NCBI GenBank assembly: GCA_910579585.1
Contig: CAJTVA010000004.1
Span: 2,330-66,329 of the forward strand
Reading direction: 5' to 3'
Source: an uncultured Christensenella sp.
GTDB lineage: Bacteria; Bacillota; Clostridia; Christensenellales; Borkfalkiaceae
DNA length: 64,000 bases
Each line of letters starts with the position of its first letter. The first letter of the stretch is position 1. Under the pieces are notes generated by a model that was given only the letters and a program-made list of their open reading frames with translations, had not been told where the DNA came from and searched no databases. Positions 1 to 64,000 of the stretch are shown here, one piece after another. The position numbers were made by a program, and so were the translations under genes.

Positions 1-404
1 CGCAAATCGGTAGTAACCTTATAATTTACCGCCCTGCCGTTGGAAAGCTCGGTAATTCTGTCCATAAGCGTTTCCGCCTTGACAGGCTTTGCAAGGTAAT
101 ACACCGCGCCGTGCTCGATAGCTTGGTCTACGATTTTATCATCTACAAAGCCGCCGACGGCAATAGTCAGGCAATCGGGCGCATTCTCTTTGATAAAATC
201 GAGAACGCCGAACCCGTCGAGTCCCGTTAAAACCAAATCGACGATAGCAACCGTCGGGTTTTGGCTTTTAACAATCTCCGTCGCCGTATTGCCGTTGGAA
301 GACGTTGCGCAAACCGAAAACCCCTCCACCGCATTTATGTACGACGTGAGTTCCTGTACAAATTCGTCGTTGTTAGAAAATATAGCAATTTTTTCTGTTT
401 TCAT
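1..404 (-). CDS. Response regulator receiver domain protein, N-terminal 134 aa only (gene runs off the left edge). The receiver is Spo0A-like.
   Basis: Absent from the ORF track because the window edge truncates it. Reverse translation from the ATG at 402-404 gives MKTEKIAIFSNNDEFVQELTSYINAVEGFSVCATSSNGNTATEIVKSQNPTVAIVDLVLTGLDGFGVLDFIKEN...VYYLAKPV. This fits the CheY-like pattern: acceptor Asp in IVDLVL, an LDG turn, and the conserved Lys in AKP. A GGAG SD sits 9 nt upstream. Confidence 0.7.
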   Translation of the reverse strand, partial: MKTEKIAIFSNNDEFVQELTSYINAVEGFSVCATSSNGNTATEIVKSQNPTVAIVDLVLTGLDGFGVLDFIKENAPDCLTIAVGGFVDDKIVDQAIEHGAVYYLAKPVKAETLMDRITELSNGRAVNYKVTTDL

Positions 405-410
405 AATAAA

Positions 411-440
411 TTTCTCCACTCGTTTTGTCCTGTGGAGAAA
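411..440 (-). promoter_or_regulatory. Perfect 9-bp inverted repeat TTTCTCCAC-N12-GTGGAGAAA covering the SD of the response-regulator gene
   Basis: Read directly: 411-419 is the reverse complement of 432-440. The GGAG SD lies in the arm next to the start codon. A TATAAT hexamer (minus strand, 440-445) abuts the repeat. Confidence 0.5.
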
Positions 441-554
441 TTATATTACACAATTTCGGGTTTGTAAAGTAATTTTGTAAAAAAATGAAGAATTTTTTAC
501 GAAAATATTGTAATTTTGTAAAAAATTATGTCGAATTTGGTCGACGACAATATT

Positions 555-2132
555 TTACTGTGTTATGATGTCCAAATATTCGTCATAATTGACGCATTTG
601 TCAAAATTTTTCGAACCGTTGATTTCGATAATTCTGTTTGCGACGGTATTCATAAGCTCTTGGTCGTGCGAGGTGAACAGCATACAGCCCTTGAAATTCT
701 TCATTCCGTTGTTCAAGGCGGTTATACTCTCTAAGTCGAGGTGGTTGGTAGGCTCGTCCATAATAAGGAAGTTGCCGCCTTCAAGCATCATTTTCGCAAG
801 CATACAGCGGACCTTTTCGCCACCCGAAAGAACTTTTGCTTCTTTGAGCGCTTCTTCGCCCGAAAACAGCATTCTGCCAAGCCAGCCGCGGAGGTATTCC
901 TCGTAATGGTCTTTCGAGTACTGGCTGAGCCACTGCACAAGGTTAAGGTTACAGCCCTGAAAGTATTCGTTGTTGTTTTCGGGGAAGTACGAAACCGAAA
1001 TAGTCTTACCCCAGCGCACAGTGCCGCTATCGGGCTGGACTTTGCCCGTCAAAATGTCGTAAAGCATAGAAACCGTAGTCGATTTGTCGCTTACGATTCC
1101 GATTTTTTCGTCCTTTTGAACCGTGAACGAAACGTTCTCGAAGTAGCCCTTTTTCGTCAGCCCCTCCACCATTAAAATGTCGTTGCCGATATCCTTTTCG
1201 TACTTGAAGTCGATAAACGGGTATTTTCTTAAAGAGGGCTTGAAGTCTGCGATTGTCAGTTTTTCAAGCTCTTTTTTCCTTGAAGTTGCCTGGCGGGACT
1301 TGGAAGCGTTTGCCGCAAACCGAGCGATGAAGTCCTGCAACTCTTTTGCGCGCTGTTCGTTCTTTTTGTTCTGGTCGCGCTGTTGGCGGGCAAGAAGCTG
1401 GCTGGTTTCGTACCAGAAGTCGTAGTTGCCGAGCATCATATTTATTTTGCCGTAGTCGACGTCGCAGATGTGCGTGCAGACTTTGTTCAGAAAGTGCCTG
1501 TTGTGGGAAACGATAATTATAGTGTTCTCGAAGTCCATAAGGTAGTTTTCGAGCCAGCGCACCGTTTTTATATCCAGGTTGTTCGTAGGCTCGTCCAAAA
1601 GAAGCACGTCGGGGTTGCCGAAAAGCGCCTGTGCAAGCAGGACTTTGATTTTCAGCTTTGCGTCGAGGTCGGCCATTAAAGTTTCGTGGTGCTCTTCGGG
1701 TATGTCGAGTGCGTTTAAAAGGGTCTGCGCCTCGTACTCCGCTTCCCAGCCGCCAAGCTCGGCGAACTCGCTTTCAAGCTCGCTTGCGCGCACGCCGTCG
1801 GCTTCGGTGAAGTCGGCTTTTGCGTAAAGCGCGTCTTTTTCATCCATTATATCGACCAGGCGCCTGTGCCCGAGCATAACCGCGCGCAGGACGGTAACAT
1901 TGTCGAAAGCGTTCTGATTCTGTTGAAGAACGGACATTCTCTCGGTTTTATCGAGCGTTACGTCGCCTTTGTTGGGCTCGACCTCGCCGCTTAAAACTTT
2001 TAAAAAGGTTGACTTGCCCGCGCCGTTAGCGCCGATTATACCGTAGCAGTTGCCTTTCGTGAACTTTAAGTTTACGTCCTCGAAAAGCTTTTTACTGCCG
2101 TATTGAAGTGAAACGTTATTGACTTGTAACAT
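555..2132 (-). CDS. ABC-F family ATPase (YbiT-like, two NBDs, no TM domain) with a degenerate second ATP site
   Basis: 525 aa. NBD1 has Walker A GANGAGKST and Walker B LLLDEPTNNLD. The interdomain linker is QRAKELQDFIARFAANASKSRQATSRKKELEKL. NBD2 has signature LSGGEKVR and Walker B FLIMDEPTNHLD. The NBD2 Walker A position reads GIVSDKSTTVS and the NBD1 signature position reads DLDAKLKIK. SD GGGAG lies upstream. Confidence 0.9.
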   Translation of the reverse strand: MLQVNNVSLQYGSKKLFEDVNLKFTKGNCYGIIGANGAGKSTFLKVLSGEVEPNKGDVTLDKTERMSVLQQNQNAFDNVTVLRAVMLGHRRLVDIMDEKDALYAKADFTEADGVRASELESEFAELGGWEAEYEAQTLLNALDIPEEHHETLMADLDAKLKIKVLLAQALFGNPDVLLLDEPTNNLDIKTVRWLENYLMDFENTIIIVSHNRHFLNKVCTHICDVDYGKINMMLGNYDFWYETSQLLARQQRDQNKKNEQRAKELQDFIARFAANASKSRQATSRKKELEKLTIADFKPSLRKYPFIDFKYEKDIGNDILMVEGLTKKGYFENVSFTVQKDEKIGIVSDKSTTVSMLYDILTGKVQPDSGTVRWGKTISVSYFPENNNEYFQGCNLNLVQWLSQYSKDHYEEYLRGWLGRMLFSGEEALKEAKVLSGGEKVRCMLAKMMLEGGNFLIMDEPTNHLDLESITALNNGMKNFKGCMLFTSHDQELMNTVANRIIEINGSKNFDKCVNYDEYLDIITQ

Positions 2133-2141
2133 AAAATCTCC

Positions 2142-3899
2142 CTAAATTGCAAATTGACTGTTGTAAAGTTTGGCGTAGAAGCCGTTTTTAGCAAGTAGCT
2201 CCGCATGGGTGCCCTGTTCTATGATGTTGCCGCTGTTCATTACGAGAATGAGGTCGGCTTCCTTAACCGTCGAAAGCCTGTGCGCGACGATAAAGCTTGT
2301 TCTGCCGTCCATAAGGCGGGCGAAAGCTTCCTGAATTTTCTGTTCGGTGCGGGTATCGATTGACGAGGTTGCTTCATCCAAGATGAGCATCGGCGGCAGA
2401 CAAAGCATAATTCTCGATATGCAAAGAAGCTGTTTCTGACCCTGCGAAAGATTGCCGCCATCCTCTGCCAAAACCGTGTCGTAGCCTTGCGGCATCTGCA
2501 TAATGAAGTTATGCGCGTGCGCGGCTTTGGCGGCGGTTTCCACCTCTTCACGCGTGGCGCCCGCCTTGCCCATAGCTATATTTTCAAACACCGTACCGCT
2601 TTTAAGCCAGGTGTCCTGCAAAACCATTCCGTAGTTTTTGCGAAGCGACTTCCGCGTTACGTTTAAAATATCCTTGCCGTCAACCGAAATTTCGCCGCCG
2701 TCGGGATCGTAAAAGCGCATTAAAAGGTTTATAAGCGTCGTTTTGCCGCAACCCGTGGGACCGACGATAGCAATTCTCTGCCCCGCCTTTGCGCTGATAT
2801 TCAGCCCCTCGATAAGTTTTTTGTCCTTTACGTAGGAAAAAGATACGTCTTTGAATTCAATATCGCCTTTAACGTTTTCAAGCACCGCGGCGTTCTCCGC
2901 GTCGGGGGTTTGGGGCGTTTCGTCAATAATTTCGTAAATTCTGCCCGCGCACGCAACCGCGTTCTGAAGTTCGGTGACAACCCCCGAAATCTCGTTGAAC
3001 GGCTTGGTGTACTGGTTGGCGTACGACAAAAGGTTCGAAAGCTTGCCGACCGTGAAAACGATTGGCAACGGCACGGCACATATAAGCATAAGCGCGCCCG
3101 CAAGCGCAACCGCCGCATAAACCAGCGCGTTGACGAACCGAGTCGACGGATTGGTCAGCGACGAATAGAAAATCGATTTTAAAGAAGCTTTTGTAAGCCT
3201 GTCGTTAATTTCGTCGAAATTTTCGAGGTTTTCGTCCTCGCGGTTGAACGCTTTGACGACTTTGAGGTTCCCTATCATTTCGTCGATAAACGCGGTCTGC
3301 TCGCCGCGGATTTCCGAAGTCTTTTTAAACAGAAAATACGTGCGCGATGCGATGAACTTCGCAACAAACAGCGACAACGGCGTCAAAACGAAAACGATTA
3401 GCGCGATTATCCAGTTCATTGCGAACATTACGCCCAGAACTCCGATGATTGTCAGAACGCCCGTAAAAAGCTGTGTGAAGCCCATCAAAAGTCCGTCCGC
3501 AAATGCGTCCACGTCGGCAATTGCGCGCCCGACTATGTCGCCGTAAGAGTGCGCGTCGATAAACTTCAAAGGCAGTTTTTGCAGATTTTTGAAGGCGCTT
3601 TCGCGAATATCCTTAACCACGCGGTAGGTTATGCGGTTGTTGATAATGTTCATAAGCCACTGCGCAAGGCAGGTTATCGCGACGGTGACGCCGATTGCGA
3701 TAAATTTTTCGAATACCTTTTCAAGCGCGACTTCGCCGCCGACGAAAAGGTCGATTATCTGCCCGACGAATACGGGCGCCAGCAAGTTGCCCGCAACCGA
3801 TACAAGCGCGAAAAACACGGTTGCCGCAACCCAGAATTTGTAGGGTTTAAGTTGTTTTAATATGCGTTTGAAAACGCCTTTGCGGGAGGGTTTAGCCAT
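2142..3899 (-). CDS. ABC exporter permease/ATPase fusion, the canonical-site subunit of a heterodimeric multidrug-type exporter
   Basis: 585 aa with six N-terminal TM helices followed by an NBD. Walker A is GPTGCGKTT, Walker B is MLILDEATSSID (catalytic Glu present) and the H-loop is VAHRLST. The signature is non-canonical (LSQGQKQ). The gene abuts the upstream partner, whose stop is at 3900. Confidence 0.9.
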   Translation of the reverse strand: MAKPSRKGVFKRILKQLKPYKFWVAATVFFALVSVAGNLLAPVFVGQIIDLFVGGEVALEKVFEKFIAIGVTVAITCLAQWLMNIINNRITYRVVKDIRESAFKNLQKLPLKFIDAHSYGDIVGRAIADVDAFADGLLMGFTQLFTGVLTIIGVLGVMFAMNWIIALIVFVLTPLSLFVAKFIASRTYFLFKKTSEIRGEQTAFIDEMIGNLKVVKAFNREDENLENFDEINDRLTKASLKSIFYSSLTNPSTRFVNALVYAAVALAGALMLICAVPLPIVFTVGKLSNLLSYANQYTKPFNEISGVVTELQNAVACAGRIYEIIDETPQTPDAENAAVLENVKGDIEFKDVSFSYVKDKKLIEGLNISAKAGQRIAIVGPTGCGKTTLINLLMRFYDPDGGEISVDGKDILNVTRKSLRKNYGMVLQDTWLKSGTVFENIAMGKAGATREEVETAAKAAHAHNFIMQMPQGYDTVLAEDGGNLSQGQKQLLCISRIMLCLPPMLILDEATSSIDTRTEQKIQEAFARLMDGRTSFIVAHRLSTVKEADLILVMNSGNIIEQGTHAELLAKNGFYAKLYNSQFAI

Positions 3900-5636
3900 T
3901 TACGCACCCTCCTTTTCAAACTGCGAAAAGTGAATTTCGCGGTAAATATCGCAGGTTTTTAAAAGCTCGTCGTGCGTGCCGAGCCCCACCGCCCTGCCGC
4001 CGTCGAGAACGATAATTTTGTCAGCGTGCATAATAGACGAAGTGCGTTGCGAAACAATGAACACCGTGGGGTCGTATGGTAAGCCCTTTAAAGACTTTCT
4101 TAAATTCGCGTCGGTTGCGTAGTCCAAAGCCGAAGCGCTGTCGTCCAAAATGAGAATTTCGGGCTTTTTAACGAGTGCGCGGGCAATCGTCAACCTCTGC
4201 CGCTGTCCGCCCGAGAAGTTCTTGCCGCCTTGTTCGACTTTTTCGTCAAGCCCGCCGTCCTTCGCCTTTATCACGTCAAGCGCCTGCGCAGTTTCTATCG
4301 CCGACATAATCTCTTCATCGGTGGCACTCTCCGCGCCCCACTGCATATTTTTGCGCACCGTTCCCTCAAAAAGAACGGCGCGTTGCGGCACGATTCCGCA
4401 CTTGTCGCGCAGAATTTCGTCGCCGATTGCGTTGACGTTCACCCCATCGATTAAAACTTCACCCGTCACCGCGTCGTAAAAGTGCGGCAGTAAATTCACA
4501 AGCGAAGTCTTGCCCGAACCCGTGCCGCCGATAATTCCGACGGTCTGACCGCGCTCGACGGTGAAGCTGATGTTTTCCAATGCGTTTATTGCGGCATTGC
4601 CGTAATTCAATGCTACGTTTTTAAACTCTATGAAGTGCCCGTCCGAAACCTCTTCCACCGCGCTGTCCGCGCCATATATAAGTGACGGCTGCATTTCTAA
4701 AATCTCGTTTATACGCCCCGCGCAAGCAAAGGACTTTGTGACGGTAATAATAAGGTTTGCAAGCTTGATTAGCTCTATTAAAATCTGGGACATATAGTTG
4801 TAAAGCGCCACAACCTGTCCCCTGTCAAGCGCCCCCGCATTGAACTTTATCGCGCCGACGTACATAAGCGCGATAATAGCCGCGTTAATAACTGCGTAAG
4901 TCAAAGGGTTCATTAAAGCAGAGATTTTACCGACGAAAAGCTGGGACTTCGTCAACTCTGCGTTCTTTTTGTTATAGGACGCGACCTCGTCCTCTTCCTT
5001 GCAAAAAGCGCGTAAGACCCTAGCGCCCGTCAGGGTTTCACGCGTGGAAGTCGTAACTTCGTCAAGATTGCTCTGAACTTTTTTGTACAGCGGAATACTT
5101 ACAAGCATTATTCCGAACACGACGGCGCAAAGAACCGCGATAGTAATTGCAAATACTCCGCCTGCAAGCGTGCTTATCGTAAAGGCCATTATCATTGCGC
5201 CGAAAACTATAAACGGCGAGCGCATAAACAGCCTTAAAACAAGGTTCACTCCCGACTGTATCTGATTTACGTCGCTGGTCATACGGGTAATCATTCTGCC
5301 CGTGCCGAGTTTGTCTATCTGGGAATAAGAAAGCGACTGCATTTTGCCGAAAAGGTCGTGGCGAAGTTCCTTTGAAAACCCTACCGCCGCTTTTGCCGCA
5401 AAATACTGCGCGGCAACCGCACTTATAAGCCCGACCACGCCCAGAGCAACAAGAATAAGGCAGGCGTAAATTACGTAAGAAACACTGCCGTTACCCGCGT
5501 CAATCTCGTTAATAATCGCCGAAACTACGAGCGGAACAAACAGCTCGAACGCAGCTTCCAAAAGCTTGAAAAGGGGTGCGAGTACCGCCTGTGCTTTATA
5601 ATGTCGAAGATATTTTAAAAGCTTCTTCATATCCAA
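3900..5636 (-). CDS. ABC exporter permease/ATPase fusion, the degenerate-site subunit of the heterodimeric exporter
   Basis: 578 aa. Walker A is GGTGSGKTS and the signature is FSGGQRQR. Walker B is LILDDSASALD (Asp replaces the catalytic Glu) and the H-loop position is VSQRTSS (Gln replaces His). This is the classic asymmetric pattern seen in TM287/288 and LmrCD-type pairs. Confidence 0.9.
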   Translation of the reverse strand: MDMKKLLKYLRHYKAQAVLAPLFKLLEAAFELFVPLVVSAIINEIDAGNGSVSYVIYACLILVALGVVGLISAVAAQYFAAKAAVGFSKELRHDLFGKMQSLSYSQIDKLGTGRMITRMTSDVNQIQSGVNLVLRLFMRSPFIVFGAMIMAFTISTLAGGVFAITIAVLCAVVFGIMLVSIPLYKKVQSNLDEVTTSTRETLTGARVLRAFCKEEDEVASYNKKNAELTKSQLFVGKISALMNPLTYAVINAAIIALMYVGAIKFNAGALDRGQVVALYNYMSQILIELIKLANLIITVTKSFACAGRINEILEMQPSLIYGADSAVEEVSDGHFIEFKNVALNYGNAAINALENISFTVERGQTVGIIGGTGSGKTSLVNLLPHFYDAVTGEVLIDGVNVNAIGDEILRDKCGIVPQRAVLFEGTVRKNMQWGAESATDEEIMSAIETAQALDVIKAKDGGLDEKVEQGGKNFSGGQRQRLTIARALVKKPEILILDDSASALDYATDANLRKSLKGLPYDPTVFIVSQRTSSIMHADKIIVLDGGRAVGLGTHDELLKTCDIYREIHFSQFEKEGA

Positions 5637-5710
5637 TCCGAATTATACCAAATACGGAAATAAAAAGCAAATCTATTGCAATTGTTTGCGCAATTTGATA
5701 AACTTTGATT

Positions 5711-6874
5711 ATGGCTTACAAAGTTTATCTTAAAAAAGGCGAAGAAAAACGTATCGTCGCGGGGCACAGCTGGGTTTACGCCAACGAAGTCGCGAAAATC
5801 GACGGCAAGGACAAGAACGGCTCGCTTGCCGAGGTCTACTCCTTTGACGGCAGATTTATCGGCAAGGGGTATATCAACCACGCTTCCAAAATTCTGGTGC
5901 GGGTGTTTATCCGCGGTAACGAAACCGACGACGAAGAATATTATCTGAACGCGATAAAAACCGCAAACGACTACCGCAAAAGACTCGGCTATGAAAACTG
6001 CTACCGTGCCGTGTTTGCGGAAGCCGACAACCTGCCCGCGCTGATAGTCGATAAATACGGCGATTATCTTGCCGTGCAGTGCCTTTCCCTTGGTATAGAT
6101 TTGCGTAAAGAGATTATTTGCAAATGCCTTGTAAAGCTGTTTTCGCCCAAAGGAATTTTCGAAAGAAGCGACGTTGCCGTAAGAAAAAAAGAGGGCTTGC
6201 CCGAAATGAAGCAAGTTTTATACGGCGAAGTGCCCGACTACGTCGAAATTGTCGAAAACGGATTGAAGATGCTTGTAGACATTAAAAACGGACAGAAAAC
6301 AGGGTATTTCCTTGACCAGAAAGAAAACCGCTTTACTGTAAGGAAGTACTGTCGCGGAGAAGTTTTGGACTGCTTTTGCAACAGCGGCGGTTTTTCGTTG
6401 AACGCATCCACCGTTGCTGACAAAGTTTTGGCTTGCGATATATCCGAACTTGCGCTTAAAAACGTGCGCGATAACGCAAGGCTTAACGGCGTAAAAAATA
6501 TAGAAACCTTATGCGGCGACGTTTTCGAGGTTTTAAGAACGTTCAGAAAAGACAAACGACTATTCGATACCGTAATTTTGGACCCTCCCGCCTTTTGCAA
6601 AACTGCAGACGAAGTGAAAGACGCTTACCGCGGCTACAAGGATATTAACCTCACAGCAATGAAGATTGTAAAAAGCGGCGGTTTCCTGATTACCTGCTCC
6701 TGCTCACACTATATGACAACAACTTTGTTTGATAAGATGTTGATTGGAGCCGCCAAAGAAAGCGGTAGAACAGTGCGCTATGTTGAAATAAAAACGCAAG
6801 CACCCGACCACCCCGCGCTACTGTCCGCGGAAGAAACGCATTATCTGAAATTTATAGTATTACAAGTCGTATAA
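5711..6874 (+). CDS. Class I SAM-dependent rRNA (cytosine-C5) methyltransferase, RlmI/YwbD family (PUA-like N-terminus plus MTase)
   Basis: The N-terminus KVYLKKGEEKRIVAGHSWVYANEV is typical of RlmI. The SAM-binding region is VLDCFCNSGGFSL...ILDPPAF. The track start at 5705 is a TTG, and the first ATG is at 5711. Confidence 0.85.
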   Translation: MAYKVYLKKGEEKRIVAGHSWVYANEVAKIDGKDKNGSLAEVYSFDGRFIGKGYINHASKILVRVFIRGNETDDEEYYLNAIKTANDYRKRLGYENCYRAVFAEADNLPALIVDKYGDYLAVQCLSLGIDLRKEIICKCLVKLFSPKGIFERSDVAVRKKEGLPEMKQVLYGEVPDYVEIVENGLKMLVDIKNGQKTGYFLDQKENRFTVRKYCRGEVLDCFCNSGGFSLNASTVADKVLACDISELALKNVRDNARLNGVKNIETLCGDVFEVLRTFRKDKRLFDTVILDPPAFCKTADEVKDAYRGYKDINLTAMKIVKSGGFLITCSCSHYMTTTLFDKMLIGAAKESGRTVRYVEIKTQAPDHPALLSAEETHYLKFIVLQVV

Positions 6875-6876
6875 AA

Positions 6877-6900
6877 AAGGCGCACCATACGGCGCGCCTT
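6877..6900. terminator. Bidirectional hairpin terminator between the convergent methyltransferase and aminopeptidase genes
   Basis: AAGGCGC-N10-GCGCCTT, with an A-run on one side and a T-rich tract on the other. Confidence 0.7.
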
Positions 6901-6916
6901 TAATAAATTTATCCGA

Positions 6917-8143
6917 TTAAATTGCCCAGTTGCCGTCTTTAAAGACCTGCACCCGCTTACCGTCCTTGGTCACGCCGACAATCGACATATCCGCGTTGCC
7001 AATCATAAAGTCAACGTGTATCATCGAGCTGTTGACGCCCAATCTTTCACATTCTTCGACGGTATACTTTTCGTAGTTTTCAAGGCAGTTGTTGAAGCCC
7101 CTGCCGAGTGCCAAATGACAGCTCGCGTTCTCGTCGAAAAGCGTATTGTAAAAAAGTACGCCCGTATTGTTGATGGGTGAATCGTGTGCGATAAGCGCCA
7201 CCTCACCGAGGTAAGCAGCGCCCTCGTCCATAGAAATCATTTTTTCCAGAAGGTCCTGATTTTTCTCGGCGTAAACTTCAACCGCTTTACCGTTTTCAAA
7301 GCGTACCCAGAAATTTTCAATCAGCTTGCCCTGATAAGACAAGGGCTTCGTCGCAACAACTTTCCCTTCCGCCTTGCCGCGCAAAGGTGTCGTAAAAACC
7401 TCTTCGCTCGGAATATTGGGGTTATAGTAGATATTGCTGTCAAGCGTGTACTCGCCACCGCCGAGGAAAATTCCCTTTTCGTTTAAACCGACTGTAAAAT
7501 CGGTACCGTTCGCGCTCTTGTATTCGAGGCTTGCAAACTTGTAATCGTTCAAGAATTTGCAACGCTTCGCAAGGTTTTCGTTATGCTCTTTCCAAGCCTT
7601 TATGGGGTTGTCGTCCACGCGCGAAGTGTATAAAATGGCTTCCCAAAGCTTTTCTATTGCCTTCTTGTCAGAAAGCTCGGGGAAGACTTTCTTAGCCCAC
7701 TCTTTACCGGGCACTGCGGCAATACACCACTGATACTTGTTCTCCATCGCGTCGCGATAAGGTTTAATAATCGGGTAACGCGCCATACCCGCCTTTGCTA
7801 TCTTTTCGCTGTCGGTGCCGTTCAAGCCGTCGGGGTCGTCAGATTCGAGCCAAAGCTTGCACGCAAGCGTATCCACCTTTTCCTGTAACTCCGCCTTTTC
7901 CACGTCGGTTACTTCCGAAAGGGTCGCAAGGCTTCTGTAATTGTAGTTGAGCTTTGTCACGGGCATATACGACCAATTGACTTTGACGCGCTTAGCTCCC
8001 GCTTTATAGCACTCTTCAACTACCATAGCCACAAAATCTGGCTGGTCGAGTCCGCAGTCGATGAATACAAGCTGACCCTTTTTAACGTTCAAGCCGCACT
8101 TAACTATAAGTTTTGCGTATTTTTTCAATCTCGATTTCTGCAT
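6917..8143 (-). CDS. Aminopeptidase, M29 family (AmpS/PepS type)
   Basis: 408 aa. The N-terminus RLKKYAKLIVKCGLNVKKGQLVFI and the C-terminus HLALGRGF...IHVDFMIG are characteristic of thermophilic-metalloprotease M29 aminopeptidases. SD AAGGTGG. An extended -10 (TGCTATAAT) lies upstream. Confidence 0.85.
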   Translation of the reverse strand: MQKSRLKKYAKLIVKCGLNVKKGQLVFIDCGLDQPDFVAMVVEECYKAGAKRVKVNWSYMPVTKLNYNYRSLATLSEVTDVEKAELQEKVDTLACKLWLESDDPDGLNGTDSEKIAKAGMARYPIIKPYRDAMENKYQWCIAAVPGKEWAKKVFPELSDKKAIEKLWEAILYTSRVDDNPIKAWKEHNENLAKRCKFLNDYKFASLEYKSANGTDFTVGLNEKGIFLGGGEYTLDSNIYYNPNIPSEEVFTTPLRGKAEGKVVATKPLSYQGKLIENFWVRFENGKAVEVYAEKNQDLLEKMISMDEGAAYLGEVALIAHDSPINNTGVLFYNTLFDENASCHLALGRGFNNCLENYEKYTVEECERLGVNSSMIHVDFMIGNADMSIVGVTKDGKRVQVFKDGNWAI

Positions 8144-8189
8144 AATTCCACCTTAAAATTAATTTAGGTTAATTATAGCACATTTGAAT

Positions 8190-8390
8190 TTAATTAGCAA
8201 GAACTTCCGTTTCAAAAATCAGATCCATTTCTATTATTTTTCCGCTGGGTCCTTGTACCGTTGGAATACTCCCTTTATATTCGTATCCCCTTGCGGTGTA
8301 CTCTTCTATAACCCTTCTGTGCTCCGAAAAGATTGCGTTCATTACGGGATTGTTTTTGACTTTAACGGTTACAAATTCGTATTTTTTCAT
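8190..8390 (-). CDS. Small DUF4177-like protein, last gene of the TetR/ABC-2 operon
   Basis: 66 aa, MKKYEFVTVKV...ARGYEYKGSIP...IIEMDLIFE, which fits the DUF4177 pattern. SD GGTGA. The gene lies 12 nt after the permease stop. Confidence 0.5.
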   Translation of the reverse strand: MKKYEFVTVKVKNNPVMNAIFSEHRRVIEEYTARGYEYKGSIPTVQGPSGKIIEMDLIFETEVLAN

Positions 8391-8402
8391 TATTTAATCA
8401 CC

Positions 8403-9329
8403 TTACTTCTTTTTATTTTTGATTATAACTATTGCAACGTAAGCCGCAAGCAATACCGCACAAGTTCCCAAAAGTATACCGTACATTGCGCCAAGGGGAA
8501 TTTCCGTGCCGAAAACCGTTATGTTAGCGTCAAAACCCGACTTAATACCCTCAATAACTTCGGCGGGAATGCCCTCGTCGGCAAACGCTTCAAGATAGCC
8601 GTTCATATAATGGTTGCGCATAATTCCCACGCCGTAAGTCCCGGGCAGACAGCAAAGCACATTTCGTAAGCCTTCGGAAAACTGCGAAAACGGCATATAC
8701 GCGCCGCAAATAAACCCGTACATCGATGAAACAAGGGTCGAAACAGCCGACAGCCCGCCTTGATTTTTAATAAAACTTTCAACAACGCCGGCAAGCAACG
8801 TTCCGAAAAGCGTGCAACAGAAAATATCGACGATTATCATAAATGCGTCGCCTACCGAAATATACCAACCCACGCACGCGAGATAGATATGCCCAAGCAA
8901 CATAATTACGGTAAGAACGATAAACGTTACAAAAAAGTTGGAAATAAAATAAGAGATAGAAACCGTCGTGCCCTTTACAGAGGAAACTTTAAAATCGTTC
9001 AGGCTCCCTTCCATTTTGTCCATAACCATAATGGTATTCGAGCAGAACCCGACCGTAACCGCACTTACGCTTAAGACGGAGGACATAAGCCACGCTCCGA
9101 CAACGCCGTTAATTATTCTTTCGTCGAGGGCGAACCCCTCGGGTATAGCTGAGTTGAAGCTGTCCAGATACACGTTCCGCAAGAATGTTACAAACAGTAC
9201 TAAAAGAATAAGCGGCGTTATAAGCGAAATAAAGAAAGTAAACTTATCTTTAAAATAGCACTTAGTATTGCGCGAAACCAACGAAATAAGCTTTTTACAT
9301 TCAACCGTAGCAGACATCTTACGCACCAT
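8403..9329 (-). CDS. ABC-2 type exporter permease
   Basis: 308 aa with six predicted TM segments. It overlaps the upstream ATPase gene by 11 nt. Confidence 0.8.
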   Translation of the reverse strand: MVRKMSATVECKKLISLVSRNTKCYFKDKFTFFISLITPLILLVLFVTFLRNVYLDSFNSAIPEGFALDERIINGVVGAWLMSSVLSVSAVTVGFCSNTIMVMDKMEGSLNDFKVSSVKGTTVSISYFISNFFVTFIVLTVIMLLGHIYLACVGWYISVGDAFMIIVDIFCCTLFGTLLAGVVESFIKNQGGLSAVSTLVSSMYGFICGAYMPFSQFSEGLRNVLCCLPGTYGVGIMRNHYMNGYLEAFADEGIPAEVIEGIKSGFDANITVFGTEIPLGAMYGILLGTCAVLLAAYVAIVIIKNKKK

Positions 9330-10227
9330 CCAAATCTTTACCCGTAACTTTCAAAAACACGTTGTCCATATCGCCCTTTAAAACCTCGAAGTCCGTAAAT
9401 AACGCAGGGTATTTTTTAATTATCTCAGTCGCTTCGTTCGTCTTTTTTAGTTCAACTTCCAGAAAGCCGCGTTCCCTTTTAAGCCCGTAGCCCAAAGGCG
9501 CAAGCAACTTTTCCGCCTCGTCTATATCCGAATAAATTCTTATGTAGTCGTTTGCATAGCTGTTTTTCAGCTCGTGCGGTGTACCCTCGGCAACTTTTTT
9601 GCCGCTGTCGAGAATAACCACATAGTCGGCTTCCGCCGCTTCTTCCATATAATGCGTAGTTAAAAATACCGTCAGTCCGCTCTCTTTGCGCAGTTTATCG
9701 ATAACGCTCCACACCGTTTTGCGCGTTTTGGGGTCAAGCCCCGTCGTAGGTTCGTCCAAAATTAAAAGCTTGGGGTTATGAAACAGCCCGCGCGCAATAT
9801 CGATTCTTCTCTTCTGCCCGCCCGAAAGTTTACCGATAGGACGCTTTAAAATTTCTTTCAAATCGAGAAGTTCGCACATTTCTTCAAGTCGGGTTCTAAA
9901 TTCTTTCCCGAAAATTCCGTACAGCGCCGCGCGCGATTTCAGATTGTCGTAAACGGACAGCTTTTTATCTAAGACCGAATTTTGGAACACAATACCTATA
10001 CTGCCCTTTATTTTGTCGGCAGTTTCGTCTATATCGTAGCCGCAAACGCGCACCTTGCCGCCGTCTTTTTTAAGCGTTCCGCTGATAATATTTATCGTCG
10101 TGGACTTGCCCGCGCCGTTTATCCCGAGAAAAGCAAAAAGCTCCCCCTCTTTCACCTTGAACGAAACCCCGTCCACAGCTTTTACGTCTTTAAACGATTT
10201 TTCAAGATTATCGATTTCGATTATCAT
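9319..10227 (-). CDS. ABC transporter ATP-binding protein (DrrA/ABC-2 subfamily)
   Basis: Walker A GINGAGKST, signature LSGGQKRR, Walker [14 protein letters not shown]-loop TTHYMEE. Confidence 0.9.
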   Translation of the reverse strand: MIIEIDNLEKSFKDVKAVDGVSFKVKEGELFAFLGINGAGKSTTINIISGTLKKDGGKVRVCGYDIDETADKIKGSIGIVFQNSVLDKKLSVYDNLKSRAALYGIFGKEFRTRLEEMCELLDLKEILKRPIGKLSGGQKRRIDIARGLFHNPKLLILDEPTTGLDPKTRKTVWSVIDKLRKESGLTVFLTTHYMEEAAEADYVVILDSGKKVAEGTPHELKNSYANDYIRIYSDIDEAEKLLAPLGYGLKRERGFLEVELKKTNEATEIIKKYPALFTDFEVLKGDMDNVFLKVTGKDLDGA

Positions 10228-10784
10228 CTATTCTCTCCTTTCAATTGCTTAATAGCTCCGAAATACGCATCCGTTAACATTTGACTGACGGTTTCCCAGT
10301 CGATGTCGATATATTCAGTAGCGAATATCGTCGCTACGCCGTGAACGAATATCCACATATGCATATGAAGCCTGTTCGCCTCGTCCTGATACAGTCCGTA
10401 GTTTTTCATAATCATTAAAACCGTATTATCGAAAATCTGCTGCGTACCGTCGGCGATCATATCGCGGTGCATCATAGCGTATTTAAACAGCTCTTTGTCC
10501 TGTTTGGCAAAACGGATATACCCCATACCCACGGCTTTATATTTTTCGTACTTTCCGCTTGCCACCTCGTCGTCCATATACTTCTGAAAAACTTCAATGA
10601 CCTTTTTATCCACTTGTTTCTTTAAATCATCGATTCCGTTAAACGACAGATATATGGGCTGGGTTGAACAGTTGCACCGTTTTGCAAGCGAACGCATATT
10701 TAGCGCCGCTATTCCACCCTCCCGAACAATTTGAAGCGCGGTATTTAAAATTTCCTCTTTCGTAACGATTTTTTTCGCAGGCAT
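10224..10784 (-). CDS. TetR/AcrR family transcriptional regulator
   Basis: The N-terminal HTH is EEILNTALQIVREGGIAALNMRSLAKRCNCSTQPIYLSF. The ATG at 10782-10784 is preceded by GAGGTGG. The track start at 10805 is a GTG inside the operator. A 4-nt overlap with the ATPase gene start suggests an operon. Confidence 0.85.
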   Translation of the reverse strand: MPAKKIVTKEEILNTALQIVREGGIAALNMRSLAKRCNCSTQPIYLSFNGIDDLKKQVDKKVIEVFQKYMDDEVASGKYEKYKAVGMGYIRFAKQDKELFKYAMMHRDMIADGTQQIFDNTVLMIMKNYGLYQDEANRLHMHMWIFVHGVATIFATEYIDIDWETVSQMLTDAYFGAIKQLKGENR

Positions 10785-10797
10785 GTACCACCTCAAA

Positions 10798-10829
10798 AAT
10801 AACACAAGTTATTAATAACAATTGTTATT
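10798..10829. promoter_or_regulatory. Two abutting 16-bp palindromes, a candidate TetR operator
   Basis: AATAACacaaGTTATT (10798-10813) is immediately followed by the perfect palindrome AATAACAATTGTTATT (10814-10829). Both lie 14-45 nt upstream of the TetR start, in the divergent intergenic region. Confidence 0.6.
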
Positions 10830-10936
10830 TTATCATGGGTGAATTATGCTGTCAAGCATTTTCTACAAAATGCCGCAAAAATATCTCCAAGGAGCTATTT
10901 TTTATAATTATAACTCCATGGAGATATACTGTCAAT

Positions 10937-11149
10937 ATGATTAACTTAAAATTTGCGGAAAATTTAAAACTTTTAATGCAAGAAACGAACGTCAATCAAG
11001 TAATGCTTGCAAATGAAATTAAAATTTCGCAAAGCGCGATAAGCGCGTGGCTTTTAAACAAAAAAGAACCGAGTATTACCAGCCTTTGGCTATTGGCGGA
11101 TTTTTTTAATTGTACGGTCGATGAACTTATCGGAAGAAGTAATTTTTAA
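10937..11149 (+). CDS. XRE family helix-turn-helix transcriptional regulator (70 aa)
   Basis: MINLKFAENLKLLMQETNVNQVMLANEIKISQSAISAWLLNKKEPSITSLWLLADFFNCTVDELIG is a classic HTH_3 sequence. The ATG at 10937 is preferred over the 10835 track start. Confidence 0.8.
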   Translation: MINLKFAENLKLLMQETNVNQVMLANEIKISQSAISAWLLNKKEPSITSLWLLADFFNCTVDELIGRSNF

Positions 11150-11161
11150 TTTATAACGTGA

Positions 11162-11193
11162 AGCCCCCTTGGCGAATTTACGCCAAGGGGGCT
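11162..11193. terminator. Perfect 13-bp-stem hairpin between the convergent XRE gene and rnpB
   Basis: AGCCCCCTTGGCG-aattta-CGCCAAGGGGGCT, followed on the plus strand by ATATTTCAGTTT. It lies 8 nt beyond the predicted rnpB 3' end. Confidence 0.75.
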
Positions 11194-11201
11194 ATATTTC
11201 A

Positions 11202-11556
11202 GTTTGAGATTAATCTGTAAGCCGAGTTCTGTCGTGTACGGTCATCTATCTAATCTTGCAGTCGCCTGCAAGCTCAAGCGATATTCACGGCTGTAAGCAG
11301 ACGGGCAGCCTTGGCATTTAAGCCAGCTTACAACCCAATCTTGCATCGGGTGGGGTTTAATTGGCTCCCCCTGTTACCAAGGGGACGGTGAGCTCTTACC
11401 TCGCCATTCCAACCTTACAGACAAAGTCTGCGGTATATTTCTGTTCACTTTCCTTGAAGTCGCCTCCTCCTGCCGTTAACAGGCACCCTTGCCCTGCGAT
11501 GCTCGGACTTTCCTCACGCCACTCACGTGGCCCGCGACCGTATAATTAACTCAAAC
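11202..11556 (-). ncRNA. rnpB: RNase P RNA (bacterial M1-type ribozyme)
   Basis: The minus strand contains the universally conserved P4 halves GAGGAAAGUCCGAGC (reverse complement of 11499-11513) and ACAGAACUCGGCUUA. The ends pair as P1 (GUUUGAG..UUAAU with AUUAAUCUCAAAC). Length is about 355 nt, and no credible ORF is present. Confidence 0.9.
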
Positions 11557-11563
11557 CTTAAAT

Positions 11564-11593
11564 ATTATAACACTTTTTTTAAAATAGGGGCAA
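11564..11593 (-). promoter_or_regulatory. Sigma-A-type promoter for rnpB
   Basis: Minus strand TTGCCC-N18-TATAAT with a TGT extended -10. The predicted TSS falls about 7 nt downstream, matching the P1 5' end near 11556. Confidence 0.5.
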
Positions 11594-11659
11594 GTATTTT
11601 ACCGTTTAAGTTGCTTTTTAACCCGATTTATTTTACAATAATCAGTGAGGTATTTTTAT

Positions 11660-13078
11660 ATGAAGAAAACTAAGATTATCTGTACATTGGGTCCCGCAAG
11701 CGACACGGAAGTAGTCCTGTCCGATTTGATTGACGCGGGAATGAACGTAGCGCGCCTTAACTTTTCACACGGCACACACGAGGACCACGCAAAAAAGATT
11801 GCAATGATTAAAAAGCTTCGGGAAGAAAAGAAAGCACCTATCGCTATTCTTCTGGATACGAAAGGTCCCGAATTCAGAATTAAAACCTTTGAAAAGGGTA
11901 AAATCACTTTAAAAGACGGTGATACTTTCACTTTCACCACGGACGAAATCGTCGGCGACAAATCGAGGGTTTCAGTTTCGTTCAAGGGCATTTGCGAACA
12001 GATGTTCCCCGGCGACAAAATTCTTTTGAATAACGGACTTATGATTTTCGAGGTCGTTAAAGTCGAAAAACCCAACGTTATCTGCAAAACTATCGTCGGC
12101 GGAATACTTTCGGACAGAAAGTCAATGTTCTTTCCTGACAAAGAGTTTGAAATGACCTACCTTTCCGAACAGGACAAAGCCGACCTTAAATTCGGCGTCG
12201 AACAGGGCGTCGACTTCGTCGCGGCTTCGTTCGTTTCCAAAGCGCAGGACGTTGTTGATATAAGAAACTGGCTCAGAGAGTGCGGCTCACCCGACGGACA
12301 GATAGAAATTATCGCTAAAATCGAAAGCCGCGCCGGCGTAAACAACCTTGACGGAATATTGAAAGTCTGCGACGGAATAATGGTTGCGCGCGGCGACCTC
12401 GGCGTAGAAGTACCGTTCGAGGAACTGCCCAGCATTCAGAAAACTATCATAAAGAAATGCCGTATCTGCGGCAAGCGTTCAATCACCGCAACCGAAATGT
12501 TAGAGTCAATGATTAAACAGCCCCGCCCCACCCGTGCGGAAATTTCGGACGTCGCCAACGCTGTTTACGACGGTTCTTCCGCGATTATGCTTTCGGGCGA
12601 AACTGCCGCGGGCGCATACCCCGTAGAAGCTGTTAAAGCAATGGCAAAGATTGCTGCGCAGGCAGAAGCAAACACCTCTTACATCGCACACATTAACGAA
12701 AAAGACTATAACATTACCAAACTTTCGGAGGCGCTTGCACACTCCGCGTGTACTCTCGCGCACGATATCGGCGCAAAAGTTATCGTCGTATGCACCCGCA
12801 CCGGCGGCACGGCGAGAACGGTTTCAAGATTCCGCCCTATGATTGACATTATCGGTATGACTACCGACGAAATCGCTTACAGAAAGCTTGCGTTAAGCTG
12901 GGGCGTCATTCCCGTAATGAGCGAAGAATTTTATTCGGTAGACGTCCTCTTCCACTACGCTAAGCGCGCCGCGCTTGATTCGGGCATAGTCGAAAAAGGC
13001 GACAAAATCGTCCTAACAGGCGGCACGCCAAACGGCAAAAGCGGCAACTCTAACCTTATAAACGTAGAAACGGTTTAA
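11660..13078 (+). CDS. pyk: Pyruvate kinase
   Basis: MKKTKIICTLGPAS...NVARLNFSHG...MVARGDLGVE...ATEMLESM are canonical PK motifs. The ATG at 11660 follows SD GTGAGG. The track start at 11645 is a GTG. Confidence 0.95.
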   Translation: MKKTKIICTLGPASDTEVVLSDLIDAGMNVARLNFSHGTHEDHAKKIAMIKKLREEKKAPIAILLDTKGPEFRIKTFEKGKITLKDGDTFTFTTDEIVGDKSRVSVSFKGICEQMFPGDKILLNNGLMIFEVVKVEKPNVICKTIVGGILSDRKSMFFPDKEFEMTYLSEQDKADLKFGVEQGVDFVAASFVSKAQDVVDIRNWLRECGSPDGQIEIIAKIESRAGVNNLDGILKVCDGIMVARGDLGVEVPFEELPSIQKTIIKKCRICGKRSITATEMLESMIKQPRPTRAEISDVANAVYDGSSAIMLSGETAAGAYPVEAVKAMAKIAAQAEANTSYIAHINEKDYNITKLSEALAHSACTLAHDIGAKVIVVCTRTGGTARTVSRFRPMIDIIGMTTDEIAYRKLALSWGVIPVMSEEFYSVDVLFHYAKRAALDSGIVEKGDKIVLTGGTPNGKSGNSNLINVETV

Positions 13079-13097
13079 AAACCGTATATATAAGCAA

Positions 13098-13131
13098 ACA
13101 GCTCACGGGCTATTCCCGTGAGCTGTTTTTT
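13098..13131. terminator. Rho-independent terminator of pyk, shared with the convergent HxlR gene
   Basis: ACAGCTCACGGG-ctatt-CCCGTGAGCTGT followed by TTTTTT. The T-run overlaps the stop codon of the minus-strand gene. Confidence 0.85.
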
Positions 13132-13528
13132 ATTCGAGTCCTAATAATTCCCGTATCTGCCCGTCCGTATACGGGCTTACGTAATCAGGCGCGCATAAGT
13201 GCGTTTGACTCCACATCATCATTTGCGTCAATACGGGGACGAAACTTTTCCCGAGCTTTGTCAAAGTATATTCTACCCTTGGCGGAATTTCTTTGTAAAT
13301 TTCGCGGTGAATAAAGCCGTCGTCCTCTAATTCGCGCAACTGTTTTGTAAGCGTTGACTGCGTTATCCCGTCCATTCTCCTCAACAGTTCGCCAAACCGT
13401 TGCACTTTACTTATGGCAATATACCAAAGTATAAGAATTTTCCATTTACCGCTTAACACGGCTTGTAACGTACTCATAGGCACACACCGCGCCATGACTT
13501 CCCTTTTTCGGAATTTGTTATCAGTCAT
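13130..13528 (-). CDS. HxlR family (MarR-like winged helix) transcriptional regulator
   Basis: C-x...LSGKWKILILWYI...RFGELLRRMDGITQSTLTKQLRELEDDGFIHREIYKEIPPRVEYTLTKLG is the HxlR signature. Confidence 0.85.
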   Translation of the reverse strand: MTDNKFRKREVMARCVPMSTLQAVLSGKWKILILWYIAISKVQRFGELLRRMDGITQSTLTKQLRELEDDGFIHREIYKEIPPRVEYTLTKLGKSFVPVLTQMMMWSQTHLCAPDYVSPYTDGQIRELLGLE

Positions 13529-13673
13529 AATAACTCCTTGCTTCTAAATAGCGGTTTACAAAAACCGCTCAAACCCAATGATATCTTTTTTGATACTACT
13601 ACTAAATAAAGACAGTACTTGAAACGCAATACCGTTCTAAATTACAATTAAGAAAAAAAGGACGGTATTTTTT

Positions 13674-14558
13674 ATGCACTACACGGGAACGGTATGGCGC
13701 CCGCCTTACGAAGCTTGGTCGGCTTTGTTGCAAGTAACGGCAGGTTGCACACACCATAAATGCAAATTCTGCACACTATACGAAGACGTTCCGTTCAAAT
13801 TCCGTATTTCCGCTATGCAGGAAATCGAAGCGGACCTGAAAGAATTATACTTCCATTCACCCGACGTGACAAGATTATTTTTAGTCGGGGCTAACCCATT
13901 CGTTCTTTCCACGGCAAAACTCAGAAATATAGCGTATTTGGCAAAACAGTATCTTCACCGATTAACGACTATCGGCTGTTTTGCGAGAATAACAGACATC
14001 TCCCCCAAAAGTATAGAAGAATTAAAACAATTACGCAGCTGCGGCTTTAACGGCGTAACTATCGGCGTGGAAACAGGCGACGACGAAGCGCTTGCATTTA
14101 TGCACAAAGGCTATACTTCTACCGACATATTAGAACAATGCCGTAAGCTCGACGAAGCAGGAATCGAATATAATTTCTTCTATCTTACAGGAATTTACGG
14201 AAAAGGTAAAAGTGCAGACGGAGTTGAAAACACTTTAAAAGTATTTAACCAACTCAACCCTAAAATCGTCGGCGCATCTATGCTTACCATCTATACTAAT
14301 TCAGAGTTATATAGCGAAATACAAAAAGGAAATTGGGTTGAAGAAAGCGAAACTGAAAAATACAACGAGCTGAAAATGCTTATAAACGGTTTATTGATAA
14401 AAACACATTTTGCCGCGTTAGGCGCGTCGAACGCTTTGCAGCTACACGGAGATTTACCGTCGGATAAAGCGGAGTTAATCTCCGCGATTGACGAAACCGT
14501 AGCCCGCTTCGGAGAAAACCGGTTAAGACAGTACAGAAAAAATCTGAAACATCTGTAA
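13674..14558 (+). CDS. Radical SAM domain protein with a non-canonical CX4CX2C cluster motif, function unknown
   Basis: 294 aa. GCTHHKCKFCTLY has Cys25, Cys30 and Cys33 (nt 13746-13772). A GGE-like motif LFLVGANP and a TIM-barrel-like remainder follow. The gene is divergent from the HxlR regulator. Confidence 0.7.
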   Translation: MHYTGTVWRPPYEAWSALLQVTAGCTHHKCKFCTLYEDVPFKFRISAMQEIEADLKELYFHSPDVTRLFLVGANPFVLSTAKLRNIAYLAKQYLHRLTTIGCFARITDISPKSIEELKQLRSCGFNGVTIGVETGDDEALAFMHKGYTSTDILEQCRKLDEAGIEYNFFYLTGIYGKGKSADGVENTLKVFNQLNPKIVGASMLTIYTNSELYSEIQKGNWVEESETEKYNELKMLINGLLIKTHFAALGASNALQLHGDLPSDKAELISAIDETVARFGENRLRQYRKNLKHL

Positions 14559-14571
14559 ATTCAAAAAATTG

Positions 14572-14600
14572 AAAAGGTGCGATATTTTATCGCACCTTTT
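14572..14600. terminator. Bidirectional terminator closing the radical SAM gene (+) and the 20-kb protease/Opp cluster (-)
   Basis: AAAAGGTGCGAT-atttt-ATCGCACCTTTT, a 12-bp stem with A and T runs on both sides. It overlaps the stop codon at 14600-14602. Confidence 0.85.
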
Positions 14601-14851
14601 TATTTCAGCCAGAAATATGCAAGCAAAAAGACAAACGAAAACATAAGCACGGAAATAATGATAAACGGAGCAATCGCCGCAAACGCGCCCCTTACCATAG
14701 CCCAATACTCTTTTCTTGAAACTTTTTGCCTGTTTTTGCGCGACTCGTCCTGCTTTTTTGCGTTGGGGTTATACCATTTAAAACCGTCAACGTTCATATC
14801 GGCGAAACTTGTCGTCGTATCAAGGTCGTCGTCAGGCTTTTTCTTTGCCAT
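14600..14851 (-). CDS. Small tail-anchored membrane protein (83 aa), last gene of the Opp cluster
   Basis: A charged N-terminal half (KKKPDDDLD...KKQDESRKNRQKVSRKEYW) is followed by a single C-terminal TM segment (GAFAAIAPFIIISVLMFSFVFLLAYFW). The start overlaps the oppF 3' end by 20 nt, and the terminator follows immediately. Confidence 0.6.
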   Translation of the reverse strand: MAKKKPDDDLDTTTSFADMNVDGFKWYNPNAKKQDESRKNRQKVSRKEYWAMVRGAFAAIAPFIIISVLMFSFVFLLAYFWLK

Positions 14852-15956
14852 CGCTCTCCTCTTTGTTCTTCTTTTTGAGCACCCTCATATCTTCCTTTGC
14901 AAGCGCTGTAATTCTTTCAAGTTCTTCGGCTTTCTTCAACTCTTCTTTGCAAGCAATATTCTCCTCGGGCGTGTTGTAAAGGTGACAGGCACAGAAATGC
15001 CCTTTTTCTACCTCTTTATAAATAGGTTTTACCTTTTCGCAAATATCCATGCAGTGCTCGCACCGAGTGTGGAACTTGCAGCCCTTGGGCGGGTTAACGG
15101 GCGACGGCAAGTCGCCCTTCAACAGAATTCTGTTCATCTTGACGTGCGGGTTAGGCACGGGCACCGCCGAGAAAAGCGCCTTTGTGTACGGGTGCAGAGT
15201 GTTTGAGAAAATCGACTCCTTAGTGCCGTACTCAACCATACTGCCGAGGTACATTACGCCGACTTCGTCCGAAATGTGCTTAACGACGGACAAATCGTGC
15301 GAAATGAACACGTACGTCAGGCCCAACTCTTTCTGCAATTCTTTAAGCATATTAATTATCTGCGCCTGAATGGAAACGTCAAGCGCGGAAACAGGCTCGT
15401 CGCATATAACGAGGTCGGGCTTTAACGCAAGCGCGCGGGCAATACAAATTCTTTGCCGCTGACCGCCCGAAAACTCATGCGGGTAACGCTCGTAATAGTG
15501 CGGCTGAAGTCCGCACATCTTCATAACGCTTAAAATGTAATCGTGATACTCTTCCTTGGGCACGATTTTGTGCTCGCGCACAGCCTCGCCGATAATCTCG
15601 CCGACGGTAAGTCTTGGCGAAAGGCTCGCGTAAGGGTCCTGGAAAATCATTTGCATATTCGGGCGGAGTTTGTTGAACTCGCGGTTCTTTATCTTTGAAA
15701 CTTCCTGCCCCTTGAACCAGATTTCCCCGCCCGTAACGTCGTAAAGACGCAGAACGGTTCTTCCCATAGTCGTCTTACCGCAACCGCTTTCGCCGACTAT
15801 ACCGAGGGTCTTGCCCTTTTCGATAGAGAACGTAACGCCGTCAACGGCTTTCAGATACTTGGTGGGTCTGCCGAAAAGCGTAGAGTCCACCACGAAATAC
15901 TGTTTTAAATCTTTAACTTCTAAAAGAGGTGCTTCGCTTACTTCGTTTTCAGCCAT
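14832..15956 (-). CDS. oppF: Oligopeptide ABC transporter ATP-binding protein OppF-type, with a C-terminal Cys cluster and a charged tail
   Basis: Walker A GESGCGKTT, signature FSGGQRQR, Walker B LVICDEPVSALD, H-loop ISHDL. The C-terminus has CKFHTRCEHCMDIC...CAC followed by about 45 aa of KE-rich tail. Confidence 0.9.
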   Translation of the reverse strand: MAENEVSEAPLLEVKDLKQYFVVDSTLFGRPTKYLKAVDGVTFSIEKGKTLGIVGESGCGKTTMGRTVLRLYDVTGGEIWFKGQEVSKIKNREFNKLRPNMQMIFQDPYASLSPRLTVGEIIGEAVREHKIVPKEEYHDYILSVMKMCGLQPHYYERYPHEFSGGQRQRICIARALALKPDLVICDEPVSALDVSIQAQIINMLKELQKELGLTYVFISHDLSVVKHISDEVGVMYLGSMVEYGTKESIFSNTLHPYTKALFSAVPVPNPHVKMNRILLKGDLPSPVNPPKGCKFHTRCEHCMDICEKVKPIYKEVEKGHFCACHLYNTPEENIACKEELKKAEELERITALAKEDMRVLKKKNKEESDGKEKA

Positions 15957-15957
15957 A

Positions 15958-17259
15958 TTAAACCTCCTTTCCGTTTTCTTTTGATTTATAAAGATAGCAC
16001 AAAACGCTGTGTGTAGGCGATACCTTTATAAGCTCGGGGTATTCCCCCGCGCACTCCGAACGGCAGGACTCGCACCTGTCGCGGAAGTAGCAATAGTCGG
16101 GCATATCAACAGGGTTGGGCACGAAACCGGGAATACAGTAAAGCGATTCGACTTCACCGTCAACGGTCGGTTTACTCTTCTGCAAGCCAATCGTGTACGG
16201 GTGCATAGGATGGTCGAAAATATCCTCCGCCGTGCCCATTTCTATTACTTTGCCAGCATACATAACGACAACGAAGTCCGCCATTTCCGCAACCACGCCC
16301 AAGTCGTGCGTGATAAGCATAATACTGCCGTTAATCTTCTGTTTGATTTCCTTTAATAAATCGAGAATCTGCGCCTGAATGGTAACGTCGAGCGCTGTAG
16401 TCGGCTCGTCAGCAATAATAAGGCGCGGGTTGCAAAGAAGCGCCATTGCAATCATAACCCTTTGGCGCATACCGCCCGATAGCTCGTGCGGGTATTTCTT
16501 ATAAACTCCCTCGGGGTCGGCCATACCGACAAGATTAAGCATTTCAAGACTTCTGGCTTTAGCGTTTTCCTTAGATATACCCTCAAGATGCAAAAGCGCA
16601 ACCTCGTCAAGCTGGTTTCCGACCGTGAACACGGGGTTAAGGGAAGTCATAGGCTCCTGAAAAATCATTGCGATTTCACTACCGCGGATTGTACGCATAG
16701 CATCGACTGGCATCTTTGCAATGTCAACAACGAGCTCTTCCCTCTCGTACATATTTCCGCCGAGCTCGTTTTTCTTTATAACGGGCTTGCCTTTTTTGTC
16801 GAGAACGGGCTCTTCGCCGTTCACACCCGTGCGGGTTTCGTAAACGGGAATTTTCCTCCCCTTTTCGTCACGCTTAAAGCTATGGCTTTTGAACCTTATA
16901 GAGCCGCTTACAATCTGCCCCGCGGGTCCTTGAACAAGTTGCATAGTCGAAAGCGAAGTTACGGACTTACCGCAACCGCTCTCGCCCACGACGCCGACCG
17001 TCGAGCCTTCGGGAATGGAGAACGACACTCCGTTTACCGCCTTAACGACGCCCGCGTCGGTGAAAAAAAAGGTGTGCAAATCGTCGAGTTCAAGAATGTT
17101 GGTCGGGTCCTTCATTTCCGTTACGAACTCTTCTTCCTTTATCTTTCTCTTCTTGCGTTTTTCGAAGTATTTCGTCTGCTTAGCGTTTTCCTTAGCTATG
17201 CGGCGGGACTCCGCGCCCGAGATATAATGCGATTTTTTTGAATTATTTTCTTCGGACAT
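15958..17259 (-). CDS. oppD: Oligopeptide ABC transporter ATP-binding protein OppD-type, with an N-terminal basic extension and an internal insertion
   Basis: Walker [11 protein letters not shown]-loop [14 protein letters not shown], signature LSGGMRQR, Walker [14 protein letters not shown]-loop ITHDL. There is a lysine-rich leader of about 52 aa, and an insertion of about 54 aa (aa 124-177) between Walker A and the Q-loop. Confidence 0.9.
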
Positions 17260-17263
17260 TTAT

Positions 17264-18328
17264 TTACCTCTTCATTTTCGGGTCAAATGCGTCCCTCAAA
17301 CCGTCGCCGACGAAGTTGAAAGCGAGAATTGCAAGCGTAATACATATGCCGGGCGGAACCCAGAAGTTCGGGAAGTTACTAAGCCTGATACTGTTTGAAG
17401 CCGAGTTTATCATTGTGCCCCAGGTTGCAGTCAAAGGCGGCGCACCGATACCGAGGAAGCCCAGCGTTGCTTCGGTCAGAATTATACTGCCGAGCCCGAG
17501 CGTCATCGAAACGATAAGTTGCGGCAATACATTCGGCAGAAGGTGCTTGAAAATTTTCCTCTTGACCGAAAGTCCCGAACACTTCGCGGCAAGCATAAAG
17601 TCCTGCTCTCTCAACGACAGTATCTGCCCGCGCACAAGCCGCGCGATTCCCGCCCAGCCTATCAGGGTCAGAATACCCATCATATAATATAGTCGGATAA
17701 TCGAATTAATTCCCGCAGCGTCGAACACCGTGGAAAAGATAAGCATAATCGGCAACGTCGGTATACAGTACAGTATATCTGTAAGACGCATAATAAAGTT
17801 ATCCACCCGCCCGCCGAAATATCCGGCAAGCCCGCCTAAAATTACGCCGATCAGCGTTTCCAACAGCACGACGACAAAGCCTATCGTCAAGGAAACCCTT
17901 CCGCCGTACATAAGGCGCGTAAATAAATCGTAACCGTTTTCGTCCGTGCCGAGCCAGTGCTCCGCCGACGGCGCGGCTTCACTGTTCCACTCGCTGGTAG
18001 AAATCGAAATGTCGTAGCCGATATGCACGTTTCCGTCAGCGTCGGTGTATCTTACTTCGCTGTAATTTACAATCGTCTTACCCGAAGTATCCCTCTGCGT
18101 TTCGCCCCAAGGCGATATAAGAGGACCGAAGAAAGAGATAACGAACAGCGCAACCAGTATGACAAGACCGACTATCGAAAGTTTAGAGCGGAAAAACCGT
18201 TTTGCAACGGTTCTGCCCGGCGAAAGGACTTTTACCCTGTCGCCAAGCACTTCACCGTGGAGGTCGTTGAATTTTTGGTCCGTGCCCGCGTCTGTTTTTT
18301 CGGTTTCGGGCATTTTTTCTTCTTCCAT
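17264..18328 (-). CDS. oppC: Oligopeptide ABC transporter permease OppC-type
   Basis: 354 aa. The BPD-transporter EAA-like region is AAKCSGLSVKRKIFKHLLPN. A strong SD (AAGGAGGG) is present, and there is an N-terminal cytoplasmic extension of about 45 aa. Confidence 0.9.
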   Translation of the reverse strand: MEEEKMPETEKTDAGTDQKFNDLHGEVLGDRVKVLSPGRTVAKRFFRSKLSIVGLVILVALFVISFFGPLISPWGETQRDTSGKTIVNYSEVRYTDADGNVHIGYDISISTSEWNSEAAPSAEHWLGTDENGYDLFTRLMYGGRVSLTIGFVVVLLETLIGVILGGLAGYFGGRVDNFIMRLTDILYCIPTLPIMLIFSTVFDAAGINSIIRLYYMMGILTLIGWAGIARLVRGQILSLREQDFMLAAKCSGLSVKRKIFKHLLPNVLPQLIVSMTLGLGSIILTEATLGFLGIGAPPLTATWGTMINSASNSIRLSNFPNFWVPPGICITLAILAFNFVGDGLRDAFDPKMKR

Positions 18329-18339
18329 TCTCTCCCTCC

Positions 18340-19338
18340 TTACTTTCCTAGTTTTACGCGAGGGTCTACAACTGCGTACATAATATCGGTCAGCAATATA
18401 CCGATTACGGTCAATACCGCAATGAACATATCGTATCCCATAATAAAGAATATATCGCCGTCTTTCGTCATCTTATAGGCAAGGTTACCTATACCGTCGA
18501 TTGCGAACACCTGTTCGATAATCATCGAACCGCCGAAAAGCGTCGGTAATATTCCCGAAAGCGTAGTTACAAGCGGAATAAGCGTGTTTCTGAAAACGTG
18601 CTTATAAACGACTTTGCCTTCCGAAAGCCCCTTTGCCCTTGCCGTGCGGATATAGTCGGCGTTCAGAACTTCCAAAGTGTTCGTTCGCGTATACCTCATC
18701 ATAGAGCCGATTGAAAGTATAGTCAGAACGAAAATCGGAAGAATAAGGTGCCAGACGTTATCCATAAACGCCATAAAGCCCGTATAGTTTGCGGTAGGCG
18801 TATTCAAACCGCCGTTAGGGAACCAGCCTAAATCTACCGAGAATATCTTTATAACTATACTTGCAAAGAAGAACGACGGAAACGATATGCCTATCATTGT
18901 AAGGACTGTTACCGTATAGTCCAGCTTTCCGTATTGGTTGCAGGCGCACTTGATGCCGAGGGGAATTGCAATTACTAGCTCTAAAACAAGCGCAATCAAA
19001 GAAATCGCGAACGATACGCCCATATTGTTGAAGATTTCTTCCCCGACCGGCTTACCGTCAAAGCTGGTGCCTAAATCTCCGGAAAAGAATGCGGTTATCC
19101 ACTTCCACCATCCGCCGACGATACCGCCGAACGAATTGTCGAGAAGATTATACCTTGCAAGAATCATATCGATCGTAGCCTGCGCCTGTTCTTCAGTAAC
19201 ACCGCTGTTCACCAAAGACTCAAACTTTCTGTTGATATAATCGGGGGGCATAACCCTGACGAGCGCGTAAAGAATTATCGATACGCCCAAAAGTATGAAC
19301 ACCGCCATCAGCAGCCTTTTTATTACGTATTTAACCAT
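18340..19338 (-). CDS. oppB: Oligopeptide ABC transporter permease OppB-type
   Basis: 332 aa. MVKYVIKRLLMAVFILLGVSIILYAL and YIRTARAKGLSEGKVVYKHVFRN are typical OppB/DppB motifs. Confidence 0.9.
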   Translation of the reverse strand: MVKYVIKRLLMAVFILLGVSIILYALVRVMPPDYINRKFESLVNSGVTEEQAQATIDMILARYNLLDNSFGGIVGGWWKWITAFFSGDLGTSFDGKPVGEEIFNNMGVSFAISLIALVLELVIAIPLGIKCACNQYGKLDYTVTVLTMIGISFPSFFFASIVIKIFSVDLGWFPNGGLNTPTANYTGFMAFMDNVWHLILPIFVLTILSIGSMMRYTRTNTLEVLNADYIRTARAKGLSEGKVVYKHVFRNTLIPLVTTLSGILPTLFGGSMIIEQVFAIDGIGNLAYKMTKDGDIFFIMGYDMFIAVLTVIGILLTDIMYAVVDPRVKLGK

Positions 19339-19365
19339 TTTGTATAAACTGCTCCGAATGTTCGA

Positions 19366-21963
19366 TTAATTATAATCAAGTTCCCAAATTTTGAAGAGAA
19401 GTCCTGCGTTAGCGCTGGGATTTTGATTGATTGAGTCAATTTTGATTACTTTGTTGTTGTAAACAGCCAAATCGTGTCTTTGATAGGTAGGAAGTTCAAC
19501 TGCAAGCTCCATTATCGCATTTAGCGCGTTAACGTAGTGTACGGTTCTGAACTCTTCGTTCACGTTCGACCTTGCAAGGTCAATCTCGGCGCTGAGGTAG
19601 GTCAAAAGCGCATTCTCTTCCGCATACTCCGACTGGTTGTTCATAATAGTTTCATAGCCCCAGTTCTTTGTGCTGGTCGCCTTACTGTCTTTATGATATA
19701 TCTGATACAAGTCGGGGTCGATACCCGTTGTCCAAGCTGCCGCCCAAACTTCGAGTTTGCCTGTAGCAAGCTTGATTAATGCGTTTCTGTCGTTCTTAAC
19801 GGTTATATCAAAACCTATCTTATTGAGGTCGTCCGCAGCGTCGACAAACATACCGTAAGCGGGGTGGTCAGCCGTTTCGCCCGCAATGGTAAACGTCAGT
19901 GTAAGCATTTTGCCGTTCTTGTAATACTTGCCGTCGGTCTTGGTATAGCCTGCACTCTCAACAAGACTTTCTATCACGCTGGTATCGGTTTGGTATCCAT
20001 ACCTAATTCCCGACGTCTTACTGTTCGGCATAAGTTCCTTAAATCCGGAAACGTAAGGGGTTCTCAAAGCACCGGTTTTGTCGTTAGTATTAAGGAAGTT
20101 GGTCTTGGAAGTAGGCCTGTAAATCTCTGAAGAATACTGTTCGGTATAATAGTTTTTGATTATTGCAACGCTGGGGTTCATTGCAAGCATAATCGCAAGT
20201 CTTACTTCCCTGTCTGGAACGAACGTGGGGTTGATACCGACGTAACCGAAGCCGTTTGCGTCGTAGTTTTTATTGTTGAGGTGTGAAATATCAGTAATTG
20301 CTTCGATATTCTTGGGCGTACAGTTGGGGGTACCGTAGTCGACGACTTCGTTTATAAGAGAGTTGATAATCTGGTCGTCCGTCGTGTAAACGTATCTTAA
20401 ATACTTTATCTTAGCGTTATCGATACCGTCGCCGAGCGTAGTGAAATTAGTATTGCGCTCATACTCAACTATACTGTTATTGAAGAATACCGCACCCTCC
20501 CTCATCTTGTACGCGCCTGCTCCGACGGGCGCTTCGGTTTTTGACGCCGCGCCTATAACGTTCTGCATAAACGCGTCGTTACTGAAACGGACGCCGAACC
20601 TGTTGTCATAGGTAGAATCGTTCCAATGCTCGTTGCAGCGTGCAACGTAGTCGATACCGTCGTCGCCGACGCCCGAATAATAGTGCATAGGCGCTACGGT
20701 AAACGCAAAGTTATAAATAGCCGCAGGGTCTACGCCGTTAATCGTAATAGAAAGAACGTCGTGTTCGGAACCAAGGTTTTTACCGTTGAAGGTCGTAGCC
20801 TTTTCGGTCTTGATGCCGGAGACGGAGTTTACTACAAGCGACGAGGAGCCGCCGTTTTCGTTTGACATAGCTTCCCTTATGAACTGCTGCATAAGTTCGT
20901 TGCCGTAGGAGCTTGCTAAAAGTTCACTAAGGGCCCCTGTAACGTTGCCGTCGTATAGCCCTTTATTTTCCCCGCTTGTTATTTCATATAAATACTTGGA
21001 AAAGACAATATCCATAGCGGCGTCCTTTTCCGAAGTACCGTTTGACGTCGCGTCGTTCATAGCATTAACGATATCTGCGTCAAACGGGCGGGCGTCAGGG
21101 TGCGCGGGGTCAAGCACGGTTAAATACTTACCGTCAACCTTTATTCTTTCAAGGTTGTTGTTTGCATTGTATTTGTACTGATATCCGACAAGCCCCTCAT
21201 TGAAAAGGAAAACTTCCCAGTCTTTCGTGAAGTTGTACTCTTCGTAAGAATTAATGGTACCGACAACGCTGTTCCAGTCGGATTCAAGTCCTTCCTTAAA
21301 AATCTTTGCAAGGGCTTGAATATCGTTTTTGACAGTGTCAAAGCTCGTACCGTTGCCCTGCGAACCTTTGTCGTAGTCGCGGATAGATTCTATCCTATCA
21401 AGCGCTTCGCCCCTGTACTCTTCTTCTATATCAAGGTCGGAATCGTCAGGTAAATTTTGCTGAGCCCTGTAACTTTTAAGCCCTCTTATATCCGTCGAGT
21501 AAATCGTAGTGGAACCGGTATATACGGGGTCAAGATAGACGTAAAGGTTGAAAAGCACGTCCCTAATGTCCATATCGTAACCCATACTGTCCTTAACGCC
21601 TTTCTTTATGACAAATTTGTAAGTAGTATGGTTGACCGTGCCCGACGTCCATTCCTGGCTGTCATCCTGGCTGGCGTACTGCGTTATCGAGTAATCGAGA
21701 GCCATAGTTTCCTGGTCGTTGCCGCACACGATGTTGCCGTTAGCGTCGGCGGTAAGCATAGAAATCTGAGTCTTTCCTATTACTTCGCCGTCGTTGCCAG
21801 AGGTATAGAAGAACGGGTTAAAGTTCTTATCCAAAGCGCCGATTGCAAGTGCAACGGGACGGGTTTCCGTATCATAAACGCTTGTATTCTGACAACCCGT
21901 AACCGCTAAAAGCATAGTTGCACAGGTTGCGCCAATCACTAAATTCCTTATGGCTTTTTTCAT
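19366..21963 (-). CDS. oppA: Peptide-binding lipoprotein, SBP family 5 (OppA-like), oversized at 865 aa
   Basis: The lipobox is MLLAVTGCQ. Family-5 core segments are recognisable (GFGYVGINPTFVPDREVRLAIMLAMNPSVAI, and the C-terminal LPTYQRHDLAVYNNKV). That is about 300 aa more than typical OppA/DppA proteins. Confidence 0.8.
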   Translation of the reverse strand: MKKAIRNLVIGATCATMLLAVTGCQNTSVYDTETRPVALAIGALDKNFNPFFYTSGNDGEVIGKTQISMLTADANGNIVCGNDQETMALDYSITQYASQDDSQEWTSGTVNHTTYKFVIKKGVKDSMGYDMDIRDVLFNLYVYLDPVYTGSTTIYSTDIRGLKSYRAQQNLPDDSDLDIEEEYRGEALDRIESIRDYDKGSQGNGTSFDTVKNDIQALAKIFKEGLESDWNSVVGTINSYEEYNFTKDWEVFLFNEGLVGYQYKYNANNNLERIKVDGKYLTVLDPAHPDARPFDADIVNAMNDATSNGTSEKDAAMDIVFSKYLYEITSGENKGLYDGNVTGALSELLASSYGNELMQQFIREAMSNENGGSSSLVVNSVSGIKTEKATTFNGKNLGSEHDVLSITINGVDPAAIYNFAFTVAPMHYYSGVGDDGIDYVARCNEHWNDSTYDNRFGVRFSNDAFMQNVIGAASKTEAPVGAGAYKMREGAVFFNNSIVEYERNTNFTTLGDGIDNAKIKYLRYVYTTDDQIINSLINEVVDYGTPNCTPKNIEAITDISHLNNKNYDANGFGYVGINPTFVPDREVRLAIMLAMNPSVAIIKNYYTEQYSSEIYRPTSKTNFLNTNDKTGALRTPYVSGFKELMPNSKTSGIRYGYQTDTSVIESLVESAGYTKTDGKYYKNGKMLTLTFTIAGETADHPAYGMFVDAADDLNKIGFDITVKNDRNALIKLATGKLEVWAAAWTTGIDPDLYQIYHKDSKATSTKNWGYETIMNNQSEYAEENALLTYLSAEIDLARSNVNEEFRTVHYVNALNAIMELAVELPTYQRHDLAVYNNKVIKIDSINQNPSANAGLLFKIWELDYN

Positions 21964-23378
21964 TATAATTCCTCCGTTAAATTGTTATTTACCGTAAATG
22001 TTTCCGTTGCTCCGCTAGGCTTTTTAATCGTGCAAGTCGCGTGCGGAACGTTTATTTCTTTATACGTTGCGTCGTCCTTATCGCCGAATAACCAGCTGTT
22101 TTCCGTAGTATTGGTTACAAGGCTGTTTGTTTCGTGCGATAACGTAATTTCAAGACTGCCACTTATGCTTACGTTTTCGAAAGTTGCTCCGTCCCGTATT
22201 GAATAGGCAATGAAATTTACTGACGCGTCAACCGTGGTAACGCCACCGCCGCCGACGGTAAATCTCACAACCATATCTTCAAAAGAAACGTTTTTGAATT
22301 TTGCGCCGCTTCTTATTTCACCGAACATTGCAACCCTGCCGCCGTTGCCGAGTGAACTTGAATTGGTAACGACGAAGTTACTAATCGTGCGCCCGTCTTT
22401 TCCGCCGTAAATCTCGCCCGAGAACGCCGCAAGATTACTTATCTGCAAGCCGTCGCCGTCAATGTCGTTCATAAGATAATAACTGTTACCGGTGTTTCGC
22501 GTGAACAACATATGCACGTCTTGGGGCGAGCGAAGCAACGTATAGTTACCTTTAAGCACCTTAACATATAAAATTATGTCATGATATTTTCCGTCTTCGT
22601 CAGGTTCGGGATAGCGGATAGGCCAACCCGTGAAAGGCGTAAACGCCATATCATTGAAATCTTTTTCCTCGTCGTCGCTTGCAAACAGTCCGGTGACGGT
22701 GCAGTTTTCAATCGAAATAATGTTCGTAATATCGCTGAGCCCCGTATCCCTTTTGGGGATATTGTAACTTAGCCCGTCGATAAATTCGCCCTCTTCGATA
22801 GTTTTCTCGACTTCGTTGCCGCCGTCGTCTTTGACTTTAACTATGAGGTCGAAAGGTTCGTCCTCGTACAAAAGCTTTAACTTTAATTTTACGTCCTCGT
22901 AGAACCCGCCGCAGATATAAACGTGCTCGTCCTTTTCGAGGGGTTTGGAAAAGTCGAATAAGGTATCGCTCTGCTTCATTCCTTTGGAGGCGTCGTAGCC
23001 GTCCTCCTCGGAATAAACCGTCCCGTCCGCATACATAGGCTTTCCGTCCTGAAGCTCGACGAGGTGCCAACCCGAGAAGTTGTATCCCGCGTTCAAATTC
23101 AGCGCCGAACTTCCGCTTGTCGTCGGGGTCTCTCCGTCAAGGTTAAGGGGAATTTCCCCCTCCTGATAATAAATATTCTTAACGTAAAGACCGTCGTTAA
23201 AAGCTCCGCCGTCGCCGCCGTCAAGGTTCAGAAAGTAAGTCACCCGCGCCGTAAGATTATATTTATCTTTGATTTGGTCGACCGTCATACCGAAATTGCA
23301 ACCCGCCGCAAGCGAAGCGCAAATTACGGCTATCAGTCCGAGAACGGTTATTAGCAGTATTTTTAGCTTTTTTGTCAT
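21963..23378 (-). CDS. Surface lipoprotein (471 aa) with a Listeria-Bacteroides-type repeat and a GLUG-like beta-helical module. It is a paralogue of the 1308-aa lipoprotein.
   Basis: The lipobox is SLAAGCNFG. GYNFSGW is the B-repeat hallmark. The segment YYLMNDIDGDG...FSGEIYGGKDGRTISNFVVT...VAMFGEI parallels YKLTRDIDCGG...FAGNFNGDNHTISNYTIT...VGLFGCV in ORF 30847-34773. An ATGA overlap links it to the protease stop, and a TAATG overlap links it to the oppA start. Confidence 0.7.
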   Translation of the reverse strand: MTKKLKILLITVLGLIAVICASLAAGCNFGMTVDQIKDKYNLTARVTYFLNLDGGDGGAFNDGLYVKNIYYQEGEIPLNLDGETPTTSGSSALNLNAGYNFSGWHLVELQDGKPMYADGTVYSEEDGYDASKGMKQSDTLFDFSKPLEKDEHVYICGGFYEDVKLKLKLLYEDEPFDLIVKVKDDGGNEVEKTIEEGEFIDGLSYNIPKRDTGLSDITNIISIENCTVTGLFASDDEEKDFNDMAFTPFTGWPIRYPEPDEDGKYHDIILYVKVLKGNYTLLRSPQDVHMLFTRNTGNSYYLMNDIDGDGLQISNLAAFSGEIYGGKDGRTISNFVVTNSSSLGNGGRVAMFGEIRSGAKFKNVSFEDMVVRFTVGGGGVTTVDASVNFIAYSIRDGATFENVSISGSLEITLSHETNSLVTNTTENSWLFGDKDDATYKEINVPHATCTIKKPSGATETFTVNNNLTEEL

Positions 23379-26300
23379 CTGATGCCTCTGTTTTTCCTAC
23401 GAATTACGGTAGACAACGCAAACATTGCGCCAAGCGCCGTAAATGTGAGCAATACGGTACCCGTTATCGAGGTAGTACTTCCGCAACCGCCGCCGCAGCC
23501 GCCCTGTTCGCCGGGGTTCTCGCCCTCTTCGGACACGGTAATGCCGACGCGCACGGTTCTGCCCTCGTAAGTGAGGGTTATAACGTTGTCAAGTCTTGTT
23601 AAAGGTTCGTGCAAATCATAGGTAACTTTACTCATATCGGCGTATTCGGTCGAATAATCGTCGTAAATCACTATGACCTGCAAGCCCGTAATATCGAAAT
23701 ATTCACCGACCCTGTAAACCGACTTAAAGTCGCCTGTATAGGAAAGTCTGGAAACGGAAACCGAAATTCCGTAAGCCTCTTTAATGGGGCGAAGCGCCGT
23801 CTCTATAGCGTTGAACTTTTCGATAAGCGAGTTATCTACGAAAGCAAGCTGGGTAGAATCGGAAGCGAATACATTGTAATATTCGTGAGCCCTCTTCACG
23901 CTTTCCGAGAACGCTTCGACGTGCTCTTTGCTCACCTCGGGCAATTTCCAGCCCGAAATTTCCTGAGCGGTGCTGAACTCTGTTACAAGCGATATAAACG
24001 AATTTGTCGCTTCGCTCATAGCAATACCGGTCGTTACGCAGTTGCCGAAGAAATTCGAGAAAACATAATTGTCGTAACCCGTGCCGTTTTCGGGGCGGTA
24101 AATCGTCAGTGTCGTAGGAGTCAACGCTGTTGAATGCCCCGCGTAGAAAATGAAATCGCCTTCGAAGTTCGAGTAGTAATAACCTCTGTACGATGTGTCG
24201 CCGTCCATAATTTCGTCAATCAGTTCGGAATGCTCGGTTTCGAGTGCGGGCGCCGTTACGCCCTTGAACTCATACACGGTAATGCCGCTCTGATAGAAAG
24301 CCGCTGCGCCGATAGTCTTTAATCCGTAGGGAAGAACTACTTTATTAACCCTGCCCGTTAGTCCTTGGAACGCAGCACCGCCGATTTTGACGGTATCTTC
24401 GAGGACATTATATACCCTTTCTCCGTCAGTTGCAACAACCGACTTAGCCGAGGGGAACGCAACGAGAACGACTTTGTTATCAGTGCCGTTTATAACGTCG
24501 CTGACATTTTTATAAAGAACGCCGTCGTCTACGAAAAAGACCTTGTTACCGCTTGCTACGGTAAAGCCCGTAAGCCTTGACGAAGAAGCAAACGCGCCCT
24601 CGCCAATCGATATAAGCGTTGCGGGAATTTCAACGGAAGTTTCCCTGCCGCCAGCAAACGCAAACGCGCCTACAGTTTCCGCAACGGGCATATTTATGGA
24701 AGAATAAGCCTTCTTGCCGCTGTTGATAATGAACGCGCCCTCGCCGATATTCTTTGCCGCCGTAAGTTCGAGTGCGGCAAGCGATACGCAGTCCGCAAAC
24801 GAATAATCGCCGATAACGACAAGCTTGTTAAGTCCGGTAACGGTTGCAAGCGCACCGCAACCTGCGAATGAAGCATTGCCCGTTTCGGTTGCGTTCTTAA
24901 GGTCGAACGAAGTCAACGCCGCGCAGTTATAGAACGCGTAATCACCGATTTTTTCAACCGCGCCACCTATCGAAACAGACTTTAAGTTCGCCCTGTCGGC
25001 TGCCCTGTTGGCCGCGAACGTGTAGTTACCCGTCGTGTTGGAATCAGCGCCGAACGTAACGGTTTCAAGTTTGGGCGTATTCCAGAACGTGTATTCGCCG
25101 AGTGCGGTAAAGCCGTCCGAATTGACAAGCGAAGGAAGCGTTACCGTCTGCAACGAGGTGCAACCTTCGAACGTTCTGTCGCCGAGCTTTACGATATTTG
25201 CCGCAAGCGCGATTTCGTTAAGCGCCGTACAACCGCTGAATACGCGGTCGCCGAATTCCGCTTTGTTTGTAGGGTTAAAGTTGAACGTTTCCAATGCCGT
25301 ATTTCCCGCAAAGGCGTAATCGCCCACGGATGTTACGGAATTAGGCAGGCTCAACGAAGTGAGTTTTGTATTGTAGAATGCGTAAGCGGGAATAGAAGTT
25401 ACATTCGCGCTTATAGTTACCGAGCCGAGCGAGCTGTTCGCAAACGCGCCCTCCCCTATATCCTTGACGGACGAGGGAATCGTTACGCTTGTAACTCCGC
25501 TTGACGCAAATGCGTACGGCGCTATTTTTACTACCGTTGAGGGAACGGTATAACTACCCGTACCCGTAAACAGCAACAGCGTTTTGTTATCCGAGCTCAA
25601 AATAGCGTTACTTGATACATTATAACCGTTAGTGCCGCTAAATGTCAAGCTCGTGCCGGAGAATGCGCCCGCGCCAATCGTTTCAAGCCCCTTAGGAACG
25701 GTAAAACTTGAAATCTTCGTGTTAGCAAACGCTCTTTCGCCGATACTTTTTACCGTGCAGGTTCCGAAATTAACCGAAGTCAGGTTCGAACACCCCGCGA
25801 AAGCGCTTGCACCGATTGTAAATACAAGGTTGCCCGCCGTGGTCGGGTCGATAAACTTAATGCTTTGTAAACCGGTACAGTTTTCAAACGCGCCTGCGCC
25901 GACACTCGGTGTTTTGATTTCAATGCTCGTAAGTTTGTTGCAAGCTGAGTATTCCGTCTTGTGCGTAACCCACGCATTAGTGGTAGAATCGTAAACCTCG
26001 TAATTATATACAAGGTCGGAGAACATTCCTGCGCCTATTACCGAATATCTGCCGGTTGTAATACTGCTTAGCTGTTCGCATCCGCTGAACACGTTTGAGC
26101 CTGCAGAATGCAACTCCGAGACGTCGATTGAAGTCAGCGATTTGCAGCCGATAAACGCTCTGTCGTGCATAGTGCCTATCGCCGTGGACTTTACAATATT
26201 TTTAAGGCTTTCGCAGTCCTTGAACGCTTCCCTTGCAACCGTAATTACTTTAATATTGCTTAAGTCGAGAATTTCAAGCGAGGTACAGCCCTCAAACGCA

Positions 26301-29300
26301 CCCCTATCGATAAGCGTCATTTCGGAAGTCGGAACGAAGTCGGATGCAGTAAAATCAACCTCTTTGTCGTCAACGAAGTATACGCCTTTCAGGTTAGTAC
26401 AGCCGTAGAACGCCCTTTTGTCGATTGAAGTTACGGTTTTGGGAATTATAACTTTCGTTATCTTCTTGTTATTTTTGAACGCTTCTTCCCCGATTGACAT
26501 AATATTTTTGCCCTCGGGAATTACCACGACGCCCTCTTCTCCGTCAATAGTTTCACCGTCACCGTGATAATGCGTCAACGACATATTGCTGATTGTGAAC
26601 GGGTCGGCAACCGTAAAGATAAAGTTCTTCGTATACCTTATTCCGCCTGCAAGTATCGTTGCGGAAACGGTCGAAACACCCTTGTTTACCGTATGAACCA
26701 AGCCCTTGTCTGACACTGTAACGGCAGAGCCCGTCACCGACCAGGTAATCTGCACGTCGTCCATAGGATAATACCACGGGTCGGGCACGATATTAAGCTG
26801 AATGTCTTCGCCTGCATTCACTGTAGCCGAACCCGATTTTGTAAGCGAGTCGTTGCTGGTTTTAATTACCCCGAAATCGAACGAAGGGTTGTTTAAAGGC
26901 AATACATTATCCGTAACGGTAACGTAGACGGTTTCGAAGAAGCCTTTACCGTTGCTTATGGTCACGTACCTCTCTCTTCCGTTCGTTGATTTTAGACCTA
27001 CAACTTCTCCGTTCTTTACCGCTATAAATTCATTCTGGGTAGCCGTTCCGCCGACAGTCATAATGAAGTTGGAAATGTCTGCGCTTCCCTCGTATTCCAG
27101 GGTGTATTTATGCGCTTCGTTAATATCTATGGTAATGTGTCTTTCGCTGTCGGGAACCGTGAATTCATCGGGCAATACGCTTCTGTTAAGAGCGGTCGTA
27201 ACATCGCTTACCGTGCCGTTAACAGCGCCGAGATAATAACTGGAATGGTTCATCGCATAGTCGTCAATCTGAACATAGAGATTGTTCTTATATTCGTCCC
27301 AAATGTCCGTGACCTCGATAGAAACCGTCGTTACGCCGTTTCTGTTCGCATTCCTTATAGGCGTAACATACTCGGTAGCAAGGTTAAGGTTTACTTCGCC
27401 GTCCTTGTCGTCGCGGTAGCACAAAAGCACCGCCTGCGCGTAGTGATTATCGTAGACGTCAAGGTCGAGGTAAATTCTCTGTTTTTCCTTATTGCCGTCT
27501 TTATAGTTATAATATCTGAGCCTTGCGTCCTGCAATACGGGCGCTTCGTAGTCCACGTAGAAGTCGAACGAGAAAGTATTTTCGGGCTTGACTTCGGAAT
27601 CGTTGTTAAATAAGAACTCGAAATCGAACCTGTATTTTCCGTTTGCGATAAGCCCGAGCTCATCGGCGGAAAGCCTAAGTTCAACATATGCGGGACGCGC
27701 CGATCCGCCGTTTGCGTACGCTTTACTGATTCTGGTGACGTTGCCCTCTTTTACAAGTTCACCCGTAACCTCGTCGTAAAGCTTGTAATTTACGCGCCGC
27801 GCGTTTCTCAAAAGTCCCGCGTACACGCATCTGAATTCGTAGGTCGTAAGATAATTGCCTATTCCTTCCTCGTTGTAGTACTCGTTAAACCTTGAAATCG
27901 AGTTGTGCTCCATCGTGGGGTAAATCTGCACATTCGAGGGGTCGGGGTCCTGCGTATACAGGTAAGAACCGATAGGAATAACGAAATCGTCGTTCCAGTA
28001 CGACGCGTAAGGCTGCGTAGCCCAAACGGTTTCGGAAATCTTGTCTTCTTCGTCAATAGAAGTGTCCTGCTGAATTTGTGCAAGCTCGTAAGCGTCCAAA
28101 TCAAGCATAGGCGCCTGCTCCCAATCGCCGAAGAAGCCGATAAACGGAAGCGTCAGGTCGCACTGCAACTCGCCGTTCAGGTCTGCGTCCGAAACAAGCT
28201 TTACGAAGCCCTCAACGTACATACCGTTCTTGAAGTTGTCGTTTAAATATTGCTTTTCCTCAGCCGTAAGCCTTAAAGTAACCGTTAAGTTAACCGAGCC
28301 GCCTGCCGGAACCGTAACCTTAGAAACGGTATTACCGTCGATTGAGAACGTACCCTTATCGCTGAACATATGCGCCTGCTCTGCAACCGCTATACCGTCG
28401 CTTGCTATAGTTTCGGTCATAAACAGCGCTTCGGGCGTAAACGTCAAAGATTTGTTATCAAAGTTGTTTACGTGGAAGTTGAACGTGTAGACGCCGCTTT
28501 TTTCTTTGTCGTCGCCTAGTTCGATTTTAGGTCTGCCGTCCTTTTCCGTGTAATAATAGCTGTCGCCCTGTTGTGTGGAAATATATGCGCGCGTATCTAT
28601 TATATTGTCAAGGTTAGCAAGCCCCGCGCCCTGCTTACGCGGCGAATATGCAAGCGCTTGCTCGTCGAAAGCCGTGGTTGCGGTGCTCATTATAAGCTGG
28701 TTAGTAAGCTGAATTATTTCGCTGGGTTTATAGTTCTGCGCGATAGAAAGATTTTTTACGTAATTTCTTACAAGCGCCGTAAGACCCGCCATATTGGGGC
28801 AAGCCATCGAAGTACCGCTCTGAACTGCGTAGCCGCCGGGTACGGTGGAGTTAATTTCGCCGCCGTGCGCCGTAATTTCGGGCTTAAGCTTCAAATCGGG
28901 CGTAGGCCCCCAAGACGAGAACGAGCTCATAAAGGGACCGGCTTTAAGATTTCTGTTGATAGTTATAGTTCCAACATAGCCGGTTGCAAGCTCGACGAGT
29001 TTGTCGCCCGCGTCTTTTGTTATCGAAACGGCAGGGATAAAGTCGGATTCAGCCAAATCGCCGAGGGTCATTCTGATAGTGCCGGGAACGTTGTTATAAA
29101 CGATTACCGCAATCGCGCCGTTCCTCTTTGCAAGCTCGACTTTCTGCTGGAAAGTATTGCCGCCACGCTGAATAAGCGCAATTCTGCCCCTGACAAGATT
29201 TCTTATATTTCCGTAATAATTGGTCGATTGACCCGTACCGACAACAACGTACTCGAAAGATTTTACGTCGTCGCTTTCGTCTTCAGGGTCGTCCTCACCG

Positions 29301-36737: not shown

Positions 36738-36738
36738 A

Positions 36739-38022
36739 TTATATTCTCTTTAAAATCGCGTCGGCGGCAGTCATTCCGGCCGTGAAAGCCCATTGTAGAT
36801 TATAGCCGCCGCAATCGCCGTCTACGTCGAGAATTTCTCCCGCAAAAAACAGGTTCTTTACAAGCCTGCTTTCAAGCTCGTCCGAAACCTCGCCCATATT
36901 TATCCCGCCCTTTGTCACCTGTGCGTAATCGAAGCCGAGGTTGCCCGTAACTTCCAGCGTAAAGTTTTTCAAAACCCTGATTATTTCGCGCGGCACCACT
37001 GTATCACTGACGGAAGCCACCGATTTACTCACCGAAGCGGCACCGCGCGCAGAAACCGCAACATGTGTAGAAGCCGCCTTCAAGCCCGACGTTTCACACG
37101 CAAACTCTTCGACCGCGCGCTTTATTATCGCCCTGCCAATCTGATTATGTAGCGTGCCGGAAAGCAACTCACTCAGTTCCCAACCCCGCTCGATTTTCGA
37201 AAGAATGCTCCTTTCGACCGTTTTTTCGTCAAAATCGGGCAAAAATTCCAAAGAAAGCGTTGCAGTCGGCTTGTCCGTAATATACGGCGAAACCGAAAAG
37301 ACGGCGTTCCCCGAAACCCCGTATTCGGTAAAAATGACGTCGCCGCGGCTTTTTGCGATAACTTTTCCGCCGCAAACCGCAGAAACCAGACAGTCTGCAC
37401 GGATACCTTTTAAGGTTTTTATGTATTTCGTGTCAGTCTTTAATTGGACAAGCGACGGATAAAGCGGCGTCAAAGTATGACCGAGTGAAGTCGCGAGCGC
37501 GTAAGAAGTTCCGTCGGTTTTGAACTGCTTCTGCGCCTTGCCGCCGGTACACAGCACTACGAACTTCGCGCGGTTTTGCACTCCGCCCTCTTCGCTGACG
37601 GTAAAAAAGTCGCCAGATTTTGAAATTTTCTCCGCCTTCACTCCCGAAGCGCACGAAGTTATACCGAGGGAGTTTACCGAACGGATAAGGTCGTCGACAA
37701 GCGCCGAAGCCTGTTTGCCCGCGGGATAAATTCTGCCCTTTTCGTCAGCACAGAATATACAATCGAAAAGCCTAGCGCCGGCGTAAGGGTCGGCGCACGC
37801 AATTTTTGCGGCCAGCGGGATATTCCCGCCGTGATAGTGCCGCGCCGTCATATCGAGGTTAGAGATATTACCCTGCCCGTTACCCGTCGCGGCAAGCTTT
37901 TTGCCGAAGCGGTCGCCCGCGTCGATAAGTCTTATCTTTAAATTTTTACCGCTTTTTAAAAGGCGCACAGCGCACGCAAGCCCTGCCGTGCCTCCGCCTA
38001 TTACAATTACGTCGTAATCCAT
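36739..38022 (-). CDS. NAD(P)/FAD-dependent oxidoreductase, HI0933/YhiN (BaiN-like) family
   Basis: MDYDVIVIGGGTAGLACAVRL at the N-terminus and GGYNLQWAFTAG at the C-terminus. The ATG at 38022 is preferred, because the track start at 38040 is a TTG. A 1-nt gap separates it from the downstream gene. Confidence 0.8.
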   Translation of the reverse strand: MDYDVIVIGGGTAGLACAVRLLKSGKNLKIRLIDAGDRFGKKLAATGNGQGNISNLDMTARHYHGGNIPLAAKIACADPYAGARLFDCIFCADEKGRIYPAGKQASALVDDLIRSVNSLGITSCASGVKAEKISKSGDFFTVSEEGGVQNRAKFVVLCTGGKAQKQFKTDGTSYALATSLGHTLTPLYPSLVQLKTDTKYIKTLKGIRADCLVSAVCGGKVIAKSRGDVIFTEYGVSGNAVFSVSPYITDKPTATLSLEFLPDFDEKTVERSILSKIERGWELSELLSGTLHNQIGRAIIKRAVEEFACETSGLKAASTHVAVSARGAASVSKSVASVSDTVVPREIIRVLKNFTLEVTGNLGFDYAQVTKGGINMGEVSDELESRLVKNLFFAGEILDVDGDCGGYNLQWAFTAGMTAADAILKRI

Positions 38023-38055
38023 TATACGACATTTTACCAAAAGCTTTATTAAGTG

Positions 38056-38565
38056 TCAACACTTAAGCTCTTTTAACATTTCCTCGAATTTTTCAAAATG
38101 TAGTTTTTCGTCAAGCAAAATTCTTGCGATAATACTTTTGACCTGTTGATTTTTTAAACACTTCAACATTCTTTCGTAGCCCGCAATAGCCTGCCTTTCG
38201 GCAAGAACATCGTCTTCAAGCATATTTTTCAGCGAGCTGGAATAAGCCACGAACTTTGACGAATAGAAGTTAAAGCAGCCCGGAGGAAACTGTGAAAAAA
38301 CGGGTGCGGCGCCAAGCGCGAGAATCGTTGATCCGAGCAAATCAAGGTGATGCATTTCCGATATAGCTATTCCCGTTATTGTATCGGCGAAGTCCTTATA
38401 CCCGTTTCGCTCGAAAAACATTGCGTGGTATATGTACTGCAAAATCGAGTTCAGCTCGCTGTGTGGTGCGGCGTACGCGGGGGAAATAATTCTGAGGCTT
38501 AATGCGTCGGGGCATACGCCGTCGGGCGTAGGATACGGTTCACTTACGTTTACAGGTTTAGGCAT
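38056..38565 (-). CDS. Ferritin-like di-metal carboxylate protein (CotJC / Mn-catalase-like family)
   Basis: 169 aa with two E...ExxH pairs (SELN...SEMHH and AERQ...DEKLH) in a predicted four-helix arrangement. Confidence 0.6.
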   Translation of the reverse strand: MPKPVNVSEPYPTPDGVCPDALSLRIISPAYAAPHSELNSILQYIYHAMFFERNGYKDFADTITGIAISEMHHLDLLGSTILALGAAPVFSQFPPGCFNFYSSKFVAYSSSLKNMLEDDVLAERQAIAGYERMLKCLKNQQVKSIIARILLDEKLHFEKFEEMLKELKC

Positions 38566-38578
38566 AATACAAACTATG

Positions 38579-38624
38579 AAAAACCACCCCGATTTGGTGC
38601 AATTTTGACCAAATTGGGGTGGTT
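38579..38624 (-). terminator. Long hairpin terminator after uvrA
   Basis: A 17-bp stem with one G-U pair (38582-38598 against 38608-38624), followed on the minus strand by UUUUU. It ends 14 nt before the next start codon. Confidence 0.75.
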
Positions 38625-38678
38625 ATGCGTGACATAGTACTGTGCAAAAGCTGAATTTTACATTAAAGACTGTCGTTT

Positions 38679-41498
38679 TTAGCCGTTTAAAACCTTTTTA
38701 AGAAATTGGCCTGTATAACTTGCTTCGACCTTTGCAACCTCTTCAGGGGTGCCGCAAGCGACGATTTTTCCACCCTTGTCACCGCCCTCGGGCCCCAAAT
38801 CTACAATATAGTCGGCGGACTTTATAACGTCCAGATTATGTTCTATAACGAGCACGGTGTTGCCGCCGCTTCTCAGCCTTGTAATAATATTTACAAGCTT
38901 TTCGACATCGTAGCTGTGAAGCCCCGTAGTAGGTTCGTCGAGGATATAGAACGTTTTGCCCGTGCTTCTTTTAGAAAGCTCGGTGGCAAGCTTGACCCTC
39001 TGCGCTTCGCCGCCCGAAAGGGTGGTTGCGCTTTGTCCGAGCTTGATATAGCCGAGCCCGACGTCGCACAGCGTGGCGAGCTTATTGTAGATGGAAGTAA
39101 CAGGCTTGAAAAACTCTGCCCCCTCTTCTACCGTCATTTCAAGAACATCGGATATGCTTTTGCCTTTATACTTAACTTCGAGCGTTTCTCTGTTATAACG
39201 CTTGCCGCCGCAAACTTCGCACGGAACGTAGATGTCAGGCAGGAAGTGCATCTCTATCTGAATTATGCCGTCGCCCTGACAGTGCTCACATCTGCCGCCC
39301 GCGACGTTGAAAGAGAACCTGCCGCTTTTATAACCCTTTTCCTTTGCGTCTTGCGTTGCCGCGAACAGGTCGCGTATCATAGTGAATACTCCCGTGTAGG
39401 TTGCGGGGTTGCTTCTAGGCGTTCTGCCAATCGGCTGTTGATCTATGGCGATTATTTTATCAAAGTAATCCAGCCCGTCGAAACCCGCAGCGTTACCGAG
39501 AAGCCTGCGGGCGCCGTTGAGATTATTAGCGAGGTAAGGATAAATTATTTCGTTTACAAGACTCGATTTGCCGCTACCCGAAACCCCTGTAACAGCAGTA
39601 ATAAGTCCGACGGGGATTTCGACGGCGATACCTTTTAAGTTGTTCTGTTTACATCCCTTGACTTTCAGCCATCTGCCGTCGGTCGGCTGGCGAACCGAGG
39701 GTACTTCTATTTTGCGTCGACCCGACAAAAAGTCGCCTGTTATAGAGCGCGGCTCGTTAATAATATCTTCGACAGTGCCGCTTGCCACCACTTCGCCGCC
39801 GTGCACGCCCGCTTTCGGACCTATATCGACGATATAGTCTGCGGCACGCATTGTGTCTTCGTCGTGCTCGACGACGATTAGCGTATTGCCTAAGTCGCGT
39901 AAGCCGAGAAGTGATTTTAAAAGTTTTTCGTTATCGCGCTGATGCAAGCCTATACTGGGCTCGTCGAGAATATAAAGTACGCCCGTGAGAGCACTGCCTA
40001 TCTGTGTTGCAAGGCGGATACGCTGGCTTTCGCCGCCAGAAAGGGTTGCCGCGCTTCTGGAAAGAGTAAGATAGCCCAACCCCACGTTTCTTAAAAAGCT
40101 TAACCTGCTGTCGATTTCCTTGATTATGCTGTCGGCTATCATATGCTCTGTGGATGTGAAAAACGAAAAATCCGTGAACGTAGCCAAATCGTCAACAGCC
40201 ATTTCGCAGACTTCGGCAATGTTCTTACCGCCGACTGTAACTGCAAGAGCTTCCTTTTTAAGTCTTTTGCCATGGCAGGCAGGGCAGTCCGACGTGCGCA
40301 TATACCGTTCTATATCCCATTTAACCCCTTCGGAAGACGTCTGGTTATAGCGGCGCTGCAAATTGTTCACAAAGCCCTCCCACGCTTTTTCGTAACTGCC
40401 GGAAAAGTGGTAAGCGTTGTAGGTCATCTCTATTCTTTCGCCGCCGTTGCCGTACATCAATATATCGTAAATCTTTTTCGGAAGTTCGGATACGGGCACA
40501 TCAAGTGAAAAGCCGTACACTTTTGCAAGCGAAGAAAGATACATTTGCGTCATTGTGGAGCTGTCGAGATTCCAACCGCTTATCTTTATTGCGCCCTCTC
40601 TGAGTGTTTTCGACTTATCGGGGCAGATAAGGTCGGGGTCGACAATTTGCTTAAAACCTAAGCCCGAGCATTCGGGACACGCGCCCCAAGGAGTGTTGAA
40701 CGAGAAAAGTCTGGGCTCTATCTCCTCTATAGATATGCCGCAATCGGGGCAAGCGTACTTGGACGAATACAGCTCTTCCTTGCCGTCGCAGTATATAACG
40801 ACCAGACCGTCCGCGAGATGTAAAGCGCTTTCCAAGCTGTCCGAAAGACGCTTTAAAACGCCCTCTTTTATAACAAGCCTGTCCACGACAACCGAAACGT
40901 TATGGCGGATATTCTTTTCAAGGTGAATTTCTTCCTGCAAGTCGTAGATAATTCCGTCAATCTTCACCCTGCCGTAGCCGCTCTTTTTATATGCGGCAAG
41001 CTCTTTTTGAAACTCACCCTTTTTGCCGCGGAATACGGGCGCCTCGACCATTATTTTACTGCCCTCGGGAAGGAGCATTACTCTGTCGGCGATTTCGTCT
41101 ACGGACTGGCGACGGATTTCTCTGCCACACTTTGGGCAGTGCGGAACACCGACGCGCGCGAAAAGCAAGCGGAAATAGTCGTAAATTTCCGTCACCGTGC
41201 CAACTGTCGAGCGTGGGTTGTGCGAGGTTGTTTTCTGGTCGATTGAGATTGCGGGCGAAAGTCCGTCTATAAGTTCGACGTCGGGTTTTTCCATCTGACC
41301 GAGGAACTGGCGGGCGTATGATGAAAGGCTTTCGATATACCGCCTTTGACCCTCTGCAAATATTGTATCGAACGCAAGCGTTGATTTCCCGCTACCCGAA
41401 AGCCCCGTGAACACGGTAAGCGTGTTGCGGGGAATGTGCACGTCGATATTTTTAAGGTTGTTTTCTTTCGCGCCTTTAATGTATATTTCTTCTTTCAT
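38679..41498 (-). CDS. uvrA: Excinuclease ABC subunit A
   Basis: 939 aa. Two ABC modules ([23 protein letters not shown]) and zinc modules ([33 protein letters not shown]). Confidence 0.97.
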
Positions 41499-43462
41499 TT
41501 CTTTTTAATTTTTAATAATTTTTTCTTTAATTCCGTTATGGTATCGCGTATTTCAATCGCTTTTTCAAAGTCCAGCTGAGCGGAGGCGATTTTCATAAGC
41601 GCTTTCAACTTCTCGATTTCCTTAGGAATATCGGCGGGCTTTATATCGTCCGCAACCGACTTTTTGCCCGTAATACCAATCGAGTTTTTGACTTCTTTAA
41701 TTATGGTTTTAGGAACAATACCGTGTTGTTTATTGTACTCGGACTGTATTTTTCGGCGGCGGTTTGTTTCGTCGATAGCGCGGCGCATACTGCCCGTGAC
41801 CGTATCGGCGTACATTATGACACGACCCTCTGCGTTTCTCGCCGCTCTGCCTATTGTCTGAACCAATGAAGTTTCGCTTCTTAAAAAGCCTTCTTTATCG
41901 GCGTCCAGTATTGCTACGAGTTTTACCTCCGGCAAGTCAAGCCCCTCGCGTAGCAGATTTATGCCGCAAAGAATATCGAATTCCCCGCTTCTCAGTCCGT
42001 TAATTATATCGATTCGCTCCAAAGCGTCGATGTCGCTGTGCATATAGCGGACTTTGAGTCCGTGCTCTTTCAAATAATCGGTTAAGCTTTCCGCCATACG
42101 CTTGGTCATAGTCGTAACGAGGACTCTGCCGCCGCTTGCGATTACCCCTTTGGCTTCGCCAAGAAGGTCGTCAATCTGAGTTTTTGTGGGACGTATCGAA
42201 ACTTCAGGGTCAACAAGACCCGTGGGGCGGATTATCTGTTCGACGACGTTGCCTGCCTGCTCCATTTCATACGGAGCGGGCGTTGCCGACACGCATATGA
42301 GCTGGGGCACGCGCTCGTCAAATTCTTCAAACGTCAATGGGCGGTTGTCGTACGCAGATTGAAGCCTGAAACCGTAACCGACGAGGTTTTCTTTGCGCGA
42401 GCGGTCGCCGTGGTACATTGCGCGTATTTGCGGGATAGTCATATGGCTTTCGTCGATAAAAACCAAAAATTTGCCCGCCGGGAAGTAATCGAGAAGTGTG
42501 AACGACGGCTCGCCCGGGGAGCGCCCGTCAAAGTAGCGGCTGTAATTTTCAACGCCGCTGCAGTAGCCGATTTCGCGCATCATTTCCAAGTCGTACGTGG
42601 TGCGCTGTTCAAGACGCTGGGCTTCTAAAAGCTTGCCCTCTTCACGGAACGCGCGGACTTCGTCGTGCATATCGCGTTCAATCAGTTGAAGCGCGGACTT
42701 CATCTTGTCGCCGCCGACTGCGTACTGGCTTGCGGGAAAAATAAGAACGTGTTTAAGTTCAGAAATAACATTGCCCGTCAAAGCGTCCTCTTCGCATATT
42801 CTGTCAATTTCATCGCCGAAAAACTCTACGCGGATAGCGACCTCTGAATTGCTTGCCGGGAAAATTTCAACGGCGTCGCCGCGAACGCGGAACGAAGAAC
42901 GCTGAAAGTCGATGTCCCGCCTTGCGTACTGAATTTCGACAAGCTTTCTTATAAGCGCGTCACGCTCGATTTCCATTCCCGGACGCAATGAAATAGCAAG
43001 ACGGAAATATTCTTCGGGTGCGCCCAGACCGTAAATGCAACTGACCGACGCGACGACGATTACGTCCTCCCTTTCGCCCAAAGAGCTTGTGGCGGAGTTT
43101 CTGAGCTTGTCTATCTCGTCGTTCAAGCTCATATCCTTTTCGATATAGGTATCGGTCGAGGGTATGTAGCTTTCGGGCTGGTAGTAGTCGTAGTAAGAAA
43201 CGAAGTATTCTACGCGGTTGTTCGGGAAAAATTCCTTAAACTCGTTACAAAGCTGTGCCGCAAGCGTCTTGTTGTGGGCGATAACCAGCGTAGGGCGGTT
43301 GACGTTTTTAATGACGTTTGCCATAGTGAACGTTTTGCCGCTACCCGTGACGCCGACGAGAACCTGAGTTCTTATTCCGTCCAAAACGCCTTCCGTAAGG
43401 CTTTCTATCGCCTGTGGCTGGTCGCCTGTGGGATTAAATTTCGAATGCAACTCGAATTTCAT
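41495..43462 (-). CDS. uvrB: Excinuclease ABC subunit B
   Basis: 655 aa. [19 protein letters not shown], Walker [14 protein letters not shown] box FIDESHMT, and a C-terminal UVR domain. It overlaps uvrA by 4 nt. Confidence 0.97.
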
Positions 43463-43473
43463 ATCTATACGGA

Positions 43474-43502
43474 ATTATACCCTATTTTCAATATATTTAC
43501 AA
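43474..43502 (-). promoter_or_regulatory. Sigma-A-type promoter of uvrBA, placed only 11 nt from the start codon
   Basis: Minus strand TTGTAA (43502-43497), a 17-nt spacer, then TATAAT (43479-43474). The ATG is at 43462, and no SD lies between them. Confidence 0.45.
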
Positions 43503-43560
43503 GCGTTTGCGGGCAAATTTTTGCAAAAACACAAACTTTTGTTTATTGTTTAATAAGTAT

Positions 43561-43590
43561 AAAAGTCCCCCGCCGCAGTGCAGCGGGGGC
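43561..43590 (-). terminator. Rho-independent terminator of the uL15-like membrane protein gene
   Basis: The minus-strand RNA is GCCCCCGC-ugcacugcg-GCGGGGG followed by ACUUUUAU. Confidence 0.75.
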
Positions 43591-43596
43591 TTCTGT

Positions 43597-44973
43597 TTAA
43601 GAATTCTTTTTCTTTACGACGTTGCCGCCTGTTAAAAGTATCATTTTGACGGCTTCGATCGAGAAGCTGTCGGCAATGACCGTAAGCTTTTTATCGAGAG
43701 TGCCGCGGGCAAGCACCTTAATATACGTTGCCTTGCGGTTGATTGCGGGAATACGCTTTTTCATCTCTTCCAACGTAGCCGTTTCGCCTTTTTCGAAGCA
43801 CTTACTTAACGTGTCGATATTGACTATGTCCGACTTGGTTTTGTCAGAAAATTCTTCTGTTTCCTCCACAAGTGCGACTGCAACATCGTCCTGCATAAGT
43901 TCGTCCACTTCGTTCGCCAAAACGCAATCTCTGGGCAGGAACACGTCTCCGCTTTGCGCGTCCTCTTCGGTAAGCTCTTTAATAAGTCCGCGGTCAACGA
44001 GGGGCTGGATTTCTTCGTAAGGGTACTTTTCTGCCCAATTGCATACTTCGGGTTCGGGCAATTGCTCACGGTCGCCCATTACCGTTGCGATAAGCTCTTT
44101 TGAGTATTTGACGCGCCTGTCGTTCTTTATGCGGTACAGGCAAGGGGTCTTTTCATAGGTTGCTATTTCGGACATATCGTCCACAATATACTTGCTTTCC
44201 GCGTAATCTTTAGCATCAAGCGCAAGGAAAAGACCCAGACACTTGCCCCTCACGCAAAGCTTTGCATAGGTTGTCCGACCTGAATAGAAAGTTTCGCCTT
44301 TCCAACTCATACGGGCTTTTACGCCTTTATATGAAAGCAATTCGTTCTTTATCTCCGAATAATAGTTTTTAACCACGTCGGATGACTGAATGATTTTTGC
44401 GGTGAAGCTTTTATTGTACTTTATAATTATGTAGCGTACGTGACCGTCTATCCTTGCGACTTTTCTGATTTTTTCCTCTTCTTCCGTTTCCTCTTTGTCG
44501 TCGTCTTTATCGTCGGAATCGTCTTCCTCACTGACCGGGGTCAAATTTTCGGGTTCAGGTTCAGGCTCAGGCTCCGACTGAACGGGCTCTTCGGGCTCGG
44601 GTTCAACCACAGGCTCGGATTCGGAGATAGGCGCGGAAACTTCTTCAGACTCGGGCACTTCATCAAACACAGGCTTTGCTTCCAACTGAACAGGTTCGTC
44701 AAGCTCAGGCTCAGATTCGGACTGAACGGACTCTTCGGGTGCGGGCTCTACAGCTTCAACGGGTTGCTCGGGTGCGGGCGCTTCAACCGGTTCTTGTTGC
44801 GGTTGCGGGGGTTGAGCAGTTAATTCGCTCTTCGTCGATTTACGCTTTTTGCCGGCTCTTACTCCCAAAACTATTGCAAGCACTACAATCAGCAATACTA
44901 CCGCGCCTGCGGCCATTCCGGCGTATAAGAGGGTTTCGCCCTCTAAGCCGAAAAGTAAAAATAATTTCAACAT
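43597..44973 (-). CDS. Membrane-anchored protein with an acidic Pro/Glu-rich linker and a C-terminal ribosomal protein uL15-like domain
   Basis: 458 aa. An N-terminal TM helix (AGMAAGAVVLLIVVLAIVLGV) is followed by about 125 aa of low-complexity sequence such as PEPEEPVQSEPEPEPEPEN and DDSDDKDDDKEETEEEE. The C-terminus IVNIDTLSKCFEKGETATLEEM...IKVLARGTLDKKLTVIADSFSIEAVKMILLTGGNVV resembles the uL15 C-terminus (NLDKL...[33 protein letters not shown]). Confidence 0.65.
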   Translation of the reverse strand: MLKLFLLFGLEGETLLYAGMAAGAVVLLIVVLAIVLGVRAGKKRKSTKSELTAQPPQPQQEPVEAPAPEQPVEAVEPAPEESVQSESEPELDEPVQLEAKPVFDEVPESEEVSAPISESEPVVEPEPEEPVQSEPEPEPEPENLTPVSEEDDSDDKDDDKEETEEEEKIRKVARIDGHVRYIIIKYNKSFTAKIIQSSDVVKNYYSEIKNELLSYKGVKARMSWKGETFYSGRTTYAKLCVRGKCLGLFLALDAKDYAESKYIVDDMSEIATYEKTPCLYRIKNDRRVKYSKELIATVMGDREQLPEPEVCNWAEKYPYEEIQPLVDRGLIKELTEEDAQSGDVFLPRDCVLANEVDELMQDDVAVALVEETEEFSDKTKSDIVNIDTLSKCFEKGETATLEEMKKRIPAINRKATYIKVLARGTLDKKLTVIADSFSIEAVKMILLTGGNVVKKKNS

Positions 44974-45013
44974 TTTTTTACCTTCTTTGATTTTAATTCA
45001 TTGAATAACACTT

Positions 45014-45041
45014 ATTATAATCGGTTTTTTTGAAATTTCAA
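45014..45041 (-). promoter_or_regulatory. Sigma-A-type promoter of the uL15-like protein gene
   Basis: Minus strand TTGAAA-N16-TATAAT. SD GAAGG precedes the ATG at 44973. Confidence 0.5.
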
Positions 45042-45061
45042 GGCTATTGATAAAAATTTCA

Positions 45062-45090
45062 CAAAAAAACGGACAGACCGCTCTGTCCGT
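45062..45090 (-). terminator. Rho-independent terminator of pnp
   Basis: ACGGACAG-agcggu-CUGUCCGU on the minus-strand RNA, followed by UUUUUUU. Confidence 0.85.
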
Positions 45091-45099
45091 TTTATAATA

Positions 45100-47190
45100 T
45101 TACATCTTTTCGAGAAGCTTCAAATCGACGCCTCTGTCGCCTATTTTTATGATTTCGACCTTTACGGTGTCGCCGATATTTACGACGTCCTCAATCTTTT
45201 CAACACGCTTGTTGGAAAGCTGGGAAATGTGAATACCGCCGTCCTTGCCGGGTGCGAACTCAACAAACGCGCGCGAAGGTATAATTCTGACTACCGTACC
45301 GATATACATATCGCCGACCTGAGGGTCGCGCGCTATGCTCATAACGATTGCTTTTGCCCTTTCCGCATTCTCGATAGGACCAACGCAAGAGATATAGCCC
45401 CTGCCGCTGTCATCGTCGTTGAACTCGATTTGGGTATCGGTTTCTTCCATTATCTTCTTAATTACGCAACCCTGTTTGCCGATAACATCGCCAATCTTGT
45501 CGGGGTCGATTTCGAAGCTGATAATTTTGGGAGCATAAACAGAGAGCTGAGGTGCAACTTCGGGCACGCATTCTAGCATTTTAGAGAGAATGAACTGTCT
45601 GCCTTCGTTTGCCTGATTGATTGCAGTATGCATAATCTCTTCGGAAATCCCTTTGATTTTGATATCCATCTGAATTGCGGTTATGCCCTTAGTGGTGCCT
45701 GCAACCTTGAAGTCCATATCGCCGAGGAAGTCCTCTAAGCCCTGAATATCGGTTAAAACCTTGAATTCGCCCGTTTCCTGATTCTTGATAAGACCCATTG
45801 CGACGCCAGCTACGGGAGCCTTGATGGGAACGCCCGCGTTCATAAGAGCCATTGTTGAGCCGCACACGGAAGCCATCGACGACGAGCCGTTTGAGCTTGT
45901 AATATCGTTTACCACGCGAATTGCGTAGGGGAAAGATGTTTCGTCGGGAAGAACGGGTATTAAAGCGCGTTCCGCAAGTGCGCCGTGACCGATTTCACGT
46001 CTGCCAGGGGAACGGAGCGCCTTAGCTTCACCCGTACAATAGCCGGGGAAGTTGTACTGGTGCATATATCTTTTAGAGGTTTCCTCGTCAAGCCCTTCCA
46101 ATTTTTGTGCTTCGCCGAGCATACCGAGCGTGCAGGTCGTGAGGGTCTGGGTTTGTCCTCTCGTGAAGATAGCCGAGCCGTGTACGCGGGGAAGAATTCC
46201 CTTTTCGCACCAAATAGGGCGAACGTCCTTTAAGCCTCTTCCGTCGGGGCGAATACCCTTATCGAAGATTTTTGCACGCACCTTTTCTTTGGTGAGGTAA
46301 TATAAGCTGTCTTTGATTTCGCGTTTATTATCGGGATAGATTTCCGCGAAGTGTTCCAGAACTTCCTTTTCCGCTTCGTCCTGTCTCTTTTCTCTTTCCT
46401 GTCTGTCAAATGTGTCGATTGCCCAGTCGATTTTCTTACCTGCGTAGTCCCTTACGGCTTTGTCAAGCTCTTCGGGGATATGGTAAAGCTCAATTTCAAG
46501 CTTAGTTTTACCGACTTCGGGAACGATTTTCTCTTCTATGAACGCACAGATTTTTTGAATTTCTTTGTGTCCGTACATTATAGCGCCGACCATTTCGTCG
46601 TTCGTGACTTCGTTTGCGCCTGCTTCTATCATCAAAATCGCGTCGCGGGTGCCTGCAAGATTCAAATGAATTGCACTATTTGCGCGCTGTGCAAGGTCGG
46701 GGTTGATTACATACTTGCCGTCAACCATACCGACGACTACAGAGCCCGTAGGACCTGCCCAAGGAATATCCGAAATCGCAAGTGCGACCGAGGAGCCTAT
46801 CATTGCGAGGGGTTCGGGGGATACATCGGGTTCAACCGAAAGCGCCTGTGCCGTTACGACGACGTCGTTGTAAAGCCCTTTGGGGAACAAGGGACGGAGC
46901 GGTCTGTCGATAAGCCTTGCGGTTAAAATCGCCTTATCGCTTGCCCTGCCCTCGCGCTTTTTGAAGCCGCCGGGAATTTTACCGATTGAGTACATCTTCT
47001 CTTCATAGTCTACCTGCAAAGGGAAGAAATCCATACCGTCTCTGGGTGCCGCAGACATACATACGGAAACCATAACCGCGGTATCGCCGCACCTTACGAG
47101 GCAAGAGCCGTTAGTCTGCTCGGCGTATTTGCCCGTTTCGATTGTGACGTCTCTTCCGCCCACTTTGAGCGTAAATTTTTTGTAGTTCAT
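45100..47190 (-). CDS. pnp: Polyribonucleotide nucleotidyltransferase (PNPase)
   Basis: 696 aa with two RNase PH domains, a KH domain and an S1 domain (GDMYIGTVVRIIPSRAFVEF). Confidence 0.97.
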   Translation of the reverse strand: MNYKKFTLKVGGRDVTIETGKYAEQTNGSCLVRCGDTAVMVSVCMSAAPRDGMDFFPLQVDYEEKMYSIGKIPGGFKKREGRASDKAILTARLIDRPLRPLFPKGLYNDVVVTAQALSVEPDVSPEPLAMIGSSVALAISDIPWAGPTGSVVVGMVDGKYVINPDLAQRANSAIHLNLAGTRDAILMIEAGANEVTNDEMVGAIMYGHKEIQKICAFIEEKIVPEVGKTKLEIELYHIPEELDKAVRDYAGKKIDWAIDTFDRQEREKRQDEAEKEVLEHFAEIYPDNKREIKDSLYYLTKEKVRAKIFDKGIRPDGRGLKDVRPIWCEKGILPRVHGSAIFTRGQTQTLTTCTLGMLGEAQKLEGLDEETSKRYMHQYNFPGYCTGEAKALRSPGRREIGHGALAERALIPVLPDETSFPYAIRVVNDITSSNGSSSMASVCGSTMALMNAGVPIKAPVAGVAMGLIKNQETGEFKVLTDIQGLEDFLGDMDFKVAGTTKGITAIQMDIKIKGISEEIMHTAINQANEGRQFILSKMLECVPEVAPQLSVYAPKIISFEIDPDKIGDVIGKQGCVIKKIMEETDTQIEFNDDDSGRGYISCVGPIENAERAKAIVMSIARDPQVGDMYIGTVVRIIPSRAFVEFAPGKDGGIHISQLSNKRVEKIEDVVNIGDTVKVEIIKIGDRGVDLKLLEKM

Positions 47191-47245
47191 CTCTGTCTCC
47201 TTTTCTTCTTGTGCCCGTAGCTCCTGCTACAAGCGAAATATCAAG

Positions 47246-47274
47246 CAAAAAAGAGCGCACGAAAATTGCGCTCT
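47246..47274 (-). terminator. Terminator/attenuator hairpin between rpsO and pnp
   Basis: AGAGCGCA-auuuuc-GUGCGCUCU... followed by UUUUUU on the minus-strand RNA, 5 nt after the rpsO stop. Confidence 0.8.
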
Positions 47275-47279
47275 TTTTC

Positions 47280-47534
47280 TTACTTTCTTAAACCTAACGC
47301 TGCGACTATAGCACGGTATCTTTCGATGTCCTTGCTTTTGAGATAGTCTAAAAGACCGCGACGGCGACCTACCATCTTCAGAAGTCCGCGACGGGAATGG
47401 TTATCGTGAATATGCTCTTTGAGGTGCTCGTTAAGGTGATTAATTCTCTCGGTTAAAAGTGCGATTTGCACTTCGGGAGAACCGGTATCACCCTCCTTAG
47501 TAGCGTATTTTGCGATAATTTCCTGCTTTTCCAT
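47280..47534 (-). CDS. rpsO: 30S ribosomal protein S15
   Basis: 84 aa. [51 protein letters not shown] is the canonical S15 sequence. Confidence 0.97.
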
Positions 47535-47617
47535 TTAATTTATCCTCCTATGGAATATTTGCGGGAAACGAAGCACGCCGTAGAGTTTTCGCGCGGCTTC
47601 GTGACCGTAACGAAATT

Positions 47618-47646
47618 ATTTTAGCACGATGCTTATAAAAAAGCAA
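47618..47646 (-). promoter_or_regulatory. Candidate sigma-A promoter of rpsO
   Basis: Minus strand TTGCTT-N17-TAAAAT, giving a leader of about 75 nt that contains the 47568-47602 stem-loop. Confidence 0.4.
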
Positions 47647-47660
47647 ATGATTTTATTACA

Positions 47661-49019
47661 TTATTTGAACAGTTTTGCTCTTTCTTTGATAATTTTGTCA
47701 ACCTTGGAAATGTAGGTAGGAATATCTTTGGGCGCGGCGTAACGCTCTATTCTGTCCTCGTCGGAAAAATACCGTTTAGAAATAGCGTTGGCGCCTACTG
47801 CGACGGTTGAAGAAATTTCTTCCATAGTGTCTACGTTATAAACACAAGCTTTATCGGGTTTTGCCCAGCCGACATTTTCGAGTCCGCCCGCCTGATACTT
47901 CTGGCGGTAAAGATAATACGGCTCGTAGCCGGCGCCCATCAAAAGCTCGCGGGATGCGGCAATCATTTCCTCTACGCCTTTTACGTTGAGTTTCTTTGTT
48001 TCCTCTTTGAGCTTAGCGCCCGACTTCAACGATAACGTGTGAACCGTGATATTGGCGGGGTTCAAAGAAATTGCAGTCTTTAACGACTTTTCAAAGTCCG
48101 ACGGAGTTTCGTCGGTAAGCCCCGCTATTAAATCGAGGTTGATGTCAAAACCGTACTTTATCGCCGATTCATAGGCTTGCAACGTCTGCGCGGAGGTGTG
48201 CTTTCTGCCGATTTTTTCAAGGGTTGCGTCATTAAACGTCTGCGGGTTTACGCAAAGCCGCGTGACTCCGTATTCCTTTGCGGTTTTTAGCTTTTCCTCG
48301 GTAAAAACGTCGGGCCTGCCCGCTTCGACGGTATACTCGACAGTACCGTCGAAAATTGCGTTAATTGCGGCATATATGGGGGTCAATTGAGAATTTTTAA
48401 TCACGAAAGGCGTGCCGCCGCCGACATAAATCGAGCGCAAACCCGTAAGATAAGGCTTAACGGACTGAAGCTCTTTTATCAGGCAATTTATATAATTTTC
48501 AACATAAATTTCTGTCTTTGCTATGGGGGCGGTAATGAAAGAACAATAGTCGCATTTCGTAGGACAGAACGGCAAGCTGACGTATAAATCACGTCCTCCT
48601 TTTTTATAAACCCCCTCCTGCGCTTTCAATATGCGGGTCACAAGTTTGGTATTTTCTTCGGAAACGCACAAATCTTGAAAAAGTTTGAGGTAGTCACCAC
48701 CCGAAGCTTTTTCGGTATAAGCAAGCTTGGTGGGCCGTATCCCGGTGAGTGCGCCCCACGGGAGCGCTTTGCCCGTAGACTTAGACAGTGCCTTATATGC
48801 GGAAAGCTTTGCGGAACGCTTGGCAAGCCGTTTAAAAACTATATCGTTTTCCGCCTTATAATCTTCCTCAAAGTCGTAAAACTCGCCTTTAAACTCTATT
48901 GAATTGAGAAATTTGCCGCCCGAGCAAGAAAAATAATGTGTAAATTCTTCGTTTTCCGCATCAAATGCGCGTAGAACCAGCATTATTTCATCGCGCAAGC
49001 CCTCACTGTTAGTGTTCAT
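47661..49019 (-). CDS. hemZ: Radical SAM coproporphyrinogen-dehydrogenase-like protein (HemZ/HemN family)
   Basis: 452 aa. The radical SAM motif is LPFCPTKCDYCSF, followed by a HemN-like core (YVGGGTP). The HemZ symbol is tentative. Confidence 0.75.
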   Translation of the reverse strand: MNTNSEGLRDEIMLVLRAFDAENEEFTHYFSCSGGKFLNSIEFKGEFYDFEEDYKAENDIVFKRLAKRSAKLSAYKALSKSTGKALPWGALTGIRPTKLAYTEKASGGDYLKLFQDLCVSEENTKLVTRILKAQEGVYKKGGRDLYVSLPFCPTKCDYCSFITAPIAKTEIYVENYINCLIKELQSVKPYLTGLRSIYVGGGTPFVIKNSQLTPIYAAINAIFDGTVEYTVEAGRPDVFTEEKLKTAKEYGVTRLCVNPQTFNDATLEKIGRKHTSAQTLQAYESAIKYGFDINLDLIAGLTDETPSDFEKSLKTAISLNPANITVHTLSLKSGAKLKEETKKLNVKGVEEMIAASRELLMGAGYEPYYLYRQKYQAGGLENVGWAKPDKACVYNVDTMEEISSTVAVGANAISKRYFSDEDRIERYAAPKDIPTYISKVDKIIKERAKLFK

Positions 49020-49627
49020 TAGTCGTTCCTTATATATGGATTGTAGGCACGCTCGCGCGAAAGGGTTGTATCTTCGCCGTGCCCGGCATAAATTTTGTAA
49101 TCGCCGTAAAGTGCGGCAAGGCGCTTTACGCTTTTACTAAGCTCCGTAAAGTTACCCGTAGGCAAGTCCCACCTGCCAACGCTGCCGCAAAAAAGAGTGT
49201 CGCCCGTAAAAATCATGTCGCCCGAAACGTAGCACACACTGCCGACGGTATGTCCAGGCGTTTCCAAGACCTTAAAGTTTATTCCGCAGAGGGTTATTTC
49301 CTCGCCGTCTTTAAAGGTGCGGCAAATTTCAAATTCGGGAACGGTTACGCCGCCAAAAATATTTAAATATTCCTTGATGAAAATAAGGTCCTTTTCGCGT
49401 TCGTTGCAACATATACTGGCACCAATTGAAAATAGTTCGCCGCAAGCGCCCACGTGGTCGAAGTGACCGTGAGTCAATAAAACATATTTACAGGAAAGCC
49501 CGTTTTCTTTTAAAATCTTTAAAATTCTTTTCTCCGACGGGTCTATGACTACGGCTGTCCTTCCGTCCGCGGTTAAGATATATGAATTTGAGGCAAAGCC
49601 AACGGGTAAAATCTTCGAAACTCGCAT
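49019..49627 (-). CDS. MBL-fold metallo-hydrolase (glyoxalase II-like)
   Basis: LLTHGHFDHVG and GHTVGS motifs. The ATG at 49625-49627 is preferred over the TTG at 49642. Neither has a clear SD, so the start is uncertain. Confidence 0.8.
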   Translation of the reverse strand: MRVSKILPVGFASNSYILTADGRTAVVIDPSEKRILKILKENGLSCKYVLLTHGHFDHVGACGELFSIGASICCNEREKDLIFIKEYLNIFGGVTVPEFEICRTFKDGEEITLCGINFKVLETPGHTVGSVCYVSGDMIFTGDTLFCGSVGRWDLPTGNFTELSKSVKRLAALYGDYKIYAGHGEDTTLSRERAYNPYIRND

Positions 49628-49638
49628 ATATGTGGGGG

Positions 49639-51774
49639 TCAATTGGTTGTTCTGTACACATCGAGGACACGTTTGTCGCGTTTTAACCGGTTAATTAAAA
49701 GGTCGATATCCGAGCGTTTATTGAGCTTAACGCGCACCTCTACTTCTGCCAGTTTATCCTTATTTATTCTGCCGCTGATCTGCGTAAACGAAAGGTGCAT
49801 TGCGGCGATTTCCGAAATAACGTACGCAGTAACGCCATCGTAGTTGTCGGATATAATTTTAATATCAGCCAAAAAGTCCGCGTCTATATCGCCCGTCCAT
49901 TGCGCGGGTTGCAGACGGTTTTTGTCTGCGTCGGAAAGGTTAGAGCAATCGGCGCGGTGAACGATTACCCCTCTTCCACGAGAAACGAAGCCGACGATTT
50001 CATCACCCGGTACGGGGTTACAGCAGTGCGCGAAGTGCACGGACAGTCCGCTCATTCCGTTTATAGTCACACTGCCCGCAGGGGTGTGCTTCAATTTGCC
50101 CGAATCGACAATTTCGACGGGCTTAGGCGTTTCCTTTTTATAGTAGTCTATAAGCTTGAAAATTACCTGATTTACGCTGACGGCGCCGTAACCGACAGAT
50201 GCCATCATCTCGTTCACCGAACTAAAAACAAGCTTATTGGAAAGTTTTTTGAACGAGCTTTCGGTCAAAAGGTCGTTGAGGTTATACCCCTTGCGCTTCG
50301 CCTCGGCTTCGAGCATAGTTCTGCCCGTTTTGGCGTTCTCTTCTTTCATCTCGCGCTTGAAAAACTGTCTTATTTTCGCGCGGGCGGAGCCTGATTTTAC
50401 AAATTTAAGCCAATCCCACGACGGACCGCGGGAGCTCGACTGGGTTAGAATTTCAACGACGTCACCCGTGGTGAGTGTAGAATTCAAGGCGACCATTTTG
50501 CCGTTGACCTTGGCGCCTACGCACTTGTTACCAACCTCGGAGTGAATTGCATATGCGAAATCAACCGGGGTGGCTTCAAGCGGCAGTGAAATTACCTTGC
50601 CGTGCGGAGTAAAAACCAAAAGCTCGGTATCATAAAGGTCGTTTTTAAGGCTGTCAACGAATTCTTTGGACTCGTTCAAGCTGCCTTGCCAGTCCATAAC
50701 ATCGCGTATCCAGCTTATCCTTTCGTCGAAAGAAGTCGACTTGTCGGCGGAGCGGTTCTCTTTATACTTCCAGTGCGCGGCGATACCGTATTCAGCCATC
50801 TTGTGCATTTCAACGGTGCGAATCTGGATTTCGAAGAATTGCCCGAAGTTAGTCACTACGGTGGTGTGCAACGACTGATACAAGTTGCGCTTGGGAGTGG
50901 CGATATAGTCTTTTATTCTGCCCGGAACGGGCTTCCATTTCATATGAATTTTGCCCAGTATTTCATAGCACTCGTCCGTTTTATCGACTATAACGCGAAC
51001 GGCGGTTAAATCGTAAATCTGGTCGAGGGTCTTGCCCTGATTTTTCATTTTACGGTAAATCGAATAAAAGTGCTTGGGTCTGCCTATGACTTCGCCCTTT
51101 ATCCCGCTTTCGGACAAAATTTCCTTTATCTCGTTTACGACGAACTCGACGAAAGACTTCCTCTCCTCCAACTTCTGGTGAATGTTTGTTACCAGAAATT
51201 CATAGGCTTCGGGGTCGAGATATTTAAGACATAAATCTTCAAGCTCGCACTTAATCTGTGAAATACCGAGTCTGCCCGCAAGCGGGGTGAAAATATCAAG
51301 CGTTTCTTTTGCGATACGCTGTTGACGCTCGTCCGAAAGAAAGTTGAGCGAGCGCATATTGTGCAGGCGGTCGGCAAGCTTTATGATAATTACTCTGACG
51401 TCGTTTGCCATTGCGACGAAAATTTTTCTGAAATTTTCGGCGTCCTCTTCCTCGTGGGTACGAAACGTGATTTTATCAAGCTTTGTTACTCCGTCAACCA
51501 AAGTCATTATTTCTTTACCGAAACGGCGGGAAATATCGTCGGGAGTGGCGGGCGTATCCTCTACCACGTCGTGTAAAAAAGCCGCGGCGACAGTTGACGT
51601 ATCCAAACCCAAATCAACGAGAATTTCCGCAACCGCGCAGGGGTGCGTAAAATAGGGCTCGCCAGAGGCGCGCTTCTGACCGCTGTGCATTTCCTTTGCG
51701 TAGTCGTAAGCCGACAGCAAAAGCGCACAGTCATCGGCGGAATAATTCTTTTTTATCTTTTCAATGACGTCCAT
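49639..51774 (-). CDS. relA: Bifunctional (p)ppGpp synthetase/hydrolase, RelA/SpoT (Rel) family
   Basis: 711 aa with HD hydrolase (HPCAVAEIL...LHDVVEDT), synthetase (YRSLHTTV-like: YQSLHTTV), TGS and ACT-like C-terminal domains. Confidence 0.95.
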   Translation of the reverse strand: MDVIEKIKKNYSADDCALLLSAYDYAKEMHSGQKRASGEPYFTHPCAVAEILVDLGLDTSTVAAAFLHDVVEDTPATPDDISRRFGKEIMTLVDGVTKLDKITFRTHEEEDAENFRKIFVAMANDVRVIIIKLADRLHNMRSLNFLSDERQQRIAKETLDIFTPLAGRLGISQIKCELEDLCLKYLDPEAYEFLVTNIHQKLEERKSFVEFVVNEIKEILSESGIKGEVIGRPKHFYSIYRKMKNQGKTLDQIYDLTAVRVIVDKTDECYEILGKIHMKWKPVPGRIKDYIATPKRNLYQSLHTTVVTNFGQFFEIQIRTVEMHKMAEYGIAAHWKYKENRSADKSTSFDERISWIRDVMDWQGSLNESKEFVDSLKNDLYDTELLVFTPHGKVISLPLEATPVDFAYAIHSEVGNKCVGAKVNGKMVALNSTLTTGDVVEILTQSSSRGPSWDWLKFVKSGSARAKIRQFFKREMKEENAKTGRTMLEAEAKRKGYNLNDLLTESSFKKLSNKLVFSSVNEMMASVGYGAVSVNQVIFKLIDYYKKETPKPVEIVDSGKLKHTPAGSVTINGMSGLSVHFAHCCNPVPGDEIVGFVSRGRGVIVHRADCSNLSDADKNRLQPAQWTGDIDADFLADIKIISDNYDGVTAYVISEIAAMHLSFTQISGRINKDKLAEVEVRVKLNKRSDIDLLINRLKRDKRVLDVYRTTN

Positions 51775-54061
51775 AATTCGTTACCGTATTATATAAAGGA
51801 GAATTTTCAAGCTTGGTTTTTACGCCGCGAAAAACTTCCAGTTTGCCGTTTTCAAAAGTGATAAGCCCGAGCTGTTCGAAAACTTTCAGGGCGAAGAAAA
51901 CCTGCAATCTGTCGCCTAGGGGGTTGCGTTTTGCGACTTCTTCCGCTGTGGCGCCGTCAAGGTTGCCTGCGTTTGCGGAAACTTGTGCAAATATATTCAA
52001 AAGCCTTTCTCTGTCAGCGTCAAGGCGATATATTGCTTCGGATACGGGCGCGTTTTCTACCGCAAACACTTCACACGAAAGCGACGGAATATGCGCGGCG
52101 CAGAACATATTATCTAAAAATATTGCCCGTTTGTAGCCGCTTAAATCAGCGTCGTCCGTAGGCGCGGCTAGAATTTGCGTCGCAAAGTTTTTCATAGACG
52201 GGAAAAACAGTTCGCAAGTAAGCTTATCAGCATTTTTATAAGCTGTACGGACGGAGCTGTTCCACGTTATAAACGCCGTACCTGTCGCTTTTTCGCTCAT
52301 CAAAAGCTCCGCTTCTTGCTTAGATATAGTCGAAATTTTTAAACCGGTTTTCTTTTCGGAAAGGGTACTGATTAGGGAAAAGGCTATTTCCTCACCCGAA
52401 AGTTCTACAGCTTCGTTGCCGTAAATAACGTCGCGGACGAAGCCCTTTACGTACTCCTTACCCTTGAAAGTAGAAATGTTGTATTCGTAAATAAGCTTTT
52501 TGGGCGCTCCGCTTTCCAAAATTCTTGCGTATTTCGCGCCGCCGAAGCACATAAATTCTATTTTTTGATTCTTTATAGAAAGGTGTTGGGAAAAAGGCTT
52601 CAATGTCCGTGCGGGGAGAGCCGAAGCTTCCGCCGTGAACAAGGGACGGCGGTTGCCGACTCCGTACGGCTCTAAAAGCTCCATTTCCTTTACGAGCTTG
52701 GGAGAAAAGTCGGCAAGACTGCCGTTGACGTAAACCGTGGGGATAAAATCTTCTTCCGTATAGTTCGACGTCATATACTCTTCAAGCGCAACGGAAAGAT
52801 TTTCAAACTCATCCTCGGCTACGTTTACGCCCGCCGCCTGCGAGTGTCCGCCGAACTCGGTTAAGTACTGACCGCAGGCTTTCAGAGCTTCAAATATATT
52901 TACCGTTTCCACCGAGCGCGCGGAACCTTTAAGCATATTTCCGTGTTTGACGAACAATATCGCGGGGCGGGAAAACTCGTCAGCAAGGCGAGCGGCAACT
53001 ATGCCGACAAAGCCCGAATTCCAATTTTCATTGCAAAGGAGAATGATTTTACCTATAGTGCCTTTTTCCTTTATCATTTCCTTGGCGCTTAAATACAGCT
53101 CGTCACAGCATTTCTGACGCTCGATATTATATGCAGTGAGTTTTGCCGACAGGTCGAAAATTTTATTTTCATCGGTTTCGCTGAAAAGGTCGAGCGCGGC
53201 TTTTGCATCGCCCATTCTTCCCGCAGCGTTTATTTTGGGTGCAAGCGTGAAAGCCAAGGTCTGGGCAGTTACGGCGTCGGTCTTTGTAAGAAATTGCTTA
53301 TAGCATTTCGATGGGTTATCCCTTATTATTTTCAAGCCCTCGTGAACGATGTCGCGGTTTTCGCCCGTAAGTGGAACACTGTCCGCAACCGTGGCTATGG
53401 CGGCAAAATCGAGGTACTTATATGCGTTTTCGCCGTTTAAAGCGCAACCGACCTTGAACGCGACGCCTGCGCCGCAAAGATTGTCGTAGGGATAGCCGTC
53501 GTTGAATTTCGGGTTAATACATATACAGTCGGGTATCCTGTCGGGGAGCTCGTGATGGTCGGTTACAATTACCTCAGCGCCCAATTCCTTTAAATATTCC
53601 ACTTCCGCCGCGCAAGATATACCGCAGTCTACCGTGATGAAAAGCTGAGGGAAATATTCATCGAAAATTTCGTCTATTACGGCTATGGAAAGACCGTAAC
53701 CGTTTTTACGTTCGGGAACAATCACAACGGGTTCTATTCCGAAATCGCACAGGGCTTTGCCCATTACAGTCGACGCGCATACTCCGTCGGCGTCATAGTC
53801 TCCGTAGACGACGACGGACCACTCCTCGTCGCGGGCAAGGCGGATAAGCTCGACGGCTTCCTGCATTCCGCTCATTTTAAATGGCGAAACAAAGTGAGCC
53901 TTTGACGGGCGCATAAAGCTTTCTATCGAGGATACGTCGCGCACTCCCCTGCCGTAAAGAATTTTTACCGTTTCTTCGCAAAGGTTGCATTCTTTTGCAA
54001 GGCGGCGCACTATATTCAGTTGTTCGTCGGAAAATTCAAATTCCGGTAAAATTCTTTTCAT
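51761..54061 (-). CDS. recJ: Single-stranded-DNA-specific exonuclease RecJ
   Basis: 766 aa with DHH motifs (VYGDYDADGV, VDCG, VTDHH) and DHHA1 (GGHSQAAG). Confidence 0.93.
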   Translation of the reverse strand: MKRILPEFEFSDEQLNIVRRLAKECNLCEETVKILYGRGVRDVSSIESFMRPSKAHFVSPFKMSGMQEAVELIRLARDEEWSVVVYGDYDADGVCASTVMGKALCDFGIEPVVIVPERKNGYGLSIAVIDEIFDEYFPQLFITVDCGISCAAEVEYLKELGAEVIVTDHHELPDRIPDCICINPKFNDGYPYDNLCGAGVAFKVGCALNGENAYKYLDFAAIATVADSVPLTGENRDIVHEGLKIIRDNPSKCYKQFLTKTDAVTAQTLAFTLAPKINAAGRMGDAKAALDLFSETDENKIFDLSAKLTAYNIERQKCCDELYLSAKEMIKEKGTIGKIILLCNENWNSGFVGIVAARLADEFSRPAILFVKHGNMLKGSARSVETVNIFEALKACGQYLTEFGGHSQAAGVNVAEDEFENLSVALEEYMTSNYTEEDFIPTVYVNGSLADFSPKLVKEMELLEPYGVGNRRPLFTAEASALPARTLKPFSQHLSIKNQKIEFMCFGGAKYARILESGAPKKLIYEYNISTFKGKEYVKGFVRDVIYGNEAVELSGEEIAFSLISTLSEKKTGLKISTISKQEAELLMSEKATGTAFITWNSSVRTAYKNADKLTCELFFPSMKNFATQILAAPTDDADLSGYKRAIFLDNMFCAAHIPSLSCEVFAVENAPVSEAIYRLDADRERLLNIFAQVSANAGNLDGATAEEVAKRNPLGDRLQVFFALKVFEQLGLITFENGKLEVFRGVKTKLENSPLYNTVTNYGRH

Positions 54062-54077
54062 ATTCTTCTAAAATACG

Positions 54078-54101
54078 CAAAAAGGCGGGTTGCCCCGCCT
54101 T
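54078..54101 (-). terminator. Rho-independent terminator after secF
   Basis: AAGGCGGGG-caac-CCGCCUU followed by UUUGCGUAUUUU on the minus-strand RNA. Confidence 0.75.
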
Positions 54102-54112
54102 AAAATTTTAAT

Positions 54113-55129
54113 TTATTTCTGGGTTGATTTCGCCGTTTTGGAGCGAGATTTTTTCTTCATATTGTCGCCGATAAGCTTAAACCGCGAATAGACGGACGGA
54201 ACGAAGAACGTCGTACCGTATGCGCAGGAAATAAAGCTTACAAGCGAGCAAAGAACGGGCGATATTATCGCAAGCGGAGACAAAGAGCTTATCGACAGAA
54301 GGACGAACAGCACTACGGATACCGTGGCAAGGCAAGCGGGCATTACCGTATTTATAACAAAGCTTTCGTCAGCGCTTTTGTCAACGACTTCATATGCGGT
54401 GAGCTTTTTAAGGTCTTCGTCCTTGAAATTTTTGCGCATTCTGTCGAAGAGGAAGCAAGTGCCTATTACCGTCAAGGCAACCGTAATAACCGCATAGGTT
54501 GCAATTGAAGAACCGACGGGGATACGCGTCAGCGCCATAAGCATAAGGAAGAGCCCTAGGTTATGGAAATCGGCAAGTATTGCGCCGAGCGCCATAGTCA
54601 GCTTGTAGCGGATAACGAAATACACAAAGTGCAGAACAATTATAACCGCGACTGCAACCGCCGCCATAGATACGGCGTAGCCGCTACTTAAAAGAGTTTC
54701 AGCGGTCGTCGCCATTGCAACATTGTCCGTTGAACTGTCTTCAATAACCTCGGCAATCTTATCGTTGATTATGCTTGCCGCATTTTTGAGTTTGCCCGAA
54801 TCGGTCGAATAAACAAATCTGTAAGTTACCGTGCCGCCCGTTGACGTTGTGCCCTCGACAACGCTGTAACTTTTTACGCCTTCCGCTTTGAAGGCTTCGT
54901 CGCAGAAGCCCTTGATTTGTTCGACGGGTTCTACTTCGTTACCCGAAAAATCAGTGGTTTCGTATGCGACGGTTACGCTTTTATAGCTGGCTAAGTCTTC
55001 GGAATAATTGAAAAATCCGTTCGCAACGCTTTGACAGATTATACCGACGAGAAGCCCGACGACAATAACTGCAACCGAAATTATTATGAGCAAGTGCATT
55101 CTGGAAGAGAGCTTGAAATTAGTCTTCAT
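54113..55129 (-). CDS. secF: Protein translocase subunit SecF (divergent)
   Basis: An N-terminal TM helix and a periplasmic domain are followed by a C-terminal TM bundle. The segment ALGAILADFHNLGLFLMLMAL...TVIGTCFLFDRMRKN matches the SecF DVIITLG...VVFDRIREN region. The ATG at 55129 is preferred, because the track start at 55156 is a GTG. Confidence 0.75.
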   Translation of the reverse strand: MKTNFKLSSRMHLLIIISVAVIVVGLLVGIICQSVANGFFNYSEDLASYKSVTVAYETTDFSGNEVEPVEQIKGFCDEAFKAEGVKSYSVVEGTTSTGGTVTYRFVYSTDSGKLKNAASIINDKIAEVIEDSSTDNVAMATTAETLLSSGYAVSMAAVAVAVIIVLHFVYFVIRYKLTMALGAILADFHNLGLFLMLMALTRIPVGSSIATYAVITVALTVIGTCFLFDRMRKNFKDEDLKKLTAYEVVDKSADESFVINTVMPACLATVSVVLFVLLSISSLSPLAIISPVLCSLVSFISCAYGTTFFVPSVYSRFKLIGDNMKKKSRSKTAKSTQK

Positions 55130-56588
55130 CGTCAAACACCTCCCTTTTGAAGCCACAGAAGCCGAACTTGTCCCTCATGGGTGAAGAAACGACATACCAC
55201 ATAAATCTTGTAAACCAGTACAGCGCGTAAGAAGCGACTGTCGCGATAAACAGTATCAGTCCGCACGCCGCAAGCTCGCCCGTACAAATGAGCGCGACAA
55301 GAGCCGCGACGACGAGAATTACGATATGCAAGTCAAGTATTGTAGCAAGGCATTTTCTGTATCCCGTCTTTACGGAAGCCTGAATGGTTCTGCCTGTTAA
55401 AGTTTCTTTTCTGACTGCTTCGAAAACGTGGAAGTTCGAGAATGCAAGAAGCGCAAAACCTAGAAGCAACATAAACGCGCCTACAACCGTGAATTGAAGT
55501 TCGGTAAGGAAAATCGCCGTTATCATTACTGCCGCAAAGGTGAGAAGAACGAGCGCGTTCACAAGACCGAGTTTTTTGTATCTTACTATCGAAGCCACGG
55601 CCGCGCCTACAAGCACGAGAAGCAAAAGCACGAAAAGTACGATAACCGCGGCGTCGCCGTAAGTAGCCGTCAAGGCGATAACTTCGGTATCACTGCCTCC
55701 GTCGTTGTAGTTGTTGGCAAGTACATTGTCGGTAGTAACGGAATTTAATATTATTGCAAAATCTTTTGCGTACGCCTCGTTTACGGAGAAGCCGAGCGTT
55801 TTACTCTGTAAGCTTTCGCCGTAATTGATTGAAAGCTGCATACAGGTATCACCGACGAAGATATAAACCGAACCTTCGGATTCGCTGAGAAGCAAATTGC
55901 TGAGCCGCGAATAGCCGTCGTCCGTAAGGTTCATTCTTACATAGTGGTTGCCAGCCAAAGCGTAATAATTTACGTCTTTGAAGAACGTTGCGAAGCCGCC
56001 TGCGTTTACGCTTATAACCGACTTTGCCGTATCGTCCGTGCCGTTACGGAGGTCAAGCTCGCCGCTTAAAGTCAGGTAGTTGAACGTGTAGCCTATTGCC
56101 GTAAGCTCGCTTTCGCGCGAAGCGCTGTCAAGCTCTTTATAAGCGGCGTAGGTGAAATTCGTGGGAACGGACACGCGGATAACGAAGCTGTCTACGACGC
56201 TTACGGAATAACTCGTATAGCCCTTTGCGCCGAACCTTGCGTTAATTATAGCCGCGTCGGAAGAAACGCTTGATTTGAACTCCGCTTCCTGTTCGGCGGT
56301 TTCAATCAGCTCGTTCTCGACGTAGACGCTGCCGCGTTTCTGATAATTGTCTTTCTCGTCGGGGGTCGAAGCGACTTTCAGATTATAGTCGGCTTCGGAA
56401 ATAACGCCCTCGGGATAAAAAAGCGCGTAAGCCTCGCCCGTGAGGTCGCCGCCCATATGAATGGAACTTACGAATGAATTGTATCTGTCAACCTCGTTCA
56501 AAGGGCAGGATATTACGGCAAATAGCGATAATATTAAAACTGCGGCAACGACAAGCGCGGTTATAATCGCCGATTTTACTTTACCCAT
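55119..56588 (-). CDS. secD: Protein translocase subunit SecD (divergent)
   Basis: 489 aa. The C-terminal TM bundle contains FHVFEAVRKETLTGRTIQASVKTGYRKCLATILDLHIV, which matches the SecD VLIFERIREE...AFSTILDANIT region. The conserved position upstream of secF, recJ and relA supports the call. Confidence 0.75.
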   Translation of the reverse strand: MGKVKSAIITALVVAAVLILSLFAVISCPLNEVDRYNSFVSSIHMGGDLTGEAYALFYPEGVISEADYNLKVASTPDEKDNYQKRGSVYVENELIETAEQEAEFKSSVSSDAAIINARFGAKGYTSYSVSVVDSFVIRVSVPTNFTYAAYKELDSASRESELTAIGYTFNYLTLSGELDLRNGTDDTAKSVISVNAGGFATFFKDVNYYALAGNHYVRMNLTDDGYSRLSNLLLSESEGSVYIFVGDTCMQLSINYGESLQSKTLGFSVNEAYAKDFAIILNSVTTDNVLANNYNDGGSDTEVIALTATYGDAAVIVLFVLLLLVLVGAAVASIVRYKKLGLVNALVLLTFAAVMITAIFLTELQFTVVGAFMLLLGFALLAFSNFHVFEAVRKETLTGRTIQASVKTGYRKCLATILDLHIVILVVAALVALICTGELAACGLILFIATVASYALYWFTRFMWYVVSSPMRDKFGFCGFKREVFDDED

Positions 56589-56659
56589 CTCTACTCCTAT
56601 ATGATTTCCGCAAAGCCTGAGCTTGCGGCTTCTTATTATTCGGTAATCAAACTTACTAT

Positions 56660-56688
56660 ATTATAGTAAAAAAAATTTAAGCCGTCAA
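56660..56688 (-). promoter_or_regulatory. Sigma-A-type promoter of secDF
   Basis: Minus strand TTGACG (56688-56683), a 17-nt spacer, then TATAAT (56665-56660). Confidence 0.55.
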
Positions 56689-56730
56689 TAAATTTGCGTT
56701 TGTATGTAAAAAATTTACAATTTTTAACGG

Positions 56731-58053
56731 TTAATTTTGCTGTTTTTTGTGGGCAAGCGAGTGCATTGCGCACTCGATACGCTTTTTCATCATTTCGCAG
56801 GTGAGTTTATAGGGTTTATTTACGTCGCCCTCGAAGTGGTAATTGTTGGCACTGCAACCGCCGCTGCAAATAAATTTGGCGAAGCAGTCGCCGCACTCCT
56901 CACGCGTAAACAGGCACGACGAAGCGAATTTTTCCCTTATATCTTTATCGAGTTTTCCCTCGAAGACGTTGCCCATCAAAAAGTCTTTATCGCCCGCGAA
57001 CTGGTGGCAGGGATAAATATCGCCGTTGGGGGTTACGGAAAAATACTCGTTACCCGCTCCGCACGCCGAAACGCGCTTTTGCAGGCAAGTTCCTCCCTCT
57101 AAGTCGATATTGAAATGGAAGAAATTGAACCCCTCGCCCTTGTCGTGCTTTTCAAGGTATTTATCGCACAGATTTTCGTACTCGTTTAAAACGGCGGGAA
57201 TATGCTCGGCTTTTATGGCGAGGTCGTCGATGTCGGTTACGACGGGCTCCATAGAAATACTGTCGAAGCCGTTCTCCGCAAGGAATATAACGTCCTTTGA
57301 AAAGTCGAGGTTTTTAGCCGTGAACGTACCGCGGACGTAATAGTTTTTGTCGCCGCGCGAACGCACGAATTTTTTTACGTTGTCGATTACGAAGTCGAAA
57401 CTGCCTTTGCCGTTTTTGGTCTTTCGGATAGCATCGTGGACTTCCTTTCTGCCGTCGAGAGAGAGAACGACGTTTTCCATTTCGCGGTTGAAAAAGTCGA
57501 TTGCGTCGTCGTCGAGAAGAAGCGCGTTTGTGGTAGTGGTGAAAAGAAACTTTTTGCCCGCTTTATCGCCCTTTTCGCGGGCATATGCGACGACTTTTTT
57601 AATCGTTTCAAGACACATTAAAGGCTCGCCACCGAAAAAATCGACTTCGAGAATCTTTCTTTGACCGCTGTTTTCGATAAGGAAATCTATGGCTTTTTTT
57701 GCGGTTTCCTCGCTCATAAATTCGCGGACGGAGTGATATGCGCCCTCGTCGGCGAAGCAATAGCGACACCTTAAATTACAGTCGTGGCAGATATGCAGGC
57801 ACAGTGCCTTCACCTCGGTCGATTTTAAGGGATAAGTTTTGATTTCATCGCGCAAAAAAAGCCCCTGCTCTTTCAAAGAAGCAAGGTCGCTTTCTATTTC
57901 GGTAATTTTTTCTGCGGAAAGCACGGGGGGGCGGACTGAGTTTTCATACTTAGCTTTAACGTATGCGGCGGTATCGGCGTCGCACTCGTGCAGGCTACCG
58001 CTTCCGCTGTCGTACAGATAGTGCTTGTCCTTGTAATTAAAAATGTGTACCAT
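56731..58053 (-). CDS. scfB: Radical SAM/SPASM thioether-forming maturase of the SCIFF peptide
   Basis: The radical SAM motif is CHDCNLRCRYC. The SPASM C-terminus is CGAGNEYFSVTPNGDIYPCHQF...CGDCFAKFICSGGCSANN. It lies directly downstream of a SCIFF precursor gene. The ATG at 58053 is preferred over the TTG at 58059. Confidence 0.9.
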   Translation of the reverse strand: MVHIFNYKDKHYLYDSGSGSLHECDADTAAYVKAKYENSVRPPVLSAEKITEIESDLASLKEQGLFLRDEIKTYPLKSTEVKALCLHICHDCNLRCRYCFADEGAYHSVREFMSEETAKKAIDFLIENSGQRKILEVDFFGGEPLMCLETIKKVVAYAREKGDKAGKKFLFTTTTNALLLDDDAIDFFNREMENVVLSLDGRKEVHDAIRKTKNGKGSFDFVIDNVKKFVRSRGDKNYYVRGTFTAKNLDFSKDVIFLAENGFDSISMEPVVTDIDDLAIKAEHIPAVLNEYENLCDKYLEKHDKGEGFNFFHFNIDLEGGTCLQKRVSACGAGNEYFSVTPNGDIYPCHQFAGDKDFLMGNVFEGKLDKDIREKFASSCLFTREECGDCFAKFICSGGCSANNYHFEGDVNKPYKLTCEMMKKRIECAMHSLAHKKQQN

Positions 58054-58060
58054 ATACAAG

Positions 58061-58089
58061 ATTAAAAGGAGCAGAGAATTTTCTGCTCC
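58061..58089 (-). terminator. Intercistronic attenuator hairpin between scfA and scfB
   Basis: The minus-strand RNA is GGAGCAGA-aaauuc-UCUGCUCC (a perfect 8-bp stem) followed by UUUUAAU. It lies 17 nt after the scfA stop. Confidence 0.65.
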
Positions 58090-58105
58090 CGACCTTTTGT
58101 TTATA

Positions 58106-58261
58106 TTAGTTGTTTTTTTCGGGGTTCTGTTCTCTCGTTACCCTTTCGCAGCTTTGATTGCCGACGGTGCAACTCGTTTTGCAAGCGGACTGGCAGGTGC
58201 TTCTGCATTCGCCGCAACCCGTAACCTTCTTTTCTGCGGGCTTCGCTATAGTTTTAATCAT
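58106..58261 (-). CDS. scfA: SCIFF (six cysteines in forty-five residues) ribosomal peptide precursor, 51 aa
   Basis: Absent from the ORF track because it is under 60 aa. Reverse translation gives MIKTIAKPAEKKVTGCGECRSTCQSACKTSCTVGNQSCERVTREQNPEKNN, which carries the SCIFF core GCGEC..(S/T)CQSACKTSCTVGNQSCE. SD AAGGAGAG lies 7 nt upstream. Confidence 0.92.
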   Translation of the reverse strand: MIKTIAKPAEKKVTGCGECRSTCQSACKTSCTVGNQSCERVTREQNPEKNN

Positions 58262-58325
58262 TTGAGAACTCTCCTTATATCTTTTTTATAAATTATAAGA
58301 TACGTAGAGCAAAAAAGCAAGCAAT

Positions 58326-58694
58326 TTAAGCGGTTTTTTTGATATTGACGGCGATTACGCCCGAAATCGCGCCCGCGGCGGCACCGACGAAAAGTTCGAC
58401 GATAAAAAGCCAGCTTAACGAAAACGACATTGAAATCAAGCTGAATATCAAAAACGTGACTACAACGGACGCTACTCCGTGAATAACGCCTTTTAAAAGA
58501 CCCTTTTCGCCGCGAATAAAAATGAGCCCGCCCGCCGCGATTGAAATAATTTTAAAGACCTGATTGACAGGTTTAACGACTTCGAGCGGCAACGAGAAAA
58601 GCTGAATTATAACGGTAAAAATCAGCACGAAAACCAATGAAAAAAGTACGGCGGCGAACACCGCTTTCAAGACCTGTAAAACGTTAGTGCGCAT
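58326..58694 (-). CDS. TIGR04086-type small integral membrane protein
   Basis: 122 aa with four TM helices. It occupies the conserved position between yajC and scfA seen in Clostridia. Confidence 0.7.
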   Translation of the reverse strand: MRTNVLQVLKAVFAAVLFSLVFVLIFTVIIQLFSLPLEVVKPVNQVFKIISIAAGGLIFIRGEKGLLKGVIHGVASVVVTFLIFSLISMSFSLSWLFIVELFVGAAAGAISGVIAVNIKKTA

Positions 58695-58725
58695 AAAAAA
58701 ACCTCCGCTATAATCTATGCGGAGG
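58695..58725 (-). terminator. Terminator of yajC whose 3' arm and U-tract form the SD and spacer of the next gene
   Basis: The minus-strand RNA is CCUCCGC-auagauuaua-GCGGAGG followed by UUUUUUU and then AUG (58694). Confidence 0.7.
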
Positions 58726-58734
58726 TTATAATAA

Positions 58735-59274
58735 TTAGAATTTGATTTGCTTTTCTTCGTCCTGCTTTTTGCCGTTTTTCTTGGGTTTAGCCGCTTCCGA
58801 CGTTTCCTCTGCGGGCTCCGCGGGAGCTTCTGCGGGAACTTCTACGGGGGCAGGCGCGTCTACGGGCGCGATAACAGCCGTTTCGGTTGCAGGGGTTTCA
58901 GCGGAAGCTTCGGCAGGCGCTTCGGTTGCGGGTTCGGCCTTTACATCCTCTTTCTTTTCAACTACGGCGTCGGTCTGGTAGATAGCTTGTCTGTCGAATT
59001 TGAGATAGCTTTTGCCCGAAGCTTCGGTGCCCGTTTCAAGAACGAAAGTATTTTCTTCGTTGTCTACTTCGACGACTATGCCGCAGATGCCGCCGATTGT
59101 CTTGACCTTATTGCCGGGCTTAACCGCGTTGATTAAGTCCTGCGCGTCCTGCTCCTGCTTTTTGCGCTTTTTGTTGGTTAAAAAATAGAAAACAACGATA
59201 AGGGCGATTATAACGACCATTACCGCAAGAAGGATATACTGACTGTAATCGTCTGCAAGTAAAGTACTTAACAT
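58735..59274 (-). CDS. yajC: Preprotein translocase subunit YajC with a long Ala/Pro/Glu-rich C-terminal extension
   Basis: An N-terminal TM helix plus the YajC core (QDLINAVKPGNKVKTIGGICGIVVEV) is followed by about 75 extra residues such as KAEPATEAPAEASAETPATETAV...PAEAPAEPAEETSEAAKPKKNGKK. Confidence 0.85.
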   Translation of the reverse strand: MLSTLLADDYSQYILLAVMVVIIALIVVFYFLTNKKRKKQEQDAQDLINAVKPGNKVKTIGGICGIVVEVDNEENTFVLETGTEASGKSYLKFDRQAIYQTDAVVEKKEDVKAEPATEAPAEASAETPATETAVIAPVDAPAPVEVPAEAPAEPAEETSEAAKPKKNGKKQDEEKQIKF

Positions 59275-59386
59275 AATTTCTCCAAAATTTTAATTTATCT
59301 TAATATAATATTTTTTATCGGTATTTGCAAGCATTTTTAAACTTATTTATTTTTTTTGTCCGAAATTTCACCGAAAGACACCATTG

Positions 59387-60568
<1,182 letters not shown>

Positions 60569-60667
60569 TTAGAGCCGAGAAAGACAAGGCGCGCGAGGAA
60601 AACCCGAAAGAGTTTACTTAGCGTAAATGACTGAGGGCTGCCGCAACGCAACGCCGTATTTCGACGG

Positions 60668-61693
60668 TTATAAGACCATCATCGCGTCCCCGAAACTGAA
60701 AAAGCGATACTTTTCTTCTACGGCGGTTTTGTAGAGGTTAAGAACTTCTTCCCTGCCCGTTAAAGCGGCGACAAGCATTATAAGCGTGCTTTCGGGTAAA
60801 TGAAAGTTGGTTATAAGCGCATCTACGCACTTGAACTTATATGGCGGATAAATAAATATCTGCGTGTTGCCTTTTCGGGGGGTAACCGAGCCGTCGGCTG
60901 AGGCTACGCTTTCAAGGGTTCTTACCGAGGTCGTGCCGACGGCGATAACTCTTCTGCCCTCTTTTTTTGCGGCGGTGATTATCTTTGCCGCCTCTTCGCC
61001 GACCTCGTAATACTCCGAGTGCATTTTGTGGTCGGTGATTATATCTTCTTTAACAGGGCGGAAAGTGCCTAAGCCGACGTGCAAAAGGACTTCGGCAACC
61101 TGAACGCCCTTGTCCTTGATTTTTTCGAGTAGTTCGGGTGTGAAATGCAAGCCGGCAGTTGGCGCCGCCGCCGAGCCGTCAATTTTAGCGTAAACGGTCT
61201 GATAGCGGCTCTTGTCCTGCAACTTCGCCTTTATATAGGGCGGCAGGGGCATAGAGCCGAGCCGTTCGAGAATTTCTTCGAAAACCCCGTCGTAACTGAA
61301 CGATACGATTCTTTCACCGCTGTCGGTTATGCCTTTGACGGTGAGTGAAAGCTCTTCCGAAACGGTAAGCTTTTTTCCTACGGTGCACTTTCTGCCCGGC
61401 TTTACAAGGACTTCCCAATCGTTTATATCCAGTCGTCTTAGAAGCAATACTTCCACCGCACCGCCGTTTTCGGTCTTTGCAAAAAGTCGGGCGGGCAACA
61501 CCTTGGTATTATTGATAACAAGCACATCGCCTGCGTGAAGATAATCAATTATATCCCTGAAGACTTCGTGTTTCACCTCGCCCGTCGCTCTGTTATAGGT
61601 TAAAAGCCGCGAACTGTCGCGCGGGGTTGCGGGTGTCTGGGCAATGAGCTCTTCCGGCAGGTCGTAATAAAAATCGCTTTTCTTGTACTGCAT
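60668..61693 (-). CDS. queA: S-adenosylmethionine:tRNA ribosyltransferase-isomerase
   Basis: 341 aa with [25 protein letters not shown] and GDAMMV. Confidence 0.96.
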
Positions 61694-61695
61694 AG

Positions 61696-62763
61696 TCAGT
61701 CGTCGTTTTTGTCAAACAGTGAAATCTGTTCGCGCTGTCTTTCGTTGGGGGCATAGCCCAAATGCTCGTAGCCGCCGCGGAGTATCATTCTGCCGCGCGG
61801 CGTTCTTGCGATAAAACCGAGTTGTAAAAGGTAAGGCTCGTAAACGTCCTCTATGGTGCCTGCGTCCTCGTTAATGGTCGCGGCAAGGGTTTCGAGCCCG
61901 ACGGGTCTGCCGTCGAATTTTTCTATCATTGCCCTAAGAAGCGCCCTGTCCACTTCGTCAAGCCCCAAATCGTCCACTTCCATTTTCGAAAGAGCGAACT
62001 TTGCGTCAGCAAGAGTTACGGCGGGGTTGCCTTTTATTGTCGAAAAATCACGAACGCGTTTTAAAAGACGGTTGGCGATTCTAGGGGTGCCGCGTGAGCG
62101 TTTGGATATTTCTTTCGCGGCGGCGTCCTCTATTTCAATTCCTAGGGTGCGGGCACTGCGCAGAACTATTTCTTTCAGCTCGTCGGGCGTGTACATTTCC
62201 AAGCGGCAGATTATGCCGAACCTGTCGCGCAAGGGGTTTGCTATCATTCCCGCGCGGGTGGTTGCGCCGATTAGGGTGAACTTTTTTAACGAAAATCGGA
62301 TATTCCTTGCGCTGGGCCCCTTGCCGACGATTATGTCGAGGGCGTAATCTTCCATTGCCGAATACAAAATTTCTTCAACGCTGTGGTTTAAGCGGTGAAT
62401 TTCGTCGATGAAAAGAACGTCGCCGTCGTTGAGGTTTGTGAGTATAGCCGCCAAATCGCCGCTACGCTCTATCGCGGGCGCGGAAGTCAGCTTCAACTGC
62501 CCGCCCATTTCGCCCGCTATAATGTGCGCAAGCGTAGTTTTACCAAGACCCGGTGCGCCGTACAAAAGGACGTGTTCCAAAGCTTCGCCCCTTTGCTTTG
62601 CGGCGTTCATATAAACTTTTAAATTTTCCTTGACCTTGCTCTGTCCGACGTAACCGTCAAGCGTTTTAGGGCGGAGCACGTTTTCTTCGAAATCGTATTC
62701 GCCCTTGGTGCTTTGAACCAGTCTGTCTTCCTCGGCAGTGTATTCTTCGTCGTCAAAAAACAT
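61696..62763 (-). CDS. ruvB: Holliday junction branch migration helicase RuvB
   Basis: Walker [12 protein letters not shown], Walker [10 protein letters not shown], and sensor GATTRAG. Confidence 0.97.
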
Positions 62764-62774
62764 TTTTTATTTCC

Positions 62775-63368
62775 TTAAATACTTTGTAATGCCAGCCGTA
62801 TGATTTCTTCGATATCTTTTGCGCCCTTGTCGCGCGCACGGGCGATTGCTTTTACGCTCTCCGCACGGGTGAAGCCGAGGGTCATCAACGCGACGACTGC
62901 GTCTTCGTCACCGCCCGATAAGGTCACGGGAACGGGCTCGCCCGAAGCAAGCGACGAAGAAACGTTTGCCGTTACCTTTTCGCGAAGCTCTAAGATTATT
63001 CTTTCCGCCGTTTTTTTGCCCATACCTTTTGCTGTCGAAAGGCGCTTAATATCGTTAGTGGCGATTGCGGCGGCAACATCGCCCGCCGTCATTGACGACA
63101 GGACGGTTATTCCGAGCTTGGGTCCCACGCCTGAAACGGAAACGAGCTTTAAAAACATCTCTTTTTCCTCAACCGAAGAAAAGCCGAAAAGGCTTACCCC
63201 GTCCTCGCGTACTTGGAGGTAAGTGAAAACTTCGCCCTCCTTTTTACCCGCCAAAGCGTTATACGCAGAGCCTGTGACAAGAACTTCGAAGCCAATGCCC
63301 GAAGCCGTTTCAATAAGTGCGGTTTCGGGGGTTAACGATAAAATTTTTCCTTTTACAAAACCTATCAT
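62775..63368 (-). CDS. ruvA: Holliday junction DNA-binding protein RuvA
   Basis: MIGFVKGKI..., with HhH motifs LVSVSGVGPKLG and LSTAKGMGKKTAERI. Confidence 0.95.
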   Translation of the reverse strand: MIGFVKGKILSLTPETALIETASGIGFEVLVTGSAYNALAGKKEGEVFTYLQVREDGVSLFGFSSVEEKEMFLKLVSVSGVGPKLGITVLSSMTAGDVAAAIATNDIKRLSTAKGMGKKTAERIILELREKVTANVSSSLASGEPVPVTLSGGDEDAVVALMTLGFTRAESVKAIARARDKGAKDIEEIIRLALQSI

Positions 63369-63377
63369 ATATTTTCC

Positions 63378-63875
63378 TTATTTTATATTGAACAGTCTGC
63401 CGAAGCGCGAGGTGTGCGCGTGACACAGTGCGACGGCGAGCGCGTCCGCCGCGTCGTCGGGGCGGGGAATTCTTTCGAGGTGCAACAGCGAGGTTACGAC
63501 GTGCATCATCTGCACTTTGTCCGCTTTGCCGTAGCCAGTGAGCGACTGTTTTATCTGGTTGGGCGTATACTCGTACAGTTTGCCGCAATATTTTATACAG
63601 GTCAACAGCATAACCCCCCTTGCGTGGGCTACGGGTATGCCCGTCGTAATATTTTTGGAGAAAAACAGCTCTTCCACCGCTATTTCGTCGGGTTTGTACT
63701 TATTGAGAATTTTGTTTATACCCTCTTCAAGCATAGCAAGGCGCACGGGAAGGCTCTCGTCCTTGGGCGTTAAAACAACCCCGTAGTCTATGGGAACGGT
63801 ATTGTCGTTTTTAAGTTTTTCAATTACGCCGTAGCCCATTGTGGCAAGCCCGGGGTCGAGTCCTAAAATTATCAT
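63378..63875 (-). CDS. ruvC: Crossover junction endodeoxyribonuclease RuvC
   Basis: MIILGLDPGLATMGYGVIE and the C-terminal DDAADALAVALCHA. Confidence 0.95.
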   Translation of the reverse strand: MIILGLDPGLATMGYGVIEKLKNDNTVPIDYGVVLTPKDESLPVRLAMLEEGINKILNKYKPDEIAVEELFFSKNITTGIPVAHARGVMLLTCIKYCGKLYEYTPNQIKQSLTGYGKADKVQMMHVVTSLLHLERIPRPDDAADALAVALCHAHTSRFGRLFNIK

Positions 63876-63934
63876 TATTTTTATTGTAAGTGAATTTATT
63901 TAATAAGTCAAGTATCCTTTCGGCTTATACAATA

Positions 63935-63966
63935 TAAAAACTCTCCGCCAAAATTCGCGGAGAGTT
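63935..63966 (-). terminator. Terminator of an upstream minus-strand gene lying beyond the right edge
   Basis: The minus-strand RNA is AACUCUCCGC-gaauuuug-GCGGAGAGUU followed by UUUUAU. Confidence 0.7.
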
Positions 63967-64000
63967 CTATATATTATGTTTTTTACATTGCAGGCCCAGT

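Follow-up and report, generated by a model that had tools for sequence, protein, structure and literature searches.

The window analysed here is a stretch of 64,000 nucleotides of DNA from an uncultured mouse-gut Clostridia bacterium. On its minus strand lies a tightly spaced run of genes, one of which encodes a 2474-aa protein that joins a subtilase (S8) protease to leucine-rich repeats (LRRs). The genes of this run, together with a hairpin at its probable end, are as follows.

30847..34773, minus strand: upstream lipoprotein with a GLUG motif, 1308 aa (lipobox ...GFAFGC; Pfam Glug, 28.2 bits)
23375..30799, minus strand: S8-LRR protease gene, 2474 aa, a single unbroken ORF with an ATG start
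21963..23378, minus strand: partner lipoprotein, 471 aa (lipobox LAAGC; start overlaps the protease stop, ATGA)
19366..21963, minus strand: long OppA-like substrate-binding lipoprotein, 865 aa (SBP_bac_5, 81.7 bits; lipobox AVTGC)
18340..19338, minus strand: OppB permease (BPD_transp_1; Opp4B, 222 bits)
17264..18328, minus strand: OppC permease (OppC_N and BPD_transp_1; Opp4C, 333.7 bits)
15958..17259, minus strand: OppD ATPase (ABC_tran and oligo_HPY)
14832..15956, minus strand: OppF ATPase (ABC_tran and oligo_HPY)
14572..14600, minus strand: terminator-like hairpin with a 13-bp stem after OppF, the probable operon end

From the Glug lipoprotein gene, which ends 47 nt before the protease gene, through to OppF, the gaps on this one strand are 47, -4, -1, 27, 11, 4 and 1 nt. 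The protease gene is preceded by a ribosome-binding site, AGAGGA, located 7-8 nt 5' of the start. Through the ATGA overlap it is predicted to be translationally coupled to the gene for the 471-aa lipoprotein, which in turn meets the OppA-like gene at a TAATG junction; both junctions come with a ribosome-binding site. A sigma-70 consensus scan 5' of the cluster returned no convincing promoter on the coding strand. An M29 aminopeptidase gene is found ~7 kb away.

All five components of an Opp importer are present, namely a family-5 binding protein, two permeases (one with OppC_N) and two oligo_HPY ATPases. Their best NCBIfam matches were to Opp4A, Opp4B and Opp4C, all of them below cutoff (Opp4C 333.7 bits against 350, Opp4B 222 against 450 and Opp4A 50 against 650). 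The 865-aa OppA-like protein is very divergent; it matches Opp4A only in part, contains an insertion of ~300 aa and gave no PDB sequence match at E ≤ 0.001. Transporters of the SBP_bac_5 type may also carry nickel, opines or muropeptides. This divergence, the ~300-aa insertion and the unreached equivalog cutoffs count against peptide import as the task of the system.

Architecture of the 2474-aa protein

From the N-terminus the protein has a signal peptide, an I9 prodomain, an S8 domain with PA insert and an Fn3/Ig-like beta-sandwich tail. An LRR_5 solenoid (~770 residues) comes next, and a helical bundle and a small Ig-like domain then lead to the Gly/Cys linker, the transmembrane (TM) helix and a basic cytoplasmic tail. 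The individual segments were assigned as listed below.

30707..30799, minus strand: signal peptide-like N-terminus, aa 1-31 (basic N-region, then hydrophobic aa 11-31; cleavage site putative)
30287..30457, minus strand: Inhibitor_I9-type prodomain, aa 115-171 (Pfam PF05922, 22.0 bits against a cutoff of 21.2 on scanning that segment alone)
28622..30145, minus strand: subtilase catalytic domain, aa 219-726 (D228, H303, N426, S664)
28997..29227, minus strand: PA domain within the catalytic domain, aa 525-601 (Pfam PA, E 1.2e-16, 61 bits against a cutoff of 23.9)
28142..28522, minus strand: first Fn3-like domain (fn3_5), aa 760-886 (Pfam E 6e-11; sequence alignment to C5a peptidase)
26885..28141, minus strand: family-specific beta-sandwich tail, aa 887-1305 (all-beta in AF2; Foldseek alignment to ScpA/ScpB)
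26522..26884, minus strand: Ig-like (Big_2-like) domain before the LRRs, aa 1306-1426 (Big_2 at aa 1348-1381, sub-threshold)
24230..26521, minus strand: BspA-type LRR_5 solenoid of ~30 units, aa 1427-2190 (Pfam, PDB matches, model)
23774..24229, minus strand: solenoid cap and helical bundle, aa 2191-2342 (model helices at aa 2263-2342)
23531..23755, minus strand: membrane-proximal Ig-like (Big_3-like) domain, aa 2349-2423 (Big_3 at aa 2359-2422, sub-threshold; model)
23471..23530, minus strand: disordered Gly/Cys linker with GGCGGGCGS, aa 2424-2443 (pLDDT <50)
23378..23470, minus strand: C-terminal TM helix and basic tail RRKNRGIR, aa 2444-2474 (sequence, homologues, model)

The scores for S8, PA, fn3_5 and LRR_5 all exceed the Pfam curated cutoffs, with Peptidase_S8 (PF00082) spanning aa 219-726 at 141.9 bits against 21.8 (E 3.5e-41). 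The sequence-only reading had placed a catalytic triad in S8 order at D228, H303 and S664, and these positions were exact: they fall in VIDTG (aa 226-230), HGTHVAG (aa 303-309) and SGTSMA (aa 661-666). The oxyanion Asn is N426, in AASND, and the D/H/N/S tetrad is unchanged in 81 of 81 sequences. The PA-like insertion that had been noticed between the catalytic His and Ser is the Pfam PA domain of aa 525-601, and the Fn3-like region said to follow the catalytic domain is fn3_5. An Inhibitor_I9 domain was present in the homologue P0100 as well.

Searching the PDB by sequence matched the head (aa 201-907) to 7edd, 6vjb, 5xyr, 1xf1 and 3eif with E values of 2e-70 to 1e-54, and no PDB sequence match was found beyond aa 907. 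The AF2 model of the head had a pLDDT of 80, and its best Foldseek matches were ScpB and ScpA (E ~1e-54, ~1080 aligned columns, TM 0.62 normalised to the target). Sequence and fold matches thus both bear out the lactocepin/C5a-peptidase type that had been proposed. The cutoff of the NCBIfam CEP-type model SGO_0316_fam was not reached (279.4 bits against 1400, covering aa 114-906 only). The beta-sandwich tail region (aa 887-1305) is confined to the giant architecture, with 190 representatives among 1.84e9.

In the C-terminal half, LRR_5 (PF13306) scored 397.2 bits against a cutoff of 27.7 (E 1.3e-120) in seven stretches, in agreement with the span of aa 1400-2190 (nt 24230-26602) initially given for the repeats. 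The strict motif is found in 19 units spaced at multiples of ~23 aa, and this spacing leads to the total of ~30 units. The region matched 4fs7, 4gt6, 4h09 and PcpA by sequence; with the solenoid model, which has a pLDDT >90 over most of aa 1427-2190, Foldseek returned 4gt6 (E 3.5e-13), 4fs7, 4h09 and PcpA. The fusion of a protease to BspA-type LRR_5 repeats in one polypeptide, which was the central claim of the sequence-only reading, is therefore upheld by Pfam, PDB matches and models, and the Pfam scan and structure prediction that it had suggested as a check support both its S8/PA and its LRR_5 assignments. Its two Ig-like modules also stood: Big_2 and Big_3 are sub-threshold in the 2474-aa protein, pass in homologues and form beta-sandwiches in the AF2 model. 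An HMM of the cap and helical-bundle region matched 131 members of the family, and across 131 members with 43-100% identity the LRR arm measured 837±22 aa.

These dimensions bear on what the arm does. LRR_5/BspA-type repeats are established adhesion modules of oral and gut organisms, and the arm might accordingly act as a BspA-like adhesin, fixing the bacterium or its enzyme to a host or particulate ligand such as mucus, epithelium, food particles or other microbes. In that case the target would be the main substrate of the protease (host immune or mucosal proteins, for instance, in the manner of ScpA and SpyCEP), and the Opp linkage would be secondary. Such a role is compatible with nutritional proteolysis and draws further support from the best structural matches of the arm (pneumococcal PcpA and LRR proteins on the surface of gut bacteria), from C5a peptidase and SpyCEP being the closest solved proteases, and from the origin of every member in animal or human gut samples. 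The arm, however, is located between the head and the membrane anchor and not at a distal tip, and its constant length is unlike the usual copy-number variation of adhesin repeats. A stalk or scaffold would suit an arm of constrained length between head and anchor no less than an adhesin would, and we consider a stalk or scaffold function at least as likely as one of host adhesin. The arm would then serve as a spacer or scaffold, possibly with a part in substrate capture too.

The protein is anchored in the membrane through its C-terminal TM helix. LPXTG/sortase anchoring is ruled out, since the motif is absent from the 2474-aa protein, as had been remarked at the outset, as well as from the homologues (0/120) and from complete ORFs (0/70). 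A Cys-containing motif lies ahead of the TM helix in 68 of the 120 homologues, all of the closest ones included, and many family members without the Cys have a plain TM helix and a long acidic cytoplasmic tail instead. With its short Gly/Cys motif, hydrophobic helix and basic cluster, the three-part tail resembles MYXO-CTERM, and it weakly matches the C-termini of myxosortase-dependent proteins (E 0.006-0.06, far below cutoffs); it differs in that the Cys is not invariant in the S8-LRR family. Membership of MYXO-CTERM or another curated C-terminal sorting domain was rejected, every match being sub-threshold (TIGR03901, 7.2 bits against a cutoff of 20). No other ORF in the window had the same tail, one doubtful case was seen in locus L021, and the window ORFs that were scanned included no CPBP protease. 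The described myxosortase/CPBP systems belong to Gram-negative groups, Myxococcota among them, and neither Clostridia nor Firmicutes are mentioned in Haft's paper. As a secondary possibility, the conserved Gly-Cys motif before the anchor helix might mark a new signal in Clostridia for C-terminal processing or lipidation that depends on Cys. The protease provides a case of CEP display independent of sortase, by a C-terminal TM helix that is sometimes accompanied by a Cys motif.

Distribution of the family and its gene neighbours

The full-length S8-LRR architecture was recovered in at least 120 protein clusters (43-100% identity) and 80 species-level loci. All members are MAG- or metagenome-derived, and all come from animal or human gut samples. 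In gut Clostridia MAGs the protein belongs to a stable, conserved orthologous family, whose database label is only 'leucine-rich repeat protein'. Characterised CEPs are nearly all from lactic acid bacteria and pathogenic streptococci. The sequence-only reading had called the fusion unusual and proposed a search for homologues that share it; measured against characterised CEPs the description holds, and among gut Clostridia MAGs it does not. Our literature search found no paper on S8 fused to LRR_5, or on an operon of protease and opp genes, in gut Clostridia. Record labels suggest a taxonomic breadth that takes in Lachnospiraceae, Oscillospiraceae, Ruminococcus and others, and this should be treated with caution. 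The upstream neighbour is the same in 47 'distant' loci, a sign that the lineage may be narrower or that MAGs are mislabelled.

We also considered whether the giant gene is an artefact in which a collapsed repeat, a frameshift or a chimeric contig has joined a protease gene to an LRR gene, a risk raised already in the sequence-only reading. The source is a MAG contig, and repeat-rich genes readily misassemble. Against this, the ORF is intact, no tandem repeats were found at the DNA level in the protease gene, and AF2 is confident for both halves across the junction region. The 2474-aa sequence is 100% identical to P0001 and L001, and the identical sequence was found on 3 contigs and in 21 member sequences. 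The same collinear architecture, at similar length, recurs in independent assemblies, that is in the clusters and species-level loci counted above and in further metagenome loci. Because the gene is without DNA tandem repeats and the same full-length architecture exists elsewhere, neither chance nor artefact accounts for the fusion; repeat collapse and misassembly are effectively refuted already, and we assign them a negligible probability.

The linkage to the importer is equally regular. In 63 of 63 evaluable protease-selected genomes the LRRs were in the same ORF and OppA and OppB adjoined. A single OppA sequence retrieved no relatives from metagenomes, which were found with alignment-derived patterns. 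An adjoining S8-LRR gene was present at 43 of 46 such OppA-selected metagenome loci, directly upstream in 24 and directly downstream of OppF in 19; three had no protease within the visible flanks. The occurrence of two gene orders argues for functional coupling. Only the 11 closest loci and the Coproplasma locus L081 have the Glug lipoprotein conserved directly upstream of the protease. The invariant neighbours are therefore a peptide importer and the partner lipoprotein, not adhesion or virulence genes, and targeting by an adhesin arm is not the best fit to this gene context. We regard that account as unlikely.

An equivalent of the 471-aa lipoprotein was found in 59 of 69 loci, and it was directly upstream of OppA in 48 of 53 OppA-selected loci. 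In 22 proteins (10 from the loci and 12 from databases) it is fused to the protease via a two-helix hairpin. Since these natural fusions retain TM1, a charged loop and TM2, both the protease and the lipoprotein modules are expected to be extracellular, and the hairpin supports an out-to-in topology of the protease TM helix. The 471-aa protein itself had no Pfam match. Within its family, Flg_new was detected in 9 of 31 members, Peptidase_M26_N in 2 of 31 and nothing else, and the family profile gave just a marginal PDB match to the InlB B-repeat (E 0.05). A PrtM-like (PrsA/PPIase) maturase was rejected as the identity of the partner, with no PPIase signal in the 31 members. A weak local match to the upstream Glug lipoprotein (E 0.028) was seen, and we do not claim that the two are paralogous. 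With neither a PPIase nor another recognisable functional domain, any role given to the partner is a guess.

Coupling and fusion would also suit an enzyme-substrate or enzyme-chaperone pair. The protease might process surface or signalling molecules of its own cell; it would then mature the neighbouring lipoproteins or OppA, or make or degrade signalling peptides that Opp imports in a manner akin to quorum sensing; Opp systems of many Firmicutes do import signalling peptides. We found no RRNPP-type regulator, peptide-precursor gene or two-component system in the scanned operon and flanks of the window or in the annotated Coproplasma locus, the ORFs of other loci having been screened only against the module's own proteins. 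Moreover, the size of 2474 aa, the PA domain and the long Fn3 tail are features typical of CEPs that act on bulk substrates, and the fused forms keep both modules whole with no obvious cleavage logic. A dedicated processing protease is thus quite improbable.

Proposed role and comparison with known systems

How uncultured gut Clostridia supply themselves with amino acids from dietary or host protein is poorly understood, and the S8-LRR family offers a concrete candidate in the form of a conserved seven- or eight-gene module, whose natural fusions predict topology and partnership. Conservation of the protease together with a partner lipoprotein and an Opp importer points to nutritional proteolysis. 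We propose, with a probability of roughly 0.6, that the protein is a membrane-tethered cell-envelope proteinase (CEP) producing oligopeptides for a dedicated Opp importer; since dozens of gut bacteria encode it beside a lipoprotein and an oligopeptide importer, it most likely supplies the cell with peptides. The protein would be exported and its prodomain then removed. Its C-terminus would stay in the cytoplasmic membrane, and a long, fairly rigid arm would carry the head at its distal end. The head, presumably of broad proteolytic activity, would cleave extracellular proteins to oligopeptides, which would be caught by the co-encoded 865-aa OppA-like lipoprotein and imported through OppBCDF, a transporter that we expect to be specific for peptides. 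The 471-aa lipoprotein may cooperate with the protease at its membrane-proximal end, and protease, lipoprotein and OppA may form a physical complex. The C-terminal TM anchor, the I9 prodomain and the operon with a lipoprotein and an Opp importer are new relative to the sequence-only reading.

More tentatively, the genes could constitute an undescribed, self-contained protein-utilisation module of uncultured gut Clostridia, with the protease as its signature enzyme, in which proteolysis is coupled directly, within a single surface complex, to the capture and import of peptides. If true, the module would comprise a CEP on an LRR stalk, a partner lipoprotein that is sometimes fused to it and a specialised OppA ~300 aa longer than usual. 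It would do for protein what Sus/PUL systems do in coupling glycan breakdown to uptake. Because the database label names the leucine-rich repeats alone, functional profiles of gut metagenomes probably underestimate proteolytic capacity.

The streptococcal enzymes ScpA/ScpB and SpyCEP are LPXTG/sortase-anchored virulence factors of narrow specificity and 1100-1650 aa in length, and we know of none with an LRR solenoid or an opp operon. The 2474-aa protease shares with ScpA/ScpB and SpyCEP/ScpC (PDB 3eif, 1xf1, 8bty, 5xyr, 6vjb, 7edd) an S8 domain with a PA insert followed by an Fn3-like tail, and like the C5a peptidases and SpyCEP it is a surface-attached enzyme made with a prodomain. Identity to these enzymes is only ~20%, and the protein described here differs from them in its length, TM anchor, LRR_5 arm, partner lipoprotein and Opp linkage. 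Counting against a nutritional role, ScpA and SpyCEP, its nearest relatives of solved structure, are virulence proteases of narrow specificity.

To our knowledge, the CEP and opp genes of lactic acid bacteria do not form one conserved operon, whereas linkage of protease and opp is near-universal in the S8-LRR family. The lactic CEPs PrtP/lactocepin, PrtB, PrtH and PrtS consist of a prodomain, S8 with PA insert, Fn3-like tail, helical domain, spacer and anchor (PMC10535647), and the protein analysed here follows the same layout, including a helical bundle and a linker before the anchor. The pathway that we propose is likewise that of lactic acid bacteria, from CEP to Opp to intracellular peptidases (PMC10535647, PMC3587842). 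Their anchors are LPXTG or SlpA-type wall-binding, and an LRR or TM anchor is not mentioned (PMC10535647); here neither type is present, and a TM helix with a basic tail takes their place. As with lactococcal PrtM, the gene for an accessory lipoprotein adjoins the protease gene. PrtM, however, is a PPIase-type lipoprotein, whereas the partner found here has Flg_new and M26_N-like features.

The arm belongs by sequence and fold to the same repeat family as the BspA-type LRR_5 proteins (Tannerella BspA, Treponema LrrA; 4gt6, 4fs7, 4h09 and PcpA 4cp6), which also share a cell-surface location in gut and oral bacteria. Those are stand-alone LRR proteins or adhesins with ~400 aa per solved domain. 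In the S8-LRR protein, by contrast, ~30 units form one continuous arm of tightly conserved length between head and anchor, and BspA-type LRRs are thus used as the internal arm of an enzyme.

An intact gene in a conserved family

The 2474-aa S8-LRR protein (the protease) and its principal features are as follows.

Features of the protease
23375-30799 (-), uninterrupted ORF of 2474 aa, ATG start with AGAGGA ribosome-binding site
aa 115-171, Inhibitor_I9 prodomain, passing the Pfam cutoff with the segment scanned alone
aa 219-726, Peptidase_S8, above the curated Pfam cutoff
aa 525-601, PA, within the catalytic domain, above the curated Pfam cutoff
aa 760-886, fn3_5, above the curated Pfam cutoff
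seven stretches, LRR_5, E 1.3e-120, above the curated Pfam cutoff
aa ~1306-1426, Ig-like sandwich (model; Big_2 in homologues)
up to aa ~2190, continuous LRR solenoid with a few beta-hairpin excursions (model)
aa ~2263-2342, helical bundle (model)
aa ~2349-2423, small beta-sandwich (model; Big_3 in homologues)
23471-23530 (-), aa 2424-2443, disordered linker with GGCGGGCGS (model)
aa 2450-2471, terminal TM helix, then RRKNRGIR (model)

The sequence-only reading had named an artefact joining two genes as something that would refute it, a concern that can practically be dismissed. The ORF is intact, and as the gene has no tandem repeat at the DNA level, collapsed repeats are of no concern. The same full-length fusion recurs in at least 120 homologous clusters among 5.8 billion proteins (43-100% identity, ~100% query coverage, 2420-2960 aa, identical Pfam set). 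Relatives of aa 1-1400 are encoded by 80 species-level genomes, where S8 core, middle region and LRRs form a single ORF. The family-specific middle region (aa 908-1400) matched 190 representatives among 1.84 billion, virtually all full-length ones being 2300-2900 aa long with the match at a constant position, which indicates that this region is confined to the giant architecture. Where a source names these clusters it uses 'leucine-rich repeat protein' or, once, 'lactocepin'; the family is already in databases under a generic name. A 617-aa ORF antisense to the catalytic region (28571-30424, +) probably just shadows the long gene and is non-coding.

All known members are MAG or metagenome sequences. 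Contig CAQTYU010000002.1, from a mouse-gut MAG labelled Candidatus Borkfalkiaceae, matches the window at 100% identity. Record titles point to several Clostridia families. The true taxonomic range may be narrower, since 47 distant homologous loci (within L012-L080), in MAGs labelled Agathobacter, Roseburia, Faecousia, Ruminococcus and Oscillospiraceae, have an upstream neighbor in common. This conserved Cys-rich membrane protein of ~490 aa (…CAPGINCYSCPGA…) is encoded ~1 kb upstream of the S8-LRR gene; in 44 of these loci it is transcribed in the divergent direction, across an intergenic region of ~1 kb. The arrangement suggests either a closer relationship among the 47 MAGs than their titles convey or a mobile region.

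Catalytic head, LRR arm and membrane anchor

The proposed S8 triad was exact at all positions (D228 in VIDTG, H303 in HGTHVAG, S664 in SGTSMA), the oxyanion-hole Asn is N426, and the D/H/N/S tetrad is conserved without exception in 81/81 sequences. The PA-like insertion and the Fn3-like region after the catalytic domain were likewise recovered by Pfam, while the two Ig-like modules correspond to the modeled beta-sandwiches. Sequence matches of the N-terminal half to C5a peptidases, SpyCEP and other cell-envelope proteinases (CEPs) are limited to aa 201-907. The AF2 model of aa 190-1389 (pLDDT 80, pTM 0.69), by contrast, aligned to ScpB/ScpA over ~1080 columns (E ~1e-54, TM 0.62 normalised to target), with SpyCEP the next structural match. 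An alignment of this length indicates that the modeled protease, like the streptococcal enzymes, has their Fn3-like tail. By structural criteria the protease resembles CEPs (S8 domain with PA insert, Fn3 tail, prodomain), but it differs in having neither LPXTG nor SlpA anchor and in scoring 279 bits against a curated family cutoff of 1400. Neither LRR nor TM anchor is described in a comparative CEP study (PMC10535647).

The predicted repeats were borne out, with 19 strict-motif units between aa 1436 and 2163 spaced at multiples of ~23 residues, which implies ~30 LRR units in all. In the AF2 model of aa 1290-2474 (pLDDT 87) they form a solenoid. Structurally it comes closest to LRR_5 surface proteins from Faecalibacterium, Bacteroides and Eubacterium, and to pneumococcal PcpA. 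The sequence-only reading took this arm for a host adhesin, which we consider unlikely: it lies between catalytic head and membrane anchor, a place taken in PrtP-type enzymes by the B, H and W domains, and across 131 members it measures 837±22 aa, varying by about one repeat. On these grounds we favor a spacer or scaffold, possibly binding substrate or partner.

LPXTG was correctly reported as absent from the protease, and it occurs in 0/120 homologues and 0/70 complete locus ORFs. At the C-terminus most homologues have a TM helix with a basic cluster, and some a long acidic cytoplasmic tail. Just N-terminal to the anchor helix, 68/120 homologues, every close relative included, have a Gly-Cys motif (GGCGGGCGS, GC.GC or GC[KG]S). 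Motif, helix and basic cluster weakly resemble three-part MYXO-CTERM-type Cys sorting signals, but every match to the curated HMMs fell far below cutoff, the paper describing these signals does not mention Clostridia, and neither a cognate protease nor another client protein with such a tail was found in the window. We take the helix to be an ordinary membrane anchor and assign no role to the Cys motif.

Linkage to a probable oligopeptide importer and a partner lipoprotein

The protease lies among eight same-strand genes separated by gaps of 47, -4, -1, 27, 11, 4 and 1 nt, which include a putative oligopeptide ABC importer (Opp).

Genes of the probable operon
gene 1, 1308-aa GLUG-motif lipoprotein, upstream of the protease
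gene 2, the protease
gene 3, 471-aa partner lipoprotein, its ATG overlapping the protease stop (ATGA)
gene 4, 19366-21963 (-), 865-aa family-5 binding lipoprotein (OppA-like), TAATG junction, GGAGG ribosome-binding site
genes 5-8, OppB; OppC with OppC_N; OppD with oligo_HPY; OppF with oligo_HPY
14572-14600, strong hairpin with 13-bp stem between the convergent OppF and radical-SAM genes, likely a bidirectional terminator

Oligopeptide Opp4A/B/C models rank best in NCBIfam, all below equivalog cutoffs, and a family-5 binding protein need not be specific for peptides. The OppA-like protein has 865 aa against the usual ~550. Positions 15-62 of the SBP_bac_5 profile fall on aa 111-163 and positions 109-363 on aa 473-761, a gap that implies an insertion of ~300 aa; the extra region is kept in all related loci (853-1003 aa). 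The protein had no sequence match in the PDB.

The protease-Opp linkage is conserved and survives REARRANGEMENT. Among loci found via the protease and with enough flanking DNA, 63/63 have the LRRs within the protease ORF followed by long OppA and OppB, and 61 of them OppC as well; a Coproplasma homologue (44% identity) has the identical gene order from independent gene calls. Reciprocally, we scanned metagenome contigs with an alignment of long OppA proteins. The S8-LRR gene was directly upstream in 24/46 evaluable loci; in 19/46 it came next after OppF, encoded on the same strand. The latter order, lipoprotein-OppA-OppBCDF and then S8-LRR, occurs in L010, L099, L103, L105, L107, L110, L115, L123, L126, L127, L135, L137, L140, L141 and others. 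The remaining 3/46 (L121, L139, L155) have the lipoprotein-Opp core with no protease within the visible flanks. The lipoprotein gene immediately precedes OppA in 48/53 OppA-selected loci. Two gene orders with unchanged partners argue for functional coupling of protease and Opp beyond mere inherited synteny.

A separate lipoprotein of 420-580 aa lies between protease and OppA in 59/69 loci. The other 10, and 12 database proteins, have a longer protease ORF of 2754-3016 aa, whose additional C-terminal part was matched by a profile of the 59 lipoproteins (E 1e-42 to 1e-184).

Natural fusions
loci L017, L026, L042, L050, L051, L055, L067, L072, L076, L078, in the C-terminal ~250-440 aa of the S8-LRR ORFs
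proteins P0037, P0038, P0039, P0043, P0044, P0051, P0053, P0058, P0065, P0067, P0075, P0093

Four fusion loci retain only the first ~250 profile positions of the lipoprotein. At the junction, the protease TM helix and basic cluster are followed by a charged linker of 30-100 aa, a second hydrophobic helix, which is the former lipoprotein signal peptide with its Cys sometimes retained, and the lipoprotein module. This out-in-out hairpin supports an out-to-in anchor topology and fits a protease and lipoprotein that are both extracellular and act together. Among 31 lipoproteins scanned, none had an enzyme domain; nine had Flg_new repeats and two the non-catalytic N-terminal region of M26 IgA1 proteases.

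The best-supported reading, at a probability of roughly 60%, is that the protease is a membrane-tethered CEP that would supply a dedicated Opp importer with oligopeptides cut from extracellular protein. The analysis shows the domain identities, the invariant catalytic residues, the anchor and the linkage; what we infer is the substrate range, the specificity of the transporter and the formation of a complex. The nearest solved enzymes are narrow-specificity virulence factors. A self-processing or signalling-peptide role for the protease seems quite improbable. Lactic acid bacteria combine a CEP, Opp and intracellular peptidases (PMC3587842, PMC10535647); the CEP-to-Opp logic is the same, but here the parts are encoded as one module. 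A literature search on S8-LRR fusions or protease-opp operons found nothing, and the family's architecture, anchor, partner lipoprotein and Opp coupling appear new to the literature.

Two further genes of the window were noted. An M29 (thermophilic-type) aminopeptidase gene (6917-8143, -), ~7 kb past the opp genes, could plausibly act on imported peptides inside the cell. A 458-aa ORF (43597-44973, -) has an N-terminal TM helix and a long acidic Pro/Glu-rich low-complexity region, odd company for the Ribosomal_L27A/L15 domain matched at its C-terminus (aa 383-453, E 1.2e-9).
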